Assembly (NCBI GenBank): GCA_965220085.1 | Contig: CBDCOZ010000003.1 | Location: forward strand, 1,321,683-1,385,682 | Reading direction: 5' to 3' | From: Candidatus Oxydemutatoraceae bacterium | GTDB taxonomy: Bacteria; Pseudomonadota; Gammaproteobacteria; Poriferisulfidales; Oxydemutatoraceae | Length of the DNA: 64,000 bases | Shown here: one piece after another, positions 1 to 64,000 of the stretch | Layout of the letters: each line of letters opens with the position of its first letter | How positions within the stretch are numbered: position 1 is the stretch's first letter | The notes under the pieces: generated by a model | Databases searched by the model: none | What the model was told of the DNA's origin: nothing | What the model saw: the letters and a program-made list of their open reading frames with translations, nothing else | Translations under genes and position numbers: made by a program

Positions 1-201
1 TCGCTTTGTTCATACGCTCAAACAGGTTCCGGCCCCAAGGCTACGGACACAGCCCGCAGATGCCGCTTTCCCGCCGCGGGCGCGTTGAAGGCCCTTTAAT
101 CCGGTATCCCTTCTCTGCGCAACGATGCCCATCACGATGCATTGCCTCCCGCTGTTTTCTGCCGCCCGCTCGCGGGTCGTCCGTTCTGCCGCCCGCCGGC
201 G

Positions 202-1056
202 CTAATCGCCGCTCGCCGGCATCTCACCGACAAGCAACTGCGGGTCAAGCCGTTGATCAAACCAATTCACGCGCCAGTCCAGATGCGGGCCGGTCGCCCT
301 GCCGCTGGCGCCGACAGCGCCGATGACCTGTCCCTTTTGCACTCGGTCGCCGGGCCTGGCGTGTGCCGCGTCCAGATGCAACATCGTCGATGAAACACCG
401 TGACCGTGGTCGATCACCATCGTGACACCGGAAAAGTACATGTCGCGCACCAGCGCCACCTCCCCCGCCGCCGGCGCCTTCGCCGGCGTGCCGACAGGAG
501 CGGCAATATCCACCCCGTAATGCGGGCTGCGCGGTTTGCCATTGAGGATGCGGCCGACGCCATAAACGCCGGTGATGATGCCGCGCACCGGCCAAACAAA
601 TGGCTCCAGAAAAAACAACAGGGCGGTATCGCGGGCGCGCACGGCCCCGATCGAACGCCGATCTTGCTCAATCCGCGCATACGCTTCCGGCGGCGGCGTC
701 ACTTTGTCGGCGGCCAGATTATCGATCCGCTGCGTATCGTATTCGCGCCGCGCAATTTCCAGCGCGTGCGATGACACGCCGCCGTCGGCGAGCGTGATCT
801 CAAGCTTTGCCGACCGCGGCGCGTTGCGACCGAAGCCGATGACAAAGCGTCCGTCATCGCTCACCCGCAGCGCGCGTTTTTCAAACACCGCCTTCGCCCC
901 CGGCGCCGCCTTGCCGATGACCATGCCGCCCTGTAGCAAGGGCCCGCTGAGGCTGACACCGCCGCTTTGATAAGACGTATCCGCGGAGGCGCCGAGCGAA
1001 GGCAATACAAGCGTCATAGCGAACGCCGCTGCCTTGCGCCAACAATACGGAGTCAT
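202..1056 (-). CDS. Secreted M23-family metallopeptidase (LytM/lysostaphin-like)
   Basis: 284-aa ORF. The N-terminus MTPYCWRKAAAFAMTLVLPSLGASA has a signal-peptide shape. M23 hallmarks are present: HxxxD (PHYGVDIAAPVGTP), HxH (VIDHGHGVSSTMLHL) and GASGRATGPHLDW. It starts 4 nt after the stop of the upstream PCD-like gene on the same strand. Confidence 0.85.
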   Translation of the reverse strand: MTPYCWRKAAAFAMTLVLPSLGASADTSYQSGGVSLSGPLLQGGMVIGKAAPGAKAVFEKRALRVSDDGRFVIGFGRNAPRSAKLEITLADGGVSSHALEIARREYDTQRIDNLAADKVTPPPEAYARIEQDRRSIGAVRARDTALLFFLEPFVWPVRGIITGVYGVGRILNGKPRSPHYGVDIAAPVGTPAKAPAAGEVALVRDMYFSGVTMVIDHGHGVSSTMLHLDAAHARPGDRVQKGQVIGAVGASGRATGPHLDWRVNWFDQRLDPQLLVGEMPASGD

Positions 1057-1060
1057 GCCA

Positions 1061-1444
1061 TCAGTCGTACTTTATATAGGCAAAGCGTTGGTCGGTCGGC
1101 GCGCCTTCCAAGGCCCCGTCGTCCGCGCCCGGCTGCCATTGAACGACCTCCTCAATTTTTGCCGCCAGCTCAAAGTCCTTGTTGGTCACGCCCTTCGCGG
1201 CATGATTCATCAGTTTGACGATGACAAAGGCATACGACACCGCCAAGTCCGGATGGTGGAAAGCCGCCTCGGACAGGTGCGCAATCGTATTCACGACCAG
1301 CAACGTTCCCTTCCAGCTGTGCGTTTTGTACTTGCGCCGTATCCAACCGTCTTCGTAATACCAATGCGGCAACTCCGCCTCAAGTCGCTGCTTGATGTCC
1401 GCCTCCTCATATGTTTCTTCGCCTTTCAGTTCTCTCCATCCCAT
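1061..1444 (-). CDS. Pterin-4a-carbinolamine dehydratase (PCD/DCoH)-like small protein
   Basis: 127-aa ORF with the PCD signature E-x3-HHPD-x5-Y (SEAAFHHPDLAVSYAF) followed by NHAAKGVTNKDFELA. A strong SD (AAGGAGGA) sits 6 nt upstream of the ATG. It lies 78 nt downstream of the giant gene stop and 4 nt upstream of the M23 peptidase, which suggests an operon. Confidence 0.75.
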   Translation of the reverse strand: MGWRELKGEETYEEADIKQRLEAELPHWYYEDGWIRRKYKTHSWKGTLLVVNTIAHLSEAAFHHPDLAVSYAFVIVKLMNHAAKGVTNKDFELAAKIEEVVQWQPGADDGALEGAPTDQRFAYIKYD

Positions 1445-1522
1445 AGTTATCCTCCTTCTTCTCGGATTGATCTATAAATAATTGTCCGCTGCCGATACGC
1501 CCTCGCAAGGGAGCGATGATGC

Positions 1523-4500
1523 TTATCGCAGCGGGCCTTCAAGGAAGAGACGCAGGCGCAGTCTGATCCCGGCGCGGGGCTCTGTCACCTCAATCGTCAA
1601 TTCCCAGTCATCGGATTCTACCGCCTCCGCGCCGGCAAAGGAAACGCGCACCGCCACGGTGTGTGTCGTTGCCACAGGGCCCAGCGCGGCGGCGGCGGCC
1701 AAACGAATCTCGCCGCTGGCGGAATCTATCGCAAACAGGCCGCCCGCATTATCGCTCAGACTCCACGTCAGGCCGGATGTCACCGGATTATTCGCTTCGT
1801 CGCGCGCGACCAGCGCGATGCCGGATACCGCCGTCGCGGTCGCGGCGTTCTCGGCGATGCGGTTGTCAGCGCTATTGTCGTCCGCAACCCTCAGCGACTC
1901 CAATACATTCGTTACGTTTATCATCAGAGTATATTCGCCGATGCTGCCGTCGCTTGCGGTCGCCGCCGCCCTCACGCGATGGCCGGCGTCGGTTTCGTAG
2001 TCCGGCGCGCGGTCGGCGGACGTACGGACGACGCCGGCTGTGGTAATCACAAATAAGCCGCTCGCATCGTCTGTCAGTTGCCAGATGATACCGCTCAGCG
2101 CGACACCGTTCCTCGTCGCCGCCAGCGATACGCCCGCAACCGCCGTGTCTGCGCTATTCTCAACGATTGTGTTCGTAGTCGGGTCGGTGTCGCTTACCGT
2201 CGGCGCGATAATCGCCTCGTCAAAATCGATCACCGTGATCATCAAGTCCAGCCGGTTGGAAAGCACGGCGCCTTCCGCCGCTTGTGCCGTAATCGTGTGC
2301 GTCGCCGATGTTTCGTAATCTAACATGCCGGCCAAGCGTATCGCGCCGCTGTCGGCATCGATTGCAAACAGCCCGTCGGCGTCCTCGGTCAGGCTCCAGG
2401 TCAGTCCCGATGTCACCGGATTATTCGTTTCGTCGGTTGCGACCAGCGTAATACCGCCGAGTAGCGCGCCGACCGGCGTATTCTCGGCAACCGCAATGGT
2501 TGCGGTGCTGCGGTTTGCGATCGTCAGCGACTCCGGCGCATTGTCAATCGCTATCGCTACCTCCAACTCGGCGTAGACCATGTTATCGGTTTCAACTCTT
2601 ACCCTAACGGTATGCGTTTGTGTATTTTCGTGATCCTCCACAGACCTTGCGAGCACGATCTCGCCGCTAGCGGAGTCTATTGCAAACAGTCCGTCGGCAT
2701 CATCTGGCAAACTCCAGGTCAGCCCCGACGTCACCGGATTATTCGTTTCATCGCTTACAACCAGCATGATGTTGCTCACTGGCGCGCCGACCAGCGTATT
2801 CTTGGCAATACGGCTGTCGGGAACCGCCCCGATGGTGATATCGGGCATAGCCGCGTTGGTAACCGTCAATCTCTTCGGCACATTCCCCACATCCGCCCGC
2901 ACAGCAAAGGGAGCGGACAGATCTCCGTCCCGCTCCGCTCGCACTTGCAACACGTATGTCGGAGTAGTTTCATGATCCAGTTCGGCTCTTGCCAGTGTTA
3001 TCTCGCCGCTGTCGCGGTCTATTGCAAACAAGCCGCCCGCATCATCGCTCAGGATCCAAGTCAGGCCGGAGGTCACCGCGCTGTCGCCGTCGTTTGCGAT
3101 CAGCGTGATGCCGCGCAACGGCGCGCCGACCGTCGCGTTCTCGGCAATCGTGTTCGCGGCAGGGTCGGTATCCGCGATCGCCAGTCCGACCGGCGCCGCG
3201 GAGCGGCTCGCCTCGCCGCCATGGACGATGGCCGCAACCGAATAAGCATGCAATGTGCCCGCGACCCGCTCCGTATCCTCGTAAGTCATCACCGCAGTCG
3301 CAGTCGTTATCGCGATACCGTCGCGATAGACGGCATACGCAATCGCCGGCGGCGATTGCCAATGGCTTGTATCCGGCGCACTCCACGTCAGCACGTTGGC
3401 ATGGTCGGCGTATGTTATCGCCGCATCCCGCGGCCCTTGGCGCAGTTGATAACCGAACTCTTGCCAACTCGGCGTGCCTTCGCCGTCAAAGTCTGTTTTC
3501 AGCGCCGGGTACTCGTCCGCCGCGCCAAAATCCCAGTAATCGATGGAACCGTTCACATCCCACTTGGCATAGATACCGACATGCCCGGTCGGGGACTGCA
3601 ACTCGGCGGCGGTCTTGGCGGCGACACCCGCCGCAGAACCGAAGCCGAAAGCAACGCTCTGTCCGGACACGTCGCTATCCCAGTAGACCGCTTCAAAGAC
3701 GGGATTGCCCCCGGCAACCCTGCCGGCAACGCCGCCGTGATTCCCCGGCGCGACCAACGCGGTCGAATACGCATACTCCAGCCGCATATTGCCGCCGACA
3801 GAACCCAGCAATCCGCCGCCCTGTCGTTGCGCATTCACATAACCGGCGGCATACACATGCTCTATGATGATGTTCGCATCGTTATCGCCGCCGCCGCTCA
3901 AGCCGCCGCCTGCGGCATCGGCGAGCGCGCGACCGGTCGCATAACTCGCGCGCAACACACCGCCGTTGACCGAACCGAGCAACGAGCCGACTTGCTCTGT
4001 CCCTTGCGCGGCTACCGTTGAATAACTCTGCGCAACCGTGCCCCCGGCCAACTCGCCGACCAAGCCGCCGACGGCCGTTCCGCCGCGCACCGAACCGGTG
4101 ACGCCGACGCCGGTAATCGTCGCGCCGGCGGCGGAACCGAACAAGCCCTGCGCATCGGCGTCGCGGCGAATGTAAAGGTTCTCGATTACATGACCGTTGC
4201 CGTTAAACGCCGCGATAAAGCGGTTTTCACGCGCGCCGATCGGCATCCAGCCCGCGCCCGCTGTCCACTCCGAGTTCGTGCTTGCGGCATAGCTGCCGCT
4301 ATCGTTAAAGTCAAGACTCCGTGTCAATTCATAGCCGTTGCAGCCATGCGCGCAGTTCAGATCAGCGGCGCTATGAGGGAAAGCTGTCTCATAGCGCCGT
4401 GAGTCCGCGGATGGGATGCCATCGCCATCCAAGTCCCAGCGCAGCGCGTCAAGCTGCTCGAGGTTAGTGATTTCAATCAAGCCGTTATCGTCGGTGTCGT

Positions 4501-7500
4501 AATCGCGCGAGCGGGATACGGCGACGCTGCGAGCCGCCTCGCCGCCGTCGATCACCGCGACGACATGATAGGTGTAATCGCTGCCGATCGCAGCAGTAGT
4601 ATCGGCATACTCGGCGCGCGCCTCCGCGACACTTGCCAGCGCGAGGCTATCGCGATATACGGCATAGGCGACAACCGTATCCGCGGCGCAGTGCGTCGTA
4701 TCCGGCGCGCTCCAACTCAAGTCTCTGTCGCCGACTCCGCGCACCGTCAGCGCCAAGTCCTCGCGTATCTGACAGCCGAACTCTTGCCAACTCGGTATGC
4801 CGTCGCCGTCAAAATCCGCTTTCAAAGCGGGATATTGTTCGGCGTTGCCGAAATCCCAATTATCGCTGTCGTCCGCGTTCCAGTCGGCGTAGATGCCGCT
4901 GTAAGCCGTCGGCGTTTGCAACTCCGCGCCCGTCTTGCCGGTCGCGCCCGAAGCGGACCCCGAACCGGCCGCGCGCTGTTTGCCGGTGACTTGGGCATCC
5001 CAATAGACGACGGCAAACGTCGGATTGACGCCGTTGACTTCGCCGGCGATACCGCCGCTCGTCGCCGCCGCGGAGTTGATCAATGACGCGGCATAGCTAT
5101 ATTTGATCTGTAGCGCCCCCATGTTGCCAATCAGGCCGCCCGCTGCCCGTTGCGCGTTCACGTATCCCGTCGCATAGACATACTCAACGGTCGTATTCGC
5201 GCTGTTGCCGCTGCCGCCGATGAGACCGCCGGCGACCGCAGTGGCGCTGGTATTGCCGCTGGCATAGCTGGCAAGAACCGCTCCGCCGTCGGCGTAGCCG
5301 ACCAAGGGAGCGACCGCCTCGCCGCCGCGCGCCGATACTGCCGAGTAACTGTTCGTGACGATGCCGCCGGATAATTCGCCGACCAGTCCGCCGCTTTGAT
5401 CGCCGCCAGCGACCGATCCCGTTATGCCGATATTGGACACTGTCGCACTGCTGTTGATGCTGCCAAACAGACCCTGACGATCCGCGGCGCGATCGATGCG
5501 GAGGTTATCGATGCGGCGACCCTTGCCGTCAAATACCGCCGCATACCGGTCTTCCCGGGCGCCGATCGGCAGCCAACCCGCGCCCGTCGACCGCTTGGCG
5601 CTATCGCTGTCCGGCGCATAGCTGTTCGCATCCGCAAAATCCAGATCCCGGGTCAATTCATAACCGCCGCAACCGCTCGGGCACCCCTTGCCGCCGGAAG
5701 ATTTCGGGAAGGCGATCAGATAGTGGCTCCGGTTCTCGGTGCTGGCATGGCCGTCGCCATCGGTATCCCAGCGTATCGCATTCAGTTGATCCAGATTGGA
5801 AATATCAAGCAGGTTATCGTCATCCCGGTCATAATCTATCGTTGCCAATGTCTCAACGTGACGGCTCGCTTCGCCGCCGTTGACGACGGCGGCAATATGG
5901 TAGGTGTGCGCGATACCGCCGACGCTCGTCTCATCGAGATAACGCGCTTCGGCTATGCCGCCCGGCGCGGTCAGACGTATCCCGTCGCGGTAGACCGCAT
6001 ACCCGACCGTCGGCGGCGTCGCGCAGTGAGACACATCGGGCGCGTCCCAAGTCAGTTTTACCGCAGCGCCGACAAGGTAATGCACCGCGTTTTGCGGCGG
6101 CTCGCGCAACTGGCAGCCAAACTCCCGCCAACTCGCCTCGCCGTCGTTGTTGAAATCGACCTTCAATGCCGGGTATTGATTGTTGCTGCCAAAATCCCAA
6201 TAGTCGGCGCCGTCCGCATTCCAGTTGGCATAGATGCCGGCATAGGTCGTCGGCGCTTGCAGTTCGCTGATGGACTTGTCGCCGCCTTCATAGCCGGGGC
6301 CGAGCACATGCAGACCGATCGGATTGTCTCTGCCCGATGCCCCGGCATCCCAATACACGGCGGTCAGCGCATCGCTCCTGAGCGCATTAAAGCCGATAAG
6401 TCCCCCGCTTTCTATCGGGTCGGGGTGAATCAAAGCGGCGCTATAACCGTATTTGAGTTGCGCCGACTGCAAACTGCCGATCAGTCCGCCGGCCCACCTG
6501 TTGAAAGTCGCCATCGTCGCATCTACAAAACCGGTCGCATACACATGCGCTATCTCGCTGTCGTTGCCGCCGCCGCTGTCATCCGCGCGTCCGATCAAGC
6601 CGCCGGCGCGACCGTTGGCATGGGTATTGCCCGTCGCATAACTCGCGCGAATGACGCTGCGCTTTGCGCTTCCGAGCAGAGAGCCGATAGAGCGGTCGCC
6701 CAGCGCCGTCACCGCCGAATAGCTGTCCCTGACCGCGCCGTCGCTCAGTTCGCCAATCAGGCCGCCGACCCGATCGCCCGATGCGCTCAAACTCGACGCG
6801 CTCGCATCCACCGTGCCGGTCACGCCGACATTGCGCACTGTGCCGCCGACGACTGCGCCGAACAAACCCTGACGGTCGGCTTCGCGATCGATGGAAAGGT
6901 TGGCGATTACGTTGCCATTGCCGTTGAAGATCGCCGTGAAAGGCGCGGCTTCGCTGCCGATAGCAACCCAGCCCTCGGCGCTTCCGGCGCTGGCGGCGCG
7001 CAAATCCAAATCGTTGATCAATTCGTAGCCGGCGCAGGTTCCGACGCAACCCATATTGGTCGCGGCATCGACAAACCGCGTGACATACTCTTGCGTGCTC
7101 GCCGACGGCGCGCCGTCGCCGTCCAAATCCCAACGTATCGCAGCGAGTTGCTCCGCGGTGGCGACCTCAATCAAACCGTCGTCGTCGCTGTCATAGTCCC
7201 GCGCCATAGAGACAGCGACGCCGCGTACCGCTTCGCCGCCATGGACAACCGCCGCCACATGATAGGCATATGTGTCGTCGATCACGGCGGCGGTATCGGC
7301 GTAAGTCGTCTCGGCGATGCCTTCGCCCGCGGTCAAAGCCGCGCCGTCACGGTAAACGGCGTAGGTAACCGCTTGCGGCAACGCGCAGTGGTCGGTATCG
7401 GGCGCGCTCCAATTCAAGGTTCTTGAGGTTCCGGCGCCGCTCGCCGTCACGACCGGCGCGCTGCGCGCTTGGCAACCGAATTCCCGCCAACTCGCGGCGC

Positions 7501-10500
7501 CGTCGCCGTCAAAATCAACTTTCAGCGCGGGGTACTGATCGGAAGCGCCAAAGTCCCAGTAGTCGCTATTGTCCGTATTCCAGTTCTTGTAGATGCCGGT
7601 GTACGTCGTCGGCATCCGCAATTCAAAGCTCGTCTTGCCGTCGATACCGGAATCGGAACCGGCGCCGACACCGTTTTGCTTGCCCGAAGTTTCGCGGTCC
7701 CAATAGATATCGGCAAATGCGGCGTGGCTGTTCTCGCCGACGACACCGCCGGCCATCGTCGCCGCGCTGTCGATCAAGGCTGTGGAATACGCGTAACTTA
7801 TTTGCCCGGCACTGGTATCGCCAATCAAACCGCCCAACACTTCGCCGCTGTTATTGACGCCGCTCACATAGCCGGTGGCATAGGCATGCTCTGCCGTGCC
7901 TCCGAGGGCGGCGATACGACCGATCAAACCGCCCGCCCGGTTCGCAGCCGCCGCGTTGCCGGTCGCATAACTGCGACGCACCGCAGCCGCCCTGACCCTG
8001 CCAGCCAAAGAACCGACCTCGGAGCGTCCGCGTACCGCGACCGCCGAATAGCTGTTCTCTATCGCGCTATCGGTTCGCAGCAGACCGACCAAACCGCCGA
8101 CAACATCGTTGCCGACGACCGCGCCGGTGACACCGAGGTTGCCGATGCGCGCCGGCGTCTCGATCGCGCCGAACAAACCTTGTGCGGTTGCGTCGCGGTC
8201 GATATGCAGGTTATAGATCGTATGACCGTTGCCGTCGAACGTCGCCGCAAACCTGTCGCCGGCGGCGGGCGCGCCAATCGGCGCCCAACCCTCGCCCGTG
8301 GTCCACGCGCTGCTGACGTTGCCGGTCACATAGCTGGCAAAGTCGTCAAAGTCCAGATTCCTCATCAACTCATAACCGCTGCAACCGCCGGGGCAACCCA
8401 TGTCATCGGCGGGATCGGGAAAGACGGCGGCATACGTCGCGCTGCTGTCCGTTGCCGGAACGCCGTCGCCACCCAAATCCCAACGCACCGCGTCCAGTTG
8501 CTCCAGACTGTCGATCTCGATCAAGCCGTCGTCGTCGTCGTCGTAATCGACTATCCTTGAGCGGATGCTTTGGCGCGCGGCTTCCCCGCCGTCGATGACT
8601 GCCGCAAGGTGATAGACATATTCGGTGTCGGCGCTGCGTTGCGCATCGACATAACTCGTCGCGGTCCATTCGCCGGCGGCTGTCAGCGCTTCGCCGTCGC
8701 GGTAGACGTTATAGGAAACGCTTGTGTTCGCCTTGCAGTGAGACACATCGGGCGCACTCCAGGCCAAGGTCCTGACATCGCCGGTGCCGCGCGCCGCCAA
8801 TATCGGTTTTTCGCGCACCTGACAGCCGAACTCTTGCCAACTCGCTTCGCCGTCGTTGTTGAAATCGATCTTCAACGCCGGATACTGCTTGCTGCTGCCG
8901 AAATCCCAATAGTCGCCGCCATCCGTATTCCAGTCGGCATAGATGCCGACATATCCCGGCGGCGACCGCAACTCGGCGCTGCTCTTGCCGTCGATGCCGT
9001 CGATCGCTCGGTCCGCCGCATTGTCCCGGCCCGAGGTCTCAAGATCCCAATACACGGATGCGAATACGCTGTCCGAACCGGCGACGCCGACCGCGCCGCC
9101 GCTGCGTGGCAAGTCGGGGACGACCAGCGCCGTGGCGTAAGCGTAGCCGATCCGCGCGCCGCCGGCATCGCCAATCAAGCCGCCGCCTTTTCTGTTTGCA
9201 TTGTCGCCGTTTATATCCACGCGCCCGGTCGCATACGCATGTTCCAGCGAGGTGCTGGCGTTGGAAACAAAGCCGAGCAGACCGCCGACCTGATTGCTCG
9301 CGGATACGTTGCCGGTGGCATAGCTTGTGCGCAACGCTATGTTGGCGACATAACCGACGATACCGCCGGCAAAACCGTTTGCCCGCACCGACACCGCGGA
9401 GTAACTGTTCGCAATCGCGCCGCCCTCCAAACTGCCGACCACGCCGCCGACCCGATTGCCGGCCCTGGCGATCGCGCCGGTCACGCCGATGTTCGCAATC
9501 GTTGCGCCGCGGGCATCGCCGAACAAGCCTTGTCTTTCCGCGTTGGTGTCGATGCCGAGGTTATAAACCGTATGGCCGTTGCCGTTGAACGCGGTCGCGA
9601 AAACATTGGTGAGATTGCCGATTGGATCCCAGCCATCCGCCCATGCCGAATTGACCGCGCCGCTCGCATAGTCGGCGGGGTTGTCAAAATCCAGATCGCG
9701 CGTCAGTTCATAGCCGCCGCAAACCCCCGGGCAACCGACCGTGCCGACGGTGTTCGGGAAGGCCGCGGCATAATCCGCCGCATGGTCCGCATCATCGGGA
9801 TTGCCATCGCCGTCCATGTCCCAGCGCATCGCGTTGAGTTGCTCCAATGTGCCGATCCCGATCAAACCATCGTCGTCGATGTCGTAATCCCGCCCCGATA
9901 CGATGACACTGCGGCTCGCTTCGCCGCCGTTGATGACCGCCGCAACATGGTAGGCGTATATCGTGTCGGCATCCGCGGTTACGTCGGCGTAGGAAGATGT
10001 CTCTATGCCGTCGGCGAGCACGATGCCGTCGCGGTATACGGCATAGGTAATCGTCGGCGTGGAAGCCCAATGAGAGAGCTCAGGCTCCGACCAATCCAGC
10101 GTTCTGGATGTGAGCTGATAGCCCACGGTCAAATCTGCCGGGCCCTCGCGCAACTGGCAGCCGAACTCCTGCCAACTCGCCTCCCCGTAGCCGTCAAAAT
10201 CTGTTTTCAGCGCCGGGTATTGTTCGGAAGTTCCAAAATCCCAGTGGTCGCTATCGCTTGTGTTCCAATTCTCATAGATGCCGGTATAGGTCGTTGGCAT
10301 CTGTAATTCGGCGCTCGTCCATCCGCTGATGCCATCATCAGAGCCGTCGCCGACGCCGTTGTTCTTGGCCGAGGTCTCGCGGTCCCAATAGACATCGGTG
10401 AACGTCGCATTGACATTCTCACCGACGAAGCCGCCGCTCATCGACGCTATGGAGTCAAGCAATGCGGTGGAATAACCATAGTTGATCTGTCCCGCACCGG

Positions 10501-13500
10501 CATTGCCGAGCAAACCGCCCGACGATTCGCTGTTCCGATTGAAGCCGCTCACATACCCGGTCGCATAGACGTGCTCTACAGTGCCGCCGTGCGCAGAAAT
10601 ACGACCGATCAAACCGCCCGTCCGATTAAAGCCTTCCGCATTCCCGGTCGCATAACTGCGGCGAATCGTACCCGCCCTGAGTCTGCCGACCAAGGAACCG
10701 ATATCAAAGCGTCCGCGTACCGCGACCGTTGAAAAACTGTCCTCTATCACCCCGTCAGTTCGCAACTGACCGGCCAAGCCACCGGAAACCTCTCTGACAC
10801 GTACCACACCGGTGACACCGAGGCGGCTGATGACCGCCGGGGTTTCAACGATACCGAATAAACCTTGTGCAGCCGCATCCCTGTCAATATGCAGGTTATA
10901 GATCGTATGGCCGTTGCCATTGAAGACCGCGGTAAATTTATTATCGGCGCCACTTCCGCCGATCGGCTCCCAGCCCTCGCCCTGCGTCCAGGCCGTCGTG
11001 ACCGTGCTGCCCTCGACATAACTGCCGACATCGGCAAAATCCAGATCGCCGTTCAGTTCATATCCGCGGCAACCGCTGCCAGCCGGGCAACCCATGCCGG
11101 GCAGAGCGGCGTCGGGGAAAACCAACAGATAGGCGCGGGTGCTTGCCGCCGGAACGCCGTCGCCGTCCAAGTCCCAACGCACGACATTGAGCTGATCCAA
11201 ACTGCTGATCTCGATCAAACCATTGTCGTCGGTATCGTAATCGGTCGATCGTGACACCGCGACACTGCGGCTGGCTTCGCCGCCATGGACCACCGCCGCC
11301 ACCTGATACACATAGTCAACGCCGTCGATCGCGCCGCTGTCCATATATGCCGTATCGCGGATGTCGTCGTCGCGGGTCAGCGCGACACCATCGCGATAGA
11401 CCGCATAGCCGACGGCCGGAGCCGGGTCCCAATGCGATGTATCGGGCGCTTGCCAAGCCAGTTTCCTCGGCGCGCCGCTGCCGGTCTCCAAGCGCGACGG
11501 GCCTTCGCGCAACTGATAACCGAATTCCTGCCAACTCGCTTCGCCGCTGTTGTTGAAATCGATCTTCAATGCCGGATACTGCTTGGCGCCGCCGAAATCC
11601 CAATAGTCGCCGCCGTCGGCATTCCAATTCGCATAGATACCGGCGTAAGTCGTTGCCATCTGTAATTCCATGCTCGTCTTGCCGCCGATACCGGAATCAG
11701 AACCGTTGCCGACGCCGTTGCTCATGGCCGAGGTCTCAACATCCCAATAGACATCGTCGAATGTCGCCGCGTCACTCCTGCCGACGAAACCGCCATGGAA
11801 GGTCTTTGCGGGGTACACCAAAGCGGTAGAATACGCAGAGCGGATCTGTCCCGCTCTGACACGACCGATTAAGCCGCCGACCGAACTATTGGCGCCGCCG
11901 CGCGTACCGTCCGCGTAACCAGTCGCATAGACATGTTCCACACTCGCCCCCTCCGAAGCAATGCCGCCTATCAGACCGCCTATCTGGCTAGAGCCTGTCG
12001 CGTTGCCGGTCGCATAACTTCTGCGAACTATCCCGCCTTGGATGTCACCGACCAAAGAACCGACGCCATGGGTTCCCCGCACCGCGACCGCCGAGTAACT
12101 CTCCTCTACGGTGCCGCCGTCATATATCCGCCCGACCAAACCGCCGGCGGCATCCTGCACTCTGATGGAACCGGTCACACCGACGCGTCGGACTATCGCC
12201 GGCGCTTCGATTCCCCCGAACAAACCTCGCAGGGACGGGGTTCCGCCGCCATACAAGTTATGGATCGTATGACCGTTGCCGTCAAATGTCGTTTCAAACC
12301 TGTTGCCGACAAATTTCTCGCCGATCGGCGGCCAGCCATCGCCTTCTGTCCACGCGGCATTGATCGCGCCGGAAGCATAACTCGCGGGGTCGGCAAAATC
12401 CAAGTCCTTGATCAACTCGTAGCCGCGACAAGCGGAGGTCGCTGTCGACACCGCGGCGGGACAGCCCATGCCGGGCAGCGCGGCGATAAAAGCGCGTTGA
12501 TATCGCTGCGGCTCAAACATCGGGGGCCCCTCGCTGTCCAAGTCCCAACGCACCGCATCCAACTGTTCCAATGTGGCGATTTCAATCAAACCGTCGTCAT
12601 CGCGGTCGTAATCTCTTATCGGCAACACAAAACCGGCGCTGCGGCTCGCTTCGCCGCCGCCCACGACCGCCGCAACGCGGTAGGTGTTAATGATATCAAG
12701 GTCTATCGCCGCGTCGACATAGCTTGTCCGCGCAAGACCGTCCGCCGCGACCGCATCGTTGTGATAGACGACATAGGCGATGATTGGCGCAGACGCCGGC
12801 CAATGCGATGTGTCAGGCGTCGTCCAACTCAGTGTGCGGGAAGCGCCGATGCCGCTCATCGTCAGCGTCGGGCCTTCGCGCAACTGATAGCCGAATTCCT
12901 GCCAACTGATGTCCCCGTCGTTGTTGAAATCGACTTGCAACGCGGGGTATTGTTTGTCGGCGCCGAAATCCCAGTAGTCGGTGTTCTCCGCATTCCAGCT
13001 CGCATAGAGATCTTCATAGTCGGCAAAGGCCTGCAAGAGAACGGTCGGCGCGCCGGCGACACCCGGGGCATAGCCGCCGCTCACCGCTTTGTCCAATTCG
13101 CCCGAAGCGTCAACATCCCAATACACGCTGTCAAAAACCGGGGCGCCCGCGGATGCCCCGCCGCCGATAGCGCCGCTGCGCTTTGCCTCTGCCGGGACGC
13201 GCGCGGTAGAGTAACTGTAACGGAGTCGCACCGCCCCCAGATAACCGATCAGACCGCCGGCGTCGTTGTCCGCGTCACTGACGGCCACGGCCAGTTGACC
13301 GGTGGCGTAAGTATGTTCCACCGTGCTTTCGTTTGAATACGCATAGGCCTCGCCGATCAAACCGCCGACCCCTCGGTGGCCGCGCACATAGCCCGTGGCA
13401 TAACTCGCGCGCACGGTGCCTTTGTCATTAAAACCAAGCAACGAACCGACCTCAAATGCCGAATCCAATGCCACCGTGGAATAACTCTCTTCGATCAGAC

Positions 13501-16500
13501 CGCCGTGCAGCTCGGCGACCAAACCGCCCGCCCGCTCCTGGTGTCGGTCGGTCCTTATCGTGCCGCTGACGCCGATGTTTGAGATGACGCCATCCTCGCC
13601 GACCGAACCGAACAAGCCCTGCCGCCCCGCATTGCGCCGGATATGCAGGTTTTCAATCGCATGGCCGTTGCCGTTAAATGTCGTCGCAAACGGATTGCCG
13701 CTGTCGCCGATTGGCGGCCAACCTTCGCCGCTCATCCAGGTATCGGTGCTGCTCAAAACATGGTCGGCGGGGTCGGAAAAATCCAGATTCGTCAACAACT
13801 CATAGCCGATGCAACCGCTTTTCGGGCAGCCCATGCCCTCCGTCGCAATCAAAAATGCGGCCTGATAATTCGCCCGATTGCCCGCGGTCGCAATACCATC
13901 GCCGTCCAAATCCCAGCGCATCGCGTTGAGTTGATCCAGGTTGGCGATGTCTATCAGACCATCGTCGTCAAAGTCATAATCGCGTCCCGACATCGCATAA
14001 CTGCGGCTTGCTTCGCCGCCGTCTATGACAGCGGCAACGTGATACGCATAGGAACTGGTCGTATTGGCGGTCATATCGGCATAAGATTCGGCCGATAAAT
14101 TATAGGCCCCGGCTAACGCGATGCCGTCGCGGTAAACCCGGTAGCGGATAGGCGGCGCGGCATCCCACTCAGGCGCCGCGGTCGGCGCTTGCCAATTCAG
14201 AGATCGGGCGGTATCGCCATATGCGACCGATAACGCCGGCGGCCCTTGGCGCAACTGGTAACCGAATTCCTGCCACCTCGCCTCGCCGTTGCCGTCAAAA
14301 TCAACTTTCAGCGCGGGGTATTGCGCGGCGCTGCCAAAGTCCCAATGGTCGCCGCCGTCGTTCCAATTGGCATAGATACCGGCATAGTCTGTCGGACTCT
14401 GCAACTCGGCAGTCCCTTTGCCGCCGATGCCGGTGACCGCACCCAACCCGATCGCATCGTTCTTGGCCGAAGTCTCGGTATCCCAATAGACAGCGGTCGC
14501 CTCAACCGAAGCCGCAAAAACACCGCCGACACCGCCGCTCGCGCTGCCTGACGGATGAAGCAGACCGGTGGCATAACTATACTTGACATTCGCATTGCCC
14601 AGATTGCCGATCAAACCGCCGCCGAACTGACTGCTGCCGCCGCGGGTTACGTTCACATAACCGCTCGCATACGTATGTTCAATCGTCCCATTCGCGGAGC
14701 CGCTGTCGTCTCTGCCGAGCAAGCCGCCCGCTTCGGAGTTGGCAAACACATTGCCGGTCGCATAACTCCTGCGGATGGCGGCGCCCGCCCGACTGGCGCC
14801 GAGCAAGGAGCCGACATAAGCCCGGCCTTCGACCGCCACCGCGGAGTAGCTGTCTTCTATCGTGCCGCTCGCGCTATCGCCGATCAGTCCGCCGACATAA
14901 TTATTGTCGCCCGCGTCGATGGATCCGGTGACGCCGACATTGCGCACCACAGCGCCGGCGATCGCGCCGAACAACCCTTGGTAGGGCGCGTTGCGGTCGA
15001 TGCGCAACCTGCGAAGCGTATGGCCGTTGCCGTCAAAGGTCGCCGTAAACGCGGCGCTGTCGCCGCCGATCGGCGGCCAACCGGCGCCGCTCGTCCACGC
15101 CGTGTTGATACGGCCGCTGTGATAACTGTCGGCGGCGGCAAAATTCAAATCGCGCGTCAACTCATAACCGATGCACGCATCGTTGACGCAACCCAGACCG
15201 GAAATCGCGCTGTGAAAAGCGCGGTCGTAGTCCGTTTGATCGCCCGCGGCAACGACGCCATTGCCGTCCAAGTCCCAGCGCATCGCGTTGAATTGTTCCA
15301 ACGTACTCACTTCGATCAGACCGTTGTCATCGCGGTCATAGTCATACGATTCCGATACGATGGCGCTGCGAATCGCCTCGCCGCCGTAAACGTTCGCGGC
15401 GACGTGATAGACGTAGTTGCGGGTCGCGGTCGTGTTCGTATCGGCGTATTCCGTCAGCGCCGTGTTTTCAATCTCCGGCACGAGGATGCCGTCGCGATAG
15501 AGCGCAAACGTGACCATCGGCGCCGGCGCGCAGTGCGAGGTGTCGGGCATATCCCAAGTAAGAGTTCTGGTTGCATGGACTCCGCTCACTGTCAGCGTCG
15601 GCCCCGTGCGTAACTGGCAACCGAACTCCTGCCAACTCGCCTCACCGTTGCCGTCAAAATCGATCTTCAGCGCCGGGTACTGCTCGGACGTGCCAAAATC
15701 CCAGTGGTCGCCATCGCTTGCATTCCAGCTCGCATAGATGCCGGTGTAGGTCGTCGGCAGTTGTAGTTCGGCGCTCGTCCATCCGCTGATGCCATCATCG
15801 GAACCGTCGCCGACACCGTTGCTATTGGCCGAGGTCTCGCGGTCCCAATAGACATCGGTGAACGTCGCATTGACATTCTCACCGATGACACCGCTGCCCA
15901 TTGATACTATGGGGTCGATCAAAGCGGTGGAATAACCGTAGCCGATCTGTCCCGCCTCGACACGACCGATTAAACCACCTAACAATCTACTGTTACTATC
16001 TAAGCCACTTACATACCCGGTCGCATAGACGTGCTCTACGGTGCCCCCGTGCGTAGAAATACGACCAATCAAACCACCCGTCTGCCTATGCGAATTTATA
16101 TTCCCGGTTGCATAACTCGTACGAACCGTGCCCGCCCTGAGTCTGCCGACCAAAGAACCAACTTCGTTGCGTCCGCTCACCGCGACCGTCGAAAAACTGT
16201 CCTCTATCACCCCGTCAACGCGCACCTGACCGGCCAAGCCGCCGGAAGTATCCTGCCCGTTTACCGCACCGGTGACACCGAGGCGGCTGATGACCGCCGG
16301 GGTTTCAACTACACCGAACAAACCTTGCAGAGATGCATCCCTGTCTATATGCAGGTTATAGATCGTATGACCGTTGCCAGCGAATGCCGCTACAAATCTA
16401 TTATCGGCGCCACTGCCGCCAATCGGCTCCCAACCCTCGCCTTCGCGCCACGCATCATGGACTTTGCCGGTAGCGTAGCTGTCGGGGTCATCAAAATCCA

Positions 16501-19500
16501 GGCTTTGATCCAATTCATACCCGCGACACCCCGAAGGCTCGGCGGAGGTCGACGCAACGGCCGGACACCCCATGCCGACCAGCGCGCCGACAAAAGCTTT
16601 GCCGTAGGCGCGGGCGCCGGCGGATGCAATACCGTCGCCGTCCAAGTCAAACCGCACCGCATCCAGTTGCTCCAGCGTGCTGATTTCAATCAAGCCGTCG
16701 TCGTCGCTGTCGTAATCGTTGATCGGCAACACGACGCGGTCACTGCGGCTCGCTTCGCCGCCATGGATAACCGCCGCCACCCAGTAGGCGTTTCTGACAG
16801 CGAGGTCCGCGCCGGTTATGGCGTAACGCGTCTGCGCAAAGTCTATGCCGTCGCTCAAGAGCGCGCCGTTGTGATACACGGCGTAGGTGACCGTCGGCGT
16901 AGCGGGCGACCAGTGCGACACATCGGGCGCGCTCCACTCCAGCGTCCAATCGGTATCGGCCCCGCTGGCGGTCAAATTGGCGGGGCCGTCGCGCAACTGA
17001 TAGCCGAATTCTTGCCAGCTCGCGATGTCGTCATTGTCAAAATCAACTTTCAGCGCCGGGTATTGCGACGCGCTGCCGAAGTCCCAGTAGTCGCCGCCGT
17101 CGGCATTCCAGTTTTGATAGATGCCGACATAGCCTGTCGCCGCCTGCAACCCGGCCGTCGTCTCGCCGCTGATGCCCGCAACCGCCGCCGACCCGCTCGC
17201 GCTGTTCGCGATGCCCGACGTGTCAATATCCCAATAGGCATCGCGGAGTATGGCGTTCGCATTGATCACACCGCCGCCGACTCCGCCGCTGCGTAACACG
17301 CCGGCGGGAAGTTGCGCGGTCGCGTAGCCATAGCCGAGCCGCACCGCTCCCAGATTGCCGATCAAACCGCCGACATTGTAATTAAAACCCCCGCTCGCCA
17401 AACTGATTTGCCCGGTGGCGTATGTATGCTCGACCGTGCTGCCTGTGGAGACGCCGTACACTTGACCGATCAAGCCGCCGATTTCCTGATGACCGCTTAC
17501 ATTGCCCGTCGCATAACTCGCGCGCACCGCGCCTTGCTCGTTGTAGCCGAGCAGCGAACCGACGTCAAATCCGGCCGCGACCGATACCGTCGAGTAACTC
17601 TTTTCAATGCGACCGCCGCCGACCATTGCGGCGACCAAGCCGCCCATCAATTCTTGATACGGGGTCGCAGTAATCGCGCCGGTCACACCGACATTTGAGA
17701 TCATCGCGCCTTCGCCGAGTTCGCCGAACAGCCCTTGTTGGTTCGCCAGACGACCGATATGCAAGCCCTCTATGGCATAGCCGTCGCCGTTAAACGTCGC
17801 TGTGAAGCGATCACCGCTGTCGCCGATCGGCGACCAGCCGTCGCCCGCCGTCCATGCCTCGTTGACAGCGCCGCCGGCATAGCTCGCCGCGGCGCGGAAA
17901 TCGAGCGCGGTCGTCAGTTCATAGCCGCTGCAACCGTCGGCGCAACCCATGCCGGCGATCGCATGCGGGAAAGCCCGCGCGTAGTCTCCGGCGTGATCGG
18001 ATGTCGGCGCGCCGTCGCCGTCCGTGTCCCAACGCAACGCATTCAGTTGTTCCAAGTTGGCGATCTCTATCAAACCGTCGTCGTCGCGGTCGTAGTCATG
18101 CGATCTGGATACGACGCGCGCGCGGATCGCTTCGCCGCCATCGATGACAACGGCGACATGATAGACATAATTCGTGCCGGCGATCGCGGCGGTGTCGGCA
18201 TAACGCATCGCCGTCAGGTTTTTGCCATCCGACAACACGGAGCCGTCGCGATAGACGGCAAATGCGACGGTGGGCGAAGAGGCGCAGTGAGCCGTATCGG
18301 GCATGCCCCAACTGATATCCCTCCGCTGATCGGCGCCTTGCGTCGCCGCCGCGACGCCCGCGCGCAACTGGCATCCGAACTCTTGCCACGTCGCCATGCC
18401 GTCGTTGTTAAAGTCAACTTTCAGAGCCGGGTATTGCTCGCTGTCGCCGAAATCCCAATGATCGTTGGCATCCGCATTCCAGGCGCCATAGATACCGGTA
18501 TACGTCGTCGGCAAGCGCAACTCGGCGGTGGTTTTGCCGATGACACCGTCGGCGGCGCCGTTGCCGACCGCGTTCGTTGCGCCGGAGGTTTGGGTATCCC
18601 AGTAGACGGCGGCAAACACGGAGTCGCTGCCGGTGATCCTGCCGATGACGCCGCCGCGCGCGCTCATATTGGGAGCGACCGCGGCCGTGGCATAGCCATG
18701 CCTCAGTCGCGAACTGTGACTGACGTCGGCGACCAATCCGCTCGCAAATGCGCTCGGGTGATCGCTCGTCGTGCCGACATAACCGGTGGCGTAAACATGC
18801 TCCGCGGTCGCGCTTCCCAAAGTGGAACCGGCCGCGCCGATCAAGCCGCCCGCCGCGTTGATGGCATAGGCGCTGCCGGTCGCATAACTGCTCCGAACCG
18901 CGCCGGTTTCAAGACGACCGACCAGAGAAGCGACGCCATGCGACCCCTCCGCCGTGACCGTTGAGTAGCTGTTGGCAACCGTGCTGCTATTGCTTACCTG
19001 CCCGACCAAGCCGCCGATATTGTCGCTGTTGCTGCCGTTGGACCTTGACGCCACTTTGCCGGTCACGCCGACATTGGCAATCATCGCGTTTTGACCGCCG
19101 ACGCCGAAGAGTCCCTGATGCGACGCCAGACTGTCGATGCGCAAGTTGTAAATCGTGTGACCGTTGCCGTTGAATTCTGTTTTCAGGCGGCGGATGTTGA
19201 CGCCGATCGGCGACCAACCGGCGCCGCTTGCCCATACGGTGTTCGTGGTGCCGGCGGCATAGCTGTCAAGGTCGGCAAAATCCAAATCGCGGAGCAACTC
19301 GTAGCCTCTGCAACTGCCGCTGGCGGGACAACCCATGTTGGCGGCGGCGCCGGGGAAAGCCGCGGCATACGATTCGGCGACCCAGGATAAGGGCGTGCCG
19401 TCGCCGTCCAAATCCCAACGCACCGCATTGAGTTGATGCAGATTGCCGATCTCGATCAGACCGTCATCGTCGCTGTCATAGTCGGCAGCGGATGCATAAG

Positions 19501-19597
19501 ACACAGAACAGCACGCTGCCAGCGCCGCTATTCCGGCAAGCAATATTTTCAACTCGGTAACCCCCTCCAAGTACTTCATGACAGAACTAATATTCAT
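1523..19597 (-). CDS. Giant secreted multi-module protein, 6,024 aa: signal peptide, 12 x (Ca-binding DxDxDG motif + GLUG-like beta-helix + FN3-like) modules, about 5 cadherin-like repeats, conserved FLEGPLR C-terminal tail
   Basis: Uninterrupted 18,075-nt ORF. The N-terminus MNISSVMKYLEGVTELKILLAGIAALAACCSVSYASA is signal-peptide-like, with an AxA site before ADYDSDDDG. I counted 12 DYDxDDDGLIEI...WQEFG[YC]QLR modules by motif. The C-terminal region carries cadherin motifs (GLFAIDxxSGEIxLA, LDHE/YE, YxLxVxA). The protein ends ...AGIRLRLRLFLEGPLR. Confidence 0.9.
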   Translation of the reverse strand: MNISSVMKYLEGVTELKILLAGIAALAACCSVSYASAADYDSDDDGLIEIGNLHQLNAVRWDLDGDGTPLSWVAESYAAAFPGAAANMGCPASGSCRGYELLRDLDFADLDSYAAGTTNTVWASGAGWSPIGVNIRRLKTEFNGNGHTIYNLRIDSLASHQGLFGVGGQNAMIANVGVTGKVASRSNGSNSDNIGGLVGQVSNSSTVANSYSTVTAEGSHGVASLVGRLETGAVRSSYATGSAYAINAAGGLIGAAGSTLGSATAEHVYATGYVGTTSDHPSAFASGLVADVSHSSRLRHGYATAAVAPNMSARGGVIGRITGSDSVFAAVYWDTQTSGATNAVGNGAADGVIGKTTAELRLPTTYTGIYGAWNADANDHWDFGDSEQYPALKVDFNNDGMATWQEFGCQLRAGVAAATQGADQRRDISWGMPDTAHCASSPTVAFAVYRDGSVLSDGKNLTAMRYADTAAIAGTNYVYHVAVVIDGGEAIRARVVSRSHDYDRDDDGLIEIANLEQLNALRWDTDGDGAPTSDHAGDYARAFPHAIAGMGCADGCSGYELTTALDFRAAASYAGGAVNEAWTAGDGWSPIGDSGDRFTATFNGDGYAIEGLHIGRLANQQGLFGELGEGAMISNVGVTGAITATPYQELMGGLVAAMVGGGRIEKSYSTVSVAAGFDVGSLLGYNEQGAVRASYATGNVSGHQEIGGLIGQVYGVSTGSTVEHTYATGQISLASGGFNYNVGGLIGNLGAVRLGYGYATAQLPAGVLRSGGVGGGVINANAILRDAYWDIDTSGIANSASGSAAVAGISGETTAGLQAATGYVGIYQNWNADGGDYWDFGSASQYPALKVDFDNDDIASWQEFGYQLRDGPANLTASGADTDWTLEWSAPDVSHWSPATPTVTYAVYHNGALLSDGIDFAQTRYAITGADLAVRNAYWVAAVIHGGEASRSDRVVLPINDYDSDDDGLIEISTLEQLDAVRFDLDGDGIASAGARAYGKAFVGALVGMGCPAVASTSAEPSGCRGYELDQSLDFDDPDSYATGKVHDAWREGEGWEPIGGSGADNRFVAAFAGNGHTIYNLHIDRDASLQGLFGVVETPAVISRLGVTGAVNGQDTSGGLAGQVRVDGVIEDSFSTVAVSGRNEVGSLVGRLRAGTVRTSYATGNINSHRQTGGLIGRISTHGGTVEHVYATGYVSGLDSNSRLLGGLIGRVEAGQIGYGYSTALIDPIVSMGSGVIGENVNATFTDVYWDRETSANSNGVGDGSDDGISGWTSAELQLPTTYTGIYASWNASDGDHWDFGTSEQYPALKIDFDGNGEASWQEFGCQLRTGPTLTVSGVHATRTLTWDMPDTSHCAPAPMVTFALYRDGILVPEIENTALTEYADTNTTATRNYVYHVAANVYGGEAIRSAIVSESYDYDRDDNGLIEVSTLEQFNAMRWDLDGNGVVAAGDQTDYDRAFHSAISGLGCVNDACIGYELTRDLNFAAADSYHSGRINTAWTSGAGWPPIGGDSAAFTATFDGNGHTLRRLRIDRNAPYQGLFGAIAGAVVRNVGVTGSIDAGDNNYVGGLIGDSASGTIEDSYSAVAVEGRAYVGSLLGASRAGAAIRRSYATGNVFANSEAGGLLGRDDSGSANGTIEHTYASGYVNVTRGGSSQFGGGLIGNLGNANVKYSYATGLLHPSGSASGGVGGVFAASVEATAVYWDTETSAKNDAIGLGAVTGIGGKGTAELQSPTDYAGIYANWNDGGDHWDFGSAAQYPALKVDFDGNGEARWQEFGYQLRQGPPALSVAYGDTARSLNWQAPTAAPEWDAAPPIRYRVYRDGIALAGAYNLSAESYADMTANTTSSYAYHVAAVIDGGEASRSYAMSGRDYDFDDDGLIDIANLDQLNAMRWDLDGDGIATAGNRANYQAAFLIATEGMGCPKSGCIGYELLTNLDFSDPADHVLSSTDTWMSGEGWPPIGDSGNPFATTFNGNGHAIENLHIRRNAGRQGLFGSVGEDGVISNIGVSGTIRTDRHQERAGGLVAELHGGLIEESYSTVALDSAFEVGSLLGFNDKGTVRASYATGYVRGHRGVGGLIGEAYAYSNESTVEHTYATGQLAVAVSDADNDAGGLIGYLGAVRLRYSYSTARVPAEAKRSGAIGGGASAGAPVFDSVYWDVDASGELDKAVSGGYAPGVAGAPTVLLQAFADYEDLYASWNAENTDYWDFGADKQYPALQVDFNNDGDISWQEFGYQLREGPTLTMSGIGASRTLSWTTPDTSHWPASAPIIAYVVYHNDAVAADGLARTSYVDAAIDLDIINTYRVAAVVGGGEASRSAGFVLPIRDYDRDDDGLIEIATLEQLDAVRWDLDSEGPPMFEPQRYQRAFIAALPGMGCPAAVSTATSACRGYELIKDLDFADPASYASGAINAAWTEGDGWPPIGEKFVGNRFETTFDGNGHTIHNLYGGGTPSLRGLFGGIEAPAIVRRVGVTGSIRVQDAAGGLVGRIYDGGTVEESYSAVAVRGTHGVGSLVGDIQGGIVRRSYATGNATGSSQIGGLIGGIASEGASVEHVYATGYADGTRGGANSSVGGLIGRVRAGQIRSAYSTALVYPAKTFHGGFVGRSDAATFDDVYWDVETSAMSNGVGNGSDSGIGGKTSMELQMATTYAGIYANWNADGGDYWDFGGAKQYPALKIDFNNSGEASWQEFGYQLREGPSRLETGSGAPRKLAWQAPDTSHWDPAPAVGYAVYRDGVALTRDDDIRDTAYMDSGAIDGVDYVYQVAAVVHGGEASRSVAVSRSTDYDTDDNGLIEISSLDQLNVVRWDLDGDGVPAASTRAYLLVFPDAALPGMGCPAGSGCRGYELNGDLDFADVGSYVEGSTVTTAWTQGEGWEPIGGSGADNKFTAVFNGNGHTIYNLHIDRDAAAQGLFGIVETPAVISRLGVTGVVRVREVSGGLAGQLRTDGVIEDSFSTVAVRGRFDIGSLVGRLRAGTIRRSYATGNAEGFNRTGGLIGRISAHGGTVEHVYATGYVSGFNRNSESSGGLLGNAGAGQINYGYSTALLDSIASMSGGFVGENVNATFTDVYWDRETSAKNNGVGDGSDDGISGWTSAELQMPTTYTGIYENWNTSDSDHWDFGTSEQYPALKTDFDGYGEASWQEFGCQLREGPADLTVGYQLTSRTLDWSEPELSHWASTPTITYAVYRDGIVLADGIETSSYADVTADADTIYAYHVAAVINGGEASRSVIVSGRDYDIDDDGLIGIGTLEQLNAMRWDMDGDGNPDDADHAADYAAAFPNTVGTVGCPGVCGGYELTRDLDFDNPADYASGAVNSAWADGWDPIGNLTNVFATAFNGNGHTVYNLGIDTNAERQGLFGDARGATIANIGVTGAIARAGNRVGGVVGSLEGGAIANSYSAVSVRANGFAGGIVGYVANIALRTSYATGNVSASNQVGGLLGFVSNASTSLEHAYATGRVDINGDNANRKGGGLIGDAGGARIGYAYATALVVPDLPRSGGAVGVAGSDSVFASVYWDLETSGRDNAADRAIDGIDGKSSAELRSPPGYVGIYADWNTDGGDYWDFGSSKQYPALKIDFNNDGEASWQEFGCQVREKPILAARGTGDVRTLAWSAPDVSHCKANTSVSYNVYRDGEALTAAGEWTATSYVDAQRSADTEYVYHLAAVIDGGEAARQSIRSRIVDYDDDDDGLIEIDSLEQLDAVRWDLGGDGVPATDSSATYAAVFPDPADDMGCPGGCSGYELMRNLDFDDFASYVTGNVSSAWTTGEGWAPIGAPAAGDRFAATFDGNGHTIYNLHIDRDATAQGLFGAIETPARIGNLGVTGAVVGNDVVGGLVGLLRTDSAIENSYSAVAVRGRSEVGSLAGRVRAAAVRRSYATGNAAAANRAGGLIGRIAALGGTAEHAYATGYVSGVNNSGEVLGGLIGDTSAGQISYAYSTALIDSAATMAGGVVGENSHAAFADIYWDRETSGKQNGVGAGSDSGIDGKTSFELRMPTTYTGIYKNWNTDNSDYWDFGASDQYPALKVDFDGDGAASWREFGCQARSAPVVTASGAGTSRTLNWSAPDTDHCALPQAVTYAVYRDGAALTAGEGIAETTYADTAAVIDDTYAYHVAAVVHGGEAVRGVAVSMARDYDSDDDGLIEVATAEQLAAIRWDLDGDGAPSASTQEYVTRFVDAATNMGCVGTCAGYELINDLDLRAASAGSAEGWVAIGSEAAPFTAIFNGNGNVIANLSIDREADRQGLFGAVVGGTVRNVGVTGTVDASASSLSASGDRVGGLIGELSDGAVRDSYSAVTALGDRSIGSLLGSAKRSVIRASYATGNTHANGRAGGLIGRADDSGGGNDSEIAHVYATGFVDATMATFNRWAGGLIGSLQSAQLKYGYSAALIHPDPIESGGLIGFNALRSDALTAVYWDAGASGRDNPIGLHVLGPGYEGGDKSISELQAPTTYAGIYANWNADGADYWDFGSNNQYPALKVDFNNDGEASWREFGCQLREPPQNAVHYLVGAAVKLTWDAPDVSHCATPPTVGYAVYRDGIRLTAPGGIAEARYLDETSVGGIAHTYHIAAVVNGGEASRHVETLATIDYDRDDDNLLDISNLDQLNAIRWDTDGDGHASTENRSHYLIAFPKSSGGKGCPSGCGGYELTRDLDFADANSYAPDSDSAKRSTGAGWLPIGAREDRYAAVFDGKGRRIDNLRIDRAADRQGLFGSINSSATVSNIGITGSVAGGDQSGGLVGELSGGIVTNSYSAVSARGGEAVAPLVGYADGGAVLASYASGNTSATAVAGGLIGGSGNSANTTVEYVYATGYVNAQRAAGGLIGNMGALQIKYSYAASLINSAAATSGGIAGEVNGVNPTFAVVYWDAQVTGKQRAAGSGSASGATGKTGAELQTPTAYSGIYADWNADDSDNWDFGNAEQYPALKADFDGDGIPSWQEFGCQIREDLALTVRGVGDRDLSWSAPDTTHCAADTVVAYAVYRDSLALASVAEARAEYADTTAAIGSDYTYHVVAVIDGGEAARSVAVSRSRDYDTDDNGLIEITNLEQLDALRWDLDGDGIPSADSRRYETAFPHSAADLNCAHGCNGYELTRSLDFNDSGSYAASTNSEWTAGAGWMPIGARENRFIAAFNGNGHVIENLYIRRDADAQGLFGSAAGATITGVGVTGSVRGGTAVGGLVGELAGGTVAQSYSTVAAQGTEQVGSLLGSVNGGVLRASYATGRALADAAGGGLSGGGDNDANIIIEHVYAAGYVNAQRQGGGLLGSVGGNMRLEYAYSTALVAPGNHGGVAGRVAGGNPVFEAVYWDSDVSGQSVAFGFGSAAGVAAKTAAELQSPTGHVGIYAKWDVNGSIDYWDFGAADEYPALKTDFDGEGTPSWQEFGYQLRQGPRDAAITYADHANVLTWSAPDTSHWQSPPAIAYAVYRDGIAITTATAVMTYEDTERVAGTLHAYSVAAIVHGGEASRSAAPVGLAIADTDPAANTIAENATVGAPLRGITLIANDGDSAVTSGLTWILSDDAGGLFAIDRDSGEITLARAELDHETTPTYVLQVRAERDGDLSAPFAVRADVGNVPKRLTVTNAAMPDITIGAVPDSRIAKNTLVGAPVSNIMLVVSDETNNPVTSGLTWSLPDDADGLFAIDSASGEIVLARSVEDHENTQTHTVRVRVETDNMVYAELEVAIAIDNAPESLTIANRSTATIAVAENTPVGALLGGITLVATDETNNPVTSGLTWSLTEDADGLFAIDADSGAIRLAGMLDYETSATHTITAQAAEGAVLSNRLDLMITVIDFDEAIIAPTVSDTDPTTNTIVENSADTAVAGVSLAATRNGVALSGIIWQLTDDASGLFVITTAGVVRTSADRAPDYETDAGHRVRAAATASDGSIGEYTLMINVTNVLESLRVADDNSADNRIAENAATATAVSGIALVARDEANNPVTSGLTWSLSDNAGGLFAIDSASGEIRLAAAAALGPVATTHTVAVRVSFAGAEAVESDDWELTIEVTEPRAGIRLRLRLFLEGPLR
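1560..3190 (-). repeat. Cadherin-like repeat region (about 5 repeats) at the C-terminus of giant protein 1
   Basis: The translation shows ~100-110-aa units with IAENxxxGAPV, TSGLTW[SI]L[SP]DDA, GLFAIDxxSGEIxLA, xLDxExxxTH and VRVRV-type motifs typical of cadherin/Big-like extracellular repeats. Confidence 0.75.
3190..19480 (-). repeat. Array of 12 divergent tandem coding modules (~1.35-1.5 kb each) in giant gene 1
   Basis: Each module reads: DYDxDDDGLIEIxxLEQLNAxRWDLDGDG, then ...MGCP..C.GYEL..DLDF, then GNGHTIxNLxI..QGLFG, then multiple GGL[IV]G/SYATG/VYATG Gly-rich beta-helix repeats, then VYWDxxTSG...WDFG..QYPALKVDF..WQEFG.QLR, then an FN3-like segment (L.W.APD.SHW/C...YxVYRDG...Y.Y.VAAV..GGEA.RS). 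The copies are divergent at nucleotide level, not identical. Confidence 0.85.
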
Positions 19598-19718
19598 CTA
19601 TTTATTAATGGGTGACACCCCCGGACATGTTTATAAATGTTCTTAGCGAAGGTGTTAAGCGAGTATACAAGTGCGTCATAAGTGGCTGGCGAATCATATA
19701 CTTAGCATGTGTATATCC

Positions 19719-20054
19719 TGTGTATAACCTATTTATGACTTATTAGTGTCGTGTTAATAGCCTGTGGATAAGTGCATCGCTCTGGAGACATGTTGTCGCG
19801 TATGTGCTGGCGTGTTCTGTGGATAACTTTATCACTTCATCAACGTAGCGGCGAGACATGTCCTGTGCATATCCTGTGTGTAAATGTATCACGACCCAGA
19901 CGTTGCCTAGAATCTTCTGTGGATAAATTTATGTGCCGCTGCGCCGGTATGTTACCGAGCGGGCGCTGTGAATATCCCTGTGTATAAAAATGTGGCACTC
20001 GATAGATGTAACCGCGAGTGTGCCGGTTATCCCTGTGGATATATCTGTGGATGA
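19719..20054. promoter_or_regulatory. Cluster of same-orientation DnaA boxes (TGTGGATAA = complement of TTATCCACA): candidate replication origin or DnaA-regulated region
   Basis: Three perfect 9-mers TGTGGATAA sit at 19763-19771, 19818-19826 and 19918-19926. Same-strand near matches are TGTGTATAA at 19719-19727 and 19979-19987, TGTGTGTAA at ~19875-19883, TGTGGATAT at 20034-20042 and TGTGGATGA at 20046-20054. Spacing is about 45-60 bp. An AT-rich stretch lies at ~19621-19760. The region is directly upstream of giant gene 1 (start 19597, minus strand). Confidence 0.6.
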
Positions 20055-20137
20055 AATGTGTCGCCTCGCAGACGCGACCAAGAATGTGCTACTGATGCCT
20101 TGTTAATATTTCTGTGGGCAAGTCTGTCCCCCAACGC

Positions 20138-20153
20138 TCTCCCGCGCGGGAGA
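20138..20153. repeat. 16-bp perfect palindrome TCTCCCGCGCGGGAGA
   Basis: Read directly from the sequence. It lies in the intergenic stretch between the DnaA-box cluster and the coiled-coil gene stop. It could be a protein-binding site or a short hairpin. Confidence 0.5.
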
Positions 20154-20343
20154 ATAGATTCGGCGACAACGCAAAAACTGTCCCCCAAACTATCTTTCAT
20201 GGCGCGCCCCAGAAACGACCCGCAAACAATTAAGTACGGAGCCCAAGCCGAAGCATCAAGCGCCCTATTGCTCCATGCGTCCGATATGTCTTGCATCATA
20301 CGCGCCCCCCTCTCTGTCGGCGCGAACAAGATACGGCGCAGGT

Positions 20344-21183
20344 CTAAACGAAGAGCGCAATAAATATAGTTAGCGCCGCAACAATAAGAGCCGCTAACCC
20401 AAGGGAGACCATCACGAACAGATTTGTGATTTTTGCTATTTGATTATCTATTGCTGCTCTCGTCTCAGTTACTATTGCTTTCAACTCATCTATTTTTTCT
20501 TGGGTTCTTTCTCTGGACTCGGCTATTTCTTTTTGGGTGTCTGATCTGGACTTGGCTATCATTGCTTCCAACTTAGCCATTTCTTTTTGGGTTTTTGCCC
20601 CGGACTCGGCTATTTCTTTTTGGGTGTCTGATCTGGACTTGGCTATCATTGCTTCCAACTTAGCCATTTCTTTTTGGGTTTTTGCCCCGGACTCGGCTAT
20701 TTCTTTTTGGGTGTCTGACCTGAACTTGGCTATCATTGCTTCCAACTTAGCCATTTCTTTTTGGGTTTTTGCCCCGGACTCGGCTATTTCTTTTTGGGTA
20801 TCTGACCTGAACTTGGCTATCACTGCTTCCAATTTATCTATTTCTTTTTGGGTTTTTGCCCCGGACTCAGCTATCATTACTTTCAACTCAGCCACTGCTA
20901 CTTGCAACTCAGTTATGTCTTTTTGGGTTTCCGACCTATGCTTGGCAAATTCCTCTCTGAGCGCTGATTCATACTCGGCAATTTTTGCTCTAATCGCCGA
21001 TTCAAACTCGGCAAATTCGCCTTTCGTTGTCAGAGCGCTCAGGTATCTGTGCAACAGCGCGGATAGCTCGTTGGCAATCGTGCGCGCTTTCTCCTCGTCA
21101 AAGCCCACGCCGGTCAAGTTCTCAACGGAGCCATAAATAACCTCCGCTGTCTCTTCCACTTTTAAATCTTTGGTTTTTTTCAT
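20344..21183 (-). CDS. Tail-anchored coiled-coil protein with 29-aa tandem repeats and a C-terminal transmembrane helix
   Basis: The ORF track gives 20344..21204. I prefer the second ATG (MKKTKDL...) because GGAGGG sits 6 nt upstream of it. The protein is Lys/Glu/Ala-rich with heptad-like repeats: ESGAKTQKEMAKLEAMIAK[FS]RSDTQKEIA occurs 4-5 times. The C-terminal hydrophobic helix is ITNLFVMVSLGLAALIVAALTIFIALFV. G+C is visibly lower than in the flanking giant genes. Confidence 0.75.
   Translation of the reverse strand: MKKTKDLKVEETAEVIYGSVENLTGVGFDEEKARTIANELSALLHRYLSALTTKGEFAEFESAIRAKIAEYESALREEFAKHRSETQKDITELQVAVAELKVMIAESGAKTQKEIDKLEAVIAKFRSDTQKEIAESGAKTQKEMAKLEAMIAKFRSDTQKEIAESGAKTQKEMAKLEAMIAKSRSDTQKEIAESGAKTQKEMAKLEAMIAKSRSDTQKEIAESRERTQEKIDELKAIVTETRAAIDNQIAKITNLFVMVSLGLAALIVAALTIFIALFV
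20515..20880. repeat. 87-bp direct tandem repeat, 4 copies plus a diverged fifth, inside the coiled-coil gene
   Basis: The motif GGACTCGGCTATTTCTTTTTGGGTGTCTGA recurs at 20515, 20602, 20689 and 20776, a period of 87 bp (29 codons), with a diverged copy at ~20873. Confidence 0.9.
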
Positions 21184-21378
21184 GATTATCCCTCCGGGTT
21201 TCATAATAATAATACTAATTCAGAAGCTATAATCAATAGCCTTCGTGCCGGATAATAGCGCTTATTTCGGGAGTCACAACCAACTAATAGACAGGCGGTT
21301 TTAATTGTCTGACGAACGGTCTGACAGCGCCAATTCACAGCGTGATTTTTCTGCAAAGAAGCATTTGCGCGAGTGCCG

Positions 21379-21693
21379 TCATGACGCTCCCGTCGCAGGT
21401 AATCGCAGAGTCCGAGCACAAACGAAGGACGATGCGATGAGAGAGAAATCTTCGCGCTTGCACGAACTGTTGCAAAACTTTCCGCCCGCACTCGCGAGGC
21501 GAATCATGCCGGAAACATTTTGGCTTGCCCTCTCTAATCCTTGAATACCGCTGCCGCCCGCAATCTGTGTGATGCCCATATGTTGATACGCGCGCTCCCT
21601 GCGATGCCATTGTTTGTCTTTCAATGCTTGAAACACTTTATAAACTTTGCTTTCTTTGTCATGAAAGCGGGTTTCGAAATCCTTCGCATTCAT
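21379..21693 (-). CDS. Small hypothetical protein (~104 aa), translationally coupled to the upstream methyltransferase fragment
   Basis: The ORF track gives 21379..21768. A start at the internal ATG (MNAKDFETRFHDKESKVYKVFQALKDKQWHRRERAYQH...) is favoured because AGGGGA sits ~7 nt upstream. This ATG lies 1 nt after the methyltransferase TAA stop. No recognisable domain. Confidence 0.4.
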   Translation of the reverse strand: MNAKDFETRFHDKESKVYKVFQALKDKQWHRRERAYQHMGITQIAGGSGIQGLERASQNVSGMIRLASAGGKFCNSSCKREDFSLIASSFVCARTLRLPATGAS

Positions 21694-21694
21694 A

Positions 21695-22860
21695 TTAATC
21701 CCCTGTGCGAGAACAAGCCGCGGCATAAACTGTCTCGTCTTTCTCGTAGGCCAGCGCTCTTCTGCCAAGCTTGTTTGCGGCTATCAATGTGGTTCCGCTT
21801 CCCGCAAACGGGTCATAAACAAAATCGGCTTTATTGCTAAACAAGGCAATAAGCCGTTCCATCAGAGGAAACGGTTTCTGTGTCGGGTGGATGCGTTGCT
21901 GTGGCGACGGAGACTTACAGACAAACGCATTATGCGCATTCCTGCCATTAAACCCGGTTCCCGGCCTTTTGCCGACCGCTATGGCTTCCCATGCATTGAC
22001 AGGCTTAAATTTGCGGTTGAACGGAACCGGGTTGGTTTTTTGCCAGACGATTGTCTCTGCCGCAACAAACCCATGAGACTTCAAACATTCGCAGCGCTCC
22101 CCAATCTGCGCTTGGGCGCAAAAGGTCGCCGCCCGCCCGCTTTAGGGAGGAGAATGTCAAACCATTCCAAAGGTTCAATGCCGCCATCCCAATCCCCAAA
22201 ATTCCCTTTGGGCATAATAAAATCTTTTCCGTCTTTGCGTAATCGTCTGGGAACTTGTTTTTCACAAGCGTAAGCCTTGCTTATGCCGCAGGGAGGATCG
22301 GTCAAAAACAAATCCACTTCGCGGTCATCCGGTTTTTCCGCCGCCGCAATCCCGTCTCCTAACTTAAATGCGCAATTGCTGCCCTCTAACGAGGCGGGGC
22401 ATTCTTGCAATGCAAGTTGTTCGGATAGCAGTTCTTCGATTTGTTTTGTAATGCTCCGAATGTTTCCATTCTTCTCAATTTTTGCATCTTCGCGAAGGAA
22501 TAAGCGCTCAAGCAGCATCGCATGTCCGCTGATATCCTTCGCATATAAATCAATCTCCCATGCCTTTTCCGATTCGTTATAGACGGGTTCTTTGTGAGAC
22601 AAGAACTTCCTATGTCTCGGGAAGTTCTCCGTTATCCATTTATTAACAGATGCCCGTAATTTAATCTTCTGCTTGACTTGGTCGGCAGTCGCTATGCTCA
22701 CCGTATCAACCCCTCGCGGGTAATCCGCTTGCCATGCATTTGGCATGCGCCATGCCGGCGACATGCGCTTTGGCGGAATGATGAACGGCGCAATGACGTT
22801 TGACCGCGCCGGCGCGCGAAGGGTTTTCATCCGCAAAGAGGGCGGAGCCCTTGCGGACAT
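21695..22860 (-). pseudogene. Frameshift-disrupted beta-class (PF01555-like) N4/N6 DNA methyltransferase with an unusual DPPC motif
   Basis: Two overlapping ORFs in different frames make up the gene. ORF 22081..22860 carries ...DLFLTDPPCGIS...GDWDGGIEPLEWFDILLPKAGG and then leaves the expected sequence (RRPFAPKRRLGSAANV*). ORF 21695..22084 starts at a TTG and carries ...GFVAAETIVWQKTNPVPF...RIHPTQKPFPLMERLIALFS...VYDPFAGSGTTLIAANKLGRRALAYE (motifs HPTQKP and FxGSGTT). A single -1/+2 frameshift at about 22085-22135 (GC runs GGGCGGGCGGCG / CCCC) reconciles them. The true start is uncertain: GTG at 22701 with a GAGGGG SD is a candidate, and a ~150-aa N-terminal region of unknown function precedes the DPPC motif. 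Confidence 0.7.
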
Positions 22861-23012
22861 TTTTATGCATCGTTGTCCGCAGCGTTGTCTTTGTCATGTT
22901 TTCTATCGGCATGGCTTTCGCTCCGCCCTTGCCCTCGCGCATTCCTATTATGGCGGTTTTGCCAACGCCGCCCCTCTCCGGCAGCCTCTCCGCTCGCCGC
23001 GAGAGGGAATGC

Positions 23013-23760
23013 TTACCGGAGGGGGCCTTCGAGGAAGACGCGCAAGCGGATCCGGATTCCGACATCGACATCGGGTCGCTCCGTCGCCATAATGGTAATG
23101 GTCAGCATAAACGGAGCGGATACCACCATCTCGCGATTGGGTTCTCTGAACGAAGCCCGCACTATTATGGTACGCGTCTGCTCCGTCTCAAGGTCCGGCG
23201 CGTCGTTCGCCAATGTAATCGCGCCGCTGGCAGGGTCAATCGCGAACAAGCCGCCGGGGTTCGTCACCAAGTTCCACGTCAGCCCTTCCGTCACTTCCGT
23301 GCCCGCTTCGTCGGTCACCATAAGCCGGATACCCGGCACCGGCGCGCCGGCCCGCGCGCCCTCGGCAATGATACTGCCGGCGCCATCGCTGTCGGTAACC
23401 ATCAATGTCTCCAGCACATTGGTCAGGTTTATCGTCAGAACCAGCGTGGCCGGCTGATAACGGTCGACCACGGCGGTTACGGTGACGCTGTAAACGCGAT
23501 CTTCGCTTTCGTAATCCGGCGCGGCTTTCGCCAGCGTAATCTCGCCGCTGGTGGAATTGATTGCAAACAAGCCCTCCGCATCATCGCTCAAACTCCATGT
23601 CACGCCGCTGACAATGGCAGCGGAGGCGGCTTCGTCCCGCGCTTGCAATGTCACGCCCGATATCGCCATGCCCGCCGTCGCCGTCTCCGCCACTGTGTTG
23701 GCGGTCGGGTTGATGTCGGTTATCGCCAGCGTTGTGTTGGCTTGCACCGCGTACGCATAG
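23013..23760 (-). repeat. Cadherin-like repeat region (2-3 repeats) plus conserved C-terminal tail of giant protein 2
   Basis: TAVAET..AGMAISGVTLQARDEA...VSGVTWSLSDDAEGLFAINSTSGEITLAKAAPDYE...YSVTVTAV is followed by a second unit and then ERPDVDVGIRIRLRVFLEGPLR*. Confidence 0.7.
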
Positions 23761-26700
23761 GCGGCGCGGATCGCTTCGCCGCCGTTGACGACGGCCGCAA
23801 TATGATATATGTCTCCGTCGGCCGCGCCGGTCACATCATGCTTTGTCTCTTCCAAACCCGATGCGCCCGGCAAAGCGCCCCCGTTGCGGTAGATCGCATA
23901 AGCGACCGACCGACACGGGCTGCCGGCATCCCAAGGCGACGTATCCGGGGCCCTCCAGTTCAATCCGTGCACGCTCTCGTCATCGGCATCCGTTACCGTC
24001 GCGCTCACTCCTTGCGGGCCTTGGCGCAACTGGCAACCGAACTCTTCCCAACTCGGCGACGTAGCCGGATTGTCGTCAAAATCCGTCTTCAGCGCCGGGT
24101 ATTGTTCGGCGCTGCCGAAGTCCCAATAGTCGGCGTTGCCGGCATTCCAATTCGCATAGATGCCGCCATAGCCGGTCGGCGCCCGCAACTCGGCGCTCGT
24201 CTGCGCGAGCGGCCCGTTCGTCTCGGCGTTGCCTTCAATGATGGCGTAGGCATCATCGACCGCGGGCACGGATATGTCGGCAGCCCAATAGACCGCGTCA
24301 AACACGGTGGTTTGATTGCTGTTAAAGCCGGCGATACCGCCGCGCTCGGCGGCATCCGCGGCAATCGGCGCGACCGCGTAGGCGTATGTGAGCGTTGACG
24401 CGCCTATCCGGCCGACCAAACCGCCCGCCCGCGCATCGTCGGTGGCGCCGATGTAACCGGTCGCATAGACATGCTCCGCAACGGCGCCGTCCCCAAGCGA
24501 GCCGGCTATGCCCGCGACTTCCTGAGCAGCCGATGCGGCGCCGCTCGTGTAACTGCGCCGCAGCGCGCCGCCGCCGGCAATCTGCCCCGCCAACGGCGCG
24601 GCGCGGAGCCGCCCGCCGCTGACCGATACCGCCGAATAGACCTCTTCTATCGTCGTCCCCGCGGCCAAGCCGACCACGCCGCCGGTATCGCTGCTGTTAG
24701 CGCCCGCCGTCACCGAACCGGTCACGCCGAGATTGGAAATCGTCGTCTCGCCGGTCGCTCCGAACAGCCCCTGCCGGTTAGCATCGCGCTCGATAAACAG
24801 GTTATAGATCGCATGGCCTTTGCCGTTGAAAACGCCGGTGAATCGTGTCGCGGAATTGCCTAACGGCGACCAACCCGCGCCGCCTTCGTCACGGGTCCAA
24901 CCATTGAGTCCGGCATTGAGGATGCCATAATCGTTCGGGTCTTCAAAGTCCAAATCGCGCGTCAACTCATAACCTGTGCAACCGCCCACGGCGGGGCAAC
25001 CCATCCCGTCCAAAGCGCTCGCAAACGCGTGGGTCGCCGCGTAAGCCGCCGCATCGTCTGCCGCCGCCGAACCGTCGCCGTCGAGATCAAAAGCGACCGC
25101 GCCCAGTTGCTCCAGCCGCGTGATCTCTATCAGGCCATCGTCATCGACATCGTAATCGCGACCCGCGCGCACCGCGCTCCGACCCGCTTCGCCGCCGTCG
25201 ATGAGCACCGCCACGCGATAACTCAGCAGGCCCGAGGCATCGCTGTCGACATAGCGCCTCTCCGCGGTCACGCCCCGGGCGACGCTGCCGCGATACACCC
25301 GATACCTCACGCCCGCGGCCGGGTCCGCATCCGGCGCGCTCCACTCAAGAATGACGACGTTGCCGGTCGTCTGCAACGGCTCCAGTATCGGCGCCGCGCG
25401 CAACTGATTGCCGAACTCCTGCCACGTCACCTCGTTGTCGCCGTTGACATTCGCCTGCAACGCGGGATACTGCGCAGCGCTGCCGAAGTCCCAGTAATCG
25501 CTGCCATCGTCATCCCAAACCCCGTAGATGCCGCTATAGCCGGTCGGCGCCTGCAAAACGGAGGTCAACCTCCCGCCGAGATCAGACGTGCCGCCCGTAC
25601 CGCCGGCCAAGGCATTATTCAGACCCGAGGTCACGGTATCCCAGTAGCTCGGCGCAAATGTCGCGGCGCTGCCAGGCGCAGCGCCGCCGATACCGCCGCC
25701 GTTGGCGGCATCCGCGTCGATATAGGCGGTGGAATAGCCGTACTTCAGTTGCGCCCGACCGACCGCGCCGAGCAGACCGCCGGTCGCCGTCGTCGCGCCG
25801 ACAAAGCCGGTCGCGTACGCATGCTCCGCCGCCGTCGTAATCGCCGTAGTGGTGGATATGTCGTGCGCCGCGCCGATCAGGCCGCCCGCCTGTCCGTCGG
25901 CGCGCACCACGCCGGTGGCATAAGCCGCGCGCACCGTGCCGCCGCCGTGATAACCCAGCAAGGAGCCCGCCGCCTGCGCGCCGGTCACGTTGACCGACGA
26001 CCAAATCTGCTCCAATGTGCCGCCCGCCAAAGAACCGGCGATGCCGCCGACATTAGCGCCGCTCGCATCGATGTCGCCGATTACGCCGACATTGCGCACC
26101 GTGCCGGCGGCGCCGACGACGCCGAACAGCCCGCGGTCATCCCCGGCGCCGACAACATTCAAGTCGCTAACCGTTTCGCCGTTGCCATCCAGCGTCGTCG
26201 CAAAGGGAGCCTTCGCCGTGCCAATCGGCGTCCATTCGCCGTCCAGAGCGAGGCTGTTAGCCAGCTCATAGCCGACGCACTCGCTCGGGCAACCCATGCC
26301 GGGGACGGCCTCGGGGAAGGCCGCCCTATATGTCGGCGCGCTTGCCGTCGGCGAGCCGTCGCCGTTCAAATCAAACCGTATCGCATCAAACTGCGCCGCC
26401 GTCGCCACTTCTATCAGGCCGTCATCATCGGCATCGTAATCAATCAAACCCGACTCTGCCGCGCCGCGGCTCGCCTCGCCGCCGTCGATCACCGCCGCCA
26501 CATAGTAGAAATAGGATACGCCGGCGACCGCGGTGTTATCGACATGCGTCAGCGCCGAAGTGCTCGCCAGCGCCGGCAAGGCGCCGTCGCGATACACGTT
26601 GTACGCAAGCGCCGGGGGCGGGTCGCAGTGCGACACCTCCGGCGCCGACCACGTCAGCGTGCGCGCAGAAGCGAGACCCGATACCGTCAGCGCCGGCGCC

Positions 26701-29700
26701 GCGCGCGCCTGACAACCGAAATCTTGCCAGTTCGGCGGTGTCGCCGGGTCGCCGTCAAAATCAACCCGCAGCGCGGGATACTGCTCGGCATCGCCGAAGT
26801 CCCAGTAATCGGTCGCATTGCCGGCGGCATCGGCGGCATCCCAGTCAGCGTAGATGCCGCTGTAATCGGTCGGGAATTGCAACGCGATGCTCGTGTGCGC
26901 GCCGACGCCGGCAGCGAGATCGGTCGCCTGCGCCGAGGCGTCGCTGTCCCAATACGTCGCCGCAAACACGCCGTTGCCATCGCCGGTGACGCCGCCGCGC
27001 ATCGCGCCAATCGGCAACGCCGTCGAATACGCGTAGCGCGCGGTCGCGCCGCCGGCGAGGCCGATCAAACCGCCCGCGACCGGAGCCGACACCCTGCCGG
27101 TCGCATACGCATGCTCCGCCGTCGCCATAACGCTCGTGCTGTCGCCGATCAGACCGCCGCCCGAGCCCGTCGTCGCCGTCACCGAACCGGCGGCATAACT
27201 CGCGCGCACGACGCCGTCGCCCGCCAAACCGACCAAGCCGCCGACGGCCGTGTCGCCCGCCGCCGCCGCCGTCGCGTAAGAAGCCGACAGCGCGCCGCCG
27301 TTCAGACGACCGAGCAACCCGCCGACATTGTCGCCGCCCGACGCCGCGCCGGCGGCGGCGAGGCGAGACAACGCGCCGCCGCTCAGGCGACCGACGACAA
27401 GACCGACATTGTCGCCGCCCGCGACCGCGCCGCGCACGGCAAGGTTTGACACCTTGCCGTCGCCGCCGACCACGCCGAACAGACCCTGATCATCGGCGCC
27501 GCCGCGATCGATGCGCAGATTCGCTATCTCCAAACCGTTGCCGTCAAAGGTCGTCGCGAACTCCGTCGTCGCATCGCCCAGCGGCGGCCAGCCGGCGGCG
27601 CCGGCCCACGCCGTGCCCGTCGTGCCTTTGAAGTCCAGATCGTTCATCAACTCATAACCGACGCAGGTCTGATCCTTGCAACCCATGCCGCGCACCGACG
27701 CCGGGAAAGCCGCCCGATAGGTCTGCGAACTCGCGGGTGCCGGTTCGCCGTCGCCATCCAAGTCAAAGCGAATCGCGTACAGTTGTTCCGGGCTCTCTAT
27801 CTCTATCAGACCGTCGTCATCGGCATCGTAATCGTTCAGCGCGCCCGACGCCCGGCTGCCGCTGCGCGAAGCCTCGCCGCCGCCGACCGCCGCCGCCACC
27901 GCATACGCAAAGTCGTCGCCGAGCCGCGCAGCCGCGTCGGCGTAGGTCGTCTCGCTCAAACCGGTCGCGATCGCCGCCCGGTTGCGATACACGGTATACG
28001 TAACGACCGGCTCCGGCGACCAATGCGATGTCGTCACCGCCGTCCACGACAACTCGCGCGCGCCGCTGTCCGCGCCCGTCACCGGCGACAACGCCGGACC
28101 TTCGCGCAACTGATAACCGAACTCCTGCCATGTGGGCGTGCCGTCGTTGTCAAAATCAACCTGTAGCGCCGGGTATTGCTCGGACGTGCCGAAATCCCAA
28201 TAATCGGTCGCATTGCCGGAGGCATCGTTCGCGTTCCAATCGGCGTAGATGCCGGCGTAGCCGGTCGGCGATTGCAACATCGCGCGCACACGGGCGCTCG
28301 CGCCGGTCGCGCTGCCGGCCGTCGCCGTCGTCGCCGCCGCCGCGCTGTCCCAGTACGCCGCCATGAACGCGCCGCCGCCGCTGCCGATGAGGCCGCCGAC
28401 GACAGCGCCCGCCGGCAAAGCGGTCGCATAGGCGTAGCGCGCCGTCGCGTTGCCGCCGGCGCCGATGAGGCCGCCGGCGCTCGCCGCCGAGACATGGCCG
28501 GTCGCATAGACATACTCCGCCGTCGCCGTAGAACTCGCGCTGCCTCCGAGCAGACCGCCGCCCGCCGCCGTCGCCGACACCGCGCCGCTCGCATAACTCG
28601 CGCGCACCGTCGCGCCATCGGCCAAGCCCGCCAAACCGCCGACATAATCAGCGCCCGACACCGACGCCCGGGAATACGATTCCCGCAACGAAGCCGAGAC
28701 CGCCCTGCCGACGATGCCGCCGACGTTGTCATCGCCCGCCACCGAACCGACCATGCGCACACGCGTGACGGCGGCGCCGCTCTCGGCGCGACCGACGATG
28801 CCGCCGACATTGTCGCCGCCCGATACCGAACCGCTCACGGACACGCGCCGGATCGCGCCGTCGTCGCCGACGACGCCGAACAGACCCTGATCGGCGTCGC
28901 TGCTGCGATCGATGCGCAGGTTGGCTATCTCAAAACCGTTGCCGTCAAAGGTCGCCGCAAACGCCGCCGTCGCATTCCCAATCGGCGTCCAGCCGGCGCC
29001 GCGCGTCCACGCCCCGTTGTCGGTCGATGTCATGTAGTGCGCGGCGTTGTCAAAGTCCAAACCTTGCGTCAACTCGTAGCCGACGCAACCGCCCACGGCG
29101 GGGCAACCCCGCCCCGGCGGCGCGCCGACAAACGCCGCGGCGTAAGCCGCCTCATCGCCCGCCGCCACGACGCCGTCGCCGTCCGCGTCATATGCCATCG
29201 CCGCCAGTTGCTCCAATGCGCTGATCTCTATCAAACCGTCGTCATCGGCGTCGTAATCCAGCACGCTCGACGTCGCCGCCGCGCGCGCCGCCTCGCCGCC
29301 GTCGATCACCGTCGCGACCTGATACAGATACGAGCGCACCTCCGGCGCCGTATCGTCATGGCTCGTCCCGCCGATGACCGATGCGATCTCGCTGACCTCG
29401 GCATACTCGGTCGCCTGATTCGCGCCGGTGCCGGTGGTAATCCGATAGACCGTATAACGCACATCCGCCGACGCGCAACCCGCTATGCCCGCCGTCTCTG
29501 CGGCGCTCCAACTCACGGCGCGCCGTTCGCTCGCGCCGCTCACCGTCAAATCGCTCACGCCCGAGCGCAACTGACAGCCGAACTCTTGCCAAGTCGCCGC
29601 ATTATCGCCGTCAAAGTCCGCCTTCAGCGCCGGATAGTCGTCGGCGCCGCCGAAGTCCCAATAGTCGGTCGCGCCGCCGTCGTCCCAGTCGGCATAGATG

Positions 29701-32700
29701 CCTCCGTAGCCCGTCGGGGTTTGCAAAGCGCCGCTCGTTTGCGCCATCGCGCCGCTCACGGCGCCGTTGCCGACCGCGGCGGCGCGTCCCGCGAGCGCGG
29801 CATCCCAGTACGCCGCCGCCAGCGTCGGACTGCCCGACGCCCTGCCGATTACGGCCGCCGCCGTCGCTGTCGTCGGGGCGACCAGCGCCGTCGCATAGCC
29901 GTACTGCAGACGCCAGCCGCCTTCGCCGGAGCCAATCAAACCGCCGGCATAGCCGTCCGCCGCCACATAGGCGGTGGCATAGACATGGCTCGCCGACGAA
30001 GCCGCGTTCATAAACCCGATCAAACCGCCCGCGGATTCGCTCGTAAGATCGCCGGCGCGAGTATCGACCACGCGACCGCTGGCGTAACTGCGCGTCGCCA
30101 TGCCGCCGTCCAAATAGCCGACCAAGCCGCCGAGATGCATGCTGCCGCTGACCGCCGCCGACGACCAACTGCGATCGATCAGAGCGCCGTTATCCGCGCG
30201 CCCGACCAGACCGCCCGCCTGTTGTCCGCTGTCGGCCTCGGCGGCGCCGGCGACCGCGCTGCCGCTGGCATAACTGCGCCGCACCGTGGCGGCATCCGCA
30301 TAGCCGGCCAAGCCGCCCAGATACATGTCGCCGCTGACCGCCGCCGACGACCAACTGCGATCGATCAGAGCGCCGTTATCAAGCCGCCCGACCAGGCCGC
30401 CCATCTGCCGCCCGCCGCCGGCCTCGGCGGCGGCGACCGTGCCGCCGCTGGCATAGCTGCGCCGCACCGCGCCGCCGTTGACGTAGCCGGCCAAAGAGCC
30501 GACGCGCTCATAGCCCGTGACCGACACCGACGACCAACTGTCTTCCGCCGCGCCCGCCAACTCGCCGACCAAGCCGCCGATAGCCGTCGCCGTCCCGGCC
30601 ACGGCGACCGAACCGGCGACGCCGAGGTTGCGCGCGACGCCCGACGCGCCGATGCGCGAGAACAAACCCTGCGCCGTCTGACTCGCGTCGCGATTGATAT
30701 AGAGGTTTGATATCGCATAGCCGTTGCCGTCAAACACTTTCTCAAAAGAGCCGTCGGACCAGAGCGCGTCCCAGCCGCCGACCGCGCCGGTGTTCTGCCA
30801 GCCGGGGTTTATGCTGCCGCTCGCATAACTCGCGGCATCGGCAAAGTCCAGATCGTTCATCAGCTCAAAACCGAGGCAATTCAGCGCCGGCTCGTCCTCC
30901 GTCGGCGGCATACCGGCGACCGGCGGACAGCCCAGGCCCGGCACGGTGTTCGGAAACGCCTCTCGAAAAGCGGCGGACGATGGCATATCTATCGCCGCCA
31001 GTTGCTCCAGCGTCGTGATCTCTATCAGGCCGTCTTTGTCGCTGTCGTAACCGGCAAACGCGCGCTCGGCGGCGGCGCTGCGGGTCGCCTCGCCGCCATT
31101 GACCGCCGCCGCTATGTGATAGCTGTACTCGCCGCCGGCAGCGCTCGGGTTGATCGGCTCGCGCTCCGTCTTCGTCAGTCCCCGCGCCAACAACAGCCAT
31201 GCCGTCGTCGCCGTGCTCTCGTACACATACAGGTTATAGGTCACTGGCACCTCCTCGCTCCAGTGCGAGGTATCGGGCGCGCTCCAACGCAGCTTCCGCG
31301 ACGGCGTCCCGTCATTTCTGAGCATCCTGTCATCGCTTTCGACCGTCAACACCGGCGCGTCGCGCAACTGATAACCGAATTCCTGCCAAGTCGCCGCCTC
31401 GCCGTTGTCATCAAAGTCGATCTTCAGCGCCGGGTACTGTGTCGCGGCGCCGAAATCCCAATAGTCGGTACCGTCGTCATCCCAAGTCGCGTAGATGCCG
31501 CCGGCATAGCCGGTCGGCGCTTGCAACTCGGCGCTCGTCAGGCCCTGTATGCCGCTTACCGTCGCGCCGCCCGACACCAAACCGACGCTGTTGTCCTGAC
31601 TCGTCACGCCGCGGTCCCAATACGCCGCCGTCGCCGAGTAATTGCTGTTGTCGAGGCGACCGCCGAAACCGCCGCTGGCCGTCGCCGCCGCCGACAGCAA
31701 CGCCGTCGAATAAGCATACTTCAACTGCGCCCGTCCCATATGCCCGATTAAACCGCCGGCGTTGCCGCCGTCGCCCGCAGTGCGCGACGCATCGACAAAG
31801 CCAGTCGCATAGACATGCTCGACAGTACTGTCGGCGGCAGCGGCGGCGCCGAGCAAACCGCCGCTCTCGGCCGCGCCGCTCGCGGAACCGGTCGCATAGC
31901 TCGCGCGCACCGTGCCGCCGTTGTTCAAGCCCGCCAGCGAACCGACCCATGTGCCGCCGGCAGCCGACACCGCCGAATACGAGCGTTCTATCGCGCCGCC
32001 GGCCAATTCTCCGGCGATGCCGCCGATGCGATCGTTGTCGGCGCCGCCGCTGACCGAACCGGTCACGCCGACATTGGACACCGCGCCGCCGGCGCCGATG
32101 ACGCCGAACAAGCCCTGCCGATCGTTGCCATCCGCGGCGCGCTCGATACGCAGGTTGGCGATCGTATGCCCCTTGCCGTTGAAAGTCCCGACAAAGCGAT
32201 TCGTGTTATCGCCGATCGGCGTCCAGCCCTCTTCTTCGTCGCTCGTCCAGGCGAGATTCACCGTGCCCGAGCCATAACTGGCGGGATCGTCAAAATCCAA
32301 GTCATTGCTCAACTCGTAACCGATGCAATGCGCCCCCCCCGGTTGGGCGGGAGCCGGGCAACCCATGTTCGGCTGCGGGTTGAGAAAGCCCGCCTCGTAC
32401 GCATCCTGATCGCCCGCCGCGACGACGCCATTGCCGTCCAAGTCGTAGCGCACCGCGTTCAACTGCTCCAAGGTCGCGATGTCTATCAGGCCGTCGTCAT
32501 CGGCATCGTAATCGGTCACGCCTTGCACCGTGATGCGCGCGCTGCGCGCCGCTTCGCCGCCGCTGATTAATACCGCCACTTGGTATCGCGGCGCGGCGCC
32601 CAAATCGGCATCGCTATCGGTGTGTTCGGTGGCCGTCAGGCTCATCGCATCGGCCAAAGCGACGTTGTCGCGATAGACGCGGTAGCGCAGGTCGGATGCC

Positions 32701-35700
32701 GACAGCGCGCGGTCGGGGTCGCTATCCCAGTGCGATATATCCGGCGCGTCCCAACTCAGCTGCGCCGCGCCCATGTCGTCCGTGGTCTCAAACGCGCGCA
32801 AGGTCAAACGCACGCGCAACTGATAGCCGAACTCCTGCCAACTCGCCTCCTCATCCTCCTCGTCGAACACCACTTTCAGCGCCGGATAGGAACCCGGCGT
32901 GAAATCCCAATAGTCGGTGCCGTCTTCGTTCCAAAGACGATAAATCCCCTCATAGTCCGACGGCGCTTGCAAAGCGGCGGTCGACTGCGCCGTCGCATCG
33001 AAGGTGAAAAACCTAGTCGAGCCAGAACCAAACCGCCGATTCGATGACGTCAGCCCCGACGTGTCGCTATCCCAATATGTCCCCCCACGGACTATCGGAT
33101 CTGATGTCGCCCCGCCGACCAGACCGCCCCTCGTCGGCGCGTCGATCAGCGCGGTCACATAGCCATAGCGCAGCGTACTGCCGCGGATAGCGCCCAGAAT
33201 TCCGCCCGCAGACCCAGACTGACCCGACTTCACGAAACCGGTCGCGTAGACATGCTCCACAGGAGTCCTACTGTGACCGCTTTCGGCTATCATGAAGCCC
33301 GCCAGACCGCCGCCGGACGAAGCGGTTACGGTTACGTAGCCGCTTGCATAACTCGTCCGCACCGTAGCCCTGTCGATATAGCCGACCAAGGAACCGATAT
33401 TATTGGCGCCGCTCACCGCCGCCATCGAATAACTGCGCTCAACCGCAGCACTGCCGCCGGTCAAGTGACCGACCAGACCGCCGATGCTGCCATTGCCGGT
33501 CACGCTGCCCGACACGCCGACGCGGCTGATCGTACCGCTGACAAAACCGAACAAGCCCTGGGCGTTCGTCTCCGGCCGATTGATATGCAAGTTGTATATC
33601 GTGCGGCCTTTGCCGTCAAATTTCGCTATAAATCTCGTCTGGCGAGTGTTGCTATCGCCAATCGGCGTCCAGCCTTCGCCGCTCGTCCAAGCGGCTTGGT
33701 TGGCGCTATCGGCGTAGTCGTTGGCGTCTTCAAAGTCCAGATCGCGGGCCAACTCATAACCGGTGCAAACTGACGGACAACCCATCCTAAACGGCGGGCG
33801 CGGGAAGGCCGCGGCATACGCCTCCCTATCTTCCGCCGACAACACGACGTCGACGCGGGGGTGATAACGCACGGCGTCCAGTTGCTCCAGAGTGCTGACT
33901 TCTATCAAGTTGTCATCGTCGACATCGTAGTCCAGCAGAGCCGGGCCGAGCGTGGTGCGCAACGCCTCGCCGCCGTCTATCACCGCCGCCACCGCATAGT
34001 CATGCTGCGCTGCGCCGCCGGGCAACACGTCGTTATCGGTATGCGGCGTCAAGGCTGTCTTGTCGTCGCGATCGGCGGCCAACTCGGTCAGAACATCGCC
34101 GCGCAGGCGGTAGATGCGGTAGGTCAGCGTCGGCGGCGGATCCCAGTGCTCCAGATTCGGCGAATTCCATTCCAGCGCGCGACCGTTGATCAGATTGTCC
34201 GCCGCGGTCAGCGACAACCTGCGACGCAGTTGATAACCGAATTCTTGCCAACTGACTTCGTTGTCGTCGTTAAAATCAACCTGCAACGCCGGGTAGTCGC
34301 CGCCGATGCCGAAATCCCAGTAGTCGCTGCCGTCGTCGTTCCACAGGGCCGTCGATGCCCTCTCGCTGATGCCGCTGACATCGCCGCCGGGGGAGGCGGT
34401 CTCAGCCGCCGTCACATGGGCATCCCACCACACCCCCTGGAAACTGCCCATGCCGTCGCCGCTGACGGCGCCGCCGCCGATCGACAGCGTCCGCGCGTAG
34501 GCGTAGCGCACCGTCGCAACGCCGCCGCCGCCGATCAAGCCGCCGCCGGCGGCGGATGTCACCCTGCCGCTCGCGTAGACATGCTCGACCGTCGTCGCCG
34601 TATTCGCCGCGGCGGCGCCGCCGACCAGACCGCCGCCCGAGGTCTCGGCATCGACGCTGCCGGTGGCATAACTCGCGCGCACCGCGCCGCCGTCGATATA
34701 ACCGAGCAGAGAACCGATGTGTTCGTCGCCGCTCGCCGCCGCCGTCGAATACGATTGCTCCAGCGTCCCGCCGCGCAACTCGCCGACGATGCCGCCGATG
34801 CGATCATCGCCCGTCACCGCGCCGCTGACGCGAACGCGCCTGATCACCGCCTCGCTGCCGGCCACGCCGAACAGGCCTTGCGCGCTGCTCGCCGGACGGT
34901 TGATATGCAGGTTGGCGATGGCAAAACCCTTGCCGTCAAAAGTCGCATCGAAGGCGTCGCCGTCATCGCCGATCGGCGGCCAGCCGGCGCCGCGCGTCCA
35001 CGCCCCGCTGTCGGTCGCCGCCATATAGCGCGCGGGATCGTCAAAATCCAAATCGGTGATCAATTCATAGCCGACACACCCCGCCGGACAACCCATCGTC
35101 ACCGCCGGGTCGGGGAAGGCCGCGGCATACGCCTCCCTATCCTCCGCCGCCACCGCGCCGTCGCCGTTCAAGTCGTAACGCACGGCGTCCAGTTGCTCCA
35201 GGGCGCTCACATCTATCAGGCCGTCGTCGTCGAGGTCATAATCTCGCGGCGCGGTCGAGTGCGCCGCGCTGCGGCTCGCCTCGCCGCCATTGATCACCGC
35301 CGCCACATGGTAGGTGTTGTCGCTCTCGCCCGGGTCGGCATCGGCATAACTCGTATCGACAACGCCGGTTTGCAACAAGGTCGCGCCGATCGACGTAGTC
35401 GAGCGATAGATCGCATACGCGATGTCCGGCGGGTTTGTCGTCCAGTGCGAGACGTCGGGCGCGTCCCAAGTCAGCGTCCGCTCGGAGACGGTCGGCGCGA
35501 CGCGCAAGTTCTGCGGGCCTTGGCGCAACTGCCAGCCGAATTCCTGCCAACTCACCATGCCGTTGCCGTCGAAGTCCGCCTTCAGCGCCGGGTATTCGTC
35601 GCTGTCGCCAAAGTCCCAATAGTCGGTCGGGTTGCCGGCGACATCGTCCGCGTTCCAGGTCGCGTAGATGCCGCCGTAGCCGGTCGGCGCTTGCAACGCG

Positions 35701-38700
35701 GCGGTGGCAAACCCGCTGATGCCGCCGACCGCGTTGTCGTTGGCCTCGCCGACCGCCTCGCTCAGACCCGAGGTCTGCGTATCCCAAACCACCGCGCCGA
35801 AGGCGAGGTCGCCATTCGCTTCTCCCAGCGCGCCGCCGGCGACACCCGCGGCCTGCGCCGCGGAATAACCGAGTTGCGCCGTGGAATAGGCATAGCGCAA
35901 GCGCGCGGAGGCGTCGGCCTCGCCAATCAGACCGCCGACGTTTTCGCTCGGAGACGCCGCCGGTCGGCGCTTGACAAATCCGGTCGCGTAGACGTGCTCT
36001 ATGGCAGAGCCGCTTCCGCTCAAACTGCCGACCAGACCGCCGCCGCGGGTTGCGTCCGTCGCGCCGCTGGCGTAAGCGCGGCGGATCGAACCGCCGGTCT
36101 GCCGGCCGACCAGAGGGCCCATCGCTTGCTCGCCGCTAACCATCGCCGCCGACCAGACTTGATCGACCAGCCCGCCTTGCAGGCTGCCGGCCAAGCCGCC
36201 GCCCGCCGAGCGCGCGGCGACCGCGCCGGTGACGCCGACATTCATGATCAACGCGCCGGCAGCGACCCTGCCGAACAAGCCCTGATTAGCGGAATCGCCG
36301 CGATTGACATAGAGGTTGTACACCGCATTGCCGTTGCCATTGAAGGTCGCCGCAAACGCGCTCTCGCTATCGCCGATCGGCGTCCAGCCTTCTTCTTCGT
36401 CGCCGTCGGCGGGGTTGATGACCCACGCATGGGTCGCGGTATCGCCGCCCGCGTAGTCGTTCGGGTCGTTGAAATCCAAATCGCGCATCAATTCATAGCC
36501 GATGCAATTGCCGCAACCCGTCGCATTCGGGAAGGCTTCGTTGTAACGCGCAAAGTCATCGCCCGTCACGATGCCGTCGCCGTTCGGGTCATAGCGCACC
36601 GCGGCCAGTTGTTCCAGATTGGCGATGTCTATCAGGCCGTCGTCGTCGCTGTCGTAATCGACCAGTCCGGCGAGGGTCAGCGTCGGCGTGCGCACGGCCT
36701 CGCCGCCGTTGATCACCGCCGCCACGCCGTAGGCATAGCGGCTGCCCGAGGCCACGCCTCTGTCGTCGTACTCGACAACGGTCATGCCCTCGCTCAGTAT
36801 CTCGCCGTCGCGATACACCGCATACGTAATCGGCGGCGTATCGCTCCACGCCACCGTCAGCGGCGCCACCCACCGCAACTTGCGCGCGGAGAAATCGCCG
36901 GCGAGCGCGAAACCGGTCGGCGCGGTGCGCAGTTGCCAGCCGAATTCCTCCCAACTGACTTCGCCGTCGCCGTCAAAATCAACTTGCAACGCCGGGTATT
37001 GATTGGCCACGCCGAAGTCCCAGTAATCGGTCGCGGCGCCGGCGGCATCGTTCGCATTCCAGGCGGCGTAGATGCCGACATATCCCCCGGGCGCTTGCAG
37101 TTCGCTCGTCGTCCGCGCGCTGACGCCGGCGACGACGACGCCGGCGCTGCCGGCGCTCGCCCGGTTCGTCGTCTCGGTATCCCAAACCGCCGCCTCGAAG
37201 CTACCGCCGCCGCCGGCGCCGAACAGACCGCCGCCGCCGGTCACCAAGCCCGTCGCATACGCATAGCGCAGGTTCGCGTCGCCGCCGCCGAACAGACCGC
37301 CGCCGTCGGCGACCGCGCCGGTCGCATAGACATGCTCCAGCGTCGCCGCGTCGGCGCCGCCGACCAGACCGCCGCCGCCGGATGCGGCCGATACCGCGCC
37401 GGTCGCATAACTCGCGCGCACCGCGCCGGCGGCGACATAACCCGCCAACGCGCCGACATGCGCGCCGCCCGACGCCGACACCGTTGAATACGATCGCTCT
37501 ATCACGCCGCCGTTCAGGCTGCCGGCGATGCCGCCGATGCGGTCGTTGTCCGCGCCCGCTGTGATGGTACCGGAAACACTCAAGCGCGACACCGAAGCGC
37601 CGCTGCCGATAGCGGCAAACAGCCCTTGGTTATCGTTGCCGTCGTCGGTGCGCTTGATATACAGATTGGCTATCCTATGCCCGTTGCCGTCGAAGGTCGC
37701 CGCGTAGGGATCGCCGGCGCTGCCGATCGGCGGCCACCCCGCGCCGTCCTCGCCCTCGCTCCAGCCCTCGTCCGCGGCGCCGGCGTAGCTGTCGGCATCG
37801 TCAAAGTCCAAATCGCGCGTCAATTCATAGCCGGCGCACACAGCGTTCGGGCAGCCCATGCCGGTCGCGGCATGGGGATAGGCCAGCGCGTGCGCCGCCG
37901 CCGTCGCCTTGCCGTCGCCGTTTAGGTCATGGCGCACCGCGTCCAACTGCCGCAGGTTGGCGATGTCTATCAGGCCGTCGTCATCCATATCGTAATCGAC
38001 CGCCGGCGCCGATTCGCAGACGCTGCGCGATGCCTCGCCGCCGACGATCACCGCCGCTACGTGATAGACATGGGTCGCCTGCGCATCGGTTTCCGCGTCG
38101 ACATAACGCAAGCCGGCGCTGTCGCTCTCGCTCAGATCGGCCAACAATAGGCCGTCGCGATAGATGCGGTAGGTCACCGGCGGCGGGTTGCTCCATGCCG
38201 GCGGCATACTCGGCGCGCGCCACGTCAGCGTCCGCTCGCCCTCTTCGTTTGCGACCGTCAGGTCGCGCGGGCCTTCGCGCAGTTGATAGCCGAACTCCTC
38301 CCAACTGGCGCTGCCGTTGTCGTTGAAATCGGTCTTCAGCGCCGGGTATTGGCCGGCGCCGCCGAAGTCCCAGTAGTCGCCGCCTTCGTTCCAGTCGGCG
38401 TAGATGCCGGCGTAGCCGGTCGGCGCTTGCAACCCGGCGCTCGTCGCGCTCGTCGGCCCGACCGTCTCGGCGACGGTTTGAATGTCGCCGTAGGCCGCGG
38501 TGGCGACCGCGGAGGTGTCGGTATCCCAATAGACCGCGTCAAACACGGTGGTTTGATTGCTGTTGTAGCCGGCGATACCGCCGCGCTCGGCAGCGCCCGG
38601 CGCGATCTGCGCGGTCGCGTAGGCGTAGCGGAGCGTCGACGTTCCGACCCAGCCGATCAGACCGCCGGCGCGCTCATTGCCGTCGGCGCCCATGTAACCG

Positions 38701-41700
38701 GTCGCATACGCGTGCTCGACAACGATGCCGTCCTGCAGCGCGCCGGTTATGCCGCCGAGTTCCTTGTCCGCCGATGCGGCGCCGGTCGTGTAAACGCGCC
38801 GCACCGCGCCGCCGCCGGTCAGCCACCCCGCCAACGGCGCGGCGCGGATCGTCCCGCCGTCCGCCGATACCGCCGAATAGACATCTTTTATCGTCGTCCC
38901 CAAGGTCTTGCCGACCAAGCCGCCGGTGTCGTGGCCCGCCGTCACCGAACCGGTGACGCCGAGATTGGAGATCGTCGCATTGCCGGTCTCGCCAAACAGC
39001 CCCTGAATATTGCCATTGCGCTCGATATGCAGGTTATAGATCGTATGCCCCCTGCCGTTGAAGATGCCGGAAAATCGTGTCGCGGGCGCGCCCAACGGCG
39101 GCCAACCTTCGCCCTCTTCGGCGCGGCTCCAGCCATGGACTCCGGCATCGCCGCCGGCATAACTCGCATCCTCGTCAAAGTCCAGATCGCGCGTCAGTTC
39201 ATAGCCGACGCAACCGGCGGGACAACCCATGTCCGCCGCCCGCGCCGGAAACGCCGCTTCGTAGTCCGGCGCGCCCGCCATCATGCCGTCGCCGTCCAAG
39301 TCGCGGCGGATCGCATCGAGTTGTTCCAGCCATGCGATCTCTATCAGGCCGTCGTCGTCGGTATCGTAATCGATCGTCGCCGCCGCCGTCGGCGAGTGGC
39401 TGCGGCTCGCCTCGCCGCCGTAGACGACGGCGGCCACGTGATAGGCCGAGGTCTCGCCGTCGCTCAAATCGGCATCGACATAACTCCGTTGCGACAGCTC
39501 CGCGGCATCGGCCAAGAGCGCGCCGCGGCGATACACCGTGTAGCGCAACGGCGGCGGCGGATTCCACGCCGACACATCCGGCGCGTCCCAAGTCAATCTG
39601 CGGTTGGTCTCGCCGGCGATGGCGAACGCCGGCGGGCCTTGCCGCAGTTGATAGCCGAACTCTTGCCATGTCGCCTCGCCGTCGCCGTTGAAATCCGTCC
39701 GCAACGCCGGGTACTCGTTCGGGCCGCCGAAGTCCCAACTCGCCGCCGACACATCCCAGTCGGCGTAGATGCCGCGGTAGGCCGTCGGCGTCTGCAACTC
39801 AGCGCTCGTGCGGCCGGTCACGCCGCTCAACGTACCGCTGCCGATGGCGTCGCTCTTGGCCGAAGTCTGGGTGTCCCAATACGCCGCTGTCGCGGCGGCG
39901 GAAGCTTCGACATGACCGCCAAAGCCGCCGCTCTCTGTCGCGCTCGGATTGATCAGACCCGTCGCATAGCCATAGCGCACCGTCACGTTGCCCAGGTTGC
40001 CAATCAAACCGCCGCCGCGATATTCGCTGCCGTCGCGCGTCGTGTTGATGTAGCCGGTCGCGTAGACATGTTCCACCGTGCCGCCCTCCAGGAAGTGGAT
40101 GTCGCGCCCGAGCACGCCGCCGCCTTGCGAGTTCGCATAGACATTGCCGGTCGCGTAACTGCGGCTGACGGTCGAAGCGCTTGAGGCATAGCCGACCAAA
40201 GAGCCGATATGCGCCCGGCCCTCCGCCGACACCGCCGACCAACTGTTCTCCAGCGTACTCTCCAAATGCTGACCGATCAGACCGGCGATATTGTTACGGT
40301 CGCCGCCGTCGATGGCGCCGGTGACGCCGATATTGCGGATACTGGCGCCGCTGACCGTGCCGAACAGACCCTGAGCTATCCGCTCGCGGTCGATATACAG
40401 GTTGTGGATCGTGTGACCGTTGCCGTCAAAGGTCGCCGTGTAACCATTGTCACCCTCGCCCTCTCTATTCTGGCCATCTCTCACGGCCGGGTCGCCGATC
40501 GGCAACCAGCCCTCTTCGTCGTCGCCATCGTCGGGGTCCAGCGTCCACACGGTGATCGCGGTCGTGTCGGCAAAGAGGTAACTCGTCAGGTCCTCAAAGT
40601 CCAGATCGCGCGTCAGTTCATAGCCGACGCAACCGGCGGGACAACCCATGTCCGCCGCCCGCGCGGGGAAAGCCGCGTCATAGGTCGGCGAATTCGCGTT
40701 CGTCGGCATGCCGTTGCCGTCCAAGTCGCCGGTCACCGCGCCGAGTTGTTCCAGATACGCGATCTCTATCAGGCCGTCGTCGTCGGTATCGTAGTCGATC
40801 TCGGGCTGCGTCCAGACGGCTCCGGCGCTGATGCGCCCGCCGCCGTGGCGCGCGATTACCGCGCCGATGTGATAGCGGTACTCGGCGCCCGCGTCGGTCT
40901 TTAGACGCTCGTCGTCGCGATAGCGCAACTCGGCGAGGTCTTCGGCCAGCAAGAAGCCGTCGCGATAGACGTTATAGCGCAGGTCGGATGCCGACAGTGC
41001 GCGCGCCGGCTCGCCGTCCCAGTGCGAGACATCGGGCGCGCTCCACGTGATCTCACGCGCGTCGATATCGCCCGCGACCGTCACGTTGGCCGGCGCGTCG
41101 CGCAACTGATAGCCAAACTCCTGCCAACTCACGATGCCGTCGTTGTTGAAGTCAATCTTGAGCGCCGGGTACTGCGCGATCGTGCCGAAGTCCCAGTCGT
41201 CGCTTGCACCCTCTTCGTTCCAGTCGGCATAGATGCTCTCATACGTCGTCGGCGCGCGCAAGATATCGCTTGCTTGCTCGCCGCTGGAGACGACCTCGTC
41301 GGCGCTGCCGTCGCCGATCAAGGGGACATCCGGCAGGACGCGCTCGCTATCGGCATAGACAGCGTTGATGTCAAAGTCGGGCGTAACACGGACCTGTCCC
41401 GCCAGACTGCCGACGCGACCGACCGGGGATTGCGCCAGCGTCGATACATAGCCATAGCGGAGTCGGATGGTCCTGGCCCCTCTGCCCACGTCCCCTATGA
41501 CACCGCCCGCGGCTGCGGGAAGATCGGTAGCGGGAACGCCCGAGAGCATCGCGCCGGTCGCGTAGACGTGCTCTATGGTCGCATCGGTTTCAGGAATGCT
41601 CGCAGTGCCGCCGGCATTGCCGGCGATGCCGCCGACATGGCCGATGCTGGCGGATACGTTGCCGCTCGCATAACTCGTTCGCACTACGCTGTCAACGTTC

Positions 41701-44700
41701 ATCAGATGAACAAGACCGCCCACAGCAAAATCATCATCATCCGCCAGTATCGTTGCGGCGGAATAAGTATTCATCAACGTGCTTCTTACCACGTCAGTAA
41801 CCACACTTGCCGAATATCGCACCGAGCCGAGAACGCCGACATTCGTCACGCTTGCGTCGCTCGCTCCGAAAATTAATGAGGCGACACTGCGCATGAACAC
41901 GGTATGACCGTTGCCATCGAAGGTCGCGGTGAGGTAGCCGTTGATGCCCGGCCACGCCGCCGCCCAGACGGGGTTGACGACGCCGCTGCCATAACTCGCC
42001 GCATCGGTGAAGTCCAGATCGCGCGTCAGTTCATAGCCGGCGCAACCGCCGGCGGGGCACATATCATCGGCCGGGAACGGGAACGCCGCGCGGTAATCGT
42101 CCGCGTTATCCGCCTCCGGTTCGCCGTCGCCGTCAACATCCCAGCGGATCGCGTCGAGTTGCTCGACCGTGGCGATCTCTATCAGGCCGTTGTCGTCGCT
42201 GTCGTAGTCAAAGCGGTCGCTCACGCGCCAGACGGCGACGCTGCGGCTTGGCTCGCCGCCCTCGATTACCGCCGCGACGGTATAGGTGTGGCGCTTATCG
42301 TCCGCAACACCCGTATCGGTATAGCGCGCAGCGCTCAGCGACTCTGCCAGCAGCGTTTCTACCCTGTCGACGACCTCCTCCTGGGTATTGGTATCAATCA
42401 CTGTCTCAATGCTTGAACGATAGACGTTGTAGGTGAGTGCCGGCGGGTCATCCCAGTGCGAAGTGTCGGGTGCGTCCCAGCGCAGTTCGCGCGCCGCGAG
42501 GTCGCCGCTCACGCGCAGGTCGCGCGGGCCTTCGCGCAGTTGCCAGCCGAATTCCTGCCAAGTGGCCGTGCCGTCGTTGTTCGTATCGACCTTCAGCGCC
42601 GGGTATTGGCTGGCGTTGCCGAAGTCCCAGTAGTCGCTGCCGTCGTCGTCCCAACTCGCATAGATACCGCTATAGCCGGTCGGCACGGCGAGCGCCAAAG
42701 TCGTCGCGCCGGCGATGCCGGTGACGGCGTGGGTGGTGTCATCGCCGAAGGCGGCGGCGATGCCGGCGGTCTCGGTATTCCAGTAGACCGCGGTCGCCGC
42801 CAGCGTGTCGAAGGCGCTTCCGATGACGGCGCCGCCGCTGTCGTCGTTGATGCGCGCGGTGGTATAGGCATAGCGCAACGTCGCGGCATCGTCAAAATAT
42901 ATGCCGATCAAACCGCCGCCGCTGTCATTAATGTTGTTATAGCCGGTCGCATAGACGTGCTCGGTCGGCGCACAGGCAGCGCCGGCGAGCGCGCCATCTC
43001 TAACAATTGAAATGGTGTCGTCCGGATGATCGCGCAAACGGCCGGTGGCATAGCTCGCGCGCAGGGCGCCGCCGGCGCTGCTACAAGCGCCGATGAGGCT
43101 GCCGCTGACCTGACCGACAGCCGCCGACACCGACGACCAACTGCCTTCCACCGTGCCGCCGGCATTCAGCTCAGCGACCAGACCGCTCCCCCATTGCTTG
43201 TCAATCAACTCGCCGGTGATGCCAACATTGCGCACGATACCGCCGTCGCCAACCTTCCCGAACAAACCAAAAGCCGAGTGACCGCTTCTGGCGTTATAGT
43301 AATTGCGCAGCGTATGACCGTTGCCGTCAAATATCGCCGTGAAACCATCGCCTGTGTCTCTTCCGATTGCCGGCCAACCTTCGCCGAGACCCGCGTTATT
43401 GAACCAAGGCGTCGCGCCGCTCTGCGCAGTCGGCACCCACATTTCGGTGGCAGTGCTGCCGATGTAATAGCTGTCGGCAGCGTTGAAATCCAGATCGCGC
43501 GTCAACTCATAGCCGGCGCAACCGCTATCGGGGCAACCCATGCCGTCAATCGCCGGGAACATAAAGACGTAAGTCGCCGCGCTCGTTTCCGGGATGCCGT
43601 CGCCGTCCAAATCAAAATCTATCGCGCGCAGTTGATCGAGGTTGCTCACTTCTATCAGGCCATCGTCGTCCAGATCAAAGTCGCGCAAGCCCGATGTCAC
43701 CGCCGGCGCGCGCGCCGCTTCGCCGCCCTCGACGACCGCCGCCACGTGATAGCGATGCGTGATCGTCGGTATCGCGCCGTTATCGGCATACGTCGTGTCG
43801 GTCAGACCGCTGCGCAACAACACCGTATCCGGCGCGTCCGGCAAGCGCGTGTGGGGATGGCGGTAGATGTTGTAAGTGACCGTCGGCGGATTGTCCCAGT
43901 GCGAGGTGTCGGGGGCGTCCCAGCGCAGTGTGCGCGACGGGCCGGTACCGCTCGCTGTCAGATTCTGCGGCGGCTCGCGCAACTGATAGCCGAACTCCTG
44001 CCAGCTCGCGATGCCGTCGTTGTTGAAATCCACCTTCAGCGCGGGGTATTGTTGCGCGGTGCCGAAGTCCCAGTAGTCGGTCGGGTTGCCATTGGCATCG
44101 TCTGCGTCCCAGTCGGCGTAGATGCCGACGTAACCCTGAGGCCCTTGTAATTCGGCGGTGGTATGGCCGCTGATATTGGTCGCCGCCGAGTTTGTATCGG
44201 CGTGACCGACCGCCGCGGTCGTGCCGCTGGCATCCGTGTCCCAATAGACGGCGGTGAATGTATCATTCACGCTATTAGAACCGATGACACCGCCGCGCTC
44301 TGTCGTCGCCGGTTCCAGAAAGGCGGTGGAATAGGCGTATTTGAGTGTGCCCTCACCAAAATAACCAAGCAGACCGCCGGCACGGCGCATATCGCCGCCG
44401 TGCGTACCGTCAACTTGACCGGTCGCATAGACGTGCTCTACCGCAGGCAGGCTGGCTATATTGTTCATCGCACCGATCAGACCGCCGGCATACTGACCCG
44501 CGCGCGCGCGACCAGTCGCATAACTCGTATATATGCCGCCGCCACCCATATCGGCGACCAGCGAACCCGCAGAAGCCGCGGCGGTTGCCGCCACTGACGA
44601 CCAGCTATTTTCTACGCGACCGCCCGCCAGACGGGTGACCACACCCGCAGCCTGATTTTCATCCACGACTTCCACCGAACCGGTGACGCCGAGGTTTTTC

Positions 44701-47700
44701 ACCGTACCGGTAACATAACCGAACAGCCCCCTGTCCGCGACAGTGTCGCGTATATATAGATTCGCGACCGTATGACCGTTGCCGTCAAAGGTTGTAGCAA
44801 AGCGGTTGCTAGCGCTGCCAATCGTAGCCCAGCCTATGGTATTCGGGTCCGAGTTGCGGCCCCAATCTTCGTCATCAACACCGTCGGCATAGCTGCTTGC
44901 ATCATCAAAATCCAAGTCGCGCATCAACTCGTAGCCGCTGCAACCCGTAGACGGGCAACCCATGCCGGTGGCGGCGGACGGGAAGGCGGCGGCGTACTCC
45001 GCTTGTCGCTCGGCGGACACATTGCTCACATCGCCGTCGCCGTTTATATCGTATCTGACCGCAGCGAGTTGCTCCAGATTGCTGATTTCTATCAGGCCGT
45101 CGTCGTCGCTATCGTAATCGCCGGCGGTTAGCGTCACAGCAGCGACACCGCTGCCGTATTCGTGACCGTCTATCAATACCGCCACGCGGTAACTGCGGCT
45201 GGCGTTGAGGTTGGCGGCGGTATCAATATACGCCGGCGTCTCAAGCCCTGTCGCTATCTGCGTGCCGTCGCGGTAGACCGCATAGCGCAATTCCGGTGCC
45301 GGCGTCCAGTGTGTCGTCACCGGCGCGTTCCATGTCAATAGATTGCCGTTTGCCAGCGTCGGCGCCAACGGATCGCGCAGTTGATAGCCGAACTCTTCCC
45401 AGCTCACCGTGCTGTCACCGTTGAAATCAACCTGCAATGCGGGGTATTGTTCGGCGGTGCCGAAGTCCCAATAGTCGGTCGCGTTACCGGCGGCATCGTT
45501 GGCATCCCAGTCGGCGTAGATGCCGCCATAGGCGGTCGGCGTCTGTAGCTCGGCGGTGGTCTTGCCGGCGACGGAGCGCAGCGTCGCGCTGCCGGCGTCG
45601 CCAAAGCCGCTCGCCGCGCCGGTCGCCTGCGTATCCCAGTACAGCGCGGTGAGATTGCCGCCGCTCGCGACATCGCCGATGAGACCGCCGGCGCTGGCAG
45701 CGGCAAGCGGGGCCGCGACATAGCCGTAGCGTACTGTCGCCGCGGCGCCCAGCGCACCGATGAGACCGCCGCCGGCGGCGGCAGCCGACACATAGCCCGC
45801 CGCGTAACTGTGCTCGATGACATCCGACGCGGCGGCGCTCGCGCCGATGAGGCCGCCGACCGCATCGGCGCCGACGACGGCGGCGACGGCATACGCCGCG
45901 CGCCATGTGACATCGTCGGCGTTGCCGACGGCGCCGCCGATCGTATCACCGCCGCGCACCGAACCGGCGACATAGACATTGTCAAGCGTCGCCTTGCTGA
46001 CAAACGCGGCGAGCAGACCGACGCCGTTGCTGCCGCGCACCGCGCCGGTGATGCCGATGTTTTTGATCTCTAGTTGTTCGCCGTTGATCTCTGCGAACAG
46101 CCCTTGGCGGTCGCTGTTCGGGCGGTTGATATAGAGGTTGCGTATCGCGCGACCGTTGCCGTCAAGGTCGCCGGCGTAGACGCCGCTCGGGTCTATCGGC
46201 GTCCAGCCTTCGCCTTCAATCCACGCCGGATCAACGCGACCGGCGGCATAGTCCGCCGGGTCGTCGAAGTTCAGATCGTTTGACAATTCGTAGCCGTCGC
46301 AACCGCCGCCGCCGCAACCCATGCCGCTCGCCGCGTTCGGGAACGCCGCGGCATACGCCGCCGCGTCGTTGCTCGCCGGTTCGCCGTTGGCGTCGAGGTC
46401 CCAGCGCATCGCGTTGAGTTGCTCCAAGTTGGCGATCTCTATCAGGCCGTCGTCGTCGCTGTCGTAATCGGTCGTCGGGTAGGCAATCGCTGCGCCGCGC
46501 GTCACTTCGCCGCCGTAAATCACCGCCGCCACGCGATAGACATTGATGCCGTTGCTCGGGGCGCTGTCGGTATAGGTCGTCGCGGTCAAACCTTCCGCCA
46601 GCAGGGTGACATCGCTCGCGGCGGCGGCGGTTGCGCGGTAGACGTTGTAAGTGATCGTCGGCGGGTCGTCCGGCCAGTGCGACGTCACGGGTACTGTCCA
46701 GCTCAATACTTTTGATGAGCCGGAATCGCTGACGCTGACCGTCGGCGCTTCGCGCAGTTGATAGCCGAACTCTTGCCAGGTGGCGCTGCCCTTGTTGTCA
46801 AAGTTTGTTTTCAGCGCCGGGTATTGGCTGGCGCTGCCGAAATCCCAGTAGTCGCTGGCGCCGCCTTCGTTCCAGTCGGCGTAGATGCCGCTATAGCCGG
46901 TCGGGGCTTGCAGTTCGGCGGCGGTCTGCCCGGCGATGCCGGCGGCGGCGCCGGCGGTCTGGTTGGACACCGCGACATCCCAATACAGCGCGGTGTAGTC
47001 GGAGTCGGGGCGTTGTTTACCGACGACACCGCCGAGAGTACCAAGACCGCCGGGGGCGATCGCGACCAGCGCGGTCGCATAACCGTAGCGCAGGGTATTG
47101 CGCTCGCCGTAGTCTTGATGACCGACCTGGCCAATCAGACCGCCGGCGTCACCGGCCTCCTCCAAATAACCGCTGGCATAGACATGTTGTACCGTCGCCC
47201 CGCCCCGGATCATCCCGAGCAAACCGCCGACCCGTGAGTCGGTCGTTGCGGTGCCAAGCGCGTTACCGGTCGCATAGCTCGTCGCAAGCGAAGCGTTCGT
47301 CACTCTGCCAATCAAACTGCCGGATATAGAGTCGGAGTCCGCCGTCACCGCCGACCACAGATTGCGCGCGGTAGCACCGTCCGCTACCTCGCCGGCCACC
47401 CCTCCCGTTACATTAGCAAGACTTTCGGCATCGCCGGTGATGCCGAGATTGGAGATTGCGGCAGCGGCACCGGTAACGGCGCCGAACAGACCGATTTCCA
47501 GCGGGGAGGATACGATTAGAATAAGGTTTTTAATCGTATGACCGTTGCCGTCAAAGACCGCGCGGAAGCCGTCGTTGTCGGGCAGCGTACCGCCGATTGG
47601 AAGCCACCCGTCTGCACCCACTGCGGATGTCCACTGCGTATTGACACTGCCGCTGGCATAGCTTGCGGCGGCGGTAAAGTCCAAGTCGTTCATCAACTCA

Positions 47701-50700
47701 TAGCCGCGGCAACCGTCGGCGGGACAACCCATGCCCGATGTGGCGGCGGGGAAAGCGGCGGCGTACGCCGTTATATACGACGGCTCCTCGCCGCCGAGGT
47801 TGCTGTCCACCGCGCCGATGCCGTAGGGGTCGTAGCGGATGGCATTCAGTTGTTCCAGTGTCGTAATCTCTATCAGGCCGTCGTCATCGGTATCGTAGTC
47901 GGTGCCCGAGACCACGACATCCCGGTATACCTCGCCACTGTCCACCCGCACCGAGACGTGATAGATATAGGCGGCAGCGGCAACGGTGGAAGGCAGTACG
48001 TCGGTGTAACTTGTCGTCGTCAGGCCCTCGGCCAGCAGGCTGATCTCGGCGCCGGTCGATGCCATGCGGTAGATGTCATAGGTCACGGGCGGTTGCGGCG
48101 ACCAGTGCGAGACGTCAGGCGCGCCCCAACTCAGCGTGTGATCGTTGCCGGCGCCGGCAACGATCGCGACATCGGCCGGGGGGACGCGCAACTGATAACC
48201 GAATTCTTGCCACGTGGCGCCGCCGATGCCGTTGAAGTCGACTTTCAGCGCCGGGTATTGATTCGCCGTGCCGAAGTCCCAGTAGTCGCCGCCATGGTTC
48301 CAGTCGGCGTAGATGCCGGCGTAGCCGGTCGGCGCTTGCAACGCGGCGCTGGTCAGGCCGCTCGCGCCGGCGGTCGTCTCATCGCCGCCGATGCCTTTGT
48401 TGCGACCGGTCGTCTCGGTGTCCCAGTAGACGTCGGCGAGAGCGACATGGGCGGCGGTGATCGGGCCGATGACGCCGCCGCTGTCGGCGACGCCGATGAC
48501 GACTTCGCCGAGACCGTAGGCGTAGCGCAACGTCGCGAAATGTTCCGTCGTCGTCACGCCCGCAGGCAGGCGGGCAAAGCCGACGAGCGAACCGGCGAAC
48601 ATGCCGGCGTCGCCGAGCGCGCCGGCGACGCCGGTCGCATCGACGCGGCCGGTCGCATAGACGCGCTCCAAGACGCCGTCGCCGTCCTTGATGTCGATCT
48701 GACCGACCAGACCGCCGGCGCGGCTGTTGGCAAATACGCTGCCGCTGGCATAACTGGCGCGGATGCGCCCGCCGCTGTCGATATCGCCGACCAAACCGCC
48801 GACCGCAATGCCGGCGCGGAGCGACACCGCCGCCCAACTGTTCTCAATCACGGCATCCTCGCCGCCCATCTGGGTCGCGATGCCGCCGCTCCTGCCGGTC
48901 GCCGCGATCGAGCCGGTGACGCCGAGGTTGCGCACTATCGCGCCGGGGTCCAGGCCGCCAAACAGCGCCTGATCGGCGTTGGCGGCGTCGGCGGCGGGAT
49001 TGTTGATGTAGAGGTTCTTGATCACATGACCGTTGCCTTCAAAGGTCGTTCTCAGATCGCCCGGAGCCGGCCAACCGGCGCCGGTCGTCCACGTCGTCTT
49101 GGAACTGGCATCGGCGTAGTCGGCATCGTCGTCAAAGTCCAGATCGCGCGTCAGTTCGTAGCCGCGACACTGCGCGTACGGGCAGCCCATGCCGGGGGCG
49201 GCGGCGGGAAAAGCGGCGGCATATTGCGCCGCGTCCCGCGCCAGCGGCGCGCCTTCGCCGTTAAAATCCCAGCGCACGGCGTGGAGTTGTTGCAATGTCG
49301 CGATCTCTATCAGGCCGTCGTCGTCGCTGTCATAATCGTTGCCCGATTGCGCCGCGCTGCGATGCGCTTCGCCGCTGTCTATGCGCACGGCGACCTCGTA
49401 GACGTAACCGCTGTCGGCGGCGGCGGTGTTATCGGTATAACTCGTCGCCGTGTAATCTTCGGCCAGCAGGCTGACTTGGGTGCCGGTGGGTCTCTCGGTT
49501 ATGCGGTAGACATCATAAGCGACCGGCGGCGGCGGCGACCAGTGCGAGACATCGGGCGCGCCCCAGCTCAGCGTCCGCTCGTTGCCGGCGCCGGCGACCG
49601 TGACATCGGCCGGGGCGGCGCGCAGTTGATAGCCGAATTCCTGCCAACTCGGATCCGTATCGGGGTCACCGTCAAAATCAACCTTCAAGGCAGGGTACTG
49701 TGCCGCGGTGCCGAAATCCCAGTAGTCGCTGGCGCCGCCCTCGTCCCAGTCGGCGTAGATGCCGGCATAACCGTCGGGCGCTTGCAGCGCGGCGGTCGGC
49801 AGGCCGATGATGGCGGGCGCGGGCGCGGTAGCGGCGCCGTTCTCGCGACCGGTGGTCTCGCGATCCCAGTACAGCGCCGCCAATGCGCGCGCGACGGGGA
49901 GTCTTGCGATCAGGCCGGCGGCATCGCGTATCGGCACGACCTCGCCGCGCCCGTAGGCATAGCGCAGGGTCAGCTTGCCGGTGTCAGAACCGCTGTCCGT
50001 GGCCGCGCCGCCGATCAGCGAGGCGGCGTAGCGCTTGGCATCGCCGCGGCTGCCGTCGACGCGACCGCTGGCATAGACGTGCCGCAACGTACTGTCGCCG
50101 CTTGAGAAGTCGCCGGAGCCGGCCAAGCCGCCGGCGAGGCGACTGCCGACGACGCTGCCGCTGGCATAACTCGCGCGGATCTGCGCTTGCGAGAACCTGC
50201 CGACCAGCGAGCCGCCGCCGGTCACGCTGCGCGTGACGACCGCCGACCAGCTGTTCTCCAGCATGCTGTCGGTCAGCGCGCCGATCAGACCGGCGACGGT
50301 CAGCGCGCCCGTCACCGAGCCGGTGATGCCGATGTTGCGGATTGTCGCGCCCTGCGTTTGATAGAACAGCGCCTGATATTCGTTGCCGGCGGCGGCGGAA
50401 AGATTATTGATCCAGAGGTTTTTGATCACACGGCCGTTGCCGTCAAAGATCGCCGCGTACGGGGCATCGGCGCCGCCGATTGGCGTCCAGCCGACGCCGC
50501 CCGTCCACAGGTCGTTGACGGCGCCGGTGACATAACTCTGCGCATCGTCAAAGTCCAAGTCGCGCGTCAATTCGTAGCCGACGCAGCCGGCGGGACAGCC
50601 CATGCCGCTCACCGCCGCCGGGAACGCTTGGGCGTAACTCGGCGAACTCGCGTTCGCCGGCGCGCCGTCGCCGTCGAGGTCCCAGCGCATCGCGTTGAGT

Positions 50701-53700
50701 TGTTCCAGCGTCGCGATGTCTATCAGGCCGTCGTCATCGGCATCGTAGTCTTCCATCCCCGACCGGACGACGCTGCGGCTCGCCTCGCCGCCGTAGACGA
50801 CCGCGGCGACGCGGTATTCGTAGATTGCATCCGCGCTCGCGCCGCTGTCGCGGTAGGTCGTCGCCGTCACGCCGCGGGCGACGACGGCCTCCCGCAAGTC
50901 GGGGCACACCGGTTTGCAATTCCCTTCGCTGTCCTGCGCGCCGTTCGGGCACGGCGCGGCGCAGAGGCGCAACGCGACGGAATAGGCCTCGCCGGCGGCG
51001 CATGCGGTGGCGCCGTTGTTTGAGCATACGCTCTTGCCCGAGTGGACCCCGCTGGGGATGTGTCCGTGGTTGCCATATATGCCGCACGTCGCCGCCGCGG
51101 AGCGGCAACGACCGTTGCTGAGAATAATATCCCCGTTGTGACTTTCGCACCAGTCGCGGAATTCGAGATCGGCGGCATTGACGCAGGTCGTCGTTCCTTC
51201 TATCGCCGCTTGGCCTGGCGGGCAGGAATGCGGGGCCGGCGCGCAGACGCCGCCGATGGCGGTCTGTGTGCTGGCACAGGCGACACAGGCGCTGCCTTGC
51301 AAGACCTCGTTGTCGCCGCAGAGCATGGAGACGCATGAACCGTCGCTGATGTCTTCGGGCGTCGCGTCGGTTTCGAGCCAGCGGTAGATGTCGTAGGCGA
51401 GCGGCGGCGGGTCGTCCCAGTGCGATGTGACCGGCGCGTTCCAGCGCAATTCGCGCGCGCCGCCGCGACCGCTGACCGTCAGATCGCGCGGGCCTTCGCG
51501 CAGTTGATAGCCGAACTCTTGCCAGGTCGCGATGCTGTCGCCGTCAAAGTCGGCCTTGAGCGCCGGGTATTGCGAAGCGTCGCCGAAATCCCAGTCGTCG
51601 CTGGTGTCGTTGTCGTCCCAGTCGGCGTAGATGCCGCCATAGCCGGTCGGGGCTTGCAGTTCGGCGGTCGTCTTGCCGGCGACACCCGAGGCGGTTCCGG
51701 CGCCGGCGGCGTTGTCGCGGCCCGATGCGCCGGTATCCCAATAGAACGCGGTTCTTCCCAGCGCGTTGGCGTAGCGCCCGGCGTAACCGCCGCTGAGCGG
51801 CGCCGCCGGGTCGATGCGCGCGACGGAATAACCGTACTCGCTGCCGTCGTCCGCCGCATCGGAGCCGACCAGACCGCCGGCCCAGCGCTGCGATGCGCTG
51901 ACGTAACCGGTCGCGTAGACGCTGTCCAGAAACGTGACCACCAAGCCGAGTTTGCCGACGAGTCCGCCGACCGCTTCGCGCCCGCCGACATTGCCGGTCG
52001 CATAACTGCGGTAAAATGCGGCGCTGCCGGCGGCCGCTTCGCCGGCGAGCGCGCCGACATTGGCGGCGGCGCCGCCGATGCTGACCGCCGACCAGGCCTC
52101 GCTGATGAAGCCGCCGTTTGACACTTCTCCGACCAAGCCGCCGACCGCCTGCGCGGTGCTGGCGGCGACCGTGATGGCGCCGCTGATGCCGAGGCGGTAC
52201 AGGCTCCTGTCGTTGTCTGTTACCCTGAGGCGACCGAACAGGCCCTGATGCGATGCGCCGCGGTTGATGCGGAGGTTGGCGATGACGCGACCGTTGCCGT
52301 TGAATTCGCCGCTGTAACTCGCGTCGCCGCCGCCGATCGGCTGCCAGCCTTCGCCGCTGGTCCACGCCGCTTTGTTGGCGATATCGGCGTAGTCGGCATC
52401 GTCGGCAAAATCCAGATCGCGCATCAATTCGTAGCCTTTGCAAGCAACCGCGCAACCCATCGGATGCGCGGCGACGGCGGCGCCGGGGAAGGCCGCCATA
52501 TAACTCGGCGTGCTCGCCTCCGCTATGCCGTCGCCGTTCAGGTCATAACGGATCGCGTGCAGTTGTTCCAGCGTCGCGATGTCTATCAAACCGTCGTTGT
52601 CGGTATCGTAATCGGTCAGCGATGCGGCGACCTCCGATATCGGGTAACCGCCCTCGACGACGGCATGCACTTGATAGGCATAGGTCCTGTTGGCAACGAC
52701 AGCATTGTCGATATAGTCCGTTTTTGTCCGATTCGCCGCTATCTGCGCGCCATCGCGCCGGATATCATAGGTCACGGACGGGCGCGCGGCGGGCGGCCAG
52801 TGACTCAGGTCGGGCGCTGTCCAGACCAGCATGCGCGACGCGCCGCTGCCGCTAATCGTCAGGTTCAGGCTCTCGCGCAACTGCCAGCCGAACTCCTGCC
52901 AACTCGCGATGCCGTCGCCGTTGAAGTCTGTTTGCAACGCCGGGTATTGGTCGGCGTCGCCGAAATCCCAGTAGTCGCTTGTGCCGCCTTCGTTCCAGTC
53001 GGCGTAGATGCCGCCGTAGCCGGTCGGGGCTTGCAGTTCGGCGGTAGCATGACCGGCGGCGCCAGCGGAGGACCCGGCGCGCACGCCGCGGCGCACTGTC
53101 GAGGTCTCGGTATCCCATAACAGCGCGGTCGCTGTCACGCGGTCGCCGACAGCGCCGATGACGCCGGCCAGAAGGTGTTTTCTCGCGCTCGCGGGGGATA
53201 GCATAGTCGTGGAATAGCCGTAGGCCAAGCGCGCGCCGCTCGCGGCGCCGATGAGGCCGCCAATATTCACAGGGAAGCTTTCGAGTGTTGTCATGAAATC
53301 GACAAAACCGGTCGCATAGCTGTGTTCGACGCGCACCGCCGCATCGGAGTCTATGGCGCCGATCAAACCGCCGCCGAATTCGTCGGCATACACTGCGCCG
53401 GTCGCGTAACTCCTGCGGATCGTCGCGGCGCCCATCGCTTTGCCGATCAGGCCGCCGGCGTCCCTGAAACTGCGTATGTGCGCCGCCGACCAGGCATCGC
53501 TGACGACGCCGCCGTTCATCGCGCCGATCAAACCGCCCGGCGTAGATGCCGCGCTCTGAACCGTGCCTATTCGCCCGGTCACGCCGACGGCGCGTATCGT
53601 CGCCCCGTCGGTGGCGCCGAACAGGCCTTGCGGGCGCGCGAGAGCAATTCCCGTGTAAAGGTTTCTGATGACGTAACCGTTGCCGTCAAAGACCGCCGCG

Positions 53701-56700
53701 TACGGGGCTTCGGCGCCGCCGCCAATCGATATCCAGCCCGTGTCGGCGGTGAACAGCGCCTTGTTCGTGAGCGTGCCGTCCAAGCGCACAGAGTCATGAT
53801 GGTAGTAGCTGTCGTTGTCGTTGAAGTCCAGATCGCGCGTCAACTCGTAACCGATGCAGGTCTGATTCGGACAGCCCAGCCAGGGGGAAGCGAAATAGAA
53901 ATCGTAATCCTCGCCGGCGTTGGCGCTGTCGGGCCTGCCGTCGCCGTCGGGGTCAAAGCGCAACATCGAGAGTTGCTCCAGGTTGCTGATCTCGATCAGG
54001 CCGTCGTCATCCAAATCATAATCGGCGGCGCCGGAGAAAGGATAGGCGCGGGTCACTTCGCCGCCGGCCACCGCCGCCGCTATGCGGTAACCGTAACTGC
54101 GATACAGATTGGCATCGGTATCCGTATAAGACGATGCGGTCAGGCCCTGCGCGTCGTCGATCGCGCTGACCGTGGTGCCGCGGTAGAGGTTGTAGGTCAG
54201 CGTCGGCGGGTTGTCCCAGTGCGATGTGACCGGCGGTTTCCAACTCAGCGTGATGCCGTCGGTGTCGGAGACGACGGCGACATCGCGCGGGCCTTCGCGC
54301 AACTGGTAGCCGAATTCCTGCCAACTGACGACGCCGTCGTTGTTGAAATCGACCTTCAGCGCCGGGTATTGGCGGTTGCTGCCGAAGTCCCAGTAGTCGG
54401 TCGGGGCGCCGGCGGCATCGTTGGCGTCCCAGTCGGCGTAGATGCCGTCGTAGCCGGTCGGGGTTTGCAGTTCGGCCGTGGACTTGCCGACAATGACGGC
54501 GGACGAACCGGAGACGGCGTGACCGACGCCTTTTGCCAGTTGGCTCGTATGGCTGTCCCAGTAAACGGCGGCGAAGGGATTGGCGGCGCGGTTTTCGCCG
54601 ATGACGCCGCCGATCTCGGTCGCGTTGCGATTGACCAGGGCCGTGGAATAGGCATAGCGCAACGCGCCGACGGTATGAAAGGAGCCGACGAGACCGCCGC
54701 CGCGGCGCGCATCACCGCCCGCCGTCGGGTCGACAAAACCGGTCGCATAGACGTGCTCTATCGTCACGTTGCTGCCCAAGTCATCCGTGAAGCCGACCAG
54801 ACCGCCGAGGAGTTGGTTGCCGCGCACCGTGCCGGTGGCGTAACTCGCGCGCACCGTGCCGTCTCCTATCTGACCGATCAACGAGGCGGCGTTCTGGGGA
54901 GCGCTTGCCGCGACCGACGACCAGGCGTTCTCAACCAGCCCCGCGTTTGCCAAATGCGTCGCCAGACCGGCGACCTGACCGCTGCTGCTGCTGCCGGCGA
55001 CCGCGCCGGTGATGCCGACATTTCTGATCGCGCCGCCGCTGACATAGCCGAACAGACTGGGGCCCGAGTCGGTTCTGTCGATATAAAGGTTGGCTATCGT
55101 ATGACCGTTGCCGTCAAACGTCGCGGCGAAGGCGTTCGTTGTGTTGGCTCCGATTCGCGCCCAACCCTTCGTCGCCGCATCCGTGACCCTGCTCCACTTG
55201 GCATCGTCTGTGCCGTCGGCGTAGCTGCCGCGGTCGTCAAAATCCAGATCGCGCATCAACTCGTAGCCGGCGCAAGCGCTCGGGCAACCCATGCCGGCGG
55301 TCGCCGCGGGGAAGGCCGCGGCATAGGCCGCCGCGCCCGCGGGCGCATCCGCTGCGCCGCTGCCGTCCAAGTCCCAGCGTATCGCGTTCAGTTGCTCCAG
55401 CCAGTTGATGTCTATCAGGCCGTCGTCGTCGCTGTCGTAATCGACCGCGCCCGATGCCGCCGAACTGCGGTAGGCTTCGCCGCCGTCGAGCAACACCGCG
55501 ACGCGGTAGGTGTATTCGGTGCCGGTGGTCGCGGTAGTGTCGGCATATGTCGTCGCGCTCAGGTCTCTGGCGATCACCAGGTTGGATGTGGTATGGCGGT
55601 AGACCGTGTAGGTGACGACTGGCGGCGGCGACGACCAGTGCGAGACATCGGGCGCGCCCCAATGCAGCGCGCGCGAGGGACCGAGACCGCCGGCGACGCT
55701 GACCGCCCTCGGATAGTCGCGCAACTGGTAGCCGAATTCTTGCCACGTCGCGATGTTGTCGCCGTCAAAGTCGACCTTGAGCGCCGGATATTGCGAGGCG
55801 CTGCCGAAGTCCCAGTTGTCGGTCGCATTGCCGGCGGCGTCGGCGGCGTCCCAGGTTGAGTAGATGCCGGCGTAGTCAGTCGGCGCTTGCAATTCGGCCG
55901 CGGGCAAGCCGGCGGCGCCGGCGCGTCCGTCGTCGGCGACGATACCGGTGGTATCGGTATCCCAATACAAGGCGCTCAGGACGATGTCGCCCTCCGAGTT
56001 ATGGACGATGGCGCCGTGGTCGCTGGCGCCGGTCGCATAGCCGTAAGCGATCGACACGCCATAATCCTGATAGTCGTTGATGTTGGCTATCAACGAGGCC
56101 GCATTGGGGCCGCTTACGGGACCGCTCGCATAGACGTGTTCGATGACGGCGGCGGCGCCGCTGATACTGCCGATCAAGCCGCCGCCGCCGCTTTGGTTGT
56201 CGGATATGTCGACGGCGCCGGTCGCATAACTGCGGCGAATGACCGCCTCTTGAATCGTGCCGTCGGTGTTCCTGATTTGGCCGATCAGACCGCCGACCGC
56301 ATCGGCGCCTTCGACCGCCACCGCCGCATAGCTGTTCTCGATGCGGCTGTTTTCTTCCAGCACCGAGGCCAGACCGCCGATGATCCTGCCTGATTTTGCG
56401 ACCGCGCCGGTGACGCCGATGTTGGTCAGCGTGGCATCTCCGTCCAAGCCGCCAAACAGACCGCTGGCGTCGGCGCCGGCGGAGTAGAGGTTGCGCACCG
56501 TGCGACCGTTGCCGTGAAATAGCAAGTCTTCGTTGTCCTCCTCGACCAGCAGTTGCCGCCAGCCTTTGCCGCTCGTCCACGTCGCTTTGTTGGCGGCGGG
56601 GTCGCGGTAACTGGCATCGTCGTCGAAGTCCAGATCGCGCATCAGTTCGTAGCCGCGACAGCCGCGCGGGCAACCGGCGCCGGCGGCCGGGTAGGCCGCG

Positions 56701-59700
56701 AGGTGCAACAGCCGGGCGGCTTCGTATATATCGAGCAGGCCGGCGTCGATGATGCCGTCGTAATTCTGGTCGGCGCGGGTGGCCGCGAGTTGTTCCAGGT
56801 TGCGGATCTCTATCAGGCCGTCGTCGTCGGTGTCGTAATCGATGCCCGATACCACGGCGCTGCGGTAGGCCTCGCCGCCGTCGAGCAACACCGCGACCAG
56901 ATAGTTGCGGGCGCTGCCGGCGACCGCGGTATGGTCGGTATACGTCGTCGCGCTCAGGTCTTCGGCAACGACGCGGGTGGCGGTGGCGGCGCGGCGGTAG
57001 ACGTTATACGTGACGACCGGCGGCGGCGACCAGTGCGAGACATCGGGCGCGCCCCAACTCAGCGCGCGCGAGGCGCCGACACCGGCGACGACGGCGACCG
57101 GCGCCGGGTAGTTACGCAGTTGATAGCCGAATTCTTGCCAAGTCGCGATGTTGTCGCCGTTGAAATCAACCTTCAGCGCCGGGTATTGTTGCGCGCTGCC
57201 GAAATCCCAGTAGTCGGTCGCGTTGCCGTCGGCATCGGCGGCATCCCAGTCGGCATAGAGACCTTTGTAGCCGATCGGCGCTTGCAGCTCGGCGGCGGTG
57301 TGGCCGCGCAGATGCTGGGTCGGGGCATCGCCGGCGTTGGCGGCGTTGTTGCGCGCAGTCGTCTGCCGGTCCCAGTAAGCGGCGGCGATGACGGGGTTTG
57401 TGTCAGTGCGCGAGTTGTAGCCGGCCAAACCGCCGCTGTTGACGTATTGCGCGACGTTGGCGGTCACGCGACCGGCAGCGTAGGCGTAGGCGATCGTGAC
57501 GCCGCCTCTCATCTCGCCAATGAGACCGCCGGCGCGGGTCGGCGCTGTGACGCGTCCGCTGGCATAGGCGTGTTCGAGCGTCGCATCGTTATTTTCAAAC
57601 AGGCCGATCAATCCGCCGGCAACCCGATCGTCGGCGCGCACCGCGGCGGTGGCATAACCGGCGACCACCCTGCCGTCGGACACTTTGCCGACCAGTCCGC
57701 CGACCGCTGCGCCGCCGTGTACGTCCGTCGCCGCATAGCTGTTCTCAAGCGTCGCGGCATCGACGACGCCCGCCAGAGCGCCGACCGCGCCGCCCTTGGA
57801 GGCTGCGACATTGTCGGCCAAAATGACGCGCACCGAACCGGTCACGCCGACATTGGCGATCGTCGCATCGAACACCGTGCCGAACAGGCCCATGTCGCCG
57901 TGACCGCGCAGGCCCTCGCGAGCGATGCGCAGGTTGGCTATCGCGCGACCGTTGCCGTGAAATGTCGCCCGATACGGATAGTTGGCATTGCCGAGCGGAT
58001 CCCACATCCCGTCCGTCCAAGCGGCTTGGTTGGCGGTGTCGGCGTAGTCGGCGGCGGCGTCAAAGTCCAGGTCTTTGCTCAACTCGTAGCCGCGACAGGC
58101 GCGGTTCGGGCAGCCCATGTCGCTGGCGCGGACGGGGAACGCCGTTTCGTAGTCGGCGGCGCGCGCGGGGAAGTCGATGCCGGCATCGTTCGGGTCGCCG
58201 TTGCCGTTGAGGTCTATGCCTATCGCCGCCAGTTGTTCCAGGTTGCGAATGTCTATCAGGCCGTCGTCGTCGCTGTCGTAGTCGACGCGGGTGATCATGA
58301 CCGCGTTGCTGCGCGCCGCCTCGCCGCCGCCGGAAGCGACGAACGCCGCCACGCGGTATTCGTTGTCGCCGCCGGTCGAGCTCGCCGCGGTGTCGTGCGT
58401 CGTCGCGCTCAGCGCGGAGGCGGCGGGCGCCGCCTCATCGTTGAGCCAGACCCGATAGCGCAGTTGCGGCGGATTGTCCCAGTGCGAGGTATCCGGCGCC
58501 GTCCAACTGAGGATGCCGGCGCTCTCGGTCAGCTCGATGTCGTCGCGCAACTGGTAGCCGAATTCTTGCCAACTCACGTTGCCGTTGCCGTTAAAATCAA
58601 CCTTCAGCGCCGGGTATTGCGAGGCGGCGCCGAAATCCCAGTGGTCGTTGTTGGCGGAACCGGGCATCCCCCAGGCGGCGTAGATGCCAAGATATTGGGT
58701 CTGCGTTTGCAAGGCGGCGGTCGTCTGACCGCCGATGTTGACGGAAGAGCCGACGCCGACCGCTTCGCTCTTGCCCGAAGTCACGGTGTCCCAATATGTG
58801 TGCTCGACGGCGCTGTCCGCCCTGTCGCCGCCGACGCCGCCGCTGTTCGTCGCCGCTTTGGCGATCAGGCCGGTCACGTAGGCATACCGCAGTTGCGCTT
58901 GCCCCATAAAGCCGATGAGACCGCCGGCGACGCCGCCGTCGCCGCTCGCGCGCGATGCGCTGACAAAGCCGGTGGCGTAGACGTGTTCTGCCGCGCTGTC
59001 GGCGTTGTCGGCAGCGGCGCCAATCAGGCCGCCGACTTGGGCGACGCCAGTCGCGGCGCCGTTGGCATAACTCCGCCGTATCGTGCCGGCGTTGTTAAAC
59101 CCGACCAGCGAGCCGACCATCTCGCCGCCCGATACCGTCGCCCCCGAGAAAGAGTTTTCTATCGTGGCGCCGTTCAGTTCGCCGGCGATGCCGCCGATGC
59201 GGTCGTTGTCGTCGCCGCCCGAGACCGAACCGCTGACGACGGCGAGGTTTGTAATGATGCCGGCGCTGCCGACGACGCCGAACAGACCTTGGCCGTCGTT
59301 GTTATCCGCCGCGCGGTTGATATGCAAGTTGCTAATCTTTTTGCCCTTGCCGTCGAAGGTCGTTGCGAACGGAGCCGCGCCGTCGCCTATCGGCGACCAG
59401 CCTTCGCCGCTCGTCCATTCCGCATTGACCGCGCCCGAGCGGTAGTCGGCGGCGTCTTTAAAGTCCAGGTCTTGGCGCAATTCGTAGCCGACACAGGCGT
59501 TGTTTAAGCAACCCATGTGCGGCGCCGGATTGAAAAAACCCGACTCATACGCGCTCTGATCAGCCGCCGCGACGGCGCCGTCGCCGTTCAAGTCATAACG
59601 CATCGCGTTCAATTGATCCAGCGTTCTGATGTCTATCAGACCGTCGTCGTCGTCGTCGTAATCGGTCTCCGTCGCCTCCGCCGTCGGCGAGTGGCTGCGG

Positions 59701-62700
59701 CTCGCCTCGCCGCCATTGACGATCGCCGCGACTTGATAGGCATATGTGGTCCCGGCGACCGCGCTGGCATCGACATGGGCGCGCAACGACAACTCCGCGG
59801 CGCCCGCCAAGGCCAAGCCGTCGCGATACACCGCGTAGCGCAATTCCGGCGGCGGGTCCCACGCCGATACGTCCGGCGCGTCCCAACTCAAACTGCGGTC
59901 GCTCGTTCCGCCGATGGCGAACGCCGGCGGCCCTTGCCGCAACTGATAACCGAACTCTTGCCAGGTCGCTTCGCCGTTGCCGTCAAAATCAACCTTCAGC
60001 GCCGGGTATTGCTCGCTCGTGCCGAAGTCCCAGTGGTCGTCGCCGCCGGCATCCCAGCTGGCGTAGATGCCGTCATAGCCGGTCGGCGTTTGCAACGCGG
60101 ATGTCGTGTGGCCGGTCACGCTGCTCAATGTGCCGCTGCCGATGCCGGCGCTCTTGCCCGAGGTCTGGGTGTCCCAATACGCCGCCGTCGCCATGGGGGA
60201 AGTTTCAACACGACCGCCGAAGCCGCCGCTGTCTGTCGCGCTCGGGTTAATCAGACCCGTCGCATAGCCGTAGCGCACCGTCACGTTGCCCAGATTGCCG
60301 ATCAAACCGCCGCCGCGATATCGGCTGCCGCCTCGCGTCGTGTCGATGTAGCCGGTCGCGTAGACATGCTCGACCGTGCCGCGCGTCTGGTGGTGGTTGT
60401 CGCGTCCGAGCGCGCCGCCGGCTTGCGAATTCGCGTAGACATTGCCGGTCGCATAACTGCGGCGGATTTTGGAGTCGTTGGAGGCGATGCCGACCAAAGA
60501 GCCGACATGCGCCCGGCCCGCCGCCGACACCGCCGACCAGCTGTTCTCCAGCGTGCTGTTTACATGCCGACCGACCAGTCCGCCGATATCATTGCCTATG
60601 CTGTCGTTGCCTGTGCCGCCGTCGATGGCGCCGGTCACGCCGATGTTGCGGATGGCGCCGCCGACGACGATGCCGAACAGACCCTGATACCGCCGCGCGC
60701 GATCGATGTACAGGTTGTAAATCACGCGGCCGTTGCCGTCAAAAGTCGCCGTGTAAGCGTTCGAATCGTCGCCATCTCTCACGCCCGGATCGCCGAGCGG
60801 CAACCAGCCTTCTTCGACATCGCTGTCGGCGGGGTTGTCTGTCCAAGGTTGGGCGAAGGGGTCGCCGCCGGCATAGCTCGCCGCATCGTTAAAGTCCAGA
60901 TCGCGCGTCAGTTCGTAGCCTGCGCAACCGCCCGCCGGGCAACCCATGCCGGCGGAGGCATCCGGAAAGGCGTCGGCGTATTCGCTCGCATTGGCCAATG
61001 CCGGCTCGCCGTCGCCGTCCAAGTCCCAGCGGATGGCGTTGAGTTGCTCCAGATATTCGATTTCTATCAGGCCGTTGTCATCGGCGTCGTAATCGGCGGC
61101 GACCGCGACGACGCTGTGCAAGGCCTCGCCGCCATTGACGATCACGGTCAGGCGGTAGATGTCGCCGCCGTCGCTATCGACATAGGAGCAGGTCGTGACG
61201 CCGTTGGCGTCTGTGGTCTCGGCGATGGCGCCGCTCAGCTCCGTCGTGTCGCGATAGACTTTGTAGCCGACGGTCGGCGGGTTTGTCCACGCCGATAAGT
61301 CCGGCGCGCTCCAGTTCAAGGTTCTGGCGGAGCCGTTGCTGTTGACCGTCACATTGCGCGGGCCGTCGCGCAACTGGTAGCCGAATTCCTGCCAACTCGC
61401 GGCGCTGTTGGGGTCGTTGTCGAAATCTATCTTCAGGACGGGATATTGCGAGATGGCGCCGAAGTCCCAGTGGTCGGTCGTGTCGCCATCGTCCCAGTCG
61501 GCGTAGATGCCGTCGTAGCCGGTCGGCGCGCGCAGCTCGCCCGTCGTCCGCGCCGTGATGCCGCCGACGGTCGCGCCGCTGACCAAACCGATGGCGTTCG
61601 TTTTGCCCGATACCATGCGGTCCCAGTACGCCGCCGTCGCCGCGTAAGCGCTGTTGTCAAGATGCCCGCCCAGACCGCCGGCGGCTGTCGCGGCGGAATC
61701 TATCAGCGCCGCCGCATAGGCGTACTTCAATCGCGCTTGCCCCATGGAGCCGATGAGACCGCCGGCTGCGCTGCCGTCGCTGGCGATGCGCGATGCGGTG
61801 ACAAAGCCGGTCGCGTAGACGTGCTCCGCCGCGGTGTTCGCGGTGTTCGCGACGGCGCCGATGAGACCGCCGACTTCGTGACTGCCGCCGACCGCGCCGG
61901 TGGCATAACTTCTGATAATCTTGGCGCCTCCTCCGTCCGACGATCCGTTCAGGAAGCCGACCAGACTGCCGACCCGGGAATGACCGTTTGCTGTTACCGT
62001 CGAATAGACGTCCTCTATCTTGCTGTTGAAGGTCTGGCCAATCAGGCCGCCGGCGGCCGTGTTTCCAAAACCGTTCGCGGTCACCGACCCGGTCACGCCG
62101 ACGCCGGTAATATAGCCTCCGCCGTAGAACCCGAATAAGCCCAAGTTATCGCGGTCGCGATTAATATGCAGGTTGCTGACCGTATGGCCGTTGCCGGCGA
62201 AATGACCGCGATAGGACGCGCCTTGTTCGCCGATTGGTTCCCAGCCTTCGCCGCTCGTCCATTCCGCATTGACCACGCCGCTCCTGTAACTGCCGGGGTC
62301 GTTGAAGTCCAGATCGCGCATCAACTCGTAGCCCACGCATTGCCCCGAAACGTCGCCGACGCTGGCGACGCATGATGATAGATTGGGATGACATTGACTC
62401 CCAACCTGAAGGACAATGGCGGGATCCGAATTTGACCGGGGGAAGGCAACATCGTGGCCCGTATCAGAAGGGCCATGACCGTTGGCATCCAAATCCCACC
62501 GCAATGCGTTCAGTTGCTCCAACCACCAGATTTCGACCAAGCAGTCGTTATCGGTATCAAAGACATCCTGTGTCTGCGGCGGGGCGGTTTGCGCCGACAC
62601 GATGCCCGACAGCGCGAGCGAGAACACGCAACAGAAAAGCAACGATCCGAAGTGGACCGATAACGGTTTCGCTTTGTTTGTAAACTCCGACAAGTTTTGA

Positions 62701-62723
62701 CCTCGTGTTTGCGATTGTTTCAT
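23013..62723 (-). CDS. Giant secreted multi-module protein, 13,236 aa: signal peptide, about 27 x (Ca-binding DxDxDG motif + GLUG-like beta-helix + FN3-like) modules, cadherin-like repeats, conserved FLEGPLR C-terminal tail
   Basis: Uninterrupted 39,711-nt ORF. The N-terminus MKQSQTRGQNLSEFTNKAKPLSVHFGSLLFCCVFSLALSGIVSA|QT is a signal peptide. I counted 27 W[QE][ED]FG.Q.R module ends in the translation. The C-terminal cadherin-like repeats read GLFAINSTSGEITLA, GLFAIDPASGAITLA. The protein ends ...GIRIRLRVFLEGPLR, paralogous to gene 1. Confidence 0.9.
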   Translation of the reverse strand: MKQSQTRGQNLSEFTNKAKPLSVHFGSLLFCCVFSLALSGIVSAQTAPPQTQDVFDTDNDCLVEIWWLEQLNALRWDLDANGHGPSDTGHDVAFPRSNSDPAIVLQVGSQCHPNLSSCVASVGDVSGQCVGYELMRDLDFNDPGSYRSGVVNAEWTSGEGWEPIGEQGASYRGHFAGNGHTVSNLHINRDRDNLGLFGFYGGGYITGVGVTGSVTANGFGNTAAGGLIGQTFNSKIEDVYSTVTANGHSRVGSLVGFLNGSSDGGGAKIIRSYATGAVGGSHEVGGLIGAVANTANTAAEHVYATGFVTASRIASDGSAAGGLIGSMGQARLKYAYAAALIDSAATAAGGLGGHLDNSAYAATAAYWDRMVSGKTNAIGLVSGATVGGITARTTGELRAPTGYDGIYADWDDGDTTDHWDFGAISQYPVLKIDFDNDPNSAASWQEFGYQLRDGPRNVTVNSNGSARTLNWSAPDLSAWTNPPTVGYKVYRDTTELSGAIAETTDANGVTTCSYVDSDGGDIYRLTVIVNGGEALHSVVAVAADYDADDNGLIEIEYLEQLNAIRWDLDGDGEPALANASEYADAFPDASAGMGCPAGGCAGYELTRDLDFNDAASYAGGDPFAQPWTDNPADSDVEEGWLPLGDPGVRDGDDSNAYTATFDGNGRVIYNLYIDRARRYQGLFGIVVGGAIRNIGVTGAIDGGTGNDSIGNDIGGLVGRHVNSTLENSWSAVSAAGRAHVGSLVGIASNDSKIRRSYATGNVYANSQAGGALGRDNHHQTRGTVEHVYATGYIDTTRGGSRYRGGGLIGNLGNVTVRYGYATGLINPSATDSGGFGGRVETSPMATAAYWDTQTSGKSAGIGSGTLSSVTGHTTSALQTPTGYDGIYASWDAGGDDHWDFGTSEQYPALKVDFDGNGEATWQEFGYQLRQGPPAFAIGGTSDRSLSWDAPDVSAWDPPPELRYAVYRDGLALAGAAELSLRAHVDASAVAGTTYAYQVAAIVNGGEASRSHSPTAEATETDYDDDDDGLIDIRTLDQLNAMRYDLNGDGAVAAADQSAYESGFFNPAPHMGCLNNACVGYELRQDLDFKDAADYRSGAVNAEWTSGEGWSPIGDGAAPFATTFDGKGKKISNLHINRAADNNDGQGLFGVVGSAGIITNLAVVSGSVSGGDDNDRIGGIAGELNGATIENSFSGATVSGGEMVGSLVGFNNAGTIRRSYANGAATGVAQVGGLIGAAADNADSAAEHVYATGFVSASRASGDGGVAGGLIGFMGQAQLRYAYVTGLIAKAATNSGGVGGDRADSAVEHTYWDTVTSGKSEAVGVGSSVNIGGQTTAALQTQTQYLGIYAAWGMPGSANNDHWDFGAASQYPALKVDFNGNGNVSWQEFGYQLRDDIELTESAGILSWTAPDTSHWDNPPQLRYRVWLNDEAAPAASALSATTHDTAASSTGGDNEYRVAAFVASGGGEAARSNAVMITRVDYDSDDDGLIDIRNLEQLAAIGIDLNGNGDPNDAGIDFPARAADYETAFPVRASDMGCPNRACRGYELSKDLDFDAAADYADTANQAAWTDGMWDPLGNANYPYRATFHGNGRAIANLRIAREGLRGHGDMGLFGTVFDATIANVGVTGSVRVILADNVAASKGGAVGALAGVVDAATLENSYAATDVHGGAAVGGLVGKVSDGRVVAGYATAAVRADDRVAGGLIGLFENNDATLEHAYASGRVTAPTRAGGLIGEMRGGVTIAYAYAAGRVTANVAQYVNSGGLAGYNSRTDTNPVIAAAYWDRQTTARNNAANAGDAPTQHLRGHTAAELQAPIGYKGLYADWDAADADGNATDYWDFGSAQQYPALKVDFNGDNIATWQEFGYQLRNYPAPVAVVAGVGASRALSWGAPDVSHWSPPPVVTYNVYRRAATATRVVAEDLSATTYTDHTAVAGSARNYLVAVLLDGGEAYRSAVVSGIDYDTDDDGLIEIRNLEQLAATRADQNYDGIIDAGLLDIYEAARLLHLAAYPAAGAGCPRGCRGYELMRDLDFDDDASYRDPAANKATWTSGKGWRQLLVEEDNEDLLFHGNGRTVRNLYSAGADASGLFGGLDGDATLTNIGVTGAVAKSGRIIGGLASVLEENSRIENSYAAVAVEGADAVGGLIGQIRNTDGTIQEAVIRRSYATGAVDISDNQSGGGGLIGSISGAAAVIEHVYASGPVSGPNAASLIANINDYQDYGVSIAYGYATGASDHGAIVHNSEGDIVLSALYWDTDTTGIVADDGRAGAAGLPAAELQAPTDYAGIYSTWDAADAAGNATDNWDFGSASQYPALKVDFDGDNIATWQEFGYQLRDYPRAVSVAGGLGPSRALHWGAPDVSHWSSPPPVVTYTVYRHTTSNLVIARDLSATTYADTTATTGTEYTYRVAVLLDGGEAYRSSAASGAVDYDSDDDGLIDINWLEQLNAIRWDLDGSGAADAPAGAAAYAAAFPAATAGMGCPSACAGYELMRDLDFDDRGSYADGTDDAKWSRVTDAATKGWARIGANTTNAFAATFDGNGHTIANLYIDRTDSGPSLFGYVSGGAIRNVGITGAVAGSSSSGQVAGLATHLANAGLVENAWSSVAASAPQNAASLIGQIGDGTVRASYATGTVRGNQLLGGLVGFTDDLGSNVTIEHVYATGFVDPTAGGDARRGGGLVGSFHTVGALRYAYSTALVNRNATEIGGVIGENRAANPFAAVYWDSHTSQLAKGVGHAVSGSSAVIVGKSTAELQTPTGYDGIYADWDANDAAGAPTDYWDFGSNRQYPALKVDFNNDGVVSWQEFGYQLREGPRDVAVVSDTDGITLSWKPPVTSHWDNPPTLTYNLYRGTTVSAIDDAQGLTASSYTDTDANLYRSYGYRIAAAVAGGEVTRAYPFSGAADYDLDDDGLIEISNLEQLSMLRFDPDGDGRPDSANAGEDYDFYFASPWLGCPNQTCIGYELTRDLDFNDNDSYYHHDSVRLDGTLTNKALFTADTGWISIGGGAEAPYAAVFDGNGYVIRNLYTGIALARPQGLFGATDGATIRAVGVTGRIGTVQSAASTPGGLIGAMNGGVVSDAWSAAHIRSFRDAGGLIGKAMGAATIRRSYATGAVYADEFGGGLIGAIDSDAAVRVEHSYATGFVDFMTTLESFPVNIGGLIGAASGARLAYGYSTTMLSPASARKHLLAGVIGAVGDRVTATALLWDTETSTVRRGVRAGSSAGAAGHATAELQAPTGYGGIYADWNEGGTSDYWDFGDADQYPALQTDFNGDGIASWQEFGWQLRESLNLTISGSGASRMLVWTAPDLSHWPPAARPSVTYDIRRDGAQIAANRTKTDYIDNAVVANRTYAYQVHAVVEGGYPISEVAASLTDYDTDNDGLIDIATLEQLHAIRYDLNGDGIAEASTPSYMAAFPGAAVAAHPMGCAVACKGYELMRDLDFADDADYADIANKAAWTSGEGWQPIGGGDASYSGEFNGNGRVIANLRINRGASHQGLFGRLRVTDNDRSLYRLGISGAITVAASTAQAVGGLVGEVSNGGFISEAWSAVSIGGAAANVGALAGEAAAGSAAFYRSYATGNVGGREAVGGLVGKLGLVVTFLDSVYATGYVSASQRWAGGLVGSDAADDGSEYGYSVARIDPAAPLSGGYAGRYANALGRTAFYWDTGASGRDNAAGAGTASGVAGKTTAELQAPTGYGGIYADWDDNDTSDDWDFGDASQYPALKADFDGDSIATWQEFGYQLREGPRDLTVSGRGGARELRWNAPVTSHWDDPPPLAYDIYRWLETDATPEDISDGSCVSMLCGDNEVLQGSACVACASTQTAIGGVCAPAPHSCPPGQAAIEGTTTCVNAADLEFRDWCESHNGDIILSNGRCRSAAATCGIYGNHGHIPSGVHSGKSVCSNNGATACAAGEAYSVALRLCAAPCPNGAQDSEGNCKPVCPDLREAVVARGVTATTYRDSGASADAIYEYRVAAVVYGGEASRSVVRSGMEDYDADDDGLIDIATLEQLNAMRWDLDGDGAPANASSPSYAQAFPAAVSGMGCPAGCVGYELTRDLDFDDAQSYVTGAVNDLWTGGVGWTPIGGADAPYAAIFDGNGRVIKNLWINNLSAAAGNEYQALFYQTQGATIRNIGITGSVTGALTVAGLIGALTDSMLENSWSAVVTRSVTGGGSLVGRFSQAQIRASYASGSVVGSRLAGGLAGSGDFSSGDSTLRHVYASGRVDGSRGDAKRYAASLIGGAATDSGSDTGKLTLRYAYGRGEVVPIRDAAGLIARLPVARALAALYWDRETTGRENGAATAPAPAIIGLPTAALQAPDGYAGIYADWDEGGASDYWDFGTAAQYPALKVDFDGDPDTDPSWQEFGYQLRAAPADVTVAGAGNERTLSWGAPDVSHWSPPPPVAYDVYRITERPTGTQVSLLAEDYTATSYTDNTAAADSGYVYEVAVRIDSGEAHRSAAQSGNDYDSDDDGLIEIATLQQLHAVRWDFNGEGAPLARDAAQYAAAFPAAAPGMGCPYAQCRGYELTRDLDFDDDADYADASSKTTWTTGAGWPAPGDLRTTFEGNGHVIKNLYINNPAADAANADQALFGGLDPGAIVRNLGVTGSIAATGRSGGIATQMGGEDAVIENSWAAVSLRAGIAVGGLVGDIDSGGRIRASYASGSVFANSRAGGLVGQIDIKDGDGVLERVYATGRVDATGVAGALGDAGMFAGSLVGFARLPAGVTTTEHFATLRYAYGLGEVVIGVADSGGVIGPITAAHVALADVYWDTETTGRNKGIGGDETTAGASGLTSAALQAPTGYAGIYADWNHGGDYWDFGTANQYPALKVDFNGIGGATWQEFGYQLRVPPADVAIVAGAGNDHTLSWGAPDVSHWSPQPPVTYDIYRMASTGAEISLLAEGLTTTSYTDVLPSTVAAAAYIYHVSVRVDSGEVYRDVVVSGTDYDTDDDGLIEITTLEQLNAIRYDPYGIGAVDSNLGGEEPSYITAYAAAFPAATSGMGCPADGCRGYELMNDLDFTAAASYASGSVNTQWTSAVGADGWLPIGGTLPDNDGFRAVFDGNGHTIKNLILIVSSPLEIGLFGAVTGAAAAISNLGITGDAESLANVTGGVAGEVADGATARNLWSAVTADSDSISGSLIGRVTNASLATSYATGNALGTATTDSRVGGLLGMIRGGATVQHVYASGYLEEAGDAGGLIGQVGHQDYGERNTLRYGYATALVAIAPGGLGTLGGVVGKQRPDSDYTALYWDVAVSNQTAGAAAGIAGQTAAELQAPTGYSGIYADWNEGGASDYWDFGSASQYPALKTNFDNKGSATWQEFGYQLREAPTVSVSDSGSSKVLSWTVPVTSHWPDDPPTITYNVYRATAAAASDVTLLAEGLTATTYTDSAPSNGINVYRVAAVIYGGEVTRGAAIAYPTTDYDSDDDGLIEIANLEQLNAMRWDLDANGEPASNDAAAYAAAFPNAASGMGCGGGGCDGYELSNDLNFDDPADYAAGRVDPAWIEGEGWTPIDPSGVYAGDLDGNGRAIRNLYINRPNSDRQGLFAEINGEQLEIKNIGITGAVRGSNGVGLLAAFVSKATLDNVYVAGSVRGGDTIGGAVGNADDVTWRAAYAVAAVVGADAVGGLIGASAAASDVIEHSYAAGYVSAAAAGGGLIGALGAAATVRYGYVAAPLAAASAGGLIGDVASGGNLTALYWDTQATGAASGFGDAGSATLRSVAGKTTAELQTPTAYGGIYADWDANDAAGNATDYWDFGTAEQYPALQVDFNGDSTVSWEEFGYQLRDPLAPTLANGNLLTWNAPVTTHWTPAPELRYAVYRDGTQIATGLETPAYIDTAANLNASRSYRVAVLIDGHEYGSGVAAVTLTAGDYDSDDDGLIEISNLEQLAAVRYDINGDGDVSNVSAERQAEYAAAFPSAATGMGCPSTGCSGYELMRDLDFDDASSYADGVDDEDWGRNSDPNTIGWATIGSASNRFATTFDGNGHTVANLYIRDTVADRGLFGYVTGTVKNLGVTGSVEVVDENQAAGVVTRLAGGRVENSWSSVAATAAASAGSLVADMGGGGIYTSYATGRARAGQYAGGLIGAMNNIASLPAVEHVYATGQVDGTHGGDMRRAGGLLGYFGEGTLKYAYSTAFLEPATTERGGVIGSNSVNDTFTAVYWDTDASGTTAAVGHADTNSAATNISGHTTAELQGPQGYVGIYADWDADDANGNPTDYWDFGTAQQYPALKVDFNNDGIASWQEFGYQLREPPQNLTASGTGPSRTLRWDAPDTSHWDNPPTVTYNIYRHPHTRLPDAPDTVLLRSGLTDTTYADNGAIPTITHRYHVAAVVEGGEAARAPAVTSGLRDFDLDDDGLIEVSNLDQLRAIDFDLDGDGIPETSAATYVFMFPAIDGMGCPDSGCAGYELTRDLDFNAADSYYIGSTATEMWVPTAQSGATPWFNNAGLGEGWPAIGRDTGDGFTAIFDGNGHTLRNYYNARSGHSAFGLFGKVGDGGIVRNVGITGELIDKQWGSGLVAELNAGGTVEGSWSSVSAAVGQVSGSLIGACSSAGGALRASYATGRLRDHPDDTISIVRDGALAGAACAPTEHVYATGYNNINDSGGGLIGIYFDDAATLRYAYTTARINDDSGGAVIGSAFDTLAATAVYWNTETAGIAAAFGDDTTHAVTGIAGATTLALAVPTGYSGIYASWDDDGSDYWDFGNASQYPALKVDTNNDGTATWQEFGWQLREGPRDLRVSGDLAARELRWDAPDTSHWDDPPALTYNVYRSSIETVIDTNTQEEVVDRVETLLAESLSAARYTDTGVADDKRHTYTVAAVIEGGEPSRSVAVWRVSDRFDYDSDDNGLIEIATVEQLDAIRWDVDGDGEPEADNADDYRAAFPFPADDMCPAGGCAGYELTRDLDFTDAASYGSGVVNPVWAAAWPGINGYLTATFDGNGHTVFMRSVASLIFGASDASVTNVGVLGSVRYSASVVTDVVRSTLMNTYSAATILADDDDFAVGGLVHLMNVDSVVRTSYASGNVSASIGHVGGIAGNAGGTASIPETDATIEHVYATGAMLSGVPATDLPAAAGGVIGDVGRGARTIRLRYGYVSTLAQSPVGRVGSLAGQVRVTPDFDINAVYADSERVLPDVPLIGDGSADEVVSSGEQASDILRAPTTYESIYADWNEEGASDDWDFGTIAQYPALKIDFNNDGIVSWQEFGYQLRDAPANVTVAGDIDAREITWSAPDVSHWDGEPARALSASDLRYNVYRDGFLLAEDLAELRYRDDERLKTDAGAEYRYHIGAVIARHGGGRISAGAVWTQPEIDYDTDDDGLIEIAYLEQLGAVTGDLDGNGMPTNANSPTYDAAFPARAADMGCPAGCVGYELTRDLDFEDLTSYLFADTTAITVWTLDPDDGDDEEGWLPIGDPAVRDGQNREGEGDNGYTATFDGNGHTIHNLYIDRERIAQGLFGTVSGASIRNIGVTGAIDGGDRNNIAGLIGQHLESTLENSWSAVSAEGRAHIGSLVGYASSASTVSRSYATGNVYANSQGGGVLGRDIHFLEGGTVEHVYATGYINTTRDGSEYRGGGLIGNLGNVTVRYGYATGLINPSATESGGFGGHVEASAAATAAYWDTQTSAKSDAIGSGTLSGVTGRTSAELQTPTAYRGIYADWDVSAASWDFGGPNEYPALRTDFNGDGEATWQEFGYQLRQGPPAFAIAGETNRRLTWDAPDVSAWNPPPPLRYTVYRRGALLADAAELSQRSYVDADLSDGETSAYHVAAVVYGGEASRSHSPTAAATIDYDTDDDGLIEIAWLEQLDAIRRDLDGDGMMAGAPDYEAAFPARAADMGCPAGCVGYELTRDLDFDEDASYAGGDAGVHGWSRAEEGEGWPPLGAPATRFSGIFNGRGHTIYNLHIERNGNIQGLFGETGNATISNLGVTGSVTAGHDTGGLVGKTLGTTIKDVYSAVSADGGTIRAAPLAGWLTGGGAVRRVYTTGAASADKELGGITGALQDGIVVEHAYATGYMGADGNERAGGLIGWVGTSTLRYAYATAQIAPGAAERGGIAGYNSNQTTVFDAVYWDTDTSAVATAAYGDIQTVAETVGPTSATSAGLQAPTGYAGIYADWNEGGDYWDFGGAGQYPALKTDFNDNGSASWEEFGYQLREGPRDLTVANEEGERTLTWRAPSMPPAWSNPPPVTYRIYRDGLLLADLSESDSAGLRYVDAETDAQATHVYHVAAVIVGGEASRSVCESAPAVDYDMDDDGLIDIANLRQLDAVRHDLNGDGKATAAAHALAYPHAATGMGCPNAVCAGYELTRDLDFDDADSYAGAADEGWSEGEDGAGWPPIGSAGDPYAATFDGNGHRIANLYIKRTDDGNDNQGLFAAIGSGASVSRLSVSGTITAGADNDRIGGIAGSLNGGVIERSYSTVSASGGAHVGALAGYVAAGAVRASYATGAVSAASGGGGLVGGADAATLEHVYATGAVADGGGLFGGGDANLRYAYATGLVTGGGGLFGAGGGGSFEAAVWDTETTNRASAGSAGVVVAGVSARTTSELQAPGGYVGIYAAWNANDAAGAATDYWDFGVANQYPALQVDFDGDGEVSWEEFGWQLRTAPTGFALAGDFSARKLRWVAPLTVAWSDTPPITYAVYRDGEILSEGMTVVEYDDRGVASGSRYAYGVAAVINGGEAVRTPTLTLAGLVDYDSDDDGLIDIANLEQLAAVRYDPNGDGIVTGDDFARYNEAFPNATGCGNCIGYELMRDLDFNDPNDYAGGDTATHAWVINPADGDEEEGWTPIGDSESAFAATFNGNGNAVYNLYVNRGDSANQGLFGRVAAGALIMNVGVTGAVAARSAGGGLAGSLQGGLVDQVWSAAMVSGEQAMGPLVGRQTGGSIRRAYASGATDATRGGGLVGSLSGSGSAIEHVYATGFVKRRPAASPSENVGGLIGEADASARLRYAYSTAQLGYSAAQAAGVAGGALGEANGDLAFGAVVWDTQTSGLSEAVGEANDNAVGGISGFATAALQAPTGYGGIYATWNADDVAGNPTDYWDFGDSDEYPALKADFDGNGMVSWQEFGWQLRQGPQNLRVAPTVSERTLTWDAPDVSHWTTNPPDIAYAIYRSTTSIGATLLQTGVVDTSYADADPGESDNTYHVAAVINGGEASRSAAHSTAPRDYDLDDDGLIDVSALEQLDAVRYDLNGDGAVAAEDREAYAAAFPDPAVTMGCPAGCVGYELITDLDFDDPARYMAATDSGAWTRGAGWPPIGDDGDAFDATFDGKGFAIANLHINRPASSAQGLFGVAGSEAVIRRVRVSGAVTGDDRIGGIVGELRGGTLEQSYSTAAASGDEHIGSLLGYIDGGAVRASYATGSVDAETSGGGLVGGAAAANTATTVEHVYASGRVTSAAGGGLIGGGGVATVRYAYARTLSIGGGAVSGDGMGSFQGVWWDAHVTAAETASPGGDVSGISERASTALWNDDGSDYWDFGIGGDYPALQVDFNDDNEVSWQEFGYQLRRRLSLTAADNLINGRALEWNSPNLEHWDPPPTLTYRIYRLRGDVLTELAADRDDKTALTPHTDNDVLPGGAAQHDYAVAAVIDGGEALRTTLGPALLDYDVDDDNLIEVSTLEQLDAVRYHPRVDVVLSAEDREAYAAAFPRPPFRMGCPSVCTGYELARDLDFEDANDYADSANQAAWTSGEGWTPIGDSNTRQTRFIAKFDGKGRTIYNLHINRPETNAQGLFGFVSGTISRVGVSGSVTGNGSIGGLVGHLTGGSAAVERSYSMAAVSGANNIGSLVGYIDRATVRTSYASGYVTVTASSGGGLAGFMIAESGHSRTPVEHVYATGFVKSGQSGSAGGILGAIRGSTLRYGYVTALIDAPTRGGLVGGATSDPIVRGGTYWDSDTSGLTSSNRRFGSGSTRFFTFDATAQSTAALQAPSDYEGIYRLWNEDGTDYWDFTPGSYPALKVVFDEEDEEASWQEFGYQLRVRLTLRAFETTDDMGAAQLSWDAPDISHWDSDPDRALSASDLRYRVYRDNVALADAMSLTATEHTDSDADLGAAPRYQVAVLISGGEAARSARITVQGVTDYDADDDGLIDIATLEQLNAVRYDLDGNGVVAAGDQDAYEAGFLNPQPNMGCPAPAQPGGAHCIGYELSNDLDFDDPASYGSGTVNLAWTSDEEEGWTPIGDNTNRFVGTFNGKGHTIANLRIERAADGNDRQGLFGVIGAGGAVSNVGVTGSVSGGADNDRIGGIAGELAGGAIERSYSAVSAAGGTWVGSLAGLNNGGTVRASYATGSASGAAESGGLLGAAAAADSTVEHVYATGFVDASRTAGDGGNAGGLIGHMGRAQLKYAYSTALLSAAATASGGFGGRLDNSNYSATAAYWDRGVTSQDNSVGLVSGGATVSGIQGLTSAELQAPTGYAGGIYATWDDDGTDYWDFGAATQYPALKIDFDDNGEAATWQEFGYQLRDAPVLTVESDDRMLRNDGTPSRKLRWSAPDTSHWSEEVPVTYNLYVYESTATTAWLLLARGLTKTEREPINPSAAGGEYSYHIAAAVNGGEATRSAAAERAFAGYDSDKDGLIEITTLEQLAAIDMPSSAAFREAFPNTVPGLGCPPVAGMPPTEDEPALNCLGFELMNDLDFADAASYASGSINPGWQNTGAVGGWDALWSDGSFEKVFDGNGYAISNLYINRDASQTAQGLFSRIGASGVARNLGVAGSVAVAGTATAIGGLVGELAGAAEDSWSSVSVTGYERVGSLAGYVNGGAVRRSYASGGTVAAAEAGGGRQMGGLVGRLDNGALIDRSWSSAAVSGDMYLGGLAGYADAATVRRSYASGSAVAGAAEADSGQQAGGLVGRADNGALIDRSWSSAAVSGSMHLGGLVGYLDGGMATRSYASGRVVDTRAGDLTSESAGGLIGFMNAASSASHVYATAYVAADGYAGGLIGSGEGGWRLQYGYATALVAPTTATAAAVIGRASGSPTLAAAYWDAALAGRAAAVGNGAVSGAMAQTSGALQTPTGYGGIYADWDDGGATDYWDFGGADDYPALKADFDGDNAATWQEFGCQLRSGVSDLTVSGASERRAVSWSAAETAGIAGCASADVRYTVYRITTGTGANQATEYAEVSEIASVIGGTSHDDTAPEVRSYLYQVATVIDGGEAARAAATSSVLDYDADDDGLIEISALEQLAAMAYDADGDGVVAAGDEAAYAAAFVGAPPGRGCPAVGGCVGYELTQGLDFDNAAHYMTSTDNGAWTRGAGWTPIGNATAAFAATFDGNGFEIANLRIDRSSDADQGLFGVVGDDGAIRRVSVSGSVSGGDNVGGIVGRAESGAAVTRVRMVGSVAGDDNVGGIVGRAVSASLRESYSRASVSGADYVGGLAGLADGATVRASYASGAVSATAAGGGLLGGSASSTATAEYVYATGHVSAASAGGLIGAGGNATARYAYATALPAGAVVGGLIGSGGGAFMAAYWDSAAAATTATAGSATGASARVRAMLQSPTGYAGIYADWNANDASGNATDYWDFGTSEQYPALQVDFDNDGTPTWQEFGYQLREGPALSPVTGADSGARELSWTAVTTSHWSPEPVVTYTVYRNRAAIATGLSETTYADAAARLGDDFAYAVAAAVGGGEASRSGSRASGALNDYDADDDGLIEIESPEQLYAIRFDLDGDGEPAPASSQTYRAAFPASVRGMGCKDQTCVGYELMNDLDFKGTTGTAWAGAAGWPPLGDATTEFATTFDGNGLEIANLRIDRGGADDQGLFGVVGGDGKVSNLAVRGAVAGGDNVGLVVGRLSGGALSRLAAAGAASGGDNVGGLLGRLNGGALSASYATAAAAGDTAVGGLVGLAGDGVVRASYAAGSVTATTGSGGGLIGDSTSVMATAEHAYATGRVSAPVAGGLIGLAGGATARYAYSTALPIGAMRGGVTGDGNGVFAATYWDSDASAQATDLAAGVGAHTSIALQFPTDYSGIYADWDAADAAGNATDYWDFGDAEQYPALRVDFDGDPATPPNWQDFGCQARAAPALTVSGLASARTLTWSAPEVSHCDPPPALAYNVYRDGALPALASTSALTHVDNTAVAGVSYFYYVAAVIDGGEASRGAAESGLIDYDADDDGLIEVATAAQFDAIRFDLNGDGSPTASAPTYRAAFPEAVPGMGCPSECVGYELANSLALDGEWTPIGTAKAPFATTLDGNGETVSDLNVVGAGDDRGLFGVVGAAGTVRNVGVIGDIDASGANVGGIAGSLAGGTLEQIWSSVNVTGAQAAGSLLGYHGGGTVRAAYATGVVRADGQAGGLIGAAHDISTTTAITTAAEHAYATGFVGATTATGGLLGAVGRAQLKYGYSTAYIDADAANGGGIGGAAPGSAATFAPSYWDTVTSGLNNALAGGTGGTSDLGGRLTSVLQAPTGYSGIYGVWDDDGSDYWDFGSAAQYPALQANVNGDNEVTWQEFGNQLRAAPILEPLQTTGNVVILEWSAPDADPAAGVRYRVYRGSVARGVTAERRYVDSDASGLLSYRVAVLIDGGEAGRSAVRAGRDYDVDDDGLIEITRLEQLGAVAFDLDGDGSAAADDAAAYAATHAFASALDGMGCPAVGGCTGYELTRDLDFEDPNDYGILNAGLNGWTRDEGGAGWSPLGNSATRFTGVFNGKGHAIYNLFIERDANRQGLFGATGETTISNLGVTGSVTAGANSSDTGGVVGLAAGTTIEEVYSAVSVSGGRLRAAPLAGQIAGGGALRRSYTSGAASAAQEVAGIAGSLGDGAVAEHVYATGYIGATDDARAGGLVGRIGASTLTYAYAVAPIAADAAERGGIAGFNSNQTTVFDAVYWAADISVPAVDDAYAIIEGNAETNGPLAQTSAELRAPTGYGGIYANWNAGNADYWDFGSAEQYPALKTDFDDNPATSPSWEEFGCQLRQGPQGVSATVTDADDESVHGLNWRAPDTSPWDAGSPCRSVAYAIYRNGGALPGASGLEETKHDVTGAADGDIYHIAAVVNGGEAIRAAYAYAVQANTTLAITDINPTANTVAETATAGMAISGVTLQARDEAASAAIVSGVTWSLSDDAEGLFAINSTSGEITLAKAAPDYESEDRVYSVTVTAVVDRYQPATLVLTINLTNVLETLMVTDSDGAGSIIAEGARAGAPVPGIRLMVTDEAGTEVTEGLTWNLVTNPGGLFAIDPASGAITLANDAPDLETEQTRTIIVRASFREPNREMVVSAPFMLTITIMATERPDVDVGIRIRLRVFLEGPLR
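30124..30495. repeat. Near-identical ~186-bp direct tandem duplication (2 copies plus a partial third) inside giant gene 2
   Basis: ...GCCGCTGACCGCCGCCGACGACCAACTGCGATCGATCAGAGCGCCGTTATC... occurs at ~30150 and again at ~30336, with flanking AAGCCGCC[GC]AGAT[GA]CATG starts at 30124 and 30310. At protein level this duplicates GGLVGRxDNGALIDRSWSSAAVSG. Confidence 0.8.
50885..51345 (-). other. Cys-rich ~150-aa insertion unique to one module of giant protein 2
   Basis: Translation: DISDGSCVSMLCGDNEVLQGSACVACASTQTAIGGVCAPAPHSCPPGQAAIEGTTTCVNAADLEFRDWCESHNGDIILSNGRCRSAAATCGIYGNHGHIPSGVHSGKSVCSNNGATACAAGEAYSVALRLCAAPCPNGAQDSEGNCKPVCPDLREA. It is inserted within an FN3-like segment (between ...DIYRWLETDATPE and VVARGVTATTYRDSG...YEYRVAAVVYGGEASRS). 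It contains about 16 Cys, whereas other modules have very few. Confidence 0.8.
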
Positions 62724-62780
62724 GCAAATTCGGATTGTCAGAGTATAACACGCTCTGCGGCGGGCGGCGGAAAATGGGGA

Positions 62781-62960
62781 TTATATGCTTAAAAACATAA
62801 GACTCATTATCGCCGTTTGAGAATAGCGAGTTTCTAACTCTTTCCTTGTCGGCTTTTTATTCTCATACATTGGCTTTTCGGGCGCCTTGGCTAATAGCGC
62901 ATCCTTAACCGCATCTGCAAATGCTTTAAGCGTTGTTTTCTTATGGTTTTTCTGTTTCAT
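62781..62960 (-). CDS. Small ORF B (59 aa), downstream partner of the overlapping ORF pair; absent from the ORF track because it is under 60 aa
   Basis: Manual translation of the minus strand: MKQKNHKKTTLKAFADAVKDALLAKAPEKPMYENKKPTRKELETRYSQTAIMSLMFLSI*. AAGGA sits 7 nt upstream of the ATG. The start codon overlaps the ORF A stop (ATGA). Confidence 0.35.
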   Translation of the reverse strand: MKQKNHKKTTLKAFADAVKDALLAKAPEKPMYENKKPTRKELETRYSQTAIMSLMFLSI

Positions 62961-63136
62961 TGTAATCCTTCTAAAAAGTTATCCATTTTTTCGGGAATTA
63001 TATGCCTGTGTATGCAAAACAGCCTATCAGTCCGCAATCCTAAAATTGACTCCGGCCATTGCGCTGCTTTGCGCTCTGTTTCAAACATCTTATACAGTTC
63101 AAATAATCCGATTGTCTTTGCCTTTCTCTTTGCCAT
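62957..63136 (-). CDS. Small ORF A (59 aa), upstream partner of an ATGA-overlapping ORF pair
   Basis: MAKRKAKTIGLFELYKMFETERKAAQWPESILGLRTDRLFCIHRHIIPEKMDNFLEGLQ. AGGGG sits ~7 nt upstream of this ATG. The ORF track's longer version (to 63193) starts at a TTG. Its stop TGA overlaps the ATG of ORF B (caATGAaac). AT-rich context. Confidence 0.35.
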   Translation of the reverse strand: MAKRKAKTIGLFELYKMFETERKAAQWPESILGLRTDRLFCIHRHIIPEKMDNFLEGLQ

Positions 63137-63363
63137 CGAAATACCCCTATTCAATGGTCTGATTGCATACACAGGCATATATTCCCCGACCAATGACCAG
63201 TGTCAGGCAGACAGGTATTTGACCGACACATGAACCGTACGCGCTCCCCTCGCAGGGGGGTCGCTCGCACTCAGCGCAAAGGCCGAGTCGCAGGCGAAGG
63301 ACGGGTTGTCGGAGCTTGCAAGGAGAGTGGGGGCAAACTCCCGCCGGTTGAAGTGCAGGTATT

Positions 63364-63399
63364 TACTGCTTGGGCATGGCTTAGCTACTCCAAGCAGTA
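63364..63399 (-). other. 10-bp-stem hairpin (TACTGCTTGG ... CCAAGCAGTA) spanning the hsdR stop codon
   Basis: A perfect inverted repeat at 63364-63373 / 63390-63399 with a 16-nt loop that contains the TAA stop (63381-63383) of the hsdR fragment. An alternative pairing is GCTACT / AGTAGC. No U-tract follows, so it is not a canonical intrinsic terminator. Confidence 0.35.
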
Positions 63400-64000
63400 G
63401 CGACTAGTTCGGCTTGTTGTAGCACCATCTGCACGGCAGCGTCCTGCAGGTCGGGTGGGTAGCCATACTCGCCCAGAATGCGCTTGACCAATAGTCGCAT
63501 CTGCGCTCGTGCCGACTCGCGCTTAGCCCAGTCCACGCTGACATTCTTGCGCAGGGACTCCACCAGTTCATGGGCGATGACTAGTAATTGTTTGTTGCCC
63601 ATCACCTCCACGGCGCTCTCGTTTTCAGCCAGTGCGTCGTAGAAGGCAACTTCTTCTTCGGACAGCCCCTGCTCTTCGCCGCGCCGCTGCGCCTCGCGCA
63701 CTTCCTTCGCCAAGGCAATTAACTCCTGTAGCGTTTCCACCGTGCTGATGGCGTTGGAGTGATAGCGCGCCATAGCGTCTTTCAACCGTTCAGAAAAAGC
63801 CCGTGATTCCACCATATTTACCTTGCTGCGCGAGCGAATCTGACCGTCCAGCAAACGCCGCAGCGCTTCCAACGCCAGATTCTTCTGCTCCATCTCCTGT
63901 ATTTCCTGCAGGAACTCATCGGATAAGATTGAAATCTCCTGAGTATGCAAACCAGCCGCTGCCAAAATATCTACAATCCCGGTAGAGATAGTTGCCCGAC
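63381..64000 (-). CDS. hsdR: Type I restriction enzyme R subunit (HsdR), C-terminal domain; 5' part lies beyond the window end
   Basis: The translation ...FSERLKDAMARYHSNAISTVETLQELIALAKEVREAQRRGEEQGLSEEEVAFYDALAENESAVEVMGNKQLLVIAHELVESLRKNVSVDWAKRESARAQMRLLVKRILGEYGYPPDLQDAAVQMVLQQAELVA matches the conserved C-terminal (DUF3387-type) region of HsdR proteins. The reading frame stays open to position 64000. Confidence 0.8.
   Translation of the reverse strand, partial: RATISTGIVDILAAAGLHTQEISILSDEFLQEIQEMEQKNLALEALRRLLDGQIRSRSKVNMVESRAFSERLKDAMARYHSNAISTVETLQELIALAKEVREAQRRGEEQGLSEEEVAFYDALAENESAVEVMGNKQLLVIAHELVESLRKNVSVDWAKRESARAQMRLLVKRILGEYGYPPDLQDAAVQMVLQQAELVATAWSS

What the first reader, a model, noticed from the sequence alone, without database searches (positions are those of the whole stretch)
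19719..20054. Array of eight same-orientation DnaA boxes with three perfect TGTGGATAA 9-mers
TGTGGATAA is the exact complement of the consensus DnaA box TTATCCACA. There are three perfect copies and at least five 1-2-mismatch copies, all in one orientation, spaced ~45-60 bp apart, next to an AT-rich stretch. This is the organisation of an oriC or datA/DARS-like DnaA-titrating locus. Alternatively it could be an unusually DnaA-dense promoter for giant gene 1, whose start codon is only ~120 bp away. No dnaA or dnaN gene is nearby, so if this is oriC its genomic context is unusual. If it is regulatory, it would couple expression of a giant surface protein to DnaA status.
Basis: partly seen in the sequence, partly recalled or inferred. 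Interest (0 to 1): 0.65.

Follow-up and report, generated by a model that had tools for sequence, protein, structure and literature searches.

The report
One-directional DnaA-box array before giant gene
A 500-bp non-coding stretch just upstream of an 18-kb surface-protein gene holds 13 same-direction binding sites for the replication initiator DnaA; the array is real and far beyond chance, but it fits a non-origin DnaA-binding cluster better than the chromosome's replication origin.

Summary
There are three perfect TGTGGATAA, four 1-mismatch and six 2-mismatch boxes between 19628 and 20121. All 13 are on the + strand, and many form doublets 11-12 bp apart. Spacers are not repeated, so the boxes, not a duplicated unit, are what recurs.

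The oriC reading fails most tests I could run:
- no opposite-strand boxes (64 of 65 dnaA-linked control clusters have them)
- no DnaA-trio run
- no dnaA, dnaN, hemE or parA/parB gene and no parS site in the window
- no CtrA or IHF consensus
- all genes on both sides on one strand
- GC skew uninformative

DARS is excluded because it needs head-to-head boxes.

Similar-looking arrays that are not origins turned up in my control scans: the Bacillus gcp-ydiF cluster, arrays directly upstream of dnaB, and many phage genomes.

The host is probably an uncultured alphaproteobacterium. The array lies in a low-GC islet of decayed mobile genes between two giant GLUG/cadherin genes.

Best reading (about 0.5): a non-origin DnaA-box cluster that assembles a head-to-tail DnaA filament over the promoter region of giant gene 1, gating that gene and/or titrating DnaA. 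oriC remains possible (about 0.2). The whole-contig skew, which I could not obtain, would decide.

The parts
19628..20121 (+). Whole DnaA-box array: 13 sites with at most 2 mismatches to TGTGGATAA, all in one orientation (they read TTATCCACA on the - strand, the sense strand of giant gene 1)
19763..19771 (+). Perfect DnaA box TGTGGATAA, preceded 11 bp upstream by the weak box TGTTAATAG (19752)
19818..19826 (+). Perfect DnaA box (TTCTGTGGATAAC)
19918..19926 (+). Perfect DnaA box (TTCTGTGGATAAA)
19708..19727 (+). Doublet TGTGTATAT-CC-TGTGTATAA (2-mismatch plus 1-mismatch box, 11 bp start to start)
19864..19883 (+). Doublet TGTGCATAT-CC-TGTGTGTAA (two 2-mismatch boxes)
19967..19987 (+). Doublet TGTGAATAT-CCC-TGTGTATAA (2-mismatch plus 1-mismatch box), followed by a further TGTG at 19991
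20034..20054 (+). Doublet TGTGGATAT-ATC-TGTGGATGA (two 1-mismatch boxes)
20101..20121 (+). Doublet TGTTAATAT-TTC-TGTGGGCAA (weak boxes; right end of the array)
19628..19636 (+). Weak box TGTTTATAA (2 mismatches) that overlaps the putative -10 element of giant gene 1
   Evidence: sequence
19630..19658 (-). Putative sigma-70-like promoter of giant gene 1 on the - strand: -35 TTAACA (19653-19658), 17-nt spacer, -10 TATAAA (19630-19635). Read by eye; not called by the scan tool, which needs T at position 6 of the -10
   Evidence: sequence; one search found no other promoter-like site in 19598-20343
19570..19609 (.). Most AT-rich patch (23% GC), on the side of the array towards which a DnaA filament would extend; a candidate unwinding element if this were an origin, otherwise promoter or 5' UTR DNA
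19696..19750 (.). Second AT-rich patch (28-35% GC), overlapping the leftmost doublet
1523..19597 (-). Giant gene 1 (6024-aa ORF; GLUG-motif modules plus C-terminal cadherin domains). The likely true start is TTG 19550-19552, 8 nt after GGAGGGGG, which gives a lipoprotein-type signal peptide (MKILLAGIAALAAC)
   Evidence: start inferred from the sequence
20344..21204 (-). Coiled-coil protein with a C-terminal membrane helix (286 aa; weak match to phrog_9415); its stop codon lies 222 bp to the right of the array
19553..23012 (.). Low-GC islet (0.40-0.55, against 0.60-0.70 in the giant genes) between the two giant genes. It holds the array, the coiled-coil gene, a split N6/N4 DNA methylase pseudogene (21695-22860, -) and an IS1595 transposase fragment (22706-23071, -)

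Best explanation
This is a non-origin DnaA-box cluster, of the kind known as DBCs in Bacillus subtilis. It sits in the 790-bp upstream region of giant gene 1 in a probable alphaproteobacterium.

Proposed mechanism (inferred, not shown):
1. DnaA binds the three consensus boxes at 19763, 19818 and 19918.
2. All sites face the same way and neighbours are 11-12 bp apart, so ATP-DnaA extends head-to-tail from the strong boxes onto the flanking weak boxes.
3. The result is a nucleoprotein complex of ten or more DnaA molecules covering about 450 bp.
4. That complex reaches the putative promoter of gene 1, where a weak box overlaps the -10 element. Transcription of the 18-kb gene would then follow the cell's DnaA-ATP level.
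5. The same complex takes a sizeable share of DnaA out of circulation (titration).

Shown: the sites, their orientation, spacing and position. Inferred: DnaA binding, the promoter, and the direction of the regulatory effect.
For: - Box identity and non-randomness.
- Boxes recur while spacers do not, as expected for binding sites under selection rather than a recent tandem duplication.
- Same-direction boxes with 2-3 bp gaps are the arrangement on which DnaA forms head-to-tail oligomers (PMC6868365 introduction).
- Strictly one-directional arrays are rare at bona fide origins. In 120 control loci found with a three-box pattern, only 1 of the 65 linked by clustering to dnaA, dnaN, recF, yidC, jag or gyrB had no opposite-strand box, against 16 of the other 55. 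One of those 16, L085, proved to be dnaA-linked by Pfam. None of the 15 high-GC dnaA-linked loci was one-directional.
- Identified non-origin arrays in the control set: the known B. subtilis-type DBC[gcp-ydiF] in four Bacillales loci (L086, L095, L096, L115); arrays directly upstream of dnaB in five loci (L009, L035, L047, L091, L111), with TTATCCACA on the gene's sense strand as here; and two separate arrays in one MAG (L010, L118).
- B. subtilis DBCs regulate neighbouring genes and restrain initiation (PMC3245932).
- The array lies wholly within the upstream region of gene 1, with a plausible promoter at its proximal end.
- Origin tests failed (see the membership table).
Against: - No relative carrying the array was found, so conservation could not be tested.
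- The upstream regions of the two paralogous GLUG genes have no boxes and no similarity to this one, so the array is not a general feature of these genes.
- Thirteen sites over 490 bp is more than is usually needed to control one promoter.
- The promoter is read by eye only.
- Alphaproteobacterial DnaA regulation is not known to use DBCs.
- The position of the true oriC in this genome is unknown, so 'non-origin' rests on failed origin criteria, not on a located origin.
- Some alphaproteobacterial origins have mostly co-directed boxes (Azospirillum: 5 of 6; preprint 10.64898/2026.09.14.751567). This weakens the orientation argument.
Confidence: 0.5

Rival explanations
1. It is the chromosomal replication origin (oriC) of this bacterium, in an unusual place. 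DnaA fills the array, the filament extends leftwards into the AT-rich DNA at 19570-19750 and unwinds it. Giant gene 1 is transcribed away from the origin, as gidA is at E. coli oriC.
For: - Very high density of consensus boxes.
- More than half of three-perfect-box clusters in other genomes are dnaA-linked origins (65 of 120).
- AT-rich, low-stability DNA lies on the correct side (the 5' side of TGTGGATAA, as DUE to R1 in E. coli).
- The doublet spacing resembles the E. coli left DnaA-oligomerisation region.
- In Alphaproteobacteria, oriC is normally not next to dnaA (PMC1914354), so the absence of dnaA and dnaN counts for little.
Against: - No box on the opposite strand (13 to 0), unlike 64 of 65 dnaA-linked control origins.
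- No run of 3 or more NAN trios within 16 nt of any box on the required strand (0 observed, 2.2 expected in shuffles). 85% of predicted origins have one (PMC8287927).
- No hemE, COG1806, parA/parB, mnmE, mnmG or rsmG gene in the window or in L001.
- No parS within 3 mismatches.
- No CtrA (TTAA-N7-TTAA) or IHF consensus.
- All real genes on both sides are on the - strand, so a 40-kb gene would be transcribed head-on into the origin.
- The array lies in a low-GC islet with decayed mobile genes.
- Thirteen boxes far exceed the 3-6 typical of alphaproteobacterial origins (PMC1914354; Azospirillum preprint).
Confidence: 0.2
2. It is a module brought in by a phage or other mobile element: a phage-type DnaA-box array that once served the element (as an origin, or to hijack DnaA) and is now stranded in a decayed islet. 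It may or may not still bind DnaA to any effect.
For: - The islet 19.55-23.0 kb has 40-55% GC against 60-70% around it, and holds a split DNA methylase (phrog_67), an IS1595 transposase fragment and a coiled-coil protein with a phage-family match (phrog_9415).
- One-directional DnaA-box arrays are common in phage genomes. A pattern taken from this array hit 57 metagenome contigs, many with terminase, portal and primase/helicase genes.
- More than 120 IMG/VR contigs hold three perfect tandem boxes, and 145 cultured phage records match a synthetic array.
- T5-like phages carry 8 ordered boxes in a non-origin region (preprint 10.1101/866236).
- The 20-mer TGTGTATATCCTGTGKATAA of the window recurs almost exactly in phage contig L147.
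Against: - No protein of the islet has a relative in the 177 fetched phage and metagenome loci other than generic methylase similarity, and DNA similarity is confined to the boxes.
- No blastn match of 19598-20343 to plasmids or phages.
- No rep, integrase, terminase or att-like feature.
- Phage arrays are dense, with contiguous 11-bp units. This one is spaced (44-61 bp), which simple decay of a dense array would not produce.
Confidence: 0.17
3. The repeats are iteron-like binding sites for a protein other than DnaA, and only resemble the DnaA box.
For: Conservation extends one or two bases beyond the 9-mer (YC before every main box). Two further repeats, CTGTCCCCCAA at 20124 and 20178, continue the series but are not DnaA boxes.
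Against: Three exact consensus 9-mers and five matches to TGTGNAWAA are hard to explain otherwise. The same flanks (CTGTGGATAAC) occur at E. coli R1 and R4 and in the phage arrays. No candidate binding-protein gene is adjacent.
Confidence: 0.08

Closest known systems
[quoted passage not shown]
   Same: An intergenic cluster of many consensus DnaA boxes away from dnaA. DBCs bind DnaA stably, modulate neighbouring genes and restrain initiation. The gcp-ydiF type was recovered by the same three-box pattern that matches this array (L086, L095, L096, L115).
   Different: Different phylum, and no sequence or synteny relation. Here every site faces one way and lies upstream of an 18-kb surface-protein gene. 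No DBCs have been described in Alphaproteobacteria, which have HdaA. DnaA binding is untested here.
E. coli oriC left DnaA-oligomerisation region (R1, R5M, tau2, I1, I2) next to the DUE
   Same: Same-direction boxes with 2-bp gaps in which strong boxes nucleate weak neighbours. AT-rich DNA lies on the 5' side of TGTGGATAA. A gene (gidA there, gene 1 here) is transcribed away from that side. The flanks CTGTGGATAA are identical to R1.
   Different: E. coli oriC also has an oppositely oriented right half (R4-C1), an IHF site, GATC clusters and 13-mer repeats. None of these is present here.
E. coli datA and DARS1/DARS2
   Same: Non-coding chromosomal DnaA-box clusters that tune DnaA activity.
   Different: datA works with an IHF site (PMC10950094), and no IHF consensus is found here. 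The DARS core needs boxes I and II head-to-head (PMC6868365), whereas all boxes here are head-to-tail.
Alphaproteobacterial Cori-type origin (hemE/COG1806-flanked; Caulobacter, Rickettsia, Wolbachia, Azospirillum)
   Same: The host is probably an alphaproteobacterium. These origins are also distant from dnaA, and the Azospirillum boxes are mostly co-directed.
   Different: Those origins have 3-6 boxes, CtrA sites, an IHF site and hemE or COG1806 (yqfL) alongside (PMC1914354; 10.64898/2026.09.14.751567). None of these features is present here.
DnaA-box arrays in phage genomes (T5 injection-stop region, preprint 10.1101/866236; marine podovirus-like contigs and Klebsiella/Escherichia podophages found here)
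   Same: One-directional arrays of paired or tandem DnaA boxes in non-coding DNA of AT-richer, mobile sequence. They share the unit TGTGNATAT-CC-TGTGGATAA.
   Different: Phage arrays are mostly contiguous 11-bp tandems next to packaging or replication genes. This one is spaced, chromosomal and has no phage gene beside it.
Arrays directly upstream of dnaB in Micrococcales, other Actinomycetota and Krumholzibacteriia (seen in control loci L009, L035, L047, L091, L111; I know of no description)
   Same: A one-directional array of 7-9 boxes with 10-12 bp doublets, immediately upstream of a gene, with TTATCCACA on that gene's sense strand.
   Different: The downstream gene there is the replicative helicase, which gives an obvious logic for DnaA control. 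Those arrays are shorter (160-230 bp) and end 30-90 bp from the ORF.

Membership tests
Bacterial chromosomal origin (oriC), general | Cluster of DnaA boxes in non-coding DNA | tested here: met
   13 sites with at most 2 mismatches, 3 of them perfect, in 494 bp
Bacterial chromosomal origin (oriC), general | Boxes in both orientations (opposed DnaA sub-complexes) | tested here: not met
   13 to 0 here. Among dnaA-linked control clusters, 64 of 65 have opposite-strand boxes (mean 8.1 same, 6.1 opposite), and all 15 high-GC ones have at least 4
Bacterial chromosomal origin (oriC), general | AT-rich unwinding element next to the boxes, on the 3' side of TTATCCACA | tested here: inconclusive
   AT-rich patches at 19570-19609 (23% GC) and 19696-19750 lie on the correct side and are among the least stable DNA of the window. 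They have no 13-mer-type repeats and coincide with the promoter and 5' region of gene 1
Bacterial chromosomal origin (oriC), general | Basal unwinding system: a box, a spacer of at most 16 bp, then 3 or more DnaA-trios (NAN) (PMC8287927) | tested here: not met
   0 boxes with such a run; shuffles with the boxes kept give a mean of 2.2
Bacterial chromosomal origin (oriC), general | Linkage to origin-proximal genes (dnaA, dnaN, rpmH, parA/parB, mnmG, rsmG) or parS | tested here: not met
   None within -19.7/+44 kb or in L001. No parS within 3 mismatches
Bacterial chromosomal origin (oriC), general | Switch of GC skew and of gene strand at the site | tested here: inconclusive
   Bulk skew is negative on both sides. 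Skew at four-fold degenerate sites varies along each giant gene and shows no origin-type step. All real genes are on the - strand on both sides. The window is too short and too dominated by two genes to decide
Bacterial chromosomal origin (oriC), general | Replication starts there (marker frequency, autonomous replication) | not testable with these tools
Alphaproteobacterial Cori-type origin | Flanked by hemE and/or COG1806 (yqfL) | tested here: not met
   Flanks are giant gene 1 and a coiled-coil gene; no hemE or DUF299 gene is in the window
Alphaproteobacterial Cori-type origin | CtrA sites TTAA-N7-TTAA and an IHF site | tested here: not met
   0 full CtrA sites and 0 IHF consensus matches in 19500-20400
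Non-origin DnaA-box cluster (B. subtilis DBC type) | Several consensus boxes in an intergenic region that is not the origin | tested here: inconclusive
   Boxes and intergenic position are met. 'Not the origin' rests on the failed origin criteria above, because the true origin is not located
Non-origin DnaA-box cluster (B. subtilis DBC type) | Stable DnaA binding in vivo, and an effect on a neighbouring gene or on initiation | not testable with these tools
   Needs ChIP, footprinting and deletion analysis
E. coli datA | IHF-binding site among the boxes, needed for DnaA-ATP hydrolysis | tested here: not met
   No WATCAANNNNTTR on either strand. The consensus is from E. coli, and the host's IHF may differ
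E. coli DARS | Core of three boxes with boxes I and II head-to-head (PMC6868365) | tested here: not met
   No oppositely oriented box anywhere in 19400-20400
Iteron plasmid or chromid origin | Rep gene beside iterons plus at least one DnaA box | tested here: not met
   No Rep-like protein in the Pfam, NCBIfam or PHROG scans of the islet. No similarity to 72,556 plasmids

The most novel reading that the evidence does not exclude
A DnaA filament of ten or more protomers acts as a cell-cycle switch on an 18-kb surface-adhesin gene, tying production of a giant cell-surface protein to the replication state of the cell. The array may have been captured from a phage, where such arrays are common. The other unexcluded novel reading is that this is the chromosome's origin, strictly one-directional, without DnaA-trios, and wedged between two giant genes (about 0.2).
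Probability: 0.25. Interest if true: 0.6.

Novelty: new member of a known kind. Interest (0 to 1): 0.4.

Why it matters
If the array is a non-origin DnaA-box cluster, it would be a first candidate of that kind in an alphaproteobacterium. Replication control in that class is thought to rest on HdaA, CtrA and DnaA proteolysis rather than on titrating DNA. It would also link DnaA to expression of a giant adhesin. If it is the origin, it would be an unusually built one. Either way it is a single instance in one uncultured genome with no comparative support, so its weight is modest. The controls carry a broader message. A dense run of perfect DnaA boxes is not by itself an origin. One-directional arrays recur upstream of dnaB, at known Bacillus DBCs and, strikingly often, in phage genomes.

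Tried and rejected
1. The genome-contig scan with TGTGGATAA-N40-55-TGTGGATAA-N85-100-TGTGGATAA was meant to find the source genome and its relatives. None matched the window. I reused the loci as a control set.
2. Retrieving the source contig failed. The M23 peptidase and pterin dehydratase of the window sit on a 2,046,636-bp NCBI/ENA contig, but only a 7-kb Logan contig was returned.
3. Synteny in relatives gave nothing. M23 homologues at 54-69% identity (L122-L125) have different neighbours and no box cluster.
4. Orthologues of giant gene 1 were not found. Only short GLUG proteins of at most 48% identity came back, so conservation of the upstream region could not be tested.
5. GC skew at four-fold degenerate sites, using the two paralogous giant genes as an internal control, varies 5' to 3' within each gene and does not report replication direction.
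6. Rfam found no RNA family in 19000-23500.
7. blastn of the intergenic region against plasmids and phages found no match.
8. Tandem-duplication origin of the array is rejected: no long period was found.
9. Long-range helical phasing is not significant after correcting for multiple periods.
10. Shared promoter architecture among the three GLUG genes is rejected.
11. Homology of the islet's genes to the phage contigs that carry arrays is absent.

Full report
**The observation**

The 9-mer TGTGGATAA occurs three times in the 64-kb window, at 19763, 19818 and 19918, all on the + strand. Chance expectation is 0.16, and no shuffle reached three.
- Allowing one mismatch adds 19719, 19979, 20034 and 20046.
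- Allowing two mismatches adds 19628, 19708, 19864, 19875, 19967 and 20113.
- That makes 13 sites in 494 bp, about 40 times the window-wide density.
- Every site is on the + strand. Not one site with two or fewer mismatches lies on the other strand between 19400 and 20400.
- The tetranucleotide TGTG occurs 19 times and its complement CACA never in 19600-20200.

Six of the main boxes have a weaker box 11-12 bp upstream, which gives doublets such as TGTGTATAT-CC-TGTGTATAA.

The 33-45 bp spacers between units are unrelated to each other, and no 45-60 bp tandem period is detected. So what recurs is the site, not a duplicated block.

Every main box is preceded by YC. This is also the flank of E. 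coli R1 and R4 (my knowledge of the oriC sequence) and of the phage arrays found later. I therefore accept the sites as DnaA boxes.

The claim of long-range helical phasing is weak: R = 0.46 at an 11.2-bp period, found after trying seven periods.

**Context**

The window is dominated by two genes on the - strand.
- Giant gene 1 (1523-19597) encodes 6024 aa.
- Giant gene 2 (23013-62723) encodes 13,236 aa.
- Both are built of GLUG-motif modules with C-terminal cadherin domains.
- A third GLUG gene begins just beyond the left edge of the window (L001).

The array lies in the 3.4-kb gap between the two giants. This gap has 40-55% GC, against 60-70% in the giant genes. It also contains:
- a coiled-coil membrane protein (20344-21204, -)
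- a split N6/N4 DNA methylase pseudogene (21695-22860, -)
- an IS1595 transposase fragment

On the - strand the order is coiled-coil gene, array, gene 1. The array therefore occupies the upstream region of gene 1, and the boxes read TTATCCACA on that gene's sense strand.

The annotated ATG (19597) has no ribosome-binding site. A TTG at 19550-19552, 8 nt after GGAGGGGG, gives a lipoprotein-type signal peptide and is the more likely start. This is read from the sequence.

A plausible promoter lies at the gene-proximal end of the array: -35 TTAACA at 19653-19658, a 17-nt spacer, and -10 TATAAA at 19630-19635. The -10 is overlapped by the weak box at 19628. This is by eye only.

**Host**

The window's M23 peptidase is identical to a protein on a 2,046,636-bp NCBI/ENA contig. 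Its best named relatives, at 53-59% identity, are Alphaproteobacteria: Roseitalea, Kiloniellaceae and Thalassobaculum. The source contig could not be retrieved. The nearest relative (69% identity, L125) and more distant ones (L122-L124) have different gene neighbours and no box cluster.

**Is it oriC?**

In favour:
- The box density is very high.
- AT-rich, low-stability DNA lies on the side where a DnaA filament growing from TTATCCACA would unwind it. This DNA is at 19570-19609 (23% GC) and 19696-19750, and includes the 2nd and 4th least stable 30-bp windows of the window.
- Gene 1 is transcribed away from that side, as gidA is at E. coli oriC.
- Alphaproteobacterial origins are normally far from dnaA (PMC1914354).

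Against:
1. *Orientation.* I used the 120 loci returned by the three-box scan as controls. ORF clustering linked 65 of them to dnaA, dnaN, recF, yidC, jag or gyrB. In these loci the boxes face both ways (mean 8.1 same, 6.1 opposite), and only one has no opposite box. None of the 15 high-GC dnaA-linked loci is one-directional. Among the other 55, 16 are one-directional. One of those 16, L085, proved to be dnaA-linked by Pfam.
2. *No DnaA-trios.* No box has three or more NAN trios within 16 nt on the required strand, whereas shuffles give 2.2. This module is predicted in 85% of origins (PMC8287927).
3. *No origin-linked genes.* There is no hemE, COG1806, parA/parB, mnmE, mnmG or rsmG gene within -19.7/+44 kb, and no parS within three mismatches.
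4. *No regulator sites.* There is no CtrA site, IHF consensus or GATC. The described alphaproteobacterial origins have 3-6 boxes with CtrA and IHF sites next to hemE (PMC1914354; preprint 10.64898/2026.09.14.751567).
5. *Gene strand.* Every real gene on both sides is on the - strand, so a 40-kb gene would run head-on into the origin.
6. *Setting.* The array sits in a low-GC islet of decayed mobile genes.

GC skew cannot decide. Bulk skew is negative on both sides because both giants are on one strand. Skew at four-fold degenerate sites drifts 5' to 3' within each giant gene rather than stepping at 19.8 kb.

I put oriC at about 0.2.

**What else looks like this?**

The control loci contain identified non-origin arrays:
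- Four Bacillales loci are the B. subtilis DBC[gcp-ydiF] (TsaD on the flank; PMC3245932).
- Five loci have a one-directional array of 7-9 boxes immediately upstream of dnaB, with TTATCCACA on the sense strand as here. They come from Curtobacterium, Micrococcales, Aquiluna, another Actinomycetota MAG and a Krumholzibacteriia MAG.
- One Bacillota MAG has two separate one-directional arrays (L010, L118).
- L067 (Rugamonas brunnea) has a 480-bp one-directional array of strong and weak doublets between an ORF ending ...VKIKK and an ORF beginning MCGIVGA. From their sequences I take these to be glmU and glmS.

Phage genomes are a further source:
- A pattern taken from this array (ATATCCTGTGNNTAA-N28-40-CTGTGGATAA, present twice here) hit 57 metagenome contigs, where fewer than one is expected.
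- Most of these are AT-richer aquatic contigs with dense one-directional arrays. Many carry terminase, portal, T7-like primase/helicase and capsid genes, so they are phage genomes.
- Three perfect tandem boxes occur in more than 120 IMG/VR contigs.
- A synthetic array matches 145 cultured phage records, often near genome ends of Klebsiella, Escherichia and Shigella podophages.
- T5-like phages are already described as having eight ordered boxes in a non-origin region (preprint 10.1101/866236).

However, no protein of the window's islet has a relative in these contigs, and DNA similarity is confined to the boxes. The window's array is also spaced rather than contiguous. A phage or mobile origin of the module is possible (about 0.17) but not shown.

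**Mechanism I commit to (about 0.5)**

I read this as a non-origin DnaA-box cluster.
1. DnaA binds the three consensus boxes.
2. All sites face one way with 2-3 bp gaps, which is the arrangement on which DnaA forms head-to-tail oligomers (PMC6868365). ATP-DnaA therefore spreads onto the flanking weak boxes.
3. The assembled complex holds ten or more protomers and covers about 450 bp, reaching the putative -10 of gene 1.
4. Occupancy would rise and fall with DnaA-ATP. This would gate transcription of the 18-kb gene and sequester DnaA, as B. subtilis DBCs do (PMC3245932).

The sites and their geometry are shown. Binding, the promoter and the sign of the effect are inferred.

DARS is excluded because its core needs head-to-head boxes (PMC6868365). 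datA-type action is not supported because no IHF consensus is present.

**Limits**

There is one instance and no relatives carrying it, so there is no test of conservation. The position of the genome's true origin is unknown. The paralogous GLUG genes have unrelated, box-free upstream regions, so whatever the array does is specific to gene 1 or to this locus.

**Verdict**

The origin interpretation is not supported but not excluded. I class it as a new member of a known kind, of moderate interest.

Noticed in passing
L126-L182 (metagenome contigs), L183-L302 (IMG/VR contigs); e.g. L147 6640-6850, L150, L162, L168: One-directional head-to-tail DnaA-box arrays with an 11-bp period (up to 15 perfect boxes) are common in phage genomes. 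57 metagenome contigs matched a pattern from the window, many with terminase, portal and T7-like primase/helicase genes. More than 120 IMG/VR contigs hold three perfect tandem boxes. 145 cultured phage records (Klebsiella, Escherichia, Shigella and Salmonella phages, Microviridae, Listeria phages) match a synthetic array, often near genome ends. Apart from T5's injection-stop region, I found no description in the held literature.
   Followed up: partly
L009 324-548, L035 4661-4821, L047 1816-1979, L091 6248-6411, L111 4994-5158: One-directional arrays of 7-9 DnaA boxes lie immediately upstream of the replicative helicase gene dnaB in Curtobacterium, Micrococcales, Aquiluna, another Actinomycetota MAG and a Krumholzibacteriia MAG. 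TTATCCACA is always on the dnaB sense strand. This looks like a conserved DnaA-to-dnaB regulatory link.
   Followed up: partly
L067 6840-7290 (Rugamonas brunnea): A 450-bp one-directional array of strong and weak DnaA-box doublets (TGTGGATAA-NN-TGTGGGCAA) plus many GGATAA half-sites. It lies between the 3' end of an ORF I take to be glmU and the 3' end of a - strand ORF (possibly an AsnC/Lrp-type regulator), with an ORF I take to be glmS further downstream; these names are from reading the sequences, not from a domain scan. In build it is the closest analogue to the window's array. Whether it is that species' origin is unknown.
   Followed up: no
window 1523-19597 and 23013-62723 (- strand); L001 6286-7056: Three GLUG-motif genes in a row, of 6024 aa, 13,236 aa and a third running off the window. 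They are built of roughly 540-aa modules that each begin with a dockerin/EF-hand-like DYDxDDDGLIEI...LNAxRWDLDGDG motif. The two complete genes have cadherin domains at the C-terminus and end in FLEGPLR. No close orthologues were found: the best hits are short proteins of at most 48% identity.
   Followed up: partly
window 23013-62723 and 1523-19597: GC skew at four-fold degenerate sites on the coding strand drifts along each giant gene, from about -0.2 to -0.3 in the 5' part to about 0 in the 3' part. The same trend appears in both genes. It is not explained by replication direction. It could reflect module age or a transcription-linked mutation bias.
   Followed up: no
window 20124-20188: A perfect 16-nt GC-rich palindrome TCTCCCGCGCGGGAGA (20138-20153) is bracketed by two exact copies of CTGTCCCCCAA (20124-20134, 20178-20188; 54 bp apart). 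It lies just to the right of the last DnaA box and is not followed by a T-run on either strand.
   Followed up: no
window 21695-22860 (-): An N6/N4 DNA methyltransferase (PF01555, the family that includes CcrM) is split by a frameshift into a 259-aa N-terminal part (with a DPPC motif in place of DPPY) and a 129-aa C-terminal part. It is probably a pseudogene. An IS1595-family transposase fragment overlaps its upstream end (22706-23071).
   Followed up: partly
window 62724-63380: The region upstream of giant gene 2 is also low in GC. By eye it holds small - strand ORFs, one resembling a degenerate IS1595 zinc-ribbon N-terminus. A type I restriction enzyme R-subunit C-terminus lies at 63381-63965. 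Both giant genes are thus bordered by mobile or defence debris.
   Followed up: no
L010 and L118 (same MAG, Bacillota bacterium OH_HBB_250): Two separate one-directional DnaA-box arrays with strict 21/42-bp spacing lie on different contigs of one genome, so at least one of them is not the origin.
   Followed up: no

Follow-up and report, generated by a model that had tools for sequence, protein, structure and literature searches.

A cysteine-rich domain cassette nested in an FN3-like domain of a giant bacterial protein, with relatives in giant ankyrin-repeat proteins

A large insert within an FN3 domain is known from the eukaryotic insulin receptor, where it is largely disordered and contains a furin site and the alpha-CT helix. 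Ankyrin-type proteins are widely suspected of taking part in the interaction between sponge symbionts and their hosts. Surface proteins built from the GLUG motif (PF07581) and FN3/RGI_lyase-type domains (PF18370, PF00041) occur in uncultured bacteria, including MAGs of sponge symbionts. Enrichment in sponge symbionts has been reported for several domain classes, ANK, cadherin and fn3 among them (PMC11706023).

The window analyzed here, i.e. the whole stretch of 64,000 nucleotides, contains a giant ORF of 39.7 kb (23013..62723, minus strand; all features below lie on the same strand), whose product of 13,236 aa is referred to as protein 2. It is composed of about 27 modules of about 470 aa each, and every module combines an EF-hand/dockerin-like DYDxDDDGLIEI motif, an MGCxxxC pair, GLUG-type repeats and an FN3-like domain. 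The module starts (D.D.D.DGLIEI) are spaced by 446-491 aa, with double-length gaps at degenerate motif copies. Judged by eye from the sequence, the N-terminus is signal-peptide-like, and a cadherin domain is located at the C-terminus (Pfam E 5.5e-9). Homologues of the modules amounted to 290 proteins at E <= 1e-5; precomputed PF07581 annotations were found on most of the 120 closest ones listed (E 1e-96 to 1e-44), and PF00041 or PF00028 on some of them. The modules of protein 2 probably belong to the group of GLUG and FN3/RGI_lyase-type surface proteins mentioned above. In protein 2 itself, GLUG matched the N-terminal region weakly (E 0.0014, 19.4 bits vs a cut-off of 20.5), and module 7 showed no GLUG match in Pfam. 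A true orthologue was not found among the database proteins, where the best module identity was about 50%.

Module 7 (50751..52613; aa 3371-3991, delimited by motif spacing) is the only one that comprises 621 aa, compared to about 470 aa in the other modules. Alignment of 33 FN3-like segments from both giant proteins revealed an extra block of about 160 aa in this module only, located between YDIYR (strand C) and AVVARGVTATTYRD. This places the block between strands C and C' of a single domain and bears out the sequence-only reading, which had proposed an insertion in an FN3 loop. Based on the translation and the FN3 alignment, the Cys-rich cassette spans 50886..51380 (aa 3782-3946, 165 aa) and includes on its N-side an acidic linker of about 15 aa, WLETDATPEDISDGS. 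Retranslation recovered the dense Cys cluster described before (SCVSMLCG, CVACAS, CAPAPHSCPPG, CPNGAQDSEGNCKPVCPD) with exactly 16 Cys, at aa 3797, 3802, 3813, 3816, 3827, 3834, 3847, 3859, 3873, 3880, 3900, 3908, 3921, 3925, 3936 and 3940 (codons within 50904-51335). The resulting Cys density is 9.7%, whereas the remaining about 13,070 residues of protein 2 contain 68 Cys, a background frequency of 0.52%; under a binomial model, the probability of at least 16 Cys per 150-aa window of the protein is about 2e-16, vs about 88 such windows. The earlier statement that all other modules are nearly Cys-free besides the MGCP...C pair holds in essence; it is broken by six Cys within the first 130 aa of the protein and by some FGCQ...HC pairs in the C-terminal modules.

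The FN3-like domain is thus split into an N-terminal half with strands A, B and C (51381..51524; aa 3734-3781, ending in ...LAYDIYR) and a C-terminal half with strands C', E, F and G (50754..50885; aa 3947-3990). When FN3 flanks and cassette homologues were placed in one alignment, MAFFT drew the FN3 C-halves into the cassette under all options, including split half-domains, and two separate structure predictions were therefore performed. In the AF2 model, the strands of the C-terminal half comprise residues 212-219, 223-226, 235-243 and 246-254 (pLDDT 93-96), and the host domain has the FnIII fold, a seven-strand beta sandwich (A, B, E / C, C', F, G) that is superposable on known FnIII domains. 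The interrupted module 7 showed no Pfam match to fn3 (PF00041) or RGI_lyase (PF18370). After excision of the cassette in silico, weak matches across the junction were obtained for fn3 (E 0.047, 14.4 bits; cut-off 25) and RGI_lyase (E 0.052), while PF18370 was detected in 27/33 (best E 4.4e-8) and PF00041 in 5/33 of the sister FN3 segments. Small insertions in the same loop were seen in other modules. Among 90 FN3 matches in 72 database homologues, taken from the closest ones, no insert exceeded 17 aa, and all 72 lacked the cassette core. Likewise, modules from 32 MAG loci contained no nested insert; what these carry is an Ig-like domain joined on in tandem.

The cassette itself consists of three parts. 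Two N-terminal Cys beta-hairpin repeats, CVSMLCGDNEVLQGSACVAC and ASTQTAIGGVCAPAPHSC (51222..51335; aa 3797-3834), are formed in the model by strands 25-28/31-34 and 39-42/45-48, and CVSEC-x8-10 repeats represent their equivalents in the homologues. They are followed by the conserved core domain (50961..51224; aa 3834-3921) with eight conserved Cys and the motifs CPxGQxAIxGTTTCV, LEFxDWC (helix), CxNxGxTAC and YSxxxHxC. A C-terminal Cys hairpin, CAAPCPNGAQDSEGNCKPVC (50904..50963; aa 3921-3940; strands 149-151/154-156 in the model), completes the cassette, and CPxGxxxxxGxCVxxC is conserved at this position (alignment A2, which is too variable for a search pattern). The AF2 model of the cassette reached a pLDDT of 79.9 (core 82-95) and a pTM of 0.64; beta structure prevails in it, and its only helix (LEFRDWC) packs against strands of the core. 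The model, together with the homologues and the Cys conservation described below, indicates that the cassette is a real, independently folding domain, presumably extracellular. The novelty of its predicted fold is provisional, since no more than 15 copies from 8 proteins make up the alignment behind the model.

When 1.84 billion proteins were scanned in full with HMMER (phmmer), only seven relatives of the cassette emerged, with E-values from 1.2e-29 to 4.2e-8, all of them unnamed metagenome proteins and mostly giant ankyrin-repeat proteins. Together with local HMM searches, which gave many copies in relatives and paralogues, about ten carrier proteins were found (P0001-P0007, P0010, P0012, P0015). 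All four carriers that were looked up stem from ENA ERZ25072196, with Logan ERR14375726 as a further source, and the carriers appear to come from the same sequencing study as the window. Word-indexed homology searches with the cassette alone and with the core alignment found no relatives; these negatives reflect index sensitivity rather than absence, because the full HMMER scan did recover them. The insert itself is absent from a 15-billion-protein collection. A scan for [ASF]DLEF[RH]DW gave 47 pattern matches in GTDB species genomes and 52 in JGI metagenomes, of which none was confirmed by tblastn.

Carriers hold one to four copies of the domain, often in tandem and often immediately behind the signal peptide. 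Five homologues have it at the mature N-terminal tip, a position that it does occupy in ankyrin-type homologues. The whole cassette layout is common to protein 2 and P0001, in which residues 2615-2767 are colinear with cassette residues 10-164, and identity between the cassette and any sampled copy amounts to 38-45%. Based on P0001-P0007 and the window copy, we defined a 'LEFxDWC' Cys-rich domain family, characterized by a core of about 90 aa with eight Cys and the motifs GTTxCV, LEFxDWC, CxNxGxTAC and YSxxxHxC, all of which the window copy displays. Across 15 copies (core alignment A1), C16, E23, C28, C49, C69, C77 and C90 are invariant and C3, F24, W27, C42 and Y83 nearly so; no homologue has lost a Cys pair. 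The core HMM identified exactly one copy within the window (E 4e-27), with every conserved position present. The earlier claim of uniqueness stands as far as the window is concerned, where this is the only such insertion, and gives way beyond it to a rare conserved family.

Comparison with known domain families gave no assignment. Neither the cassette nor module 7 matched Pfam or NCBIfam (the window copy had no Pfam hit at E <= 1), no family was matched by any of the 15 cassette copies, and a PDB sequence search with the cassette returned nothing at E <= 10. The EGF/TB/anaphylatoxin-like Cys spacing for which the sequence-only reading had suggested a search was absent, as the cassette contains no CxC, CC or CCC. 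An EGF-like domain was rejected because CxC, PROSITE-type EGF patterns and a Pfam EGF match of the window copy are all missing; cEGF on one homologue was non-significant (E 0.053). The TB domain (eight Cys, CCC triplet) requires a CC or CCC that the cassette lacks, and the anaphylatoxin domain (six Cys, two CC pairs, all-helical) conflicts with the missing CC and the mostly beta model; Pfam matched neither. TNFR, Eph-receptor, furin-like and CaSR families dominated the Foldseek list for the cassette model with none of the matches being significant, and TNFR, furin-like and Ephrin-receptor-like repeats were rejected for want of a significant HMM or structural match. Judged from its sequence and model, the cassette is a member of a rare, undescribed domain family with no known family or fold match.

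As to its role, the acidic linker of about 15 residues would tether the cassette flexibly on its N-side, so that it could project sideways from a rod-like stalk and leave the FN3 sandwich undisturbed. Most likely, the cassette would serve as a rigid knob that resists proteases and shear and binds a ligand of the host or the matrix. Its suggested place at the business end of the protein is not supported by its position, since it lies at 29% of the chain length and would stick out laterally from the stalk. Occurring once, mid-chain, among about 27 modules, it could also represent a neutral passenger, and it has to be considered whether the cassette is a tolerated passenger with no specific partner or a structural, self-associating element, i.e. 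a homophilic or cross-linking knob that bundles fibres or builds matrix. The conserved E23, F24, W27 and Y83 seem to pack the core and do not suggest an obvious binding site, and the same loop tolerates small insertions in other modules. However, in five homologues the domain, repeated up to four times, lies at the mature N-terminal tip, where an interaction head is typically found, and the complete retention of all Cys at 30-50% identity points to selection acting on the fold. We regard the structural or passenger role as unlikely. Ligand binding, taken on its own, is a tentative proposal whose chances fall slightly short of even, while the full explanation, which blends this role with the anatomy of the cassette, is on balance favored.

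The sequence-only reading had offered a disulfide-knotted or a metal-binding insert, and the Cys pattern supports the first of these. The Cys are even in number and conserved across homologues, as expected of a disulfide-braced extracellular module, and the cassette is very probably held by eight disulfides. A metal-binding cluster, in which the Cys would chelate metal as in a Zn ribbon, a metallothionein or an Fe-S-like site, could draw on the high Cys density, on three His in the window copy (GNHGHIPSGVH) and on Fer4_6 Pfam noise for one homologue (E 0.2, non-significant). Against this, there is a single CxxC, homologous cassettes differ in the length of their short Cys spacers (2, 3 or 4 residues), and the three His are not conserved, with PFTYAGFTPGGVNAGK at the GNHGHIPSGVH position in homologues. 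The context is of the secreted type (a signal peptide recognized by eye, FN3, cadherin and Ca-binding-type motifs), and zinc-ribbon or ferredoxin families had no match in Pfam. Paired CxxC/CxxH knuckles with fixed conserved spacing, as in a zinc-ribbon or other metal-chelating Cys cluster, were not found. Considering the even Cys, the one CxxC, the variable spacers and the secreted-type context, disulfides are far more likely than metal binding, which we deem very unlikely.

Regarding its origin, the cassette probably entered the C-C' loop of the module 7 FN3 domain as one block, borrowed by domain shuffling from the ankyrin-repeat protein family. Domain shuffling is suggested by the unrelated ankyrin-repeat architecture of the carriers and by the composition of the cassette (GC 0.663, GC3 0.794), which matches that of the host gene (0.657 and 0.790). 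No direct or inverted DNA repeats of note flank the cassette, nor were terminal repeats or a composition shift found as DNA-level signs of a mobile insertion. An assembly chimera, in which a piece of another gene was joined into a repeat-rich giant gene, needs to be weighed, since highly repetitive genes are a known cause of misassembly; moreover, genes with the cassette exist in apparently the same study, and searches of the independent Logan and ENA protein sets did not recover the insert. However, the insert comprises exactly 165 codons, in frame and with no stops inside a 39.7-kb ORF, and both breakpoints lie precisely in one FN3 loop, leaving complementary half-domains that are predicted to refold (pLDDT 93-96). 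With only 38-45% identity to any sampled copy, the cassette does not stem from a known neighbour, in GC and GC3 it matches the host gene, and elsewhere in the window, positions 1-6260 agree at 100% identity with a short-read assembly made independently, so that an artefact is highly improbable. Although the cassette is a discrete in-frame insertion in one of many paralogous modules, a mobile protein-level element (intein, BIL or Hint domain) or what is left of an inserted gene is practically negligible as an explanation, as Hint, intein and nuclease families gave no match in Pfam/NCBIfam, the nucleophile/HN junction pattern, terminal DNA repeats and target duplications are missing, and the homologues are ordinary tandem domains of other proteins. 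The anatomical and evolutionary statement, namely a nested domain cassette with family homology, can be made with high confidence.

Relatives of the modules were found in MAGs of Acidobacteriota, Binatia, Latescibacterota, Chloroflexota and Gammaproteobacteria, including SB066x bins; reports describe bins with this prefix from the sponge Ircinia ramosa and also as Poribacteria associated with sponges. Adjacent run accessions and these relatives suggest that the source community is probably host-associated. In the most far-reaching reading, which we consider rather doubtful, the cassette would be a new disulfide-rich fold serving as a host-recognition 'warhead', swapped as a unit between giant secreted proteins of unrelated types (GLUG/FN3 adhesins and ankyrin-repeat effectors) and forming a host-specific interaction domain private to the community of one animal host, probably a sponge. 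If the main explanation holds, the cassette would define a new family of extracellular domains that lacks detectable relatives in sequence or fold and is so far restricted to a few giant proteins from apparently one microbial community. It would further imply that giant bacterial surface proteins can gain function via a foreign domain nested in an FN3 loop and that one cassette type serves both adhesin-like and ankyrin-type proteins. Being small and easy to express, the cassette offers a practical handle on what these giant proteins bind. The finding alone does not settle a long-standing question, and the function of the cassette is a prediction.

Compared to known systems, protein 2, with its about 27 modules, is far larger than its GLUG and FN3/RGI_lyase-type relatives, in none of which the Cys-rich cassette or a nested insert of more than 17 aa was detected. 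The cassette resembles EGF-like, TB and anaphylatoxin domains in being a small extracellular disulfide-rich module, and the general look of its flanking CxxxC-x8-10 hairpin repeats is that of the cysteine-rich domains of TNFR, Eph-receptor, furin-like and CaSR proteins. With the ankyrin-repeat carriers, the window copy has the core in common at 30-53% identity, including the eight Cys and LEFxDWC, NxGxTAC and YSxxxHxC; unlike in protein 2, however, their domain is free-standing, usually placed at the mature N-terminus, followed by ankyrin repeats and never nested in FN3. As in the insulin receptor, more than 100 residues are inserted in the C-C' loop of an FN3 domain whose halves still form a normal sandwich, but the insert of module 7 is a 16-Cys domain that is predicted to be folded, it is bacterial, and the two sequences are unrelated.

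Two giant minus-strand ORFs fill most of the window and encode giant protein 1 (6,024 aa; window 1523-19597) and giant protein 2 (13,236 aa, 39.7 kb; window 23013-62723), residue i of the latter lying at window position 62723-3(i-1), running downward. Giant protein 2 shows secretion-type features, namely a signal-peptide-like N-terminus, FN3 domains, a cadherin domain (E 5.5e-9) and EF-hand/dockerin-like Ca motifs. Its D.D.D.DGLIEI module starts lie 446-491 aa apart, module 7 measures 621 aa, and each module closes with an FN3-like segment opened by WQEFGYQLR. Double-length spacing of module starts (898-1085 aa) occurs at some sites, in giant protein 2 at aa 9161-10071 (window ~32500-35300) and 10071-11156 (~29250-32500) and in giant protein 1 at aa 2786-3684 and 4134-5032; in these intervals the intervening DYDxDDDGLI motif has degenerated, for example to DYDVDDDNLIEV, and no module is lost. 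The C-terminal ~500 aa of giant protein 2 (window 23013-24500) are unlike the repeating modules and hold the cadherin domain and a weak CarboxypepD_reg-like match; the terminal ...GIRIRLRVFLEGPLR is a possible signal for sorting or anchoring. Many long ORFs (up to 1,208 aa, e.g. 33861-37487) overlap the giant protein 2 gene on the plus strand; these are probably not genes but what high GC combined with repetitive coding sequence usually produces.

The sequence-only reading had described about 16 Cys in about 150 aa, spliced into an FN3 loop of giant protein 2. Translation of the reported stretch recovered all of its quoted peptide strings and exactly 16 Cys at aa 3797-3940 (codons at window 50904-51335). 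The remaining ~13,070 residues of the protein contain 68 Cys (0.52%), mostly as an MGCxxxC pair every ~470 aa; the binomial probability of 16 Cys in 150 residues is ~2e-16, against ~88 windows, and the cluster is real and not due to chance. Alignment of the 33 FN3-like segments of both giant proteins likewise bore out the proposed placement, since an extra block of ~160 aa was found only in module 7, within its FN3-like segment, between ...AYDIYR and AVVARGVTATTYRD.... The insert, hereafter the cassette, comprises exactly 165 codons on the minus strand (aa 3782-3946, window 50886-51380). Among the sister segments, 27/33 matched PF18370 (FN3-like beta-sheet domain of RGI lyase) and 5/33 PF00041 in Pfam. 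The interrupted segment had no Pfam match, and in-silico deletion of the insert yielded weak fn3 and RGI_lyase matches spanning the junction. The host domain is therefore a true FN3 fold, interrupted in its C-C' loop.

Smaller insertions in the same loop were seen in the modules of giant protein 2 ending at aa 6839 and 6348 (window ~42200-42600 and ~43700-44000; ~+14 aa, TNTQEEVVDRVETLL, and ~+5 aa), and an 8-aa B-C loop insertion (ARALSASD) is common to the modules whose ends lie at aa 7310 and 10071, so these FN3 loops tolerate length variation. Across the segments of both proteins, two positions covary perfectly: FG[YW]Q always occurs with ...SHW and FGCQ with ...[STAD]HC, the latter in segments ending at aa 501, 1419, 3684, 4134 and 5032 of giant protein 1 and aa 12095 of giant protein 2. 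In the latter, a Cys pair appears to have taken the place of an aromatic pair and probably forms a disulfide from the pre-A segment to the B-C loop.

An assembly artefact is very unlikely, as the insert is in frame and without stops within a 39.7-kb ORF, leaves half-domains that complement each other exactly, equals the gene in GC (0.663 versus 0.657) and GC3 (0.794 versus 0.790) with no composition step exceeding the gene's own variation, and shares just 38-45% identity with the other copies sampled, while window 1-6260 was independently reproduced at 100% identity by the Logan short-read contig ERR14375724_181073. This identity also places the window organism in run ERR14375724; the contig encodes the C-terminal end of giant protein 1 along with Pterin_4a and an M23 peptidase. 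Nor did the insert show signs of a mobile element: we found neither terminal DNA repeats nor, in Pfam and NCBIfam, signatures of Hint, intein or nuclease domains.

As to whether orthologues retain the insert, the searched collections held no true orthologue of giant protein 2. The FN3/dockerin profile, run against 185,579 GTDB species genomes, revealed 32 loci (identity <=47%) in MAGs of Acidobacteriota, Binatia, Latescibacterota, Chloroflexota/Dehalococcoidia, Acidimicrobiia and Gammaproteobacteria, including the SB0661 and SB0662 bins. Papers report bins of the SB066x prefix from Ircinia ramosa, a sponge, and as Poribacteria associated with sponges (PMC11706023, PMC7883664). The Cys-rich core of the cassette was absent from all 32 loci, and where modules were longer, an Ig-like domain was appended after FN3, never nested in it; one or more such extra domains per module (...ATITVTATD...) occur at eight loci (L008, L011, L015, L016, L020, L021, L023, L025) of Acidobacteriota, Binatia, Gammaproteobacteria and other MAGs. 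When an ordinary module served as query, a protein search gave 290 homologues with up to 53% identity, for the most part GLUG (PF07581) proteins of a single module; in the 120 of them that were retrieved, 90 FN3 matches contained no insert >17 aa, and the Cys-rich core was absent. Judged by these comparisons, the nested insert is unique among ~150 related FN3 domains. The GLUG/FN3/dockerin-like module itself occurs in six phyla or more, a distribution suggestive of horizontal transfer between host-associated bacteria.

The insert matched nothing in Pfam, NCBIfam or PDB sequences, nor in a word-indexed homology search. When 1.84 billion cluster representatives were scanned in full with HMMER, the search retrieved seven proteins (P0001-P0007; E 1.2e-29 to 4.2e-8, 38-45% identity), all unnamed ENA or Logan metagenome predictions. 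Four of them (P0001, P0002, P0003, P0005) lie on separate contigs of ENA assembly ERZ25072196 (coverage 7x to 27x), and P0007 stems from Logan run ERR14375726, whose accession lies two numbers from that of the run with the window sequence. Based on the common assembly, the adjacent runs and the GC of ~63% at all these loci, as in the window, we infer one study and one community. Scanning the GTDB and JGI collections for the DLEF[RH]DW motif gave no confirmed relative; the domain family is extremely rare and fits no described family.

Giant ankyrin-repeat proteins, an unrelated family, carry the same cassette at their head, with one to four domain copies each, the first directly following a signal-peptide-like N-terminus in P0002, P0003, P0005, P0006 and P0007. 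In P0001, residues 2615-2767 run colinear to residues 10-164 of the cassette, a span reaching from where the N-linker ends to the final C[PS]DLR; the cassette has therefore moved as a block. At three ERZ25072196 loci (L003, L036, L037), the cassette-bearing giants stand in arrays of two or three adjacent ankyrin paralogues of 2,000-4,100 aa each, and at L036 a second paralogue likewise begins with the Cys-rich core. The final ~300 residues of P0001 (L001 10001-20719) are Arg/Pro-rich low complexity (RRGPRRPNRP...) and look like out-of-frame read-through or an assembly frameshift; a longer ORF (8990-20719, 3,909 aa) exceeds the called gene.

The core occurs once in giant protein 2 and not at all in giant protein 1. 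Alignment of 15 copies showed invariant C16, E23, C28, C49, C69, C77 and C90, near-invariant C3, F24, W27, C42 and Y83, and the motifs CPxGQxAIxGTTTCV, LEFxDWC, CxNxGxTAC and YSxxxHxC; short C-x2-4-C-x8-10 repeats flank the core. AlphaFold2 on the 15-row cassette alignment (mean pLDDT 79.9, pTM 0.64, core pLDDT 82-95) predicted three beta-hairpins, a 12-residue helix (AADLEFRDWCES), five short strands and a final hairpin. The low confidence of the N-terminal ~15 residues (WLETDATPEDISDGS) fits a flexible tether. The EGF, TB or anaphylatoxin-like Cys spacing suggested for the insert was not found: the cassette lacks CxC, CC and CCC motifs as well as the TNFR pattern, and its 15 copies have no significant Pfam match, which excludes these identities. 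Resemblance to TNFR/furin-like modules is generic and confined to the hairpins, and the modelled fold is provisionally considered new.

Of the two roles initially offered for the Cys residues, disulfide knotting is favoured over metal binding. Their number is even and all are conserved, CxxC occurs once, short spacers differ in length (2, 3 or 4 residues) from one homologous cassette to another, His residues are not conserved and the context is secreted, which together argue for eight disulfides rather than metal ligands.

A modular giant protein thus holds a folded, conserved Cys-rich cassette within the C-C' loop of a single FN3 domain, and this cassette also heads the unrelated ankyrin giants; we regard this anatomical and evolutionary statement as highly probable. 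Giant protein 2 would be extracellular and rod-like, with the cassette projecting sideways from the stalk on a flexible ~15-residue linker; eight disulfides would make it rigid and protease-resistant, and it may serve to bind a ligand of the host or the matrix. This putative ligand-binding function is tentative, falling slightly short of an even chance. The tip position and tandem amplification of the domain in the ankyrin proteins favour an interaction role. The single, mid-chain position in giant protein 2, at 29% of its length, lends no support to the earlier description of the cassette as possibly the "business end" of the protein, and leaves room for self-association or a passenger role.

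The cassette, probably a disulfide-rich extracellular module nested in FN3, represents a clean, rare and apparently community-private domain that is amenable to experiment. Its hairpin repeats come closest to the TNFR, furin-like and Eph cysteine-rich modules, yet every test of membership placed it outside them. Giant protein 2 itself is best placed with GLUG/FN3 surface proteins from uncultured bacteria, some of them associated with sponges. For nesting in a C-C' loop, the closest functional analogy is the insulin receptor, whose FnIII-2 domain carries an insert domain in this loop.
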